Below are positions 1-24,000 of a DNA stretch of 24,000 bases, piece after piece; the first letter of the stretch is position 1; the number at the start of each line of letters is the position of its first letter. The stretch lies in NCBI GenBank assembly GCA_964370815.1, contig CAYJKQ010000011.1:55621-79620 (forward strand). Direction: 5' to 3'. Both the position numbers and the translations under genes were made by a program. The notes below the pieces were generated by a model, which was not told the DNA's origin, made no database searches, and saw only the letters and a program-made list of their open reading frames with translations. The DNA is from an uncultured Anaerolineaceae bacterium. GTDB lineage: Bacteria > Chloroflexota > Anaerolineae > Anaerolineales > Villigracilaceae.

Positions 1-82
1 ACACTCTCTTCAAGTGAACGCCTGCGCCTTCAATTGCGGGTGTGCTCTTGATAACTTTTCGGATCTTTCTGGTCTTTGCCAT
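1..82 (-). CDS. pirin-family protein, N-terminal 27 codons only (gene runs off the window start)
   Basis: Too short for the ORF track. Reverse complement of 1-82 reads MAKTRKIRKVIKSTPAIEGAGVHLKRV, which resembles the conserved pirin N-terminus (..EGAGV.L.R). A GGAGGT SD (rc of 88-93) lies 5 nt upstream of the ATG (rc of 80-82). Confidence 0.5.
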   Translation of the reverse strand, partial: MAKTRKIRKVIKSTPAIEGAGVHLKRV

Positions 83-311
83 TTTATACCTCCAATTGGT
101 ACTCTTCATTATAGCATTTCACACCTTCCATTATTCATAATTGAATTACCCCAAGGTTTTCTTTAGTAGTCAAACCTGATCTGGATTTTTTGCGATATCA
201 AACCCATTATTGGGGGAGACCGTTCTTTTAGTGGTCGTGGCGATATCCATTCCGGAGAGGGGATTTCCATATTCAAGAATAGCACACACACCCAAAATAT
301 CATTATCCATC

Positions 312-339
312 TTGCCAAACTACCTGATTATGCTAGAAT
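312..339 (+). promoter_or_regulatory. candidate sigma70-type promoter of trmD: -35 TTGCCA (312-317), 16-nt spacer, extended -10 TGC-TAGAAT (331-339)
   Basis: Read directly. The -10 ends 6 nt before the trmD ATG (346), and no SD is present between them. Confidence 0.4.
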
Positions 340-345
340 GCATGT

Positions 346-1095
346 ATGCGTTTTGATGTATTCACGCTCCTCCCCGAAGTATTCCCCCCCTATTTGGATA
401 GCAGCATTTTGAATCGCGCCCGCTTGCGCGGCTTGATCGATGTGCAGGTGCACAATATCCGTGACTGGGCAACCGACCAGCACCATGTCACCGATGATAC
501 GCCTTATGGCGGTGGTGGCGGTATGGTCATGAAGGTCGAACCCATGTTTGCAGCGGTGGAATCTGTTTTGGGAACACCCCCGCCATGCCCGGTTATCATG
601 CTGACACCGCAAGGTCGTGTTTTCAACCAGAATGTGGCAGACCAGCTGGCACAAAACTCACGCCTGGCTTTGATCTGTGGACGGTATGAAGGCATCGATG
701 AACGCATCCGCACCCACCTGGTGACAGACGAGATCTCGATCGGGGATTATGTCCTGACCGGTGGCGAATTACCAGCATTGATCCTGATCGATGTGCTGGC
801 ACGCCTGGTGCCGGGTGTGCTGGGTGACCCGACCGGGGCCTCCGACGATTCGCACGCCTCCGGTCTGCTTGAATACCCGCATTATACGCGCCCGCTCGAA
901 TTCCGCGGCTGGCAGGTACCCGAGATCCTGCTCTCGGGAGACCATGCCAAAGTGGCTCGCTGGCGCAGAGAACAGTCCCTCCTGCGTACCCGCCAGCGCC
1001 GACCCGACCTGCTCGAAAAAGCAAATCTATCCGATAAAGACCTGAAATTCTTGGAGAACAAAAGTCAAGAAAAACCCTCTAACCTGACCTGCTAG
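346..1095 (+). CDS. trmD: tRNA (guanine37-N1)-methyltransferase TrmD
   Basis: 249-aa ORF with the canonical TrmD N-terminus [13 protein letters not shown]. It also has the [14 protein letters not shown] and [10 protein letters not shown] motifs and the [19 protein letters not shown]-knot region. Confidence 0.95.
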
Positions 1096-1196
1096 AACCC
1101 CGAATTTGGATAATGAATCCATCGTCCAGGCTCGGTGTTCTATAGGAAATAAGTATTTCATTTCGATCACAAACTACTTTAAAGAGGAGATGTACC

Positions 1197-2456
1197 ATGA
1201 AATTTAGATACGGCAAGATCTTCCTGCTCGGCTTTGGTTTTTTTGGCGTCAGCGTCATCTGGGGTGTGTACAATGCCTTCGTGCCCATCTTCCTGGCTGA
1301 CAAATTTCACCTGGCACCAGCCTGGATCGGCTTTTTTATGACGCTCGACAATATTGCCGCCCTTTTCATTCAACCTCCGGTGGGAGCCTGGTCGGATAAA
1401 CTGCGCTCCCCCATCGGTCGGCGCATGCCCTTTATATTGATCGGCGCCCCGATCGGCGCACTGGTCTTCGGCATCATCCCCCTGGCAGCCGTCCTGCCTC
1501 TGTTCGTAGCCTGTACCAGTACGCTGCTCTTGAGCATGGCTTTCTGGCGCACCCCGGTGGTGGCACTCATGCCGGACATCACCCCTTCGCAAAATCGCTC
1601 ACAGGCCAACGGCATCATCAACTTCATGGGCGGTCTGGGTGCCATCATCTCCTTCATCGGGGGTGGAGCATTGTACAAGATGAACCCTGCTTTCCCGTTC
1701 TGGTTGGGTTCAGCCCTGGTCATCCTGGCTGCCGGTCTGGTATTGATCTTCATCCGTGAGCCTAAAGAGTATGGTGCATCCGAAAAGCAACCCAACATGC
1801 TGGAAAGCTTGATGGAAGTGCTGCGAGACAAGGAAAAAAGTGCCATTCGGTTGTTCCTGGCTATCTTTTTCTGGTTCCTGGGTTACACTGCCATTGAGGC
1901 TTTCTTTACGCTTTATGGCAAGTATCATCTCGGGTTGAACGAAGCTGACGGCAGCCGCCTGCTAGGTCACCTCTCCCTGTTCTTTGTGCTGTTTGCCCTG
2001 GTCTCCGGCGTGATCGGTGCCAGGATCGGGCGGCGCGTGACCATCATGATCGGCATTTTCCTGCTGGGCGGATTGATCGCAGCCATGTACTTCCTATCGC
2101 CTGCCACACTGACCATCGTCCTGACCAAACTGCCGGTACTGGGCACCATCCCGGTCATCAGCCTGTTCCTGATGGCAGCCGGCATTGCCTGGTCATTGAT
2201 CAACATCAACTCCCTGCCCATGGTGGTGGACATGACCACCACTGCGCGCCTGGGGACTTATACCGGTCTGTATTACCTGTTCTCCACACTGTCCGCCATC
2301 GTCGGACCCAACGTGAACGGCTGGATGATCCAATTGACGGGTAACAACTACAACGCCGTCATGCTGATCTCTCCTTTCTTCATGCTGATCGCTTTTATGC
2401 TAATGGTTGGCGTGCGCCGCGGTGAAGCCACAAATACTCCCTTAATAACGGTATAG
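1197..2456 (+). CDS. MFS transporter, GPH/SLC45-like sugar:cation symporter family
   Basis: 419 aa with about 12 predicted TM segments. Loop 2-3 motif GAWSDKLRSPIGRRMPFIL is typical of GPH/sucrose-transporter-like MFS. GAGGAG SD lies 7 nt upstream of the ATG. Confidence 0.85.
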   Translation: MKFRYGKIFLLGFGFFGVSVIWGVYNAFVPIFLADKFHLAPAWIGFFMTLDNIAALFIQPPVGAWSDKLRSPIGRRMPFILIGAPIGALVFGIIPLAAVLPLFVACTSTLLLSMAFWRTPVVALMPDITPSQNRSQANGIINFMGGLGAIISFIGGGALYKMNPAFPFWLGSALVILAAGLVLIFIREPKEYGASEKQPNMLESLMEVLRDKEKSAIRLFLAIFFWFLGYTAIEAFFTLYGKYHLGLNEADGSRLLGHLSLFFVLFALVSGVIGARIGRRVTIMIGIFLLGGLIAAMYFLSPATLTIVLTKLPVLGTIPVISLFLMAAGIAWSLININSLPMVVDMTTTARLGTYTGLYYLFSTLSAIVGPNVNGWMIQLTGNNYNAVMLISPFFMLIAFMLMVGVRRGEATNTPLITV

Positions 2457-2478
2457 AGACAGTAATTTAAACTCAAAA

Positions 2479-2514
2479 AGGCACTCCTGATATTTTATAA
2501 ATTCGGGAGTGCCT
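2479..2514 (+). other. stem-loop between the two MFS paralogs (AGGCACTCC / GGAGTGCCT, 9-bp stem extendable by 3 bp)
   Basis: Perfect inverted repeat seen at 2479-2487 and 2506-2514. No U-tract follows on the + strand, so it is not a canonical intrinsic terminator. Confidence 0.35.
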
Positions 2515-2565
2515 GTATTACTATTGGTTTAACCGAACGGATTGAAAAATGGTGTTCTAACCAGC

Positions 2566-3846
2566 ATGACAAAGGATAAATTCCCCTGGAACAAGACCAT
2601 CCTGTTGGGGCTGGGTTTTCTTGGGATTAGCAGTTTCTGGCCGGTCTTCAACCAGTTCATTCCCCTCTTCCTGCAAGCCGGAAATCCGGAGTTCAACCGT
2701 CAGTTGATCAGCGAAGGCAGGGCAATACCAAATATCGTCGGTTTTGGGTTGAATCCAGCCTGGGCTTTGTTCATCATGACCTGGGACAACCTGATCAATG
2801 TCTTCGTCCAGCCCTGGGCGGGTGCAAAGAGCGACAACACCTGGAACCGCTTCGGTCGAAGAAAAGGATGGATCCTGTTGGGAGCGCCGATTGCCCTGCT
2901 GGGTTTCGTTTTCATCCCGGTTGCCCAAAGCGTGTTAGCCATCATGGTCTTCATCCTGATCACCAATTTTGGCATGGCTCTGTTCCGCTCCCCGACTGCA
3001 GCCTGGCTGGGTGACCTTTTCAAATCAAAGGACCGCAGCAAAGTGAATGGCGTTATTAACCTGATGGGTGGAGTCGGTGGTCTGCTGGCTTACTTTGGCG
3101 GTGGATTTCTGTTCGATTCATACGGGCGTACTGCCCCCTTCATCGGTGGAGCGCTCACAACCATCCTTGCTTTGCTGGTTGTATTGCTCTTTATCAAAGA
3201 ACCCGAAAGCCTCAGCCCTGAAAAAGTGGAAAAGGTCAATGTCCTCGAGAACATCCGCCATATGTTCAGGAAACCCGATAAGAGCAGCCTTTATGTTCTT
3301 TTGGGTATCCTGTTATGGTTCATGGCTTTCAGTGCCCTGGAAACAGGGTTGTCATCCATTGCCGTGTTCTCCCTTGATATTAAACCGGGCACAGCCTCTA
3401 TTTTGATCGGCACCATGACGATCTCATTTATTCTCTTTGCCGTACCCGCAGGTTTTTTTGGCTCGCGATGGGGGCGCAGAAATTCCATCCGCATCGGGTT
3501 GGCCGGGTTGACAGGCATACTCCTGGCAGGTTATTTTATCGTACGGAACACCCTAAGCCTGGTCATCATATTGGTCATGTGCGGATTTTTCTGGGCACTG
3601 GTCAATGTCAATAGTCTGCCGCTGGTGTTCGATCATGGAGATGAGAGCAGGATTGGGGCTTTTACAGGTTTGTATTATTTTTCATCCCAGCTTGCCTCAG
3701 TACTGGGTCCCACCCTGGGCGGGATCCTGGTGGGGACGATGCATAATGACTACCGCTGGTTGTGGTTGTTCAGCACCTTCTTTATGGGGTTGGCGTGGCT
3801 CGTGATGACAGGAGTAAGGCGGGGTGGGGACATTCCAAAATCGTAA
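2566..3846 (+). CDS. MFS transporter, paralog of 1197-2456
   Basis: The ORF track starts at TTG 2542, but the first ATG is 2566 (MTKDKFPW..). It aligns with the upstream gene through LGFLGISSFW, TWDNLINVFVQPWAGAKSD..FGRRKGWILLGAPI and VNSLPLVFD..GAFTGLYYF. Confidence 0.85.
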   Translation: MTKDKFPWNKTILLGLGFLGISSFWPVFNQFIPLFLQAGNPEFNRQLISEGRAIPNIVGFGLNPAWALFIMTWDNLINVFVQPWAGAKSDNTWNRFGRRKGWILLGAPIALLGFVFIPVAQSVLAIMVFILITNFGMALFRSPTAAWLGDLFKSKDRSKVNGVINLMGGVGGLLAYFGGGFLFDSYGRTAPFIGGALTTILALLVVLLFIKEPESLSPEKVEKVNVLENIRHMFRKPDKSSLYVLLGILLWFMAFSALETGLSSIAVFSLDIKPGTASILIGTMTISFILFAVPAGFFGSRWGRRNSIRIGLAGLTGILLAGYFIVRNTLSLVIILVMCGFFWALVNVNSLPLVFDHGDESRIGAFTGLYYFSSQLASVLGPTLGGILVGTMHNDYRWLWLFSTFFMGLAWLVMTGVRRGGDIPKS

Positions 3847-3915
3847 ATGACCTGAGCCAGTTGATCCATTGCAAGGAATTTCTTTAAGAAAACCCTGATT
3901 TGGCGATCTGCTTGG

Positions 3916-3944
3916 TTGAATATCCAGGTGGGATTTGCTATAAT
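3916..3944 (+). promoter_or_regulatory. candidate strong promoter: -35 TTGAAT (3916-3921), 17-nt spacer, extended -10 TGC-TATAAT (3936-3944)
   Basis: Read directly. It lies about 85 nt upstream of the lipoprotein ATG at 4028. Confidence 0.5.
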
Positions 3945-4027
3945 ATTAATGGTCAAACTTGGCGAATATATTTATTTACTGTCCTTTATAAATGATCCCT
4001 CCAACCCACGAAGAAAGGAAATTTATA

Positions 4028-5152
4028 ATGTCCAGCAAATCCCCCGTTTTTTTATCCGTTATTCTTATCCTGACATTTGCGATCAGCTCCTGCGGACCAG
4101 CGTCATCAACCACCCAGCCACCAACCAACATATTACCAACATCAATGAATAAGTTGCCGGAAGCTACCATGACCGGATCAGTCAGCACTGCAGTACCCAA
4201 TGCTGACATTACTTTAATATGCAATCTTTACCAAACCGGAGCATTGGATGACCGATCTTTTGGTGCAGCTACATGGAAAGCCACGACAACCGCAGCGGAA
4301 ACCCTGGGAGTTGAGGTTATTTTTATTGAATCTGATATATCGGAGCTTGACAGCAGTATCAACCTGTTGATGGGTGAAGGCTGTGACCTGATCATTGGAG
4401 TTGGCACCAGTTTCAGCAATGCCATCAAGATGGCTGCAGAAGCCAATCCGGATCAAATATTTGGCCAGTTGGATGATAATTTCGATCCTGTCCTGCCGAA
4501 TGTTGCCACCAGTGTATACATCTTGGACCAGGCGACCTACCTGCTTGGTTACCTGGCTGCCTCGCAGACTAGGACAGGAAAGATCGGCACGTTTGCAGGA
4601 ATGATCTTTCCTGGAGTAACCATCTATATGGATGGTTTTTACATGGGCATGCTGAAATATAACGAGATCCATGACAAGAATGTTGAACTCGTTGGCTGGG
4701 ATCCTGAAACCAGCACAGGGACAGAAGTGGGGAATTTCGGTGATCGGGAGAAAGGAAAATCCATCACCCTCGAACTCATTGATCAGGGAGCAGACATCAT
4801 TCTACCGGTGGCTGGTGCCTCCGGACTGGGAAGCCTGGATGCAGTCAGCGAGAGGGATGCCCTGCTGGTCTGCATGGATGGAGATTGGTCGGTCATGTTC
4901 CCGGATTACAGCAGCAAGATCCTGGCCAGTGGAACAAAGAATGTGGACGAGTGGTTTTTTAACACCATTGAATCAGTAAAAAATGGGACATTTGCCGGGA
5001 ACTCCTATACAGGTTCTCTGCAAAACGGGGGAGTTGGCATCCTGTTGGGTGTTGATCATACGAATTCCATTGATCCGGCTATCATGGCTGAGATCGAGCA
5101 TCTACTGGAAGAAATAAAAGCAGGCAAGGTGGATATCCACTACGATCGATAA
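4028..5152 (+). CDS. BMP-family (PnrA/Med-like) ABC substrate-binding lipoprotein, orphan paralog
   Basis: Start chosen at ATG 4028 (MSSKSPVFLSVILILTFAISSCGP: signal peptide plus lipobox Cys) with an AAAGGAAA SD, rather than the track start at 3992. About half of aligned residues are identical by eye to the SBP at 10663-11754 (DQATYLLGYLAASQT, MDGFYMGM.KYNE, PVAG). Confidence 0.85.
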   Translation: MSSKSPVFLSVILILTFAISSCGPASSTTQPPTNILPTSMNKLPEATMTGSVSTAVPNADITLICNLYQTGALDDRSFGAATWKATTTAAETLGVEVIFIESDISELDSSINLLMGEGCDLIIGVGTSFSNAIKMAAEANPDQIFGQLDDNFDPVLPNVATSVYILDQATYLLGYLAASQTRTGKIGTFAGMIFPGVTIYMDGFYMGMLKYNEIHDKNVELVGWDPETSTGTEVGNFGDREKGKSITLELIDQGADIILPVAGASGLGSLDAVSERDALLVCMDGDWSVMFPDYSSKILASGTKNVDEWFFNTIESVKNGTFAGNSYTGSLQNGGVGILLGVDHTNSIDPAIMAEIEHLLEEIKAGKVDIHYDR

Positions 5153-5176
5153 AAATTTATTCTCCCCGCAGCAAAA

Positions 5177-5208
5177 ATGGAGGTTGGATCAAGAGATCCA
5201 ACCTCCAT
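5177..5208 (+). other. perfect 14-bp stem / 4-nt loop hairpin (ATGGAGGTTGGATC aaga GATCCAACCTCCAT)
   Basis: Seen directly, 25 nt after the SBP stop. No U-tract follows. The 3' arm abuts an extended -10-like TGCTATAAT (5208-5216) upstream of the URO-D-family gene. Confidence 0.5.
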
Positions 5209-5250
5209 GCTATAATCCTCTTAAATTCCATCTTAAGAAAAGGCCATCCT

Positions 5251-6402
5251 ATGACAATGACCGCACGTCAACGTGTTCTGACCTGCCTGGATCACCAGGA
5301 ACCAGACCGGGTGCCCATCATCATTGGCACCAGCAACACCACCAGTATGAAATTGGTTGCTTATCAGCGCTTGCAGAAGCTGCTGGGGGAAGAAAATGAA
5401 CCCGAATTTATCTACGATTGGCCTGAATTGGGTACGGTACTTCCATCCGAACGTATCCTTGAAAGGCTTTATGGCGATGCCAGGGGAGTTTTGGATAAAT
5501 ATCCGCAATGGGTGTACGACCGCAACAAAGCCCGCCCGCCACACAACCCCTTCCTTGATGACTGGGGCAGCGGACAGAAAGAAGTGTCTCCCGGGCAGTG
5601 GTTCCCTGGCATCCACCCCATGCGGGAAGCTACCACTCTGGCTGAGATCGAAGCCTACCCCTGGCCGGATATGGATGATCCATCACGCGTCGCCCATGTC
5701 AAAGAGGAAGCCCGCAAATTAGCAGTACAAGATCAGTATGCCATCATTGGCACCCCCTGGCTATTGTTCCCATTGGAAAGGGCTTTTGCCATGCAGGGTA
5801 TGGATAGATTTGTTTTGAACCTGGGCAGAAAACCGGAATTCGCGGTCGAATTGCTTAAAAAGATCACAGTCTTATGCAAAACATTAATGGAACACTTCCT
5901 CAAAGAAGCCGGGGACAACCTGGATATCATCAAGATCGGGGATGATCTCGGAACACAAACCAGCCTGATCATGTCCCCCAAAATGTACCGGCAATACCTG
6001 AAACCGATCCATGCTGATTATATTGCTTTTATTAAAGAGCGCACCAAAGCCAAAGTGTTCTTTCATACCGACGGCGACGTATTCGACCTGATCCCGGATT
6101 TCATCGAGATCGGCGTGGATATCCTCAACCCCATCCAGACCTCTGCTGGGAAAATGGCAAATCTGCAGGAGATAAAATCCCGCTATGGTGACCAGCTTGT
6201 TTTCTGCGGAGCAGTGGATACCCACCATATCCTGCCGATGGGCAGCCAGCAGGAAGTACGCACCGAGGTTAAGCGGGTGATCGACATCATGGCGCCGGGG
6301 GGCGGCTATATGCTGGCCTCGGTTCATACCATCATGGACGATGTGCCTCCTGAGAACATCCTGGCAATGGTGGATGCGGTGCAGGAGTTTGGAAAATATT
6401 AA
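5251..6402 (+). CDS. uroporphyrinogen decarboxylase (URO-D) family protein, MtaA/CmuA-like; substrate unknown
   Basis: 383 aa. The N-terminal R.R....L.....DRVP and the C-terminal FFHTDGDV..LIPDFIEIGVDILNPIQ and GGGYML...H motifs are characteristic of the URO-D superfamily. Confidence 0.8.
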   Translation: MTMTARQRVLTCLDHQEPDRVPIIIGTSNTTSMKLVAYQRLQKLLGEENEPEFIYDWPELGTVLPSERILERLYGDARGVLDKYPQWVYDRNKARPPHNPFLDDWGSGQKEVSPGQWFPGIHPMREATTLAEIEAYPWPDMDDPSRVAHVKEEARKLAVQDQYAIIGTPWLLFPLERAFAMQGMDRFVLNLGRKPEFAVELLKKITVLCKTLMEHFLKEAGDNLDIIKIGDDLGTQTSLIMSPKMYRQYLKPIHADYIAFIKERTKAKVFFHTDGDVFDLIPDFIEIGVDILNPIQTSAGKMANLQEIKSRYGDQLVFCGAVDTHHILPMGSQQEVRTEVKRVIDIMAPGGGYMLASVHTIMDDVPPENILAMVDAVQEFGKY

Positions 6403-6407
6403 TAAAA

Positions 6408-6437
6408 AAAGAGGAACTGGAAGCAGCTCCTTTTTTT
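6408..6437. terminator. bidirectional intrinsic terminator between convergent genes
   Basis: A7 run, then stem GAGGAACTG / CAGCTCCT (one mismatch, 4-nt loop), then T7 run. It sits between the URO-D stop (6402) and the permease stop (6456). Confidence 0.65.
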
Positions 6438-6455
6438 AGTCACTCTAAAAACCAT

Positions 6456-7733
6456 CTATTCTTTCTCGTAAGGAATGCCATCTGCGGCAGGCGGGGTGCT
6501 TTTGCCGACCACTCCAGCCAGAAGGATCATGGTGGCAACATAAGGAGCCATCAAAAGAAAATCTGCCGGGATGGGAACGTTCAGGATGGATAAGCGCGTG
6601 CCGAGTGAGTCTGCAAAACCAAACAGCATGCCAGCCCCGAAGGACCCCGCTGGGGTGTAATTGCCGAACAGCATGGCAGCCAAACCAATGAACCCTTTAC
6701 CGGAGGTCATCAATTTGTCAAAACGCCCGACAGAGCCGAGCGTGAAGAAAGAGCCAGCCAGTCCGGCGATCAGGCCTCCCAGCAACACAGCCATATAGCG
6801 GGTTTTGAAGACGTTAATTCCCAACGTATCGGCAGCTTTCGGATGCTCACCGACAGCCCGCACCCGCAAACCCCAGCGTGTTTTTTGCAAAGCAACGTGG
6901 ATCACGACCATGAGGATGAGCATGGCATACACGAAAATGCTGTTCTGAAAGAAAACCGGTCCTATGATGGGAATCTTGGAAAGCAAGGGAATCTTCCAGA
7001 TCGGAAAAGTACCCGGGCTATTTAAGAACTCATACTGCTGGACAAAACGGGAGGATATATAAGAAGTCAAACCGATAGAAAAGATATTGATGACCGTACC
7101 GGCGATGATCTGGTTGGTTTTGTACTTGATGGATAAAATGGCAAGCAGCCAGGCCATCAGTAAGCCGGTCAACATGCCCGCCAGCAAACCAAAATAGAGG
7201 TTGTGAGAGAGGGAACCGACGATGGTGGCAACCAGTGCACCTGCCAGCATCATTCCTTCGATGGCGATGTTGACAACCCCGGACTTCTCGCACAGGATCC
7301 CGGCAAAGGCACCCAGGGTGATGGGTACCGCCCGCTGGATGGTGGTCATTAAAAGACCTTCCAGGTTCAACGATTTACCCGCCGCTCCCCAGATCAAAAA
7401 GCCAAAGATAAAGAGCCCGATCAGGATACCCAGTATCCGGTTGGTCCATTGCTTTAATCCGACGAAGATCTGCATCAAACCCAGTACGATACATGCCGCC
7501 GAGAAACCCAGCAGCGTGTAATATGAGTTCATGGTCCAATCTGGCAGGATCTTTTCCTGTCCGCCCGGGTTGAGCCCAAAGGTGGTTATCTGAGTTGCAT
7601 TCACCTTGCTTGTAAAAATAAGGTGGATCAAGATGCCGATCAAGATGAAAATGACCCCAAAAACGACCTGCCTGGTGCGGGAAACTTCCTCATATTTCTT
7701 CTGGGATATGGCAAGACTCTTAAGCATGGTCAT
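6456..7733 (-). CDS. ABC transporter permease (BMP/nucleoside-type CUT2 family, YufQ/NupC-like)
   Basis: 425 aa, polytopic, with the branched-chain/ribose-type permease signature region. Overlaps the upstream permease by 4 nt. Confidence 0.9.
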   Translation of the reverse strand: MTMLKSLAISQKKYEEVSRTRQVVFGVIFILIGILIHLIFTSKVNATQITTFGLNPGGQEKILPDWTMNSYYTLLGFSAACIVLGLMQIFVGLKQWTNRILGILIGLFIFGFLIWGAAGKSLNLEGLLMTTIQRAVPITLGAFAGILCEKSGVVNIAIEGMMLAGALVATIVGSLSHNLYFGLLAGMLTGLLMAWLLAILSIKYKTNQIIAGTVINIFSIGLTSYISSRFVQQYEFLNSPGTFPIWKIPLLSKIPIIGPVFFQNSIFVYAMLILMVVIHVALQKTRWGLRVRAVGEHPKAADTLGINVFKTRYMAVLLGGLIAGLAGSFFTLGSVGRFDKLMTSGKGFIGLAAMLFGNYTPAGSFGAGMLFGFADSLGTRLSILNVPIPADFLLMAPYVATMILLAGVVGKSTPPAADGIPYEKE

Positions 7734-9004
7734 TTTCCTCCCATAGTGGTTGCAGCTATGATCTGATCCTTCTCTTTGGGTTCTTTCAACCTGTACATGG
7801 TACGGATGATGGCCGGGGCTGCAATGAACATCAAGACCATGGCCTGGATGATCGCGATGATCTCGACCGGGATCCTGGCATCCATCTGCATCCGTGTGGC
7901 GCCGTTATTAAGGGTGCCGAAAAGCAGGGCTGCCAGCCCAACCCCAACCGGGTTGTTATTTCCGAGCAGCGCCAGGGCAATGCTGTCAAACCCATACCCG
8001 GATGAGAAAGCTACAAACAAGGCATGATTCACCCCCAGCACTTCGTTGGCACCTGCCAGACCAGCCAGGGCACCCGAAAGGGTCATGGCCAGGATGATGT
8101 TGCGGGATACATTGATGCCTGCATATTTGGCTGCATTGGGATTCTCCCCTACCATGCGCAGGTTAAAGCCCCAGGTGGTTTTGAACAAAAAGATATATAC
8201 AATAAAAATGAAAGCAATGGCAATGAAGAAACCGATATGGAAGCGGGATGGGTCCGGGAATAATTTCGGCAATTCCGCAGAGGCTTGTATCTGAGGGCTG
8301 ACGGGTTGATAGGTCCCTTCCCTGCGCATTGGGCCGCGCAGCAACCAGTCATTCAACCTGAAGGCAATGTAGTTCATCATGATGGTATTGATGACCTCAT
8401 GTCCGCCGGTCTTGGCTTTCAACCAGCCCGGGATGAACCCCCACAAACCTCCGCCTACCGCACCTGCCAGCAGGGCGAAAGGAATATGAATATAGGCAGG
8501 CAGCCCGGTAAAATAATAACCGACGAAAACCGAAGCAGAAGCCCCGATAAAGATCTGCCCCTCCACACCAATGTTAAAAACACCAGCTTTGAACCCCAAT
8601 GCAACGGCCAGCCCGCCGAAAATATACGGCGTGGTTGCCACCAGGCTTTCAAGGATCGGGCTGAATGCCTTTATCTTCAAAGCCTCATCTCCTGACCTCA
8701 TGGCGGATGCAATCAGTTTGGGATCACCGATTGCGCCTTTGAACAGGGCTGTATAAGAAACGGCAACTGTATTCCATGCAAACGAGAGACCTTCAGCAAA
8801 AGATCTCCCGAAAGCTGTATATACATCCACATTGGTGATGACATTAAAGATGGCACCAAATACCAGCCCGGTAAAGATGGCAAGGAATGGTATTAAGAGG
8901 GACCGCCAGACTGAATGTTTTTCTGCTTTTGGCTTGAAAATTTTTTTCACTTCATCCAAAAAAACTTGACCAGCATTGGGTTTGTCGGTTTTAACTTTTT
9001 TCAC
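7730..9004 (-). CDS. ABC transporter permease (YufP/NupB-like)
   Basis: 424 aa, polytopic. It is in an operon with the ATPase (23-nt gap) and the second permease (4-nt overlap). Confidence 0.9.
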   Translation of the reverse strand: MKKVKTDKPNAGQVFLDEVKKIFKPKAEKHSVWRSLLIPFLAIFTGLVFGAIFNVITNVDVYTAFGRSFAEGLSFAWNTVAVSYTALFKGAIGDPKLIASAMRSGDEALKIKAFSPILESLVATTPYIFGGLAVALGFKAGVFNIGVEGQIFIGASASVFVGYYFTGLPAYIHIPFALLAGAVGGGLWGFIPGWLKAKTGGHEVINTIMMNYIAFRLNDWLLRGPMRREGTYQPVSPQIQASAELPKLFPDPSRFHIGFFIAIAFIFIVYIFLFKTTWGFNLRMVGENPNAAKYAGINVSRNIILAMTLSGALAGLAGANEVLGVNHALFVAFSSGYGFDSIALALLGNNNPVGVGLAALLFGTLNNGATRMQMDARIPVEIIAIIQAMVLMFIAAPAIIRTMYRLKEPKEKDQIIAATTMGGK

Positions 9005-9027
9005 TTGGATACCTTTGGTTTAGATCA

Positions 9028-10566
9028 TCAAGAAATGGCAAACTCTGCCAGGGAATCCGGTATGATGCCGGCCATTACCAAACCAACTTCTTCTTTTGTA
9101 GCTTTCCCGGAAGGGATGATCGCCAGGATCTTACCCCGATACATGACCGCGATGCGGTCTGCCAACTGCATGATCTCATCCAATTCAGGTGAAACCAGGA
9201 TGACAGCCACCCCTTCATCGCGCTTGTTCAGGATCTGACGATGGATATACTCGATCGAGCCAACATCCAGGCCGCGCGTGGGCTGTGAGGCGATCAACAA
9301 CTGGATCGGGCGGGACAATTCGCGCGCCACGATCACTTTTTGCTGGTTACCTCCGGATAAATTACCAACCCTTGTATTGATATTCGGGGTCCGGATATCA
9401 AATTGGTCGGTCAGTTTACTGGCATTTTCATCCACCTTATCCCATTGCATAAATTGATTTTTAGAAAATGGCGGCAGATAATAGGTGCACAAGACCAGGT
9501 TTTCCTTAACAGGGAAGGGCAGCACCAGCCCATCCTTCTGCCTGTCTTCCGGGATGTGAGCCACCCCGAGCTCCGTGATCTTACGGGGAGTGGCATGGCT
9601 TACGTCCACCTCATTGATCTTGATCTGACCCTTTGTGATACTTCTCAGTCCGGTCAGTGCCTCCACCAGCTCGGTCTGCCCGTTTCCCTGCACACCTGCA
9701 ATTCCCAGGATCTCTCCACCACTAACACTGAAGGAAACATCATCGACAGTAACCTGTTTCTTGTTATCCGTCACGATCAGGTCATTGACATTGAGGACCT
9801 CGTCACAGATCAGGCATTCAATTTTGGTCAGCTCAAGTTCTACTTCCCGCCCGACCATCATGGCTGCCAGGGTATTGCGGGAGGCCTTGTCCGGGGTGGT
9901 TTCACCAACCATTTTCCCCTGCCGGATCACGATGATGCGGTCAGCCAGTTTCAGCACTTCGCGCAATTTGTGGGTGATGAAAATGATCGATTTTCCCTGC
10001 GATGCCAGCGAACGGATGATCTCAAAAAGGTCATCGGCTTCCTGGGGAGTCAACACGGCGGTCGGTTCGTCAAAGATCAGCACTTCAGCGCCGCGGAACA
10101 ACAATTTTATGATCTCAACCCTTTGTTGGACGCCAACCGGAAGGTCTTTGACAAGGTCATATGGATTGACTTCAATTTTATAATCATTTGAGATGGCTAT
10201 TATTTTCTCGGCAGTTTTTGCCGTGTCCAGGAACCCCCCGGCTTTCACATCCTCCTGCCCCAGCATCACATTCTCTGCCACATTAAAAACAGGCACCAGC
10301 ATAAAATGCTGATGGACCATTCCGATCCCTTTTGAGATCGCATCTGAGGGTGAATGAAACGAGACCTGGTTGCCTTCGATGAATATTTCCCCCTCATCCG
10401 GCTGATAAAGCCCATACAGCACATTCATCAGGGTTGTCTTCCCGGCTCCATTTTCACCGAGCAGGGCGAGGATCTCACCCTTTTGGAGCGTAAAACTGAT
10501 ATGATCATTGGCGATCACACCGGGGAAAATTTTGGTGATGTTCTTGAATTCGAGAACAGGAGTCAT
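9028..10566 (-). CDS. ABC transporter ATP-binding protein, duplicated ATPase (CUT2 type, RbsA/YufO-like)
   Basis: 512 aa. Walker A GENGAGKTT, signature LPVGVQQRVEI, Walker B VLIFDEPT; the second half has GVQGNGQTEL, LSGGNQQKV and LLIASQPTRGLD. Confidence 0.95.
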   Translation of the reverse strand: MTPVLEFKNITKIFPGVIANDHISFTLQKGEILALLGENGAGKTTLMNVLYGLYQPDEGEIFIEGNQVSFHSPSDAISKGIGMVHQHFMLVPVFNVAENVMLGQEDVKAGGFLDTAKTAEKIIAISNDYKIEVNPYDLVKDLPVGVQQRVEIIKLLFRGAEVLIFDEPTAVLTPQEADDLFEIIRSLASQGKSIIFITHKLREVLKLADRIIVIRQGKMVGETTPDKASRNTLAAMMVGREVELELTKIECLICDEVLNVNDLIVTDNKKQVTVDDVSFSVSGGEILGIAGVQGNGQTELVEALTGLRSITKGQIKINEVDVSHATPRKITELGVAHIPEDRQKDGLVLPFPVKENLVLCTYYLPPFSKNQFMQWDKVDENASKLTDQFDIRTPNINTRVGNLSGGNQQKVIVARELSRPIQLLIASQPTRGLDVGSIEYIHRQILNKRDEGVAVILVSPELDEIMQLADRIAVMYRGKILAIIPSGKATKEEVGLVMAGIIPDSLAEFAIS

Positions 10567-10610
10567 AACTCTCCTTCAGGAAGATTTGTGAAAAACATTA
10601 TAACATTAAG

Positions 10611-10644
10611 AAAAGAGGAGCTGGCTTTCACCAACTCCTCTTTT
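10611..10644 (-). terminator. intra-operon hairpin/attenuator between the SBP and ATPase genes
   Basis: On the - strand transcript: AAAAGAGGAGUUGG ugaaag CCAGCUCCUCUUUU, a 14-bp stem with one G.U pair and a U-rich 3' side. The same position is a C.A mismatch on the + strand, so the structure is better on the coding strand. It starts 18 nt after the SBP stop. Confidence 0.5.
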
Positions 10645-10662
10645 TGTTTCTTTAAGGTTCGA

Positions 10663-11754
10663 TTAGCGGGAGTACTGGTAAACGAGTGTGCCGGCAATGA
10701 TCTCAGCCTGGAGTTGTTCGATCTCAGCCAGGATGGCGGGATCAATTGTGTCCTTGAAATCAACACCAACAGCAATACCAACACCACCATTATCGAGGGT
10801 ACCCACGAAGGTGTTGCCTGCAAAGGTTCCGTCAACAACGGTTCCAATGGTATCCGTCAGCCACATATCCATGTTCTTCAAAGCACTGGCAAGAACAAAA
10901 GCTGAATCTTCGTCGTAGAGGACGGACCAATCGGTATCCACACCAACCATCAAGGCGCCGCGTTCTTTTACAGCAGCCAGGGTACCAGCGCCAACGGGGC
11001 CAGCCACAGGCATGATGATGTCAGCGCCTTCGTCGAGCAGACCGAGGGTGATGGTCTTACCCTTGTCAACATCGCTGAAGTCACCAACTTCCAAACCTGT
11101 GTATGCAACCGGATCCCAACCTTTCAATATAACATCGGTACCATGAACTTCGTTGTACTTCATCATGCCCATGTAGAAACCGTCCATGAAACTGGCGGTG
11201 GATGGGAATAACATTCCAACGTAGGTTCCGAGGATACCGGTCTTGGTCTGGGACGCAGCCAGGTAACCCAGCAGGTAGGTGGCCTGGTCAATATTGTAAA
11301 CACTGGCAGCCATATTGGGGTACACCGGATCCCAAGCCATATCGATCATGCCAAATTTCTGGTCAGGGTTGGCAATGGCAGCGGCTTCGGTGGCGAAGTT
11401 GATGTTGAAGCCAACACCAACGATCAGGTCACAAGTACCATCCAGGTAGGAATTGATGTTCTTCTCATAATCGGACTGTTGTTCGGATTCAAGAAAAACA
11501 CCATCCACTCCATATTTAGCCATGGCATCGGTGACACCTTTCCATGCGGTCGCATTGAAGGATTTGTCATCCACACCACCCATATCGTTGACGTTGCAGA
11601 TCTTGATTCCGATCGGGGCAACAGTGGGAGCTGCTGTAGGGGCATCGGTAACCACAGGACCTTCGGTCGCTATGACTCCACCACCACCACAGGCTGACAG
11701 CAGCATGGAGGCTACCATCAGGATTGAAATTACAACTAAAATTTTCTTTGACAT
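10663..11754 (-). CDS. BMP-family ABC substrate-binding lipoprotein (PnrA-like, probable nucleoside binding)
   Basis: 363 aa. Signal peptide plus lipobox MLLSACGGGG and BMP-family motifs. It is the first gene of a four-gene ABC operon. Confidence 0.9.
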   Translation of the reverse strand: MSKKILVVISILMVASMLLSACGGGGVIATEGPVVTDAPTAAPTVAPIGIKICNVNDMGGVDDKSFNATAWKGVTDAMAKYGVDGVFLESEQQSDYEKNINSYLDGTCDLIVGVGFNINFATEAAAIANPDQKFGMIDMAWDPVYPNMAASVYNIDQATYLLGYLAASQTKTGILGTYVGMLFPSTASFMDGFYMGMMKYNEVHGTDVILKGWDPVAYTGLEVGDFSDVDKGKTITLGLLDEGADIIMPVAGPVGAGTLAAVKERGALMVGVDTDWSVLYDEDSAFVLASALKNMDMWLTDTIGTVVDGTFAGNTFVGTLDNGGVGIAVGVDFKDTIDPAILAEIEQLQAEIIAGTLVYQYSR

Positions 11755-12012
11755 AAGATTTTTTCCTTTTCTCTTCTCTTTTATAAGTTAGGGTGGATTG
11801 ACGTATATAATAACAAGGATTTATTTATCGGAATATGCGTGCCTCCTTTTATCACAAATTACAGGTGTAAGATGATCCTATACCTGTTATTGTATACTAT
11901 AACACAGATAAAAGACAAGCACCTGTCCCTTTTGTATGCTTTTTTTGTATCAATTGTCATACCCGATATTCGAATAAAGTCTCTGCTCCACAACTCACCT
12001 TTGGTTCCAGAT

Positions 12013-13482
12013 CTATGGAAGTTCAGCGGTTATGGATTGAACACCATAATAGTAAGCTGCACATTGATTCACCCACATGGACGATTCGGGACCCAGCTCC
12101 ATTAAACTGGAGATGCTGTCGAAGGAATTTATGGTGATCTCTTGCTGCCCTTGCCCGGCGAGTGCACGGATCCTGGCATGGCGTTCATCCCATGCTATCG
12201 CACGCTTCTGGTAATCTGGAAGATCCTGTAATAACTTTCGGGTGGAGTACAAAGGATAAAGGCTCAATACCACCAGGAACAGGATGGAAAATATGCGCAA
12301 CTCAATTGGAGGTAATTCGAAGCTTTGTTGATGCAGCAAACCCAGGCAGATCCCGAAGATGAAACCCTCAATGATGATCAAGGCAACCATGAATGTGAAG
12401 GCAGTCACCAGTACGCGCGGTTCTGGATATGTGGACTCACCAAATGCGCTGGGAGCGCAGATGCAAACCATTATCAGATATACGAAGAGAGGAAGACTGA
12501 AGATGACTGTCACCAGGCTGGTGGGGTGCAAACCAGCACCTCTGCCCGGTTTGTAAAATAGAACGTAAGCCAGAAGCATGCTGGTCAGCAGGATGATGAT
12601 AAAAGGAAACGCGTATTCATTGAGAGAAATGTACATGAATTGGAAGCTAAACGTGAATGACATTTTGATCAGGTTGAGAAGATCAGGCGGCGGTCCGATC
12701 AATCCCTGGCGCATGGCTGTAGCGGGGGAGAAGTAGAGCGTTGCCATCGCCAGGAGTGAACCCAGCAGGGCACTCCCCACCAGGATCAATGTCCAATTCC
12801 TGGTTTCGCCTTTAGCCAGGAAGAAAACTGCCAGGATTGTCAAACCCAACCCACCGATCTGCAAAGCAGCCATCGTCTCCGAAAAACCTCCATTGAAAAA
12901 GAAAAGAATGACCAGCAGGGTTGCAACCAGGGGTCTCCATTTTCTAACGGGGTTTTGAGCCTGGATCAGTAGCAGGCAACAAAGAAAGGTGAGCAAAGCC
13001 ATGGGAATTGTGTAGGTTACAAGGGCAGGACGCCAGAATAAGATCTGGTACCGGTTTGGTGAGAACAATGGTACATAGAACACCAGCAGACCTGCCAGCA
13101 GGAAGGAGGCAATGCGGGGAATTTCAAGTTTTAAGGTTTTTTGCAGGTTATGAACCAGAAAGAAAGTCCCTGTCAACCATAAAGCCAGCATTAATCCAGT
13201 CAGGACCGGCATGGGACCACGACTTATTTTTTCGATCAAGGTGAATAAAGCAGTTGCAGCATAGCGGCTTGAATCACTTTTATACCAGTAGGTGATGGAG
13301 TCCAGGAGCGGTCTCTGGGCATTCCAGGCCATGCAGTAATCATCCGCCTGGAATCGGGCAAATAGTCCCAAATATGCATATACACAGATGGCTGCGAGTA
13401 CGACACCTGCGGCTATAAAAATCCACGTATTTAGATTTGAAAGCCATTGAACCAGGTTTTTGCGATTTGACGATCGAGACAT
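12013..13482 (-). CDS. polytopic membrane protein, putative GT-C-type glycosyltransferase (uncharacterised family)
   Basis: 489 aa with about 12-13 hydrophobic segments. An acidic ADD motif (RFQADDYC) follows TM1 directly, as in GT-C first-loop motifs. GGAGGT SD present. It sits in a cluster with polyprenyl-P-sugar synthases. The family assignment is inference. Confidence 0.6.
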   Translation of the reverse strand: MSRSSNRKNLVQWLSNLNTWIFIAAGVVLAAICVYAYLGLFARFQADDYCMAWNAQRPLLDSITYWYKSDSSRYAATALFTLIEKISRGPMPVLTGLMLALWLTGTFFLVHNLQKTLKLEIPRIASFLLAGLLVFYVPLFSPNRYQILFWRPALVTYTIPMALLTFLCCLLLIQAQNPVRKWRPLVATLLVILFFFNGGFSETMAALQIGGLGLTILAVFFLAKGETRNWTLILVGSALLGSLLAMATLYFSPATAMRQGLIGPPPDLLNLIKMSFTFSFQFMYISLNEYAFPFIIILLTSMLLAYVLFYKPGRGAGLHPTSLVTVIFSLPLFVYLIMVCICAPSAFGESTYPEPRVLVTAFTFMVALIIIEGFIFGICLGLLHQQSFELPPIELRIFSILFLVVLSLYPLYSTRKLLQDLPDYQKRAIAWDERHARIRALAGQGQQEITINSFDSISSLMELGPESSMWVNQCAAYYYGVQSITAELP

Positions 13483-13637
13483 GTCACCTCCAATGTTAAC
13501 TGGCTATGATCGCGACTTCTTGAACAGGGGAGGCGCGCTTACAGGCAGGGCAAGTTCACCTGCAAGTCCAACATTTCCCGAATAATTGTGAGAGTCCTGA
13601 TATGTCATGTAATTACCCTGGATGAGCAGTACCAATT

Positions 13638-14372
13638 TCATTTATATTTCCCGCGCAGGTCATTGATACGGATCAAGAACAGATCCAGGAACATTCTGCC
13701 TGAATCATGCAGGATCCTGACGCGGCTGTCCATACGAAAATCGGTCATGCGCACAGGCACAAGACGGATGGAGTATTTGAGCTTGCGGGCAATATACAGG
13801 GCTTCCACATCAAAACCAAATTTCTGGATGCTGACCCGCTTGAAGATCTGGCGGGCAGCCTCTGCCCGGAAGCCCTTCAGCCCACACTGCGTGTCGCGGA
13901 TACCGGGGAACATCAGCAGCGCCACCAGCAGGCTGAAGAACTGCCCGGTAAGATAACGCAGCGGGGGCACACCTCGTAGTTCCGAGCCTTCCTGGTGGCG
14001 CGAGCCGATCGCCAGGTCATAGTCACCGCGCAGGGCTGCCAGGAAAACGTCCACCGCTGCCAGTTCATAGGGCAGGTCTGCATCCATGAAGAGAATGTAT
14101 TCCCCGCGGCTTTCCTGCACACCGCGCTGGATGGCGCGGCCCTTTCCCTGGTTGGATGGCTGCACCAGTAAGCGCACATTCGGTCGGGTTTCGGAGTACT
14201 GGCGCACCAACCGGGCTGTCTCATCCTGGCTGCCGTCATCCACAACCAAAACCTCAAAACTTGCGAAGCGTGGCTGAAGAAATTGATCCAGTATTTCAAG
14301 ATTGGCTGTGATCAATTGCTGCTCGTTGTAAGCCGGAATGATCAGGGATAGCTCCACAGGCGCGTTGGTCAT
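13638..14372 (-). CDS. GT2 glycosyltransferase, dolichyl/polyprenyl-phosphate beta-glucosyltransferase-like (Alg5-like)
   Basis: 244 aa with the motifs SLIIPAYNE, VLVVDDGSQDET, NQGKGRA, FMDADL and IGSR. Confidence 0.85.
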   Translation of the reverse strand: MTNAPVELSLIIPAYNEQQLITANLEILDQFLQPRFASFEVLVVDDGSQDETARLVRQYSETRPNVRLLVQPSNQGKGRAIQRGVQESRGEYILFMDADLPYELAAVDVFLAALRGDYDLAIGSRHQEGSELRGVPPLRYLTGQFFSLLVALLMFPGIRDTQCGLKGFRAEAARQIFKRVSIQKFGFDVEALYIARKLKYSIRLVPVRMTDFRMDSRVRILHDSGRMFLDLFLIRINDLRGKYK

Positions 14373-15142
14373 TTGTTCCTGATAAACAGGGAATCCGACT
14401 GCAGAATGGACCCATCCAGGGGCGAAAGCATCGAGTCCAGGTTTCCGGCAAAGCGGAAACCCGCCTGCGTCAGCAACTGGTGGATGCCCTCAAACAACAC
14501 CTGACCGGAATACAAAGGCTGATAGGAAACCTCGATCTCGATGAAATCCACTTGCTTCAATACCTGTCCGGAGCCCCTCAGAACGGCATCTTCATAGCCC
14601 TGCACATCGATCTTGAGAAAGACCGCCGAATCCAGGCTTATTCTATCCAGATAATCATCCAGGCGGGCGACAGGAACACTTACGGTCGTGGAATGTGCGC
14701 TCTGAGGAAATGTCTGGCGGTGCAGCTCACCCATTTCGAGCACTGAAGAGGATGGGCTGAAATCGCTGCGATGGAATTTCATCTCTCCGGTCTGCTCGCC
14801 GATGGCGGTGTTGAATGCCTGAAAATTACCAAAGGGGGCTAGATTTTTTACCAGTTGGGCGTAATTGTCCTGCAGTGGTTCAAAAGAGTAGATGCGTGCA
14901 TCCGGCAGGATGTGGCGGATGGCATAGGCAAACGAGCCAATGTAGCTGCCCACGTCCAGAACGGTTTTTATGCCCATCTTCTGAAACCAGACCATGTGCG
15001 GGGTCAGTCGCGGCATCTCATGCACCAGGCTGCGCTGGGTCAAGACCTTACCTAGCAGCGGCAGAAAACGGTGCGGGTACTGGAAGGGCAGGGATAGGTA
15101 TTCAATTCCCTTGATCAGGGTGGCAGAAAACGACTTTGGCAT
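14369..15142 (-). CDS. FkbM-family SAM-dependent methyltransferase
   Basis: 257 aa with VLDVGSYIGSF (SAM-binding glycine loop) and IYSFEP.. downstream, as in FkbM domains. Its stop overlaps the GT2 start (ATGA). Confidence 0.8.
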   Translation of the reverse strand: MPKSFSATLIKGIEYLSLPFQYPHRFLPLLGKVLTQRSLVHEMPRLTPHMVWFQKMGIKTVLDVGSYIGSFAYAIRHILPDARIYSFEPLQDNYAQLVKNLAPFGNFQAFNTAIGEQTGEMKFHRSDFSPSSSVLEMGELHRQTFPQSAHSTTVSVPVARLDDYLDRISLDSAVFLKIDVQGYEDAVLRGSGQVLKQVDFIEIEVSYQPLYSGQVLFEGIHQLLTQAGFRFAGNLDSMLSPLDGSILQSDSLFIRNK

Positions 15143-15405
15143 GCTTCCTCGAACTTTAGTTTATACAGGCTATGATAGCATGAAATTGCAGGCAGCGGGG
15201 GGAGGAAGACAGACCAGCAAGCCACCGCAGCAGCTCGATCCTCCAAAATTCCTGGAAGGGCAACCGGTCACCCTGTGTCTGGCGACAGGAAGGCGAAGTA
15301 TAAGGTAAAATACAGGCTGTCTATTTGAAATTTTTCACCGTCTGGAAATAAAAGCTCATTAATTCATGACGTGAAAATAAGGATGTAAATAAATATCGAG
15401 TGGCT

Positions 15406-16125
15406 ATGAAAATTGGCATTATCATTCCAACTTACAATGAAGCGGATAATTTGCCAAAATTGATCCCTGCCTTGTTTGCTCTTCCACTTGATCTGCATCT
15501 GCTGGTGGTGGATGACAATAGCCCGGATGGTACCGGTCAATTGGCTGATGAGTTCTCCCTGAAACATGCCGGTCGAATGAACGTCCTGCATAGACCCGGA
15601 AAATTGGGTTATGCCTCAGCCAGTATTCAAGGCTTTCATTTTTTCTTAAACCAGGGTATGGATGTGATCGGGCAAATGGATGCCGATTTCTCCCACGATC
15701 CTGCCGATCTACTTACCATGTCAGAACATCTCCAGGGCTGCGGGCTGGTTATCGGATCCCGTTATATCAAGGGGGGCAGCGTGGACCGCCAGTGGTCCTA
15801 TGCTCGCCGCGGGCTTTCAGCATTTGGGAATTCATATGCCCGCCTGATACTGGGACTCCCTTACAAGGATATTACGACGGGTTTTCGACTCTGGCGATCC
15901 GAGGCGCTTGTGAGAATTCCGCTTGACCTAATTCATTCAAGAGGATATGTCTTCCTGATCGAATTGACTTACCTGGCACATCGGCTCGGAATCCAGGTTG
16001 TCGAGGTTCCCATCTTTTTTGCTGACCGGAAAGGTGGTAAAACCAAGATGTCGTTCCAGATCCAGGTGGAGGCTGCCTGGCGGGTCTGGCAATTGCCTTT
16101 CATCCATCGGAATAAAAATATCTAA
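15406..16125 (+). CDS. polyprenol monophosphomannose synthase / dolichol-phosphate mannosyltransferase (GT2, Ppm1/Dpm1-like)
   Basis: The track starts at GTG 15400; ATG 15406 (MKIGIIIPTYNE) is preferred. Motifs: LLVVDDNSPDGT, MDADFSHDP, IGSRY, and the C-terminal VVEVPIFFADRKGGKTKM. Confidence 0.9.
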   Translation: MKIGIIIPTYNEADNLPKLIPALFALPLDLHLLVVDDNSPDGTGQLADEFSLKHAGRMNVLHRPGKLGYASASIQGFHFFLNQGMDVIGQMDADFSHDPADLLTMSEHLQGCGLVIGSRYIKGGSVDRQWSYARRGLSAFGNSYARLILGLPYKDITTGFRLWRSEALVRIPLDLIHSRGYVFLIELTYLAHRLGIQVVEVPIFFADRKGGKTKMSFQIQVEAAWRVWQLPFIHRNKNI

Positions 16126-16212
16126 GGGATGTGCCCTATCAATACCCCTGGGGAGATGAATGGTAAAAAAAGCAAAATCCGCCAACGTACGAAATCCCCG
16201 ACGCTTTAAATT

Positions 16213-16234
16213 ATCCCCGGAATTACCCGGGGAT
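16213..16234. terminator. GC-rich hairpin ATCCCCGG aattac CCGGGGAT between convergent genes
   Basis: Perfect 8-bp stem, 15 nt downstream of the ada stop. Only weak U/A-rich flanks. Confidence 0.35.
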
Positions 16235-16248
16235 CTGTCGTTGCCAGA

Positions 16249-17304
16249 TTATATCAACCCAAACTTGTGTTCATGGTTTAGCAGGTATTGCTTGCGCCAC
16301 AACCCACCCCCGTAACCGACAAGTCTCCCGTCTGCCCCGATGACGCGATGGCAAGGAATGATGATGGCGATCCTGTTATCGCCATTTGCCCTTGCCACAG
16401 CCCGCACTGCACTGGGCTGATCTATGAGCTCAGCCTGTTCTTTGTAGGAGCGGGTGGAACCATAGGGGATCATTTGCAAGCCCGCCCACACTTTTTGTTG
16501 AAAAGGTGTTCCGGGCAGCACCAGGGGAATGTTAAATACCTTGCGCTTGCCGGAAAAATATTCTTCCAATTGCATGCTGAGACCATCAAAATGCTTACTG
16601 AAACCGGGGACTATCTCAGCCTTCAATAAATTGTTCAACCTTCCCAACTGGGTTTCCAACATTCTTCTATCGACAAATTCCAGCAGGCAAATGCCATCTT
16701 CGCTGGCTCCAGCCAGCATTGGACCCAACGGTGTCAATATCCGGGTGGTAACGATCAGTTGCCCTTCCAGGCTTTTAGCGGGGCTAAAACCAGCCGTCTT
16801 TTTGAACGAATCCGTGAAGCCACTTAACGAATTGTAGCCGGATTCAAAAGCTGTTTCCGTAACCCCTTCTCCATATTTGATCCTTCCAAAAGCCTGCCCG
16901 ATCCGCAAGGCACGCAAATAAGCCTGAAAAGTTATGCCGTGATGTTTCTTGAACCAGTAATTGACCCGGTTGGGTTCCAACCCCCTGGACCGCAGGTCGC
17001 TGCTTTGTATCCTGACCAGCGGGTTCTCGTTGATCTCAGCTAATAAAGGATTCAACCAATCGGGCGCTGTCCCTTTATAACTTAAGGGATTACAAACCTT
17101 GCAGGGTCGGTAACCACTCACAAGTGCTTCATGAGCTGTGCCAAAAAACTCCACGTTTTCCGGTTTTGGTTTTCGGGCAGTACAAGTAGGCCGACAAAAG
17201 ATACCGGTCGTCTTGATCCCAGCCATGAAGATCCCCTCAAAATTACTGTCCTTGTTGACCAAGGCTGAATACATTATTTCTGTGTCCGGCAGGGTTTGTT
17301 CCAT
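16249..17304 (-). CDS. ada: bifunctional Ada: methylphosphotriester-sensing Zn domain + AraC HTH + O6-alkylguanine-DNA methyltransferase
   Basis: 351 aa. N-terminal Cys cluster FCRPTCTARKP...YRPCKVC, a central AraC-type HTH region, and the C-terminal MGMT active site IIIPCHRVIG. Confidence 0.9.
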   Translation of the reverse strand: MEQTLPDTEIMYSALVNKDSNFEGIFMAGIKTTGIFCRPTCTARKPKPENVEFFGTAHEALVSGYRPCKVCNPLSYKGTAPDWLNPLLAEINENPLVRIQSSDLRSRGLEPNRVNYWFKKHHGITFQAYLRALRIGQAFGRIKYGEGVTETAFESGYNSLSGFTDSFKKTAGFSPAKSLEGQLIVTTRILTPLGPMLAGASEDGICLLEFVDRRMLETQLGRLNNLLKAEIVPGFSKHFDGLSMQLEEYFSGKRKVFNIPLVLPGTPFQQKVWAGLQMIPYGSTRSYKEQAELIDQPSAVRAVARANGDNRIAIIIPCHRVIGADGRLVGYGGGLWRKQYLLNHEHKFGLI

Positions 17305-17323
17305 GAGTGTGCCTTTCCTGTGA

Positions 17324-17352
17324 ATTTTAGTAGTACCTCATTCTGCCATCAA
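17324..17352 (-). promoter_or_regulatory. candidate ada promoter: -35 TTGATG, 17-nt spacer, -10 TAAAAT (minus strand)
   Basis: rc of 17347-17352 and rc of 17324-17329. The short predicted leader contains GGAAAGG. Confidence 0.35.
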
Positions 17353-17475
17353 TTGATCTTACTCACAACCGAAAATCAAACAAACAATTTTCCTTCCACC
17401 TGCTCTCACATTGTCGCGGAAGTGAGCATGAGCGCTGGTATCAGGGTGTCAGCTGGCGTTGCCAGTTCGCGCAAA

Positions 17476-17808
17476 TTAGACGGCATGCCTGCCCAACCAG
17501 AACTTGCGCCAGTCGCCCTTGCTGAGGAAAAGCGCCAGCAGGGCATACAGGCTTCCAGCCCAGAAACCGAGCGTGAGCATTGCCGCCGTCCACAGGATGG
17601 CAACCGGCAGCGACCTCTCGCGGTACAGGATCCAACCGGAAAACAGCAGGAAGCCAGTGTACAGGTCCACCAGGGAGACGATACCCCACGGCATTTTCAT
17701 CAGCTCGCTGCCTTCAGTGAAGAAATCACCCACCGTAAAACCGTAGATCAGTACAGCCGTCATGACCAGCAGGCCTAAAATGGAGATGAGTTTCGCGGTC
17801 TTCATCAC
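17476..17808 (-). CDS. small polytopic membrane protein, DUF1475-like
   Basis: 110 aa. The motif GDFF.EGS.L..MPWGIVSLVDLY.GF.LFSGWI.YRE resembles DUF1475 from memory. Start is GTG 17808 (GTGA overlap) or ATG 17805 (TGATG overlap) with the upstream gene. Confidence 0.65.
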   Translation of the reverse strand: MMKTAKLISILGLLVMTAVLIYGFTVGDFFTEGSELMKMPWGIVSLVDLYTGFLLFSGWILYRERSLPVAILWTAAMLTLGFWAGSLYALLALFLSKGDWRKFWLGRHAV

Positions 17809-18149
17809 AGCACCAGTATCACGCCGATCACGATCTCAATTACCAGGCTGATGACGTTGGAGCTTTCGATGGATTTATCTGTAAACATCGAGATGGCTCG
17901 AACCACGGCGATTGCCAGGTACATCATGCCAAGCATGGGATAAGCTACAGCTTTGTCTAATATTAGTGCTGCGATGCCAAGCCCGATGAATAGTCCGCCA
18001 AATATGGCGCGGATCTCCGTAATGCCGCGCCCACCGACCGGATGGATGCCGGTAAAGCCTTCAATTTTGGTCGGCACGACCAGGGACAACAGTCCGGTTA
18101 GTAAGGTGGCGATAACAGCAATGATCTGGAGTATCTTTAGCAGGTTCAT
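17805..18149 (-). CDS. small 4-TM membrane protein, DUF4345-like
   Basis: 114 aa. The motif E.RAIFGGLFIGLG is reminiscent of DUF4345. AAGGAG SD lies 5 nt upstream of the ATG. Confidence 0.65.
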   Translation of the reverse strand: MNLLKILQIIAVIATLLTGLLSLVVPTKIEGFTGIHPVGGRGITEIRAIFGGLFIGLGIAALILDKAVAYPMLGMMYLAIAVVRAISMFTDKSIESSNVISLVIEIVIGVILVL

Positions 18150-18242
18150 TTATTCTCCTTGTCTTTCATTAGCCAGGTAGGAGGTCCGGAGGCAGGCTCA
18201 TTGGCATTCTTGAGAGACAGCTCTGAACAGGTTGTTCCTGGA

Positions 18243-19085
18243 TCAAGTATTCTCTTGTGAGATCACGGCGAATCCGAGCGCACCCACCCCAAGATGGCAA
18301 CCCAGCACGGGTGTGATCTGATGAATGGGAATTTCTGTATCGGGCAGGTATTTAAGAACCTGCGTGCGCAAATCTTTGGCACGCGCTTCCACGCCAGCAT
18401 GCAGAACAGCCAACTGTTCGAAAGGACCATATTCGTCCAGCCAGCCGATCATTCGTTCCATTGCCCGCCGCGTGGTACGGACCCGGTGTGCGACAGGTTT
18501 GCCCTGGTTCATATGCAGGAGAGGTTTAAGCTTCAGGATCTCTCCAAAACGTGCCACGGCAACATGCATGCGTCCGCTTCGGCGCAGGTATTCGAGTGTG
18601 TCCAGCGCCGCGAAGACATGGGTGCAAGGCATGAGATCCTTCAAGGATTCCAGGATCTCTTCGATCTTATGACCGGACTGCGCCATCCGGGCTGCTTTTT
18701 CCACCAGGAGCCCCAACCCCAGGCTGAGTTGACCCGAGTCCAGTACGGTGACAGGGATGCGGGTGAATTCTTTGGCTGCTGTGCGTGCCGAGTTGAGAGT
18801 CGCGCTGAGCGCTTCAGCAATGTGGATGGATAGGATGGCTTGAAAACCTTTATCCGCCAGCTCTTCAAAGCGCTTTATGAATATTTCCGGTCCGGGTGTG
18901 GCAGTGCTTGGTGCGGGGTCATATTCCGGCAGCCGGGTGTAGAACTCGTCTTTGGTGATGTTCACTCCGTCCATCAACCGCTCTTCACCCATCTGGATGA
19001 AGAGCGGGATGACCTCTATGCTGTAGCGCTGCACGATATCGGGGGTCAGATCGCAAGTACTGTCAGTGACGATGGCAATTTTCAT
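18243..19085 (-). CDS. DegV-family (FakB-like) fatty-acid-binding protein
   Basis: 280 aa with IAIVTDSTCDL at the N-terminus, STATPGP (the TSQPSPG equivalent) and typical DegV length. The start is 15 nt after the heliorhodopsin stop. Confidence 0.9.
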   Translation of the reverse strand: MKIAIVTDSTCDLTPDIVQRYSIEVIPLFIQMGEERLMDGVNITKDEFYTRLPEYDPAPSTATPGPEIFIKRFEELADKGFQAILSIHIAEALSATLNSARTAAKEFTRIPVTVLDSGQLSLGLGLLVEKAARMAQSGHKIEEILESLKDLMPCTHVFAALDTLEYLRRSGRMHVAVARFGEILKLKPLLHMNQGKPVAHRVRTTRRAMERMIGWLDEYGPFEQLAVLHAGVEARAKDLRTQVLKYLPDTEIPIHQITPVLGCHLGVGALGFAVISQENT

Positions 19086-19100
19086 GGATACTCACGGGTT

Positions 19101-19892
19101 TTAGACTGGCGCCAATGTTCCGGCGAAGATCATCCAGGCCAATACGGTTTTGGCGACCAGGCTCAAAATAATGAAGGCGCGTTCACCATACAGGTAATCC
19201 TTCCATGGTCCGATCTTTTTATATTGCAGGTACATGTTGACGGCAAAGGTATTGAAGAACACGAACAGGGTCGGGATGATGGCGTACACAAAGGCAGGTG
19301 GTTTGGCTTCCCCACCCGAGGCTATCGAACCGAAGAAGTATATGAAGATCACCAGCCAGGGGATGATGCCGGCGATCGAGCCAAAAGTGAACGGCGCCCA
19401 GTCCAATTTTTCCTTGCCCTGGTTCAGGCTTTCCATCAACAGACCGAACAGGTTCATCATGGCATTCAAACCGAACATCACCACTATGGCACCCAGGTCC
19501 CAGACCCCGGCCAGCATCCCGATCAGAACGATCATCAGGGATGAGCTGAGAGCATATTCATAGAACCGGATGGGGTTCCTGCCTTGTTCCAGTTTTTGTA
19601 CATAACTCTTGTAACCAATGCCGCTTAGGTAAAAATGAGCGATGGCGGAAAGCAGGAGAAAGATCGCGACTGCCGGACCCAGGGGTAACTCGTATAAGAG
19701 TTTTGCGACTGGAGCCAGCGAGAAAGTACTGGTGTTAAAACTCAGGAAATTGGTGAAAACAGGATAGGTGGTGTCATTGCTGACCAGCCACATAAAGACA
19801 CCCTGGATCAGGTGCAAAATACCCATGATCAGGTTGAAACGGCGCAGGCTGGTAAATTTAGCCTGGTTGGAACGAACTTCTGTGTTAGTCAT
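19101..19892 (-). CDS. heliorhodopsin (retinal-binding 7-TM photoreceptor)
   Basis: 263 aa, 7 TM. It aligns by eye with the prototype 48C12: RRFNLIMGILHLIQ (His27), LSAIAHF (His86), RFYEYALSSSLMIVL (counterion Glu112, codon 19557-19559), IAGIIPW, LFVFFNTFAVNMYLQYKK, and GERAFIILSLVAKTVLAWMIFAGTL (Schiff-base Lys248, codon 19149-19151). AAGGAG SD present. Confidence 0.9.
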   Translation of the reverse strand: MTNTEVRSNQAKFTSLRRFNLIMGILHLIQGVFMWLVSNDTTYPVFTNFLSFNTSTFSLAPVAKLLYELPLGPAVAIFLLLSAIAHFYLSGIGYKSYVQKLEQGRNPIRFYEYALSSSLMIVLIGMLAGVWDLGAIVVMFGLNAMMNLFGLLMESLNQGKEKLDWAPFTFGSIAGIIPWLVIFIYFFGSIASGGEAKPPAFVYAIIPTLFVFFNTFAVNMYLQYKKIGPWKDYLYGERAFIILSLVAKTVLAWMIFAGTLAPV

Positions 19893-19934
19893 TACTACTC
19901 CTTATAGGTTGGTTGAAATTAATTGGGAATGAAA

Positions 19935-21251
19935 TTACGTGGTTCTTTGCCCGGCAGGCTGCAGGTCAAACCAGTTCAATAGGGGTGCAGCTTCCTGCCC
20001 GAGCGCTTTACGGACACTATCGAAATAAACGCTCCAGGCTGCGCTTGCCTGGTCAATGCCGTACTGGCGGTTATTTAGAAAACCTTCCATCCAGTGCATT
20101 TCAGGCAGGAGAAGGTCCAGGTCGCCGAGATAAAGTGCTGCGGCAACCGAATTGTTCATAAAAAGGGTTATATCGTTGTGGTTTCCTCCTGAAATATCTC
20201 CTGCAGAAAATTGAGTTGAGATCAGTGCTTGGATCGTGTGCAGGTTGAGCTGGAATGATTCATAAAGCTTCCGGAAGGGATTTTCTCCTTCATCAGGGTT
20301 GGCAGGAAGTTTTTTATGGAGGATCAATTCTTCAATTGCAGCGGGAGCTTCTGCGAGCGTATCCCCGAGAAAATGTGCCGGGAGCTGCTTCAGGAGCCCG
20401 GGATTGTTCCTGAAAATACGTCCACCAAAACCAACGGGATGGCTATTTGCCAATGCCTGTACGGTTCGTTTTAATTGTGCGGCACTGCTCAATTGTTGTG
20501 CGGAAAGGACAACCAGCCGGGGCTGAATGCTTTCAGCCGTCTCTTTCAGTTGTGCAATGGGGACGTTGGCGCCCAGGTCGATCACTTTGTAGCCCTGCCT
20601 TCGCAGCAGGAAGGTCAGACAAGTACCCGGGAGTGTATGCTCCTCGCCGGGTGGGCAGCACATCAGGATGGTCTCCTCCCGGTTTGAAGGGGGCATGGAG
20701 GCTATCAGGCTGCCCAGGCGCCGCCGGGCAACCCCGGCCGCGAAGTGTTCCTGTTGTATGCTGGCTTTTCCCTGGTACCAGCTTTCTCCGATTTCAAACA
20801 TGCCTTTCAGGAAGATCTCGCTGCACACTGTTTCCGGGTTGACGAGACCGAAAGCCCTGTTGACGACCTGGTCAGCCAGGTTTTCGTTAAAATTAAGGCA
20901 GGCTTCCAGCCATTGAGCGCGCAGACTGTCTGGCGCAGAACCCATCCCCCCTGATGAAAAATTTGCAGCCTGGATGGAGGAGGATGGATGATCTTCTTCC
21001 AGAGGATCGCGGCCTTTTCGGATCAGGTCGTGCCACAAACCCACGGAATTGGAGATGCTGATGCCTTCGGATCGTTTTGCCATCAACCAGCGGATGATGG
21101 CGATGTCACGTTGCGAGTAGATGCGCTGCCCGCCGGAGGTGCGTCCCGGGGCAGGCAGGTTGTAACGACGCTCCCAGGCTCGCAGGGAATCTGCGCTCAG
21201 TCCGGTTAAACGGATGACGGCTTTCAGGTTGAAGGTGGGTGTGTTTTTCAT
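19935..21251 (-). CDS. MerR-family, cobalamin-binding light-responsive regulator (CarH/LitR-like) with a C-terminal extension
   Basis: Start moved to ATG 21251 (MKNTPTFNLKAV..), since the track start at 21290 falls within the promoter region. N-terminal MerR HTH. The Wx9EH motif WYQGKASIQQEH lies at 20745-20780. A Rossmann B12 domain carries the His loop PPGEEHTLPG (His codon 20637-20639). About 125 extra C-terminal residues follow. Confidence 0.85.
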   Translation of the reverse strand: MKNTPTFNLKAVIRLTGLSADSLRAWERRYNLPAPGRTSGGQRIYSQRDIAIIRWLMAKRSEGISISNSVGLWHDLIRKGRDPLEEDHPSSSIQAANFSSGGMGSAPDSLRAQWLEACLNFNENLADQVVNRAFGLVNPETVCSEIFLKGMFEIGESWYQGKASIQQEHFAAGVARRRLGSLIASMPPSNREETILMCCPPGEEHTLPGTCLTFLLRRQGYKVIDLGANVPIAQLKETAESIQPRLVVLSAQQLSSAAQLKRTVQALANSHPVGFGGRIFRNNPGLLKQLPAHFLGDTLAEAPAAIEELILHKKLPANPDEGENPFRKLYESFQLNLHTIQALISTQFSAGDISGGNHNDITLFMNNSVAAALYLGDLDLLLPEMHWMEGFLNNRQYGIDQASAAWSVYFDSVRKALGQEAAPLLNWFDLQPAGQRTT

Positions 21252-21277
21252 GGCGCAGGTTTGTCCTATCAGCAGGC

Positions 21278-21307
21278 ATTGTAACCCCATTTACAATCAT
21301 TTGTCAA
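21278..21307 (-). promoter_or_regulatory. promoter of the photoregulator/heliorhodopsin cluster with embedded operator palindrome
   Basis: Minus strand: TTGACA (rc 21302-21307), 18-nt spacer, TACAAT (rc 21278-21283). A perfect palindrome ATTGTAA-N6-TTACAAT (21278-21297) fills the spacer and the -10. Confidence 0.55.
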
Positions 21308-21411
21308 GGGTTTGTCCATATATTGTATGGATATGGATTGGAAGCGATCAAACCTTTCGGGCAGAGGCAGAAAAGCAGCAGAGCATGAATGATCGTAGAA
21401 CGCAAGAAAAT

Positions 21412-21440
21412 AAATAACTCCCTTTTGCGGGGAGTTATTT
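21412..21440. terminator. intrinsic terminator downstream of the lipoprotein gene
   Basis: 11-bp perfect stem AAATAACTCCC / GGGAGTTATTT with a 7-nt loop. U-rich sequence follows on the - strand (AUUUUCUU) and also on the + strand (UUUUCU). Confidence 0.6.
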
Positions 21441-21518
21441 TCTAAAGGGCAGGAAGGAAAATAGCCTGCCCGGGTCAATGCCTGTTAATCATTGGAAGCG
21501 ATCAAGCGGTTTCTTCGA

Positions 21519-22454
21519 TCAGGGAATGGCTTCAATAATGATTGTTATAGAGCAGAGGATCGTGGTGCCATCAACCAGATCCCAGGTTTCGGTGTATTCT
21601 TTGGGTGTAGCCGGTACGATCAGATCCAAGAGCAAGGTAGATTCTTCTTTCGGGGCTATATCTTTAGTGAGATCGGATTTAGTCAAATTATTGTGCATAT
21701 TGGTGCCGCTCTTAAACTGATAGAACACAGTTCCTTGTTTCCATGTGGTCAAACCGTCGTTTTTTACGACCCAGATAAGGTCATATTGTGTTTCTCCAAC
21801 TTTGAACTTGTCGTGATCCTTGGGAATTATGGAGACAAAGGAACATTTATACACGGGGGTGGTGGGCTTGGTTGTGGGGGTATTGAGCGTGCCTGTGGGG
21901 GTATTGAGCGTGCCTGTGGGGGTAAATGTAGGCGTGGAGGTATTTGCCGCTATGGGGGTATGGGCAGGCGTATAAATGGGCATTCCCGTAAAATCGTTGA
22001 CCTGTGTGGCGTAGAAGCCCCACACCCAGCAATAGGTACCGCGCTGACCGGGATTTTCAATGAAATAGTAACCGCGCGTGGGGTCCAGGGCGAAGACCTC
22101 CGTCATAATACCAGGAGCCAGCAGCCCAACTTTCTCATAGACGACATCCGGTCCCAGGCGGCAGTTGGTTTCCTTGCTGACGCTGATCATCGCCTTGTTC
22201 GAGGTTGGCAGGGGCAGCGCTGTGCCGGTCTGAAAAGGTGTTTCGGTCAAGAAAGGCACGGGGGTGTCGCTTGGGTTGGAGAGCGCCATCTGGGTCAGTG
22301 TGCCCGCCACGGCAGCCTGGGCAGTTTCAAAAACGGCTGTCAGTTGGGCGCCTTCCTGGGTTGGAGCCTCTGTTTCCGCTGCAGGACCACAGGCGCTGCT
22401 CACCAGCAGCATGAGGGCTGTCGCTAAAAATAGCAGGGTCTTTTTTGTGTTCAT
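21519..22454 (-). CDS. secreted lipoprotein with Thr/Pro-rich repeat linker, SH3b-like and NBR1/Ig-like C-terminal domains (function unknown)
   Basis: Start moved to ATG 22454 (MNTKKTLLFLATALMLLVSSACGP), which has an AAGGAG SD 7 nt upstream. The track start at 22547 adds a non-signal extension. The domain calls are impressions from sequence patterns only. Confidence 0.7.
   Translation of the reverse strand: MNTKKTLLFLATALMLLVSSACGPAAETEAPTQEGAQLTAVFETAQAAVAGTLTQMALSNPSDTPVPFLTETPFQTGTALPLPTSNKAMISVSKETNCRLGPDVVYEKVGLLAPGIMTEVFALDPTRGYYFIENPGQRGTYCWVWGFYATQVNDFTGMPIYTPAHTPIAANTSTPTFTPTGTLNTPTGTLNTPTTKPTTPVYKCSFVSIIPKDHDKFKVGETQYDLIWVVKNDGLTTWKQGTVFYQFKSGTNMHNNLTKSDLTKDIAPKEESTLLLDLIVPATPKEYTETWDLVDGTTILCSITIIIEAIP
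21879..21924 (-). repeat. perfect 21-bp tandem duplication (GGTATTGAGCGTGCCTGTGGG x2 plus 4 nt) inside the lipoprotein CDS
   Basis: Units at 21879-21899 and 21900-21920 are identical. They are in frame and encode TGTLNTP twice. Confidence 0.9.
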
Positions 22455-22743
22455 AATATTCTCCTTAAAGAGAACGATCACGCTGAAATCGGGCGGCAGA
22501 ATGATCAAGAATAGGATGGAGGTTGTTGTCATCCACCCTGAATTCAATTAACTAGAATCATACCATAAAAATGGTTGGAGCAAGGTTCATCCAAGAAAAG
22601 GTGTTTTTTTGGAAGTTCCCATTATTTCCAATGAGGAATATTGCATTTTTTTCGAAGATCGAACCCGTTTGACCACAATAAAGCCAATAATCATGCCATA
22701 ATGTTATGAGATAATAAACAAGATTTTTTTCATTAATTCAGGG

Positions 22744-22862
22744 TTACTACTCAGACCCTAAAGGTTTACCCGGAAAAAAAAGTGAGCGATGGTCAGAATA
22801 TCAGGCTTGGCGTTCAATTTTTCTGCCATTGAAACCTTTAGGGTCTTGACCTGAGCAGTTAC
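22744..22862. mobile_element. 119-bp MITE-like palindromic element flanked by the 9-bp direct repeat AATTCAGGG
   Basis: Direct repeats at 22735-22743 and 22863-22871. Ends are TTACTACTCAG... and ...CTGAGCAGTTAC (9/11 inverted match). The internal arms contain AGACCCTAAAGGTTT (22753-22767) and its complement AAACCTTTAGGGTCT (22832-22846). No ORF. Confidence 0.5.
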
Positions 22863-22902
22863 AATTCAGGGAAGATACAAATAAATATTAAAGGATCACT
22901 CC

Positions 22903-23790
22903 ATGAGCTGGCAGGCAAAGATCACCAAGAAGATACTTTCTTTCCAATTGGCTGGCTGGTCGGAGGGGAATGTAGTTGATAAGCGCGCCCAGCAGGAGAA
23001 AACCGCCAGGTATTTAAAACTTCCTGCGGATATTCGTTGTCAACCTGTAAATGTGAAGGGTGTTCCGGGTGAGTGGATCGATGCACCAGTGAATGATCAG
23101 GGGACGATCCTGTACCTGCATGGTGGTGCTTATACCCTGGGGTCGATCAATACGCATCGAGAGTTGGTTGCCCGGCTTTCACGCTCGACCAGAATGCGCG
23201 CCCTGGCGATCGATTACCGTTTAGCCCCCGAGCATCCCTATCCTGCTGCCGTTGAAGATGCCACCACGGTTTATCATTGGCTGCTAACGCAGGGTATTGA
23301 CCCTGCAAAAATGGTCATAGCTGGCGATTCTGCCGGGGGTGGGTTGGCTCTTGCAACCCTGCTCGCGCTGCGTGATGCCGGTGAATCTCTCCCGCTTGGG
23401 GCGGTTTGCCTTTCTCCCTGGGCAGATCTGGCTTGCACCGGTGCCTGCATCCATGAAAAAGCATCGTTGGACAAAATTCTTAGCCCGGATGGCCTCTCAC
23501 GATCTGCCAAAAGTTATGCCGGGGGGCATGATCTGCGATCCCCGCTGATCTCACCCCTCTACGGCGAATTGAAAGGTCTGCCACCCCTGCTGATCCAGGT
23601 TGGGACGGATGAGGTCCTGTTGGATGATGCCAGGCGGATTGCCGAAAAAGCTCAAATAGCCGGAGTGGATGTCACGCTGGAAATCTGGGAAGAGATGTTC
23701 CATGTCTTCCAATTGATCCCCTTCCTGCCGGAAACAAAAAAAGCACTGGAAAATATCGCCGCTTGGGTAGCAAGATTATTCAATAAATAA
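22903..23790 (+). CDS. alpha/beta hydrolase, hormone-sensitive-lipase family (family IV) esterase/lipase
   Basis: 295 aa. Oxyanion HGGAY, nucleophile elbow GDSAGG, and downstream Asp (GTDEVLLDD) and His (EMFHVF). Confidence 0.9.
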   Translation: MSWQAKITKKILSFQLAGWSEGNVVDKRAQQEKTARYLKLPADIRCQPVNVKGVPGEWIDAPVNDQGTILYLHGGAYTLGSINTHRELVARLSRSTRMRALAIDYRLAPEHPYPAAVEDATTVYHWLLTQGIDPAKMVIAGDSAGGGLALATLLALRDAGESLPLGAVCLSPWADLACTGACIHEKASLDKILSPDGLSRSAKSYAGGHDLRSPLISPLYGELKGLPPLLIQVGTDEVLLDDARRIAEKAQIAGVDVTLEIWEEMFHVFQLIPFLPETKKALENIAAWVARLFNK

Positions 23791-23798
23791 AAAAATCT

Positions 23799-23845
23799 TT
23801 ACCTGCTCAGGAAAAGACCCTAAAGGTTGCTCTGGCAGAAAAATT
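23799..23845 (+). repeat. third copy (half-element) of the MITE arm
   Basis: CTGCTCAGGAAAAGACCCTAAAGGTTGCTCTGGCAGAAAAATT (23803-23845) matches the reverse complement of 22816-22858 at 38/43 positions. It is preceded by the TTAC terminal motif. Confidence 0.6.
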
Positions 23846-23920
23846 AGAACGTTATTGTCATCCTCCCGAAGGACACCGGCGAAGTCCCCGACCCGCAGGG
23901 GAAAGGGGGGACGGTGTGAG

Positions 23921-24000
23921 CGAAGCGACACTTGCACCTGCATGCCAGTGCAGGTGAGGATCTCATTATTTGAGCAATGGGGAGATGCTTCGTCGCTTCG
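23921..24000. repeat. GC-rich nested palindromes at the window edge (truncated)
   Basis: CGAAGCGAC (23921-23929) pairs with GTCGCTTCG (23992-24000). The inner hairpin is CACCTGCA-N6-TGCAGGTG (23935-23956). The AGCGAAGCGA / GCTTCGTCGCTTCG motif resembles short interspersed palindromic repeats seen in many bacterial genomes. Confidence 0.3.

Follow-up and report, generated by a model that had tools for sequence, protein, structure and literature searches.

The closest described systems to the locus analysed here are the CarH/LitR photoreceptors, the photocobilins and the operons in which heliorhodopsins (HeR) have been placed with partner genes. The published CarH operator is formed by three to four tandem 11-bp repeats (nAnnTnnACAn) overlapping the promoter (PMC8156234), and the light-responsive AdoCbl signature has been given as GxxW / EH / GxxH / GxxxP (PMC11796333). 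Photocobilins undergo no large CarH-type rearrangement on illumination (PMC10979010). The architecture joining a MerR HTH, a B12 domain and a photoglobin was catalogued earlier by bioinformatics (Schneider 2022, Zhang 2024), and no target genes of such MerR-CBD-photoglobin fusions are described in the literature. Regarding heliorhodopsins, neighbourhood surveys name in their accessible text DegV, DUF1295, AhpC/TSA, MFS, photolyase, carotenoid genes, "cobalamin-binding proteins" and "MerR family regulator" as frequent neighbours (Chazan 2021; Bulzu 2021; Cho 2024). Heliorhodopsins are not induced by light in every case, since in a freshwater actinobacterium the HeR transcript rose in the dark (PMC8591293).

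The window, a stretch of 24,000 nucleotides, contains five genes that we read, with a probability of roughly 0.6, as a light-derepressed CarH/LitR-type operon that includes a heliorhodopsin. An earlier, sequence-only reading of this DNA had not recognised the wiring as a described system. A regulatory link from a B12 photoreceptor to a heliorhodopsin was indeed not found in the searchable literature; the gene associations themselves are already published as neighbourhood statistics in the accessible parts of the three surveys.

Operon layout and encoded proteins

The five minus-strand ORFs of the sequence-only reading were recovered (Table 1), with intergenic gaps of 42, 15 and 93 nt and an overlap of the last two genes of 4 nt with a GTG start or 1 nt with ATG. 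An alternative ATG at 21290 would place the start of the regulator ahead of the -10 box and finds no support in the N-termini of homologues. The near-consensus promoter is the sole promoter-like site upstream of the five genes, and a simple scan, which recognises near-consensus sigma-70 sites only, showed no further one before the candidate promoter of ada on the minus strand. The hairpin upstream is kept in loci L081 and L082 with a variable loop, and this predicted terminator insulates the operon from read-through of the Ig-domain gene. Terminator-like matches numbered 10 against 7.5 expected, no excess over chance, and those inside the operon (20052-20034, 19815-19798 and 20526-20513) all fall within coding sequence, while the 93-nt gap yielded nothing significant when searched for a hidden terminator or structure (z = -0.30). 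The signals proposed earlier, namely the upstream terminator and promoter, the separate ada promoter and the lack of a convincing intrinsic terminator between the genes, were thus all recovered. An Rfam scan of the whole window gave no family at gathering score, with no cobalamin riboswitch or other RNA element. Located on the same strand, with short gaps, a single promoter, no internal terminator and a conserved order, the five genes are probably co-transcribed; the gene string is real and conserved.

Table 1. Features of the operon and its surroundings (positions within the window)
Feature	Position	Strand	Basis or remark
Regulator gene	19935-21251	minus	ORF call, 438 aa
MerR HTH domain of regulator	21042-21239	minus	
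B12-binding four-helix bundle and Rossmann fold of regulator	20364-20933	minus	
Photoglobin-like helical domain of regulator	19962-20273	minus	
Heliorhodopsin gene	19101-19892	minus	ORF call, 263 aa
DegV gene	18243-19085	minus	ORF call
DUF4345 small membrane protein gene	17805-18149	minus	ORF call
DUF1475-like small membrane protein gene	17476-17808	minus	ORF call; start overlaps DUF4345 stop
Deletion scar	17399-17486	minus	blastn collinearity breaks, L081/L082 gene maps, direct reading
ada promoter-like site	17352-17324	minus	promoter scan
ada	16249-17304		next after the five genes
Sigma-70-type promoter TTGACA-18-TACAAT	21307-21278	minus	11/12 positions; best site in 6.8 kb
Candidate operator	21279-21333	minus	five 11-bp units: TATCCATACAA, TATATGGACAA, ACCCTTGACAA, ATGATTGTAAA, TGGGGTTACAA
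Intrinsic terminator of upstream Ig-domain gene	21440-21412	minus	11-bp stem, then T-run

The second gene encodes a heliorhodopsin, an assignment made in the earlier reading and borne out by the profiles (PF18761, 333 bits; NF038020, 356 bits, cut-off 100). It matches TaHeR (6is6) at E = 1e-71, keeps the Schiff-base Lys, the counterion Glu and the conserved His in TM1 and TM2 when aligned to TaHeR and 48C12 (6su3), and is 71% identical to the HeR of a Bellilinea caldifistulae genome (L040). No blh or other carotenoid-cleavage gene for forming retinal was recognised in the window or its relatives, and three conserved unknown proteins gave no match in Pfam and NCBIfam. The third gene product scores 255 bits for DegV and 269 bits for TIGR00762 (DegV-family fatty-acid-binding protein), and 162 bits for the FakB1 equivalog against a cut-off of 350. 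Among the 17 closest loci (L001-L017), 13 have DegV next to the heliorhodopsin gene, and beside more distant heliorhodopsins (L027, L029, L030, L034) a DegV lies in divergent orientation. Of the small membrane proteins, DUF4345 (30.9 bits, cut-off 26.5) recurs in the clusters of relatives at variable positions, and the DUF1475-like protein, a partial match (24.0 bits, cut-off 22.3), is 70-79% identical in relatives. The deletion scar consists of a 26-codon remnant that opens with codons 1-8 of a DUF3159 gene and is joined to a MutS_V gene tail; compared with L081, about 3.4 kb comprising three downstream genes (DUF3159, Rieske oxygenase and MutS_V) is gone from the window.

Domains of the regulator

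The MerR HTH and the Wx9EH motif reported earlier for the first gene are both present. The protein scores 44.7 bits for MerR_1 (PF13411), 34.2 bits for PF00376, 47.1 bits for B12-binding_2 and 38.6 bits for B12-binding (PF02310), the latter above cut-off. Among solved structures, T. thermophilus CarH/LitR (TtCarH; E = 2e-28) is its closest relative, and the N-terminal region aligns to the DNA-binding domain of TtCarH, with an HTH-wing core about 60% identical by manual count; the Wx9EH residues (W158, E168, H169) and the His ligand (H205) also align. Across 64 homologues there is no variation at W158, E168, H169, E203, H205, G227 and P231, nor in any of the four elements of the light-responsive signature. 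In the ExHxxG loop, E203 and H205 are kept and the Gly is replaced by Pro in the window (G one residue on) and by Thr, Pro or Ala in homologues. The invariant residues and the match to TtCarH support membership of the AdoCbl-photoreceptor lineage and suggest that the regulator binds B12 and DNA and responds to light. However, it was rejected as a CarH equivalog on its score (NF052513, 146.6 bits against a cut-off of 400) and its three-domain architecture, so that the earlier label of CarH/LitR type holds for the lineage and fails for a two-domain CarH/LitR protein.

The third conserved domain, at residues ~300-438, had been overlooked. In an AlphaFold2 model of the regulator (pLDDT 88), the B12-binding and globin domains superpose together on the photocobilins 8j2y, 8j2x and 8j2w (Foldseek, 318-331 columns, target-normalised TM 0.76-0.83, rmsd 3.5-3.9 Å), and the C-terminal domain alone matches phycobiliproteins weakly (E = 0.4-6). 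The regulator family profile aligns AbPcob residues 40-310 in one stretch through the globin domain (E = 8e-23), and the invariant W387 aligns with the corrin-contacting globin-domain Trp of both photocobilin sequences (SasPcob Trp296). As modelled, the regulator is a MerR-CBD-photoglobin fusion. Bilin binding is doubtful, because the position aligned with the key bilin-binding Asp270 of SasPcob (photoglobin D49) is occupied by F364, and by Phe in the family consensus, in a low-confidence alignment; an Asp or Asn follows three residues later.

Conservation in relatives and the candidate operator

Gene order, whose conservation in related genomes the sequence-only reading had treated as decisive, is kept in 11 of 13 close HeR loci having upstream sequence, as well as in L081 and L082. 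The window, L001 and L081 share a regulator-heliorhodopsin gap of 42 nt; in L082 it is 31 nt, and six further genomes have ~43-51 nt. In all ten genomes the gap holds only an AAGGAG ribosome-binding site. This adjacency occurs in 13/80 HeR loci and 1/80 metagenome regulator loci, the heliorhodopsin sitting behind the regulator only in the clade of the window (HeR at least 82% identical). In related genomes, the regulator family heads strings of crtB<>crtI-regulator-DegV-DUF1295-DUF4345-DUF1475-DUF3159-AhpC-MFS-photolyase-P450-lycopene cyclase without a heliorhodopsin, and DegV, DUF4345, DUF1475, DUF3159 and DUF1295 accompany the regulator with or without a heliorhodopsin, in varying order. The co-occurrence of MerR-B12, DegV, DUF4345 and DUF1475 genes that the earlier reading had proposed to look for is present in relatives, although not specifically at heliorhodopsin loci, and the idea of a fixed accessory set tied to the heliorhodopsin did not survive. 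Judged by gene order, the DegV/DUF membrane set belongs to the putative B12-photoreceptor regulon and not to the rhodopsin. We propose that the operon represents, in reduced form at this locus, a more extensive light-stress regulon of Anaerolineae comprising carotenoid synthesis, photolyase, pyrimidine-dimer glycosylase, peroxiredoxin and a DegV/DUF1295/DUF3159/DUF4345/DUF1475 membrane-lipid group, in which the heliorhodopsin would be an optional, add-on member of a sun-protection gene set in one clade.

The window promoter carries a CarH-type candidate operator, to which the regulator may bind. The repeats span the -35 box, spacer and -10 box, have an ACAA core in 4/5 units and include the imperfect palindrome TTGACAA-ATGA-TTGTAAA; a full match to nAnnTnnACAn is found in just 1/5 units. 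The pattern ACAA-N7-ACAA-N7-ACAA occurs once in the window and was matched in 0/100 shuffles. A 50-bp operator block is conserved in L081 and in L082, where four exact ACAA cores are spaced by 11 bp, whereas the intergenic DNA flanking it is not. Some of this conservation could be that of a remnant, as part of the block is similar to the coding 3' end of crtI in relatives. The repeats at the crtI end are themselves doubtful as an independent operator, as they encode the conserved CrtI tail GTISVQNM and coding constraint may explain their conservation.

A strict scan for three ACAA cores at 11-bp spacing recovered only the window and L006 among the relatives. The others carry GACAA/TTGTC variants instead, and TTGACAA-anchored patterns were therefore used across the 80 HeR loci (1.63 Mb). 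TTGACAA-N6-[GA]ACA occurs 10 times, with nine sites 19-98 nt upstream of the regulator (3), crtI (3), HeR (2) or a divergent neighbour (1), and TTGACAA-N3-4-TTG[TG] occurs 4 times, with three sites 47-54 nt upstream of HeR, an association with promoters that is inflated because the motif contains the -35 consensus. An equivalent TTGACAA...TATAAT module lies ahead of the regulator or crtI in relatives, and in five loci without a nearby regulator the same operator type stands directly upstream of the heliorhodopsin gene.

Proposed regulation and comparison with known systems

In the dark, the AdoCbl-loaded regulator would oligomerise and bind three to four of the tandem 11-bp repeats where they cover the -35 box and spacer, blocking RNA polymerase at the single promoter. 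Light from UV to green would cleave the Co-C bond and the oligomer would fall apart, allowing the regulator, heliorhodopsin, DegV, DUF4345 and DUF1475 genes to be transcribed as one message, so that the heliorhodopsin would probably be made only in the light. The photoglobin-like domain, by analogy with photocobilins, would pack on the corrin edge, with a possible role in adjusting the photoresponse or in binding another ligand. Because photocobilins show no large rearrangement, the oligomer switch may differ from that of CarH.

The same arrangement could reflect co-location without co-regulation. In that case the regulator would control itself or distant carotenoid genes and nothing else, weak internal promoters would drive the heliorhodopsin and downstream genes regardless of light, and shared ancestry within one Anaerolineae family would account for the synteny. 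The confinement of the adjacency to one clade, the wider gaps of ~120-130 nt with a hairpin-like element in L004, L005 and L008 and of 199 nt in L015, and the restriction of the promoter scan to near-consensus sites are compatible with this. However, it is unlikely, as the short gaps persist in ten genomes while the regulator has diverged to 40% identity, no promoter-like site lies within the operon, and HeR genes without a nearby regulator have promoters of their own with this type of operator. We also consider it rather unlikely that the regulator works other than as a B12 light switch, whether as a CarA-like, B12-independent protein, as an AerR/CrtJ-type B12 or redox co-regulator, or as a sensor of light or another signal acting mainly via a photoglobin ligand. 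The M. xanthus CarA has the B12 motif yet needs no B12 (PMC8156234), the globin domain of AbDPcob binds biliverdin weakly and may have another role (PMC10979010), and here the B12 loop is non-canonical (ExHxxP) and the globin-like domain is conserved across the family. Against these points stand the invariance of all four signature elements, including the Wx9EH that cradles the adenosyl group, the Phe at the biliverdin-binding position (in that low-confidence alignment) and neighbouring genes with typical light-induced functions.

Activation in the light by MerR-type remodelling of the promoter, instead of repression by a protein that leaves it, would suit the MerR-family DNA-binding domain, the slightly long 18-bp spacer and the palindrome TTGACAA-N4-TTGTAAA within the spacer, but the spacers of relatives are 16-17 bp with near-consensus -35 and -10 boxes, needing no activation. 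MerR activators typically have spacers of 19-20 bp, longer than that of the window. Since all characterised CarH/LitR proteins are also repressors (PMC8156234), activation seems very improbable. Returning to light-dependent derepression, a far-reaching and improbable extension is that the heliorhodopsin itself takes an active part in the switching instead of being mere light-induced cargo, signalling to the regulator or DegV and bringing retinal, cobalamin and possibly a third, photoglobin-domain ligand into one circuit. If so, it could provide feed-forward or colour-discriminating control of membrane-lipid repair, and a physiological role generalising to DegV-linked heliorhodopsins in monoderms.

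One heliorhodopsin clade can now be placed in a putative B12-photoreceptor regulon beside carotenoid, photolyase and lipid-handling genes. The DegV/DUF set in this regulon supports the hypothesis of photo-oxidative damage and membrane remodelling for heliorhodopsins. With one promoter, one candidate repeat operator and one regulator, the locus is a concrete, testable system. The MerR-CBD-photoglobin transcription factors, so far uncharacterised and of interest as green-light optogenetic parts, also gain their first candidate target genes from it.

The predicted regulator-heliorhodopsin string is a variant of the CarH/LitR regulon with new content. The regulator resembles class I proteins of Thermus thermophilus, Bacillus megaterium and Myxococcus xanthus in its N-terminal MerR HTH, Wx9EH four-helix bundle and Rossmann B12 domain with a predicted His lower ligand, in a candidate operator of tandem 11-bp repeats with an ACA core on the -35 box, in putative autoregulation, and in the linkage of its relatives to crtB/crtI and photolyase genes. 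It differs in ~140 extra C-terminal residues forming the globin-like domain, in its ExHxxP loop and score far below the equivalog cut-off, in the larger bipartite operator of its relatives (inverted TTGTC repeats upstream of direct GACAA repeats), and in an operon that includes a heliorhodopsin and DegV. With the photocobilins (SasPcob 8j2w/8j2x, AbDPcob 8j2y; Schneider 2022, Zhang 2024) it shares, in predicted structure, the two-module core of CBD plus globin, whereas those characterised are stand-alone or diguanylate-cyclase fusions rather than DNA-binding proteins and carry the key Asp in place of Phe. As in the AbHeR-glutamine synthetase and OcHeR-ABC transporter systems, the heliorhodopsin lies in an operon with a presumed partner, here DegV, 15 nt downstream and the most persistent HeR neighbour; this fatty-acid-binding class of partner is uncharacterised with any heliorhodopsin. 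Compared with the surveys of Chazan, Bulzu and Cho, which in their accessible text are Pfam-level statistics giving neither the identity of a B12 photoreceptor nor an operator and do not show the DegV/DUF set following the regulator rather than the rhodopsin, the prominent families also differ: DUF2177, which stands out there, is missing here, and the prominent ones are DUF1475, DUF4345 and DUF3159.

Operon layout and flanking genes

The five minus-strand genes were confirmed with the coordinates and gaps assigned to them in the sequence-only reading, and profile searches placed the second gene in the heliorhodopsin (HeR) family, as had been expected. The intergenic gaps are 42, 15 and 93 nt, and the last junction overlaps by 4 nt (or 1 nt). 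A consensus scan reproduced both the claimed promoter (TTGACA-18-TACAAT, 11 of 12 consensus positions) and the claimed terminator, and gave no second promoter-like site on the minus strand before the weak site that corresponds to the candidate promoter proposed for ada. The claimed absence of terminators between the genes also held, as terminator-like matches within the operon all lie in coding sequence and are not in excess (10 found versus 7.5 in shuffles). The 93-nt gap contains only an AAGGAG ribosome-binding site and is no more structured than its shuffled versions (z = -0.30), and no Rfam family is present anywhere in the window.

Features of the operon and its flanks (window coordinates)
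Feature	Position	Strand	Evidence or content
Ig-domain gene upstream of operon	21519-22547	-	signal peptide, TPTGTLN tandem repeat, N_BRCA1_IG domain
Terminator	21440-21412		consensus scan
Candidate operator	21333-21279		minus-strand reading: five 11-bp units TATCCATACAA, TATATGGACAA, ACCCTTGACAA, ATGATTGTAAA, TGGGGTTACAA
Promoter	21307-21278		consensus scan
Regulator (438 aa)	19935-21251	-	MerR_1, B12-binding_2, B12-binding family matches
Heliorhodopsin	19101-19892	-	PF18761 333 bits; NF038020 356 bits (cut-off 100)
DegV	18243-19085	-	255 bits
DUF4345	17805-18149	-	30.9 bits
DUF1475	17476-17808	-	24 bits, partial match, barely over cut-off
Deletion scar	17399-17486		26-codon remnant ORF at 17486-17406 (MPSNLREL...), DUF3159 start fused to MutS_V tail
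Weak ada promoter site	17352-17324		consensus scan
Ada, full-length	16249-17304		next gene after operon

The window is collinear from 22593 to 17463 (83% identity, blastn) with L081, which together with L082 holds the closest regulator homologues. After 17463, a 3.4-kb segment of L081 (DUF3159, Rieske, MutS_V) is missing from the window, while L081 and L082 retain these genes between DUF1475 and ada; on sequence comparison, the operon of the window is a truncated form. The N_BRCA1_IG gene is a conserved neighbour in both loci, and a long plus-strand ORF (21492-22427) was rejected as a gene, being its antisense shadow. An ABC-2 transporter pair and an MFS gene (L081:3339-6619), placed in L081 and L082 between an alpha/beta-hydrolase gene and the Ig-domain gene, are absent from the window (22593-22890), and this absence is a second indel beside the operon. 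Elsewhere in the window, the genes of a nucleoside-type ABC transporter (3992-11754; two Bmp/PnrA binding proteins, an ATPase and two permeases) enclose a URO-D-like gene (5251-6402), and two MFS genes lie in tandem (1197-3846).

The HeR looks functional: it matches TaHeR (E = 1e-71) and keeps counterion Glu, Schiff-base Lys and the two conserved His residues. Bellilinea caldifistulae (L040) has an HeR gene that shares 71% identity with it. A retinal-forming enzyme (blh or a carotenoid-cleavage gene) was not recognised in any cluster examined. A Rieske/VanA_C oxygenase is recurrent (L001, L011, L017, L019, L032, L081, L082), its top NCBIfam match being 4beta-methylsterol monooxygenase at 86 bits, well under the cut-off, and three conserved cluster proteins (336, 251 and 217 aa) have no family match.

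Gene neighbourhoods of the heliorhodopsin and the regulator

The HeR-centred census of the genome collection covered 80 loci, nearly all from Anaerolineae. In 13 of them, all with an HeR at least 76% identical, a homologue of the regulator occurs no more than 6 kb from HeR. Of the 13 close loci having upstream sequence, 11 have it immediately upstream of HeR; two genes intervene in L011, and two also in L018, whose regulator is about 2.5 kb upstream. The window, L001 and L081 have 42 nt between regulator and HeR, L082 has 31 nt and six more genomes have about 43-51 nt, and these short gaps contain a ribosome-binding site only. In both L081 and L082 the order runs Ig-domain gene, regulator, HeR, DegV, DUF4345, DUF1475, DUF3159, Rieske, MutS_V, Ada. 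The gene order proposed for the window recurs there, and the feature is both real and conserved. The 199-nt regulator-HeR gap of L015 (5802-6000) holds an N-terminal DegV gene fragment (MNIRIVTDSTCDLPQEIV...), which indicates local rearrangement around HeR. Among loci with the same gene string (L002-L015), amino-acid identity to the window is 85-89% for HeR, 70-79% for DUF1475, 58-68% for DegV and 38-42% for the regulator, and this uneven conservation points to either very strong constraint on HeR or its exchange between lineages.

The accessory genes had been read as a fixed set belonging with HeR, a claim contradicted by the regulator-centred searches. Regulator homologues that are about 44% identical stand at the head of an HeR-free string (crtB<>crtI-regulator-DegV-DUF1295-DUF4345-DUF1475-DUF3159-AhpC-MFS-photolyase-P450-lycopene cyclase); since such strings keep the DegV/DUF genes, the DegV and small-membrane-protein set goes with the regulator, and HeR is an optional insert. 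Among 80 metagenome regulator loci, the first gene after the regulator encodes an epimerase in eight, DegV in six, a photolyase in three and an MFS protein in three; crtI immediately precedes the regulator in nine, and HeR adjoins the regulator in one (L121, crtI-HeR-regulator). Distant HeRs (L027, L029, L030, L034) adjoin a divergently oriented DegV, and the HeR-DegV link does hold independently. Shorter regulator-like genes (about 310 aa) occur in tandem pairs in L137, L140 and L143, the last adjoining MFS, crtI and crtB, and are presumably two-domain CarH/LitR paralogues.

Candidate operator and proposed light control

Known CarH operators are tandem 11-bp repeats (nAnnTnnACAn) over the promoter, three in Thermus and four in Bacillus (PMC8156234), and the candidate operator of the window, putatively of the CarH type, is a run of five 11-bp units, four with an ACAA core, across the promoter; one of the five fits that repeat consensus in full. 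The pattern ACAA-N7-ACAA-N7-ACAA, which overlaps the -35 hexamer, occurs once in the 24-kb window versus none in 100 shuffles. In L081 and L082, the syntenic loci nearest to the window, the 50-bp candidate block is conserved but the intergenic DNA on either side of it is not; L082 carries four exact ACAA cores spaced 11 bp apart. Distant relatives carry a related, bigger module (TTTTGTC..TTTGTCAAGG ... CTTGACAAAnnnTnGACAAnGTGTATAAT), located ahead of the regulator in L004, L005, L008 and L014, and in the crtB<>crtI divergent region where crtI precedes the regulator (L002, L010, L013, L015, L084-L086). The non-coding block 21301-21333 (ATACAATATATGGACAAAC) resembles GGTACAATAnCTGTnCAAAATATGGnCAA, which in L002, L009, L010, L013, L015, L085 and L086 closes the crtI coding sequence at its 3' end and encodes the tail 'GTI(S/T/A)VQNM'; the repeat block may be a gene-embedded operator or a vestige of a crtI gene since lost.

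Across the 80 HeR loci (1.63 Mb), TTGACAA-N6-[GA]ACA was found ten times, nine of them 19-98 nt upstream of a gene (regulator, crtI, HeR in L017 and L069, or a divergent neighbour), and TTGACAA-N3-4-TTG[TG] four times, three of them 47-54 nt upstream of HeR (L035, L036, L048), counts to be read knowing that TTGACAA contains the -35 consensus. These five HeR genes are each preceded by one of the two motifs, yet the regulator is absent within 6 kb, and HeR therefore appears to belong to its regulon also in trans. The most likely mechanism, with a probability of about 0.6, is that light would relieve CarH-like repression of an autoregulated operon including the heliorhodopsin.

Previously reported HeR neighbours include DegV, DUF2177, DUF1295, AhpC/TSA, MFS, photolyase and 'cobalamin-binding proteins', with membrane-lipid repair proposed and common regulation by light mentioned (Chazan et al. 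2021); an operon group with a MerR regulator has been listed (Cho et al. 2024), and carotenoid and photolyase genes surround Znf-HeRs (Bulzu et al. 2021). The suggestion that this wiring had not been described is thus only partly upheld, as these associations are already published, whereas among searchable papers none was found that treats heliorhodopsin together with CarH, LitR or photocobilin, or that credits a B12 photoreceptor with HeR control. The locus turns a vague statistic of HeR near light genes into a single testable promoter-operator-regulator system.

The regulator compared with CarH and photocobilins

The regulator is a three-domain MerR-CBD-photoglobin variant (CBD, B12-binding module), an architecture catalogued by Schneider et al., and no characterisation of any such protein was found in the literature searched. 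In an alignment of 64 full-length homologues (about 430-450 aa), W158, E168, H169, E203, H205, G227 and P231 are invariant, corresponding in the window protein to the published light-responsive signature GxxW / EH / GxxH / GxxxP (PMC11796333). Residues about 300-438 form a conserved additional domain with no Pfam match; modelled by itself (pLDDT 82), it has matches that are nearly all to allophycocyanin, phycocyanin, ApcE, smURFP and photocobilins, with weak E values (0.4-6), the relationship already described for the photoglobin family (PMC8717448). The family profile aligns with AbPcob in a single stretch through the globin domain (E = 8e-23).

The designation "CarH/LitR-type" stands in part. 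Among proteins of solved structure, T. thermophilus CarH/LitR (3whp/5c8d, E = 2e-28) is the closest in sequence, and its HTH, W-x9-EH motif and His ligand align with those of the regulator; however, assignment as a CarH equivalog was rejected (NF052513, 146.6 bits versus a cut-off of 400), the Gly of the ExHxxG motif is substituted, and CarH lacks the additional C-terminal domain. The AlphaFold2 model (pLDDT 88) superposes on photocobilins 8j2y, 8j2x and 8j2w over 318-331 columns (target-normalised TM 0.76-0.83, rmsd 3.5-3.9 Å), and on CarH chains over about 200-320 columns only, full-length chains with poor rmsd. The invariant W387 aligns with the globin-domain Trp by which SasPcob contacts the corrin (PMC10979010), whereas a Phe aligns with the key biliverdin-binding Asp270, making bilin binding by the regulator doubtful.

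Follow-up and report, generated by a model that had tools for sequence, protein, structure and literature searches.

A heliorhodopsin-degV gene pair in an Anaerolineae bacterium lies within a putative CarH-type light-responsive operon

Introduction

Chazan et al. (bioRxiv 10.1101/2021.02.16.431466) analyzed thousands of heliorhodopsin (HeR) neighborhoods and reported DegV as the strongest HeR-neighbor family. In their survey, DegV and DUF2177 were the families that best marked HeR neighborhoods, and neither occurred near proton pumps. Firmicutes and Chloroflexi contributed most of the pattern, in many cases together with DUF1295, and light-dependent lipid remodeling was proposed. Later papers restate the HeR-DegV association, one of them calling it not universal, and the published HeR neighbor classes include MerR regulators, SDR, photolyase, and DUF2177. 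HeRs have also been reported to bind and regulate operon neighbors, namely, glutamine synthetase, photolyase, and the OmrDE ABC transporter. Our literature search found no paper on heliorhodopsin with FakB and no experimental test of the HeR-DegV pair.

DegV/FakB proteins possess a deep hydrophobic pocket, and FakB pulls a fatty acid out of the membrane and offers its carboxylate for phosphorylation. In FakB2, as Broussard and colleagues are said to have established in 2016, Thr61, Ser93, and His266 form the carboxylate network, while Arg170 serves catalysis and Arg202 serves FakA binding.

CarH-type regulators act at operators made of tandem 11-bp direct repeats, nnnnTnnACAn, that overlap the -35 or -10 element (PMC9304148), and their light-responsive signature consists of GxxW, EH, and GxxH, with W131, E141, H142, and H177 as the corresponding residues of TtCarH (PMC11796333). 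Light regulons of the LitR/CarH family in Pseudomonas and Vibrio include photolyase, SDR, and fatty-acid-modifying enzymes (UfaM, CFA synthase). The literature that we searched held no report of DegV within, or linked to, any CarH/LitR regulon.

Here, we analyzed a stretch of 24,000 nucleotides from an uncultured Anaerolineaceae bacterium, hereafter the window, in which an initial annotation had placed a degV gene directly behind a HeR gene. That annotation alluded tentatively to an earlier literature on this adjacency; the literature exists and is the work of Chazan et al. on mainly Firmicutes and Chloroflexi. All features described below lie on the minus strand of the window.

Results

The HeR and degV genes and their junction

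The HeR open reading frame (ORF) spans 19892..19101, encodes 263 aa, is preceded by an AAGGAG Shine-Dalgarno sequence, and ends with a TAA stop codon at 19103..19101. In profile searches, its product matched Pfam PF18761 (E=1e-99, 333 bits) and passed the NCBIfam HeR equivalog NF038020 (356 bits for a cut-off of 100), and it aligned over its full length with TaHeR (6is6), the solved HeR from Thermoplasmatales (E=1e-71). The counterion Glu is in place, with RFYEY opposite RWFEY of 6is6 at the position mutated in 7clj, as is the Schiff-base Lys, with SLVAK opposite SLVAK of 6is6. The degV ORF (19085..18243, ATG at 19085..19083) encodes a DegV/FakB-type fatty-acid-binding protein of 280 aa, which matched Pfam PF02645 over residues 2-276 (E=1e-75, 254.8 bits for a cut-off of 27) and passed TIGR00762 (269 bits for a cut-off of 99.7). 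The identities first assigned to both proteins are thus backed by curated profile cut-offs.

The two genes are separated by 15 nt (AACCCGTGAGTATCC, 19100..19086), exactly the spacing and position initially given, and this junction contains a weak Shine-Dalgarno sequence, GTGAG. A terminator scan found no terminator-like site at the junction, and the folding of an 80-nt RNA spanning it was no better than that of shuffled sequence (z=0.69), in agreement with the reported absence of a hairpin. The gap measures 8-30 nt in 24 of 26 same-strand HeR-to-DegV pairs from relatives, which supports the co-transcription of HeR and degV that had been proposed from the tight, terminator-free junction. The accompanying claim of coupled translation fared less well. 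HeR and degV never overlap in the same-strand pairs of relatives, and the gap in these relatives has its own AGGAG/GGAGG Shine-Dalgarno sequence at the site where the GTGAG of the window is a weakened form. Given this separate Shine-Dalgarno sequence and the lack of overlap, strict translational coupling would be no more likely than independent initiation of degV.

DegV keeps the FakB functional residues in an unusual motif context

The window DegV matched fatty-acid-bound structures over residues 1-275 (2dt8, E=4.9e-38; 3fys, E=7.7e-35) and, over the same residues, the structures of FakB1 (E=5e-32) and FakB2 (4x9x, E=1e-31). Its score against the FakB1 equivalog NF038249 was 162 bits, below the cut-off of 350. 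Alignment to 4x9x showed that T61, S94, R172, R203, and H264 of the window protein correspond to the five FakB functional residues. Among 90 members of its subfamily, the first four are invariant and H264 is found in 82, the remaining 8 having Asn. Such conservation favors a ligand with a carboxylate, destined for a FakA kinase, and disfavors retinal. No FakA (Dak2-domain) gene was found within the 24-kb window.

Two motifs of the protein are altered. It has S-T-A-T-P for TSQP and A-E91-A-L-S-A-T for SSGLSGT, while the canonical TSQP and SSG(L/I)SGT are present in every solved homologue aligned. The consensus of the subfamily is TA[A/T]P and S-E-x-L-S-A-T, in which Glu91, beside the head-group site, is invariant in the 90 members. 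Because the combination of Glu91 and TA[A/T]P is absent from all solved DegV structures compared, the ligand of this subfamily may not be an ordinary fatty acid.

A five-gene run downstream of a candidate CarH operator

HeR and degV belong to a same-strand run of five genes, carH-like, HeR, degV, DUF4345, and DUF1475, with successive gaps of 42, 15, 93, and -4 nt. Downstream of degV, the run continues with two genes for small membrane proteins. The first (18149..17805), which starts 93 nt after degV, matched DUF4345 (Pfam E=3e-7), a regular member of the cluster described below whose position is conserved in relatives. The second (17808..17476) overlaps it by 4 nt and is DUF1475-like (Pfam E=3.8e-5); DUF1475 is the commonest gene directly downstream of degV in relatives (41/85 loci). 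A DUF2177 identity was considered for either small protein and rejected, as no match appeared even at E<=10. An unrelated Ada/Ogt gene (17304..16249) lies 171 nt beyond the DUF1475-like gene.

The first gene of the run, carH/litR-like (21251..19935), ends 42 nt before the HeR start and encodes a protein of 438 aa with a MerR helix-turn-helix (HTH), a B12-binding_2 four-helix bundle, and a B12-binding domain. Its Pfam matches (PF13411/PF00376, PF02607, and PF02310, in this order) reproduce the CarH/LitR arrangement. As the start of the longest ORF (21290) falls inside the promoter, the true start is probably the ATG at 21251. The best NCBIfam match was CarH (NF052513), but its 146.6 bits fall short of the 400 required for the equivalog. 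The CarH profile has 274 positions, and the window protein carries a C-terminal extension of ∼140 aa without a Pfam match. We considered this extension as a DICT relative and discarded the idea, since it showed no similarity to the DICT protein that occupies the carH-degV slot elsewhere. The light-responsive cobalamin signature is present as GESW-x9-EH at residues 168-182, plus GEEH; W-x9-EH is kept in 43/43 cluster homologues of the CarH-like protein and E-x-H in all those displayed. A fourth signature element, GxxxP, was not located in the CarH-like protein of the window.

Upstream of carH, a terminator-like hairpin (21440..21412; AAATAACTCCC-loop-GGGAGTTATTT followed by a T-run, with a stem of 11 pairs) ends the upstream Ig-like gene and, as predicted from its position, insulates the operon against transcription from upstream. 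It is followed by one strong sigma-70-like promoter (21307..21278) composed of TTGACA, an 18-nt spacer, and TACAAT, with 11/12 matches. A candidate CarH operator (21333..21279) covers the promoter; it consists of five 11-bp repeats that are in phase with one another and arranged dr-DR-DR-dr-dr. Those at 21322..21312 and 21311..21301 are full nnnnTnnACAn repeats, the second of which includes the -35 TTGACA, and the other three are pseudo-repeats. The corresponding TNNACA-N5-TNNACA pattern, at 21318..21302, has an expectation of 0.38 occurrences across the whole window.

Relatives likewise have tandem TnnACA repeats where their cluster begins, in 10/14 crtB-crtI intergenic regions and 7/18 carH-upstream regions, for a background of 0.06 per kb. 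A three-repeat pattern, ACA-N8-ACA-N8-ACA, was found in the window and in 3/41 carH-upstream regions but in 0/14 crtB-crtI regions; it was dropped, and the two-repeat TnnACA pattern from the literature was used instead. From the light signature of the regulator and the tandem TnnACA repeats over the -35, we infer a CarH-type control of the operon.

In relatives, degV adjoins carH more often than HeR

To describe the surroundings of DegV in relatives, we collected orthologues at 59-87% identity from metagenomes and by look-up, which gave 81 distinct loci. Immediately upstream of degV stood a carH-like gene in 36/81 loci (36/66 informative) and HeR in 10/81 (10/66 informative). An epimerase gene held this place in 2/81 loci and an opposite-strand carH in 1/81; something else or a longer gap was seen in 17/81, and the contig was too short to tell in 15/81. 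Wherever the contig extends upstream of HeR in these DegV-centered loci, carH precedes HeR. The recurrent cluster, widespread among Anaerolineae, comprises crtB(-) and crtI, then carH, HeR where present, and degV, followed by DUF1475/DUF3159/DUF1295/DUF4345, AhpC, SDR, and photolyase. An SRPBCC/START lipid-binding protein is occasionally part of it. Since carH adjoins degV at 36 loci and HeR does so at 10, DegV is, on the evidence of gene order, a core gene of a putative CarH-headed cluster for light and photo-oxidative stress, and HeR is an accessory one.

These surroundings also bear on the idea that DegV acts as a carrier that supplies HeR with, or relieves it of, retinal, retinoic acid, or some other lipid derived from carotenoids. 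The deep hydrophobic pocket of DegV proteins, the presence of crtB and crtI in the cluster, and the unusual residues around the head-group site (invariant Glu91, TA[A/T]P) would all suit such a function, and the lateral fenestration of HeR is described in the literature as binding lipids and carotenoids. Most members of the DegV subfamily, however, lack an adjacent rhodopsin, all five residues for carboxylate binding and FakA-dependent phosphorylation are kept although retinal has no carboxylate, and neither the window nor the clusters showed a blh gene for the dioxygenase that forms retinal. Retinal, which had initially been put forward as a possible DegV cargo, is therefore an unlikely one, and we regard the carrier function as a whole as exceedingly improbable.

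HeR and DegV are linked in several architectures

Conversely, we examined 80 loci with Anaerolineae-type HeR (66-94% identity) from species-representative genomes. DegV was the immediate neighbor of HeR in 23/80 and otherwise almost absent from ∼750 kb of flanks, so that adjacency, which the initial annotation had proposed to compare with chance, is far above it. In 15 of the 23 cases, DegV lies downstream on the same strand, with very short gaps in 13 and gaps of 138-185 nt in L076 and L080. Seven DegVs are divergent and upstream, and one, from a Coriobacteriaceae genome (L063), is upstream on the same strand (DegV-to-HeR). The HeR-to-DegV order is found in 13 among the 17 loci closest to the window (L001-L017), and HeR sits in the cluster without DegV in L002 and L013, where it is followed by DUF1475, and in L004, where it is followed by DUF1295.

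The divergent pairs (L033-type) encode a canonical, TSQP-type DegV, have unrelated neighbors (BipA, arginine deiminase, MarR), and have no CarH nearby. Their intergenic regions between degV and HeR contained no CarH-type repeats and harbor a different conserved palindrome. The L063 pair likewise uses the canonical DegV subfamily and lies outside the CarH cluster. This different DegV subfamily and context imply that the HeR-DegV linkage arose more than once; as judged from these genomes, it is of more than one origin, in line with the published statistics.

Recurrent linkage is what would be expected if DegV were the light-regulated effector suggested in the initial annotation, with photo-activated HeR binding DegV at the cytoplasmic face and altering its fatty-acid loading, unloading, or hand-over. 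No fewer than three independent architectures, which involve two DegV subfamilies, place the two side by side (same-strand downstream, divergent upstream with a TSQP DegV in 7 species, and DegV-to-HeR in the Coriobacteriaceae genome), and their pairwise divergences correlate (r=0.78, Mantel p ∼5e-4). The specificity of DegV for HeR rather than for proton pumps (Chazan et al., bioRxiv 10.1101/2021.02.16.431466) and the reported regulation of neighboring glutamine synthetase, photolyase, and ABC transporter by HeRs point the same way. Nevertheless, the DegV subfamily of the window occurs mostly without HeR in cis, as seen from the 36 carH-adjacent versus 10 HeR-adjacent loci, and HeR is present in the cluster without DegV at L002, L004, and L013. 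We also looked for an interface in the form of DegV residues whose identity follows the presence of HeR. The only strong signal came from the first four codons; cassette recombination explains it better, and we rejected it as a sign of contact. Taken together, we consider a direct partnership between the two proteins rather unlikely.

HeR resembles a mobile insert between carH and degV

In the DegV tree, loci with HeR (HeR-plus) are interspersed with loci lacking it (HeR-minus). DegV starts with [M/L]KI[A/S]IVTDST in HeR-plus loci and with MNIRIVTDST in near-identical HeR-minus relatives (for example, L133 versus L006/L119, L144 versus L014, and L116 versus L008), and Arg4 is found in 45/52 HeR-minus but in only 1/21 HeR-plus DegVs. 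This split at the N terminus indicates that HeR brings along its own junction together with the opening four codons of degV. Moreover, in L015 (identical to L140, from one organism), a truncated 5' end of the resident degV lies between carH and HeR.

Four-fold-site identities were compared among the genes of the cluster, with the caveat that the pairs are non-independent and that codon bias could inflate the values. Within the group L005..L119 (36 pairs), identity was 0.62 for HeR, 0.47 for DegV, 0.44 for CarH, and 0.56 for DUF1475. Between this group and the window clade, the values were 0.45, 0.37, 0.35, and 0.36, respectively, and between the group and more distant clades they were 0.37 for HeR, 0.37 for DegV, and 0.39 for DUF1475. 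These figures are suggestive of HeR synonymous sites that are younger than those of the flanking genes. The slot between carH and degV receives other inserts as well: L124, L126, and L142 have a gene with a DICT sensory domain there, L088 has one for a DUF6069-like membrane protein, and L081 has genes for a sulfatase and an epimerase. Overall, HeR behaves like an optional insert that would spread horizontally between carH and degV.

Such mobility would be accounted for if HeR had landed once behind a light-inducible promoter and had spread by homologous recombination through the carH and degV flanks, its expression hitch-hiking on that of the cluster and DegV being just the following gene, functionally unconnected to HeR. 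The cassette with its own junction and its apparently younger synonymous sites, the readiness of the slot to accept other inserts, and the carotenoid genes crtB and crtI in the same cluster, as a source of the HeR chromophore precursor, are consistent with this scenario. It sits poorly with the independent HeR-DegV pairs outside CarH clusters, the published association across phyla, and the fact that HeR adjoins other genes of the lipid module, namely, DUF1295 (L004, L030), AhpC (L027), and the tail of the module (L041/L043). Accordingly, we hold hitch-hiking as the sole explanation to be distinctly unlikely.

Discussion

We favor, with confidence only somewhat above even, the interpretation that HeR and degV form the middle of one light-induced operon in an Anaerolineae (Chloroflexota) bacterium, which would serve membrane-lipid maintenance and in which HeR would be optional. 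In the dark, an adenosyl-B12-bound CarH-type repressor would sit on the tandem 11-bp repeats covering the -35, and in the light it would be released and all five genes would be transcribed together. DegV would withdraw a free fatty acid from the membrane and pass it on, probably to a FakA kinase whose gene lies elsewhere, its likely job being the renewal or repair of membrane acyl chains under light. HeR would be co-expressed with the lipid module and may supply a second, retinal-based light input, and the function of DegV would not need HeR. In this picture, we infer the light induction, the lipid-repair role, and any signaling from HeR to DegV, and we observe the identities and arrangement of the genes, the operator-like repeats, the conservation of the cluster and of the FakB residues, and the mobile behavior of HeR. 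A variant in which the DegV of the CarH cluster differs from an ordinary FakB and handles a photo-oxidized or carotenoid-derived lipid that HeR passes or gates by light appears very unlikely to us. It would amount to lipid extraction coupled to a rhodopsin and controlled by a B12 photoreceptor, with two light sensors in one operon.

Several observations run counter to the preferred interpretation. HeR-DegV pairs outside CarH clusters argue for a link beyond co-regulation. In addition, the CarH-like protein scores below the equivalog cut-off and carries its long C-terminal extension, and the candidate operator has two full repeats beside its three pseudo-repeats. The window lacks a FakA gene, and Glu91 with TA[A/T]P may point to a DegV ligand other than an ordinary fatty acid.

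The HeR-DegV pairing itself is already known. The locus shares with the association of Chazan et al. the same-strand adjacency in Chloroflexi, the proposed theme of light-dependent lipid remodeling, and, in the cluster of relatives, DUF1295, but it differs in having DUF4345 and DUF1475 instead of DUF2177. MerR, CarH, or B12 regulators do not figure in their paper as an organizing feature, nor does a division into a core DegV and an optional HeR. The CarH framing, the cassette behavior of HeR, and the Glu91 signature of the subfamily are modest additions.

Similar comparisons hold for the other systems. With the FakA/FakB system of Firmicutes (S. aureus FakB1/FakB2), the window DegV has in common the fold family, a full-length match, and the five functional residues, whereas the sub-threshold FakB1 score (162 versus 350), the altered motifs and Glu91, the lack of a nearby FakA, and the setting in a light-stress cluster instead of housekeeping lipid metabolism set it apart. 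The CarH/LitR regulons of Thermus, Myxococcus, and Bacillus and the class II LitR regulon of Pseudomonas resemble the cluster in the regulator domains, the GxxW/EH/GxxH signature, the repeats at the -35, and the presence of carotenoid, photolyase, SDR, and lipid-related genes; unlike them, the window has a regulator ∼140 aa longer and a putative regulon that holds a rhodopsin and DegV. Finally, as in the regulation of glutamine synthetase, photolyase, and OmrDE by HeRs, a co-operonic non-rhodopsin gene is the putative target, but DegV occurs mostly without HeR.

For the function of heliorhodopsins, a question that dates from 2018, DegV offers the strongest lead so far published from genomes. 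The present locus gives this association a testable frame, with a promoter and candidate operator, a CarH-type switch, and a fixed set of lipid and oxidative-stress genes. Furthermore, the operon exists in natural HeR-plus and HeR-minus versions, and near-identical pairs of these would reveal the contribution of HeR. If the lipid-repair interpretation is true, HeR would take part in the photo-oxidative stress response of monoderm bacteria and not in energy capture.

Heliorhodopsin and other occupants of the carH-degV slot

In one relative, whose locus is represented by both L015 and L140, a heliorhodopsin (HeR) gene lies in the slot between carH and degV. There the full-length degV is preceded by the 5' end of a second, truncated degV (L015, 5813-5944; L140, 4004-4135), which sits between carH and HeR. 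This remnant of ∼42 codons is of the MNIR type, the DegV N-terminus of loci that lack HeR. It looks like a scar left by insertion of an HeR-degV cassette. The slot also accommodates other genes. At three loci it is occupied by a DICT sensory-domain protein of ∼190 amino acids (PF10069, E = 6e-11; L124, 673-1266; L126, 5393-5959; L142, 2848-3477) instead of HeR, and at L088 by a DUF6069-like membrane protein. The metagenome-assembled genome co234_bin62 carries an HeR-degV pair with roughly similar neighbors on each of two contigs (L011 and L012), which means that the locus is duplicated or that the bin mixes two strains.

DegV of the CarH clusters

The window DegV (18243..19085, minus strand) has altered loops at residues 61-64 and 90-96. 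Throughout the subfamily encoded in CarH clusters, TA[A/T]P replaces the canonical TSQP at the former, and S-E-x-L-S-A-T replaces SSGLSGT at the latter. Glu91, which adjoins the carboxylate-binding Ser, is invariant in this subfamily, while position 90 is Ser except in the window copy, which has Ala. At the HeR-degV junction of the window (19086..19100), the degV Shine-Dalgarno sequence is GTGAG; its closest relatives (L001, L086, L087, and L122) have GGGAG, AGGAG, or GGAGG at the corresponding place.

Downstream end of the cluster

Against NCBIfam, the DUF4345 protein (17805..18149, minus strand) also matched "AGROH133_08824 family phage infection protein" below threshold, at 53.9 bits versus a cutoff of 120. 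In the window, only 171 nt (17305..17475) separate the DUF1475 gene from ada, versus DUF3159 plus ∼1.2 kb of extra sequence in the closest relatives (L001, 3510-5420; L122, 7599-9509), and DUF3159 has therefore been lost from the cluster as it stands in the window.

Candidate operators

The CarH-like regulator (21251..19935, minus strand) has a C-terminal extension of ∼140 amino acids that yielded no Pfam match. Ahead of its gene, the -35 element is overlapped by phased TnnACA repeats of 11 bp, which form a candidate CarH-type operator (21279..21333, minus strand). A second ACA-N8-ACA-N8-ACA match (17297..17321, minus strand) overlaps the start of ada; it departs from the TnnACA pattern and probably arose by chance.

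No CarH-type repeats were found between the divergent degV and HeR genes of seven loci outside CarH clusters (L033, L035, L038, L039, L040, L044, and L045). These intergenic regions share a conserved element of ∼35 bp with the consensus TCACTTtGGTAAt-N9-aTTACCatGGTCAc. It contains the inverted repeat GGTAAT/ATTACC and is probably a shared operator.

Follow-up and report, generated by a model that had tools for sequence, protein, structure and literature searches.

The minus strand of the window, by which we mean the whole 24-kb stretch of DNA analysed, carries at 19101..19892 an ORF of 263 aa whose product matches the Pfam profile Heliorhodopsin PF18761 from end to end (positions 1-242 of 242, E 1e-99, 333.2 bits against a curated cut-off of 26.7). 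An earlier note on this DNA had called the ORF a heliorhodopsin without giving its strand, and Pfam, PDB alignments and a reading of the residues all bear this out. The nearest solved relatives found with HMMER are TaHeR from the Thermoplasmatales archaeon SG8-52-1 (PDB 6IS6, E 1.1e-71, residues 8-262) and the family prototype HeR 48C12 (6SU3/9LJJ, E 1e-61), both aligned over their entire length. The hallmark residues are found exactly at the numbers given before: His27 (codon 19812-19814), His86 (19635-19637), the counterion Glu112 within RFYEYALSSS (19557-19559) and the Schiff-base Lys248 within SLVAK (19149-19151), all read on the minus strand. In the HMMER alignments they face H23, H80, E107 and K241 of 48C12 and their TaHeR equivalents. 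A misalignment of Lys or Glu against the solved structures, which the earlier note had named as grounds for doubt, was looked for and not seen, since both residues stand opposite their 48C12 and TaHeR counterparts with no gap nearby. Judged from the sequence, every residue that a retinal-binding heliorhodopsin needs is present, in line with the expectation that the protein should bind retinal, and the ORF reads as a genuine, intact and ordinary heliorhodopsin of the Anaerolineae clade.

The protein shares with 48C12 a further Ser (S244, corresponding to S237), and the residues lining the fenestration of the prototype (F162, C166, G169, F206, N207 and A210) are kept as F168, S172, G175, F213, N214 and A217, with Ser172 taking the place of C166. 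It differs from 48C12 also at Met220 (Q213 in the prototype), a position at which TaHeR likewise has Met, and is more distant from 48C12 than from TaHeR, with which it has the Glu counterion, the Schiff-base Lys and both His in common. Unlike the archaeal TaHeR, the Chloroflexota protein is known from sequence alone and its loop between TM5 and TM6 is six residues longer. Of the Lys and Arg residues in the loops, 13 lie on the side predicted to be cytoplasmic and 2 outside, a distribution that fits the inverted topology of heliorhodopsins and predicts an N-terminus inside. The residues H, H, S, E, S and K are invariant in all orthologues (80-81 compared), and dN/dS is about 0.11 against the copy of the same genus at locus L014, whose genome is also without crtB. 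Chloroflexota are monoderm, and the close relatives of the protein all come from Anaerolineae/Chloroflexota MAGs, that is from monoderm hosts. Several orthologues derive from groundwater, mine and anaerobic-reactor MAGs, habitats in which light and retinal are possibly scarce.

The heliorhodopsin gene appears to be the second of a five-gene operon on the minus strand, carH-heR-degV-DUF4345-DUF1475, as suggested by the gene spacing (gaps of 42, 15 and 93 nt and a 4-nt overlap) and by a terminator scan that found no strong terminator between the genes. The first gap, which follows the stop codon of the regulator gene and is itself terminator-free, holds a Shine-Dalgarno sequence AAGGAG (19898..19903) 5 nt before the heliorhodopsin ATG. 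Beyond the heliorhodopsin stop codon, a gene for a DegV-family fatty-acid-binding protein of 280 aa begins after 15 nt (18243..19085, Pfam DegV 1e-75, NCBIfam DegV 269 bits). The genome has six DegV paralogues, of which this one alone adjoins a rhodopsin gene; about 11 related species likewise have degV behind the heliorhodopsin gene. Heliorhodopsin and the DegV lipid-binding protein are encoded in close translational proximity. The operon continues with a small membrane protein of 114 aa (17805..18149, DUF4345 by Pfam), which is found near heliorhodopsin in relatives too, and would end with a DUF1475-like small membrane protein of 110 aa (17476..17808) whose gene, which is also called in public assemblies, overlaps the preceding one by 4 nt. 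No oxygenase-like gene is present among these neighbours. Upstream of the operon, the terminator scan revealed a terminator-like hairpin on the minus strand with an 11-bp stem and a T-run (21412..21440), which ends the upstream gene and so sets the operon apart as a transcription unit of its own.

The first gene (19935..21251) encodes a MerR regulator of CarH/LitR type, identified from Pfam, NCBIfam, PDB comparison and an AF2 model. The longest ORF starts at 21290; public gene calls mostly start at Met14, which gives a protein of 438 aa. It comprises a MerR HTH domain (RAWERRY), a four-helix bundle with the Wx9EH motif, a Rossmann B12 domain (ExHxxP...GG) and a photoglobin-like helical domain at the C-terminus. 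In the comparison with TtCarH/LitR of Thermus thermophilus (PDB 5C8D, 1e-28) both Wx9EH and the B12 motif are aligned, and the two proteins have in common the HTH motif RxWERRY, Wx9EH and a His-on B12 motif. All 9 orthologues of the regulator that were compared have RAWERRY, W158-x9-E168-H169 and E203-x-H205 unchanged. Deviations from TtCarH are a Tyr instead of His after the motif Trp and an SxQ in place of the SxT/V element. As the score for the NCBIfam CarH equivalog is 146.5 bits, below the cut-off of 400 bits, we name the protein CarH-type and not a CarH orthologue. The C-terminal 143 aa gave no Pfam or PDB sequence match and were recognised by fold comparison only: with the AF2 model (pLDDT 82) as query, the top Foldseek matches were the photocobilins 8j2w, 8j2x and 8j2y (TM 0.77-0.83, target-normalised, over 318-339 columns), and the modelled C-terminal domain superposes on the globin-like domain of 8J2W/8J2Y. 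The model accordingly depicts a B12 domain followed by a five-helix globin-like domain, a photocobilin-type architecture. In contrast to both CarH and the photocobilins, the regulator would unite all three modules in one protein. The genome encodes a PduO adenosyltransferase and a B12 riboswitch; a canonical heme oxygenase was not found in it.

In front of the regulator gene lies a promoter that matches the consensus at 11 of 12 positions, with a -35 element TTGACA (21307-21302) and a -10 element TACAAT (21283-21278) on the minus strand. It is overlapped by a putative CarH operator, the two together spanning 21278..21333, made up of five 11-bp direct repeats in register. Two units, DR2 (21322-21312) and DR3 (21311-21301), the latter holding the -35 element, agree exactly with the CarH operator consensus nnnnTnnACAn (PMC9304148), and three are partial, namely dr1 (21333-21323), dr4 (21300-21290) and dr5 (21289-21279), which holds the -10 element. 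The putative operator would resemble that of TtCarH/LitR, in which tandem 11-bp repeats cover the -35 element. A scan of 6.49 million genome positions for further repeat arrays of this type gave 17 sites scoring 11/12, the one at carH among them, and none scoring 12; most of them lie within coding regions, and the site at carH alone coincides with a consensus promoter. A genome-wide CarH regulon was considered and is not claimed on the basis of this single site. Eight other species have the module CTTGACAA-ATaaTngACAa-GTATAAT in front of carH or crtI-carH, and in relatives the same promoter precedes crtI-carH-heliorhodopsin. Where heliorhodopsin genes are not adjacent to carH (ten other genomes), an upstream repeat array was present only in two genomes of one genus, which have a SOUL-heR pair; the remaining genes of this set showed no upstream array at the threshold used. 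From the arrangement of promoter, repeats and regulator gene we infer that expression of the heliorhodopsin is probably light-induced.

DegV, cobalamin-binding/MerR proteins, photolyase, AhpC/TSA and DUF1295 have been reported as heliorhodopsin neighbours (Chazan et al., bioRxiv 10.1101/2021.02.16.431466; Cho et al., PMC11109279), and all of these recur either at this locus or in relatives. The two surveys work at the level of Pfam counts, and the text consulted does not describe the operator repeats, the shared crtI-carH-heR promoter or the loss of crt genes in this genus.

The earlier note had stated that no crt/blh-type gene occurs in the 24 kb, and this holds both in Pfam scans of the 21 main ORFs and in a tblastn search of the whole genome. 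The genome-wide search for crt and blh homologs that it had suggested was run on an unclosed assembly of 3.25 Mb in 53 contigs (97.3% complete) and revealed no Blh, CCD, lycopene cyclase or bona fide CrtB or CrtI. In profile searches of this genome there was no match for BCD/Blh or RPE65/CCD, with positive RPE65 controls, nor for Lycopene_cycl, CrtYcd or a type-1 rhodopsin. Blh PF15461 found no match in 14 control, 81 family or 201 phylum genomes, while one clear match (114.7 bits) in an actinobacterial genome reached through locus L089 served as the positive control; HMM searches of this kind would miss a very divergent or non-homologous retinal-forming enzyme. The Blh protein from that actinobacterial control genome was then a tblastn query along with CrtB, CrtI, the lycopene-cyclase-domain protein, the P450 and the photolyase of relatives, and none of them gave a hit in the genome. 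Other assemblies of the same organism run past the end of the contig without crt genes.

Three proteins were considered as hidden carotenoid genes and rejected. The sole phytoene-synthase-like protein of the genome is an SQS_PSY relative (93 bits) whose best NCBIfam score of 78 bits is far below the cut-off, whose second Asp motif is degenerate (NRQED) and which has no crt neighbours. Two oxidoreductases of the CrtI family also stay below their cut-off of 238 bits, with 170 and 110 bits. The genes around all three are unrelated to carotenoid synthesis and encode GNAT acetyltransferases, an acyltransferase, a glycyl-radical activase and a sugar symporter.

A survey of 81 genomes of the same family showed heliorhodopsin in 14, Blh in none and a CCD in one. 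The closed single-contig relative G046 has a heliorhodopsin and lacks Blh. CrtB is present in 7/14 heliorhodopsin-positive genomes vs 34/67 negative ones, and CrtB, CrtI and cyclase are likewise absent from the other three genomes of the same genus. In four related species heliorhodopsin is clustered with crtB, crtI, a P450 and a gene with a lycopene-cyclase domain; Blh is missing there, and any CCD match is weak at best. A carH-like gene occurs in 13 of the 14 heliorhodopsin-positive genomes, and where crtB is missing it has been retained in 6/7 genomes with heliorhodopsin vs 5/33 without, counts that overstate the case for co-occurrence because related genomes are not independent. With no Blh in 81 family genomes, one CCD, CrtB in half of the heliorhodopsin carriers and the negative searches of the genome itself, endogenous synthesis of retinal by known routes is excluded as far as the 97.3%-complete assembly shows.

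A heliorhodopsin without any retinal pathway is a normal and already documented situation for this family. The rarity of blh with heliorhodopsins is described as the norm by Chazan et al. (bioRxiv 10.1101/2021.02.16.431466), and the genomes of our survey agree with it. For TaHeR, PMC9296517 cites a host that, like ours, lacks a retinal pathway, and external retinal that is bound through a lateral opening. The type-1 rhodopsins of Saccharibacteria treated in that paper have an intact Lys, lack blh in good-quality genomes and are inferred to receive retinal from neighbours; they differ in belonging to another rhodopsin family and in their episymbiotic hosts.

The earlier note had left three sources of the chromophore open: scavenging, genes encoded elsewhere and a neighbouring gene product. 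Scavenging stands. Genes encoded elsewhere are unlikely in a 97%-complete genome in which Blh, CCD and Crt proteins are lacking and the Blh search was controlled, and a neighbouring gene product is unlikely given that no neighbour is oxygenase-like and the cell makes no carotenoid substrate. We consider it likely that the protein is a functional heliorhodopsin loaded with external retinal and encoded by the second gene of a light-controlled operon of CarH type. As no known route to retinal or to any carotenoid exists in the host, the chromophore would be acquired from outside, and uptake of external retinal best accounts for its source. The apoprotein, a 7-TM inverted heliorhodopsin with Lys248 as Schiff base, Glu112 as counterion and a conserved lateral opening by the ionone ring, would be loaded with all-trans-retinal or a retinoid from the surrounding community. 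Transcription would proceed from the single strong promoter overlapped by the CarH-type repeats. Without light, the regulator with its bound AdoCbl would occupy the -35/-10 region; light would release it, which would confine the production of heliorhodopsin and its partners to illuminated conditions.

Other readings of the chromophore source were weighed against this one. An undescribed endogenous retinal pathway, with enzymes invisible to homology searches, has been proposed for Aurantimicrobium minutum and raised for heliorhodopsin hosts without blh (10.1101/2021.02.16.431466), and the four crt-clustered relatives without Blh may indeed cleave carotenoids with an unknown enzyme. In our organism we regard it as improbable: the substrate route is missing here and in the other three genomes of the genus, so that a start from a non-carotenoid would be needed, and no conserved unknown gene of enzyme size accompanies the heliorhodopsin. 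To a similar degree we doubt that external carotenoids are taken up, whether to be cleaved by an unrecognised enzyme or to serve the heliorhodopsin purely as a second antenna. The residues of the proposed carotenoid site (10.1101/2025.11.27.691015) are kept as F168, G175, F213, N214 and A217, and a monoderm host such as a member of the Chloroflexota is what that hypothesis requires; however, it rests on docking and bioinformatics, an antenna is no substitute for retinal, the genome searches gave no cleavage enzyme, and Lys248 would still need retinal.

It is very unlikely that the retinal or carotenoid genes merely escaped assembly, lying in the missing 2.7% of the genome or having been binned out. 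The assembly, in 53 contigs, is indeed only 97.3% complete, and a single base separates the end of the window from that of its contig, but the crt genes of relatives lie directly upstream of carH, where this genome has an NBR1-Ig protein, an esterase, ABC exporters and AFOR, and this upstream region is seen on contigs of up to 432 kb in other assemblies of the same organism. Genomes of the same genus, one of them 99% complete, are also without CrtB, and the absence of Blh from all 81 family genomes includes the closed one. Just as little weight can be given to a heliorhodopsin that no longer uses retinal and persists as a relic or as a chromophore-free membrane scaffold or regulator. The lack of an encoded retinal source and the origin of some orthologues from MAGs of dark habitats would fit such a protein, yet 81 species all keep Lys, Glu, the two His and the two Ser, the dN/dS of 0.11 comes from a lineage without crt genes, and the gene stands behind that of a light-sensor regulator.

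DegV and heliorhodopsin may be functionally coupled. A bolder version, which we hold to be decidedly improbable, takes carH-heR-degV as a self-contained light-gated module for the capture of an external chromophore, in which DegV would not serve a fatty-acid kinase and would instead ferry a retinoid or lipid obtained by scavenging to the lateral opening or away from it. If true, it would explain why heliorhodopsin, DegV and the B12 photoreceptor were kept under strong purifying selection after the loss of the carotenoid genes.

The finding on the chromophore itself adds little, as heliorhodopsins occur without blh as a rule and external retinal is already accepted as the explanation. What makes it valuable is that it is a clean example, with a near-complete genome, a carotenoid pathway that is lacking altogether and a strongly conserved heliorhodopsin. 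Many assemblies from one public ENA sample series contain the organism, which, if it can be enriched, would make a good test system for retinal scavenging. The operon and promoter context is more informative than the chromophore question, and it leads to a testable idea of what heliorhodopsins, whose function is still unknown, may do: the heliorhodopsin would be part of a B12-photoreceptor regulon that in relatives also has carotenoid and photolyase genes, which would make this regulon a light-stress response.

The heliorhodopsin gene (19101-19892, minus strand) encodes 263 residues and matches the Pfam Heliorhodopsin profile over its entire length (positions 1-242 of 242, E 1e-99, 333 bits). 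A PDB search matched all solved heliorhodopsins, with the archaeal TaHeR (6is6, E 1.1e-71) and the family prototype 48C12 (6su3/9ljj, E ~1e-61) at the top. The earlier note had placed the hallmark residues at His27, His86, Glu112 (RFYEYALSSS) and Lys248 (SLVAK), and this numbering is exact on the ORF sequence. HMMER alignments to the solved structures are in register and set the four residues opposite 48C12 H23, H80, E107 and K241; as no indel lies nearby, Lys248 and Glu112 are not misaligned, a concern that the note itself had raised. The lining of the lateral opening is conserved as well, F168, S172, G175, F213, N214 and A217 corresponding to F162, C166, G169, F206, N207 and A210 of 48C12. 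Inverted topology is the defining trait of heliorhodopsins, and it is predicted here from the loop Lys+Arg count, 13 on the N-terminal side versus 2 on the other (crude hydropathy segmentation). A scan with one genome per species yielded orthologues at 80 loci, almost all of them labelled Anaerolineae/Chloroflexota, and in an alignment of 81 heliorhodopsin proteins no sequence departs from the two His, two Ser, Glu and Lys. Comparison with L014, the copy from the same genus (94% identical), gives a dN/dS of 0.11, while in comparisons with other genera synonymous sites have reached saturation and only about 10% of non-synonymous sites differ. Judged from dN/dS and this substitution pattern, the protein is clearly in use. 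Several close orthologues (L017, L019, L020, L036, L047 and L087) come from MAGs labelled groundwater, African mines or anaerobic membrane bioreactor, and such dark or dim source habitats are not where a purifying selection on a photoreceptor would be expected.

The window had been described as free of crt and blh genes, and a scan of 21 main ORFs assigned none of them to these families. The organism's own assembly, in which the window occupies C11:55621-79620, amounts to 3.25 Mb on 53 contigs at 97.3% completeness; it likewise gave no match to BCD/Blh, RPE65-type carotenoid oxygenases, lycopene cyclases of either family or type-1 rhodopsins. Since the Blh profile remained silent in every control genome, a positive control was sought, and one 114.7-bit match was obtained in the class sample around an actinobacterial genome. 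This control Blh and, from close relatives, CrtB, CrtI, P450, photolyase and lycopene-cyclase-domain proteins served as tblastn queries against the genome and returned only a 24%-identical CrtI-family match. The sole SQS_PSY relative (93 bits; best NCBIfam model squalene synthase, 78 bits, far below cut-off) is 271 aa long, a divergent member of the squalene/phytoene-synthase family (G000:C9:39801-40616, minus strand; L003 9802-10617). Its first Asp-rich motif, DEIED, is intact and the second, NRQED, degenerate, and acyltransferase and GNAT acetyltransferase genes adjoin it; it was rejected as a phytoene synthase on account of the sub-cut-off score, the degenerate motif and the unrelated neighbours. 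Two CrtI-family flavoproteins were rejected as CrtI (170 and 110 bits versus a 238-bit cut-off, unrelated neighbours). A DUF1295 protein encoded at G000:C25:13285-14178 is 76% identical to the one beside heliorhodopsin in the relative's locus L015; DUF1295, DegV and DUF2177 have been reported as a trio characteristic of heliorhodopsin genomes.

In a fixed set of 81 genomes from the same family, heliorhodopsin is present in 14, Blh in none and a strong carotenoid oxygenase in a single one (G021). This oxygenase (RPE65 family, 388 bits, G021:C51:39998-43973) has a second crtB copy some 1.8 kb away, and G021 also carries part of a heliorhodopsin gene where a contig ends; judging from the genes, oxygenase and crtB might give this one lineage a route to apocarotenoids or retinal. 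CrtB-type phytoene synthase occurs in 7 of 14 heliorhodopsin-positive and 34 of 67 negative genomes, and is therefore not associated with heliorhodopsin. One heliorhodopsin-positive, Blh-negative genome (G046) is a closed single contig, and Blh was not found in any of 201 sampled genomes of the phylum. Rarity of blh among heliorhodopsin neighbours and genomes has been published (Chazan et al., bioRxiv 10.1101/2021.02.16.431466). A passage of Jaffe et al. (PMC9296517) citing the TaHeR structure paper describes heliorhodopsin as used by microorganisms without a retinal synthetic pathway, and external retinal as bound rapidly via a small opening in the protein; a 2025 preprint (10.1101/2025.11.27.691015) extends the idea to external carotenoid antennas. 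A lack of retinal genes is not unusual but ordinary for heliorhodopsins.

The original observation of a heliorhodopsin with missing retinal genes is confirmed, and its earlier interpretation is supported. Retinal acquired from the surrounding community is the most economical explanation, because the organism's own genome and those of its family lack Blh and the literature reports the same at larger scale; the argument combines negative genomic evidence, with controls, and published precedent. The window's genus lacks even phytoene synthase, which makes synthesis within the cell by an unknown route less likely than it would be in a host that produces carotenoids. That the genes were missed through assembly gaps is unlikely as well, given that further public assemblies of this organism (contigs up to 432 kb) extend past the contig end without any crt genes. 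The window stops one base short of this end; beyond it (L101/L102 1-6990) lie genes for an esterase, two ABC exporters, ThiS and an aldehyde:ferredoxin oxidoreductase. The exporters, each ABC_membrane+ABC_tran, form a heterodimer-like pair, and a heterodimeric ABC exporter under heliorhodopsin regulation was reported in an actinobacterium (PMC11109279).

The heliorhodopsin gene (heR) occupies the second place in a dense run of five minus-strand genes. It follows a MerR/B12-binding regulator (19935-21251) after a 42-nt gap holding an AAGGAG ribosome-binding site, and precedes DegV (15-nt gap), DUF4345 (a further 93 nt) and a DUF1475-like gene, the last two overlapping by 4 nt. A terminator scan found no strong terminator inside the block; a strong hairpin terminator (21412-21440) closes the gene upstream of the regulator, and the region's best promoter, TTGACA-18-TACAAT (21307-21278), immediately precedes the regulator. 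The longest regulator ORF begins within this promoter, and Met14, the start in most public gene calls, is most likely the true one. Association of heliorhodopsin with DegV has already been published (Chazan et al., bioRxiv 10.1101/2021.02.16.431466), as have cobalamin-binding, photolyase and AhpC/TSA neighbours and a MerR-family group among heliorhodopsin operons (Chazan et al. / Cho et al., PMC11109279).

Published CarH operators are tandem 11-bp nnnnTnnACAn repeats, one of which holds the -35 (PMC9304148). The regulator promoter is covered by five units of this type in register, tatcCatACAa, tataTggACAa, acccTtgACAa (-35), atgaTtgTAAa and tgggGttACAa (-10), the second and third being perfect. 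When each genome position was scored on both strands over three units (maximum 12), no site reached 12 and 17 of 6.49 million positions reached 11, among them the carH site, the only one of the 17 to coincide with a consensus promoter. These direct repeats suggest a putative CarH operator. A 7-bp inverted repeat, ATTGTAA/TTACAAT (21278-21297, minus strand), spans the promoter spacer and -10; it overlaps the fourth and fifth units and competes with the direct-repeat reading for the same bases. The same promoter module, CTTGACAA-ATaaTngACAa-tgtGTATAAT, recurs ahead of carH in four other species and ahead of crtI in four further ones with the order crtB <-> crtI-carH-heR. In another genus heR stands apart from carH and follows a SOUL-heme-binding-like gene; before the two lies a TACAATAT...ACATATACAAAACATGGAC array (L104 2988-3031, L106 3026-3069) resembling the carH operator repeats.

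By its sequence the regulator is CarH-type. In the PDB it is matched best by Thermus CarH/LitR (1e-28), and nine orthologues keep the RAWERRY recognition helix, Wx9EH (W-YQGKASIQQ-EH) and the ExH lower-ligand motif without change; the NCBIfam CarH equivalog score (146 bits) is below the cut-off of 400. A C-terminal extension of ~140 aa (residues ~300-438; 19938-20354, minus strand) gave no match in Pfam and PDB sequence searches. By predicted fold it is a photoglobin-like domain, because the AlphaFold (AF2) model of the regulator (pLDDT 82) superposes best on the photocobilins 8J2W/8J2X/8J2Y (~330 columns, target-relative TM 0.77-0.83), which makes the protein a fusion of MerR HTH, B12 and photoglobin-like domains. 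Within that model the extension overlays the globin-like domain of 8J2W/8J2Y, which in photocobilins binds biliverdin. The genome encodes a PduO-type adenosyltransferase and a cobalamin riboswitch, and no canonical heme oxygenase was found in it. Most of the 48 family genomes carrying the gene have the long form (~440 aa), while genera g9 and g22 have a short one (~320-340 aa).

In four related species, heR sits in a light-response island with crtB, crtI and carH (L015 1996-4621 and 9067-12133; L024 1967-4608 and 9324-12771; L021 and L026 similar). None of these four genomes has Blh, and only one gives a weak CCD match. L015 and L024 carry photolyase, cytochrome P450 and lycopene-cyclase-domain genes a few kb downstream of heR and no adjoining DegV, which directly follows heR in L021 and L026. 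Because the module precedes crtI-carH-heR and these genes lie nearby in L015 and L024, the regulator is probably what usually switches a carotenoid and photolyase regulon by light in the family, and the heliorhodopsin gene would have been placed in that regulon. The window's genus seems to have lost the crt genes and retained promoter, regulator, heliorhodopsin and DegV. The regulator is present in 13 of 14 heliorhodopsin-positive family genomes, and among the 40 CrtB-negative ones, 6 of 7 with heliorhodopsin retain it versus 5 of 33 without; as related genomes are not independent, this co-occurrence is supporting evidence, not proof.

In the parts of the heliorhodopsin/CarH literature compared, we found no description of an operator-level reading of the heR promoter, a promoter shared by crtI-carH-heR, the photoglobin-like domain on this regulator or the retention pattern after crt loss. 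These are modest additions, more on the regulator than on heliorhodopsin. The best joint explanation is an intact heliorhodopsin that would take its retinal from outside the cell and would be expressed from a CarH-type operon derepressed by light, this second part resting on sequence architecture and its conservation.
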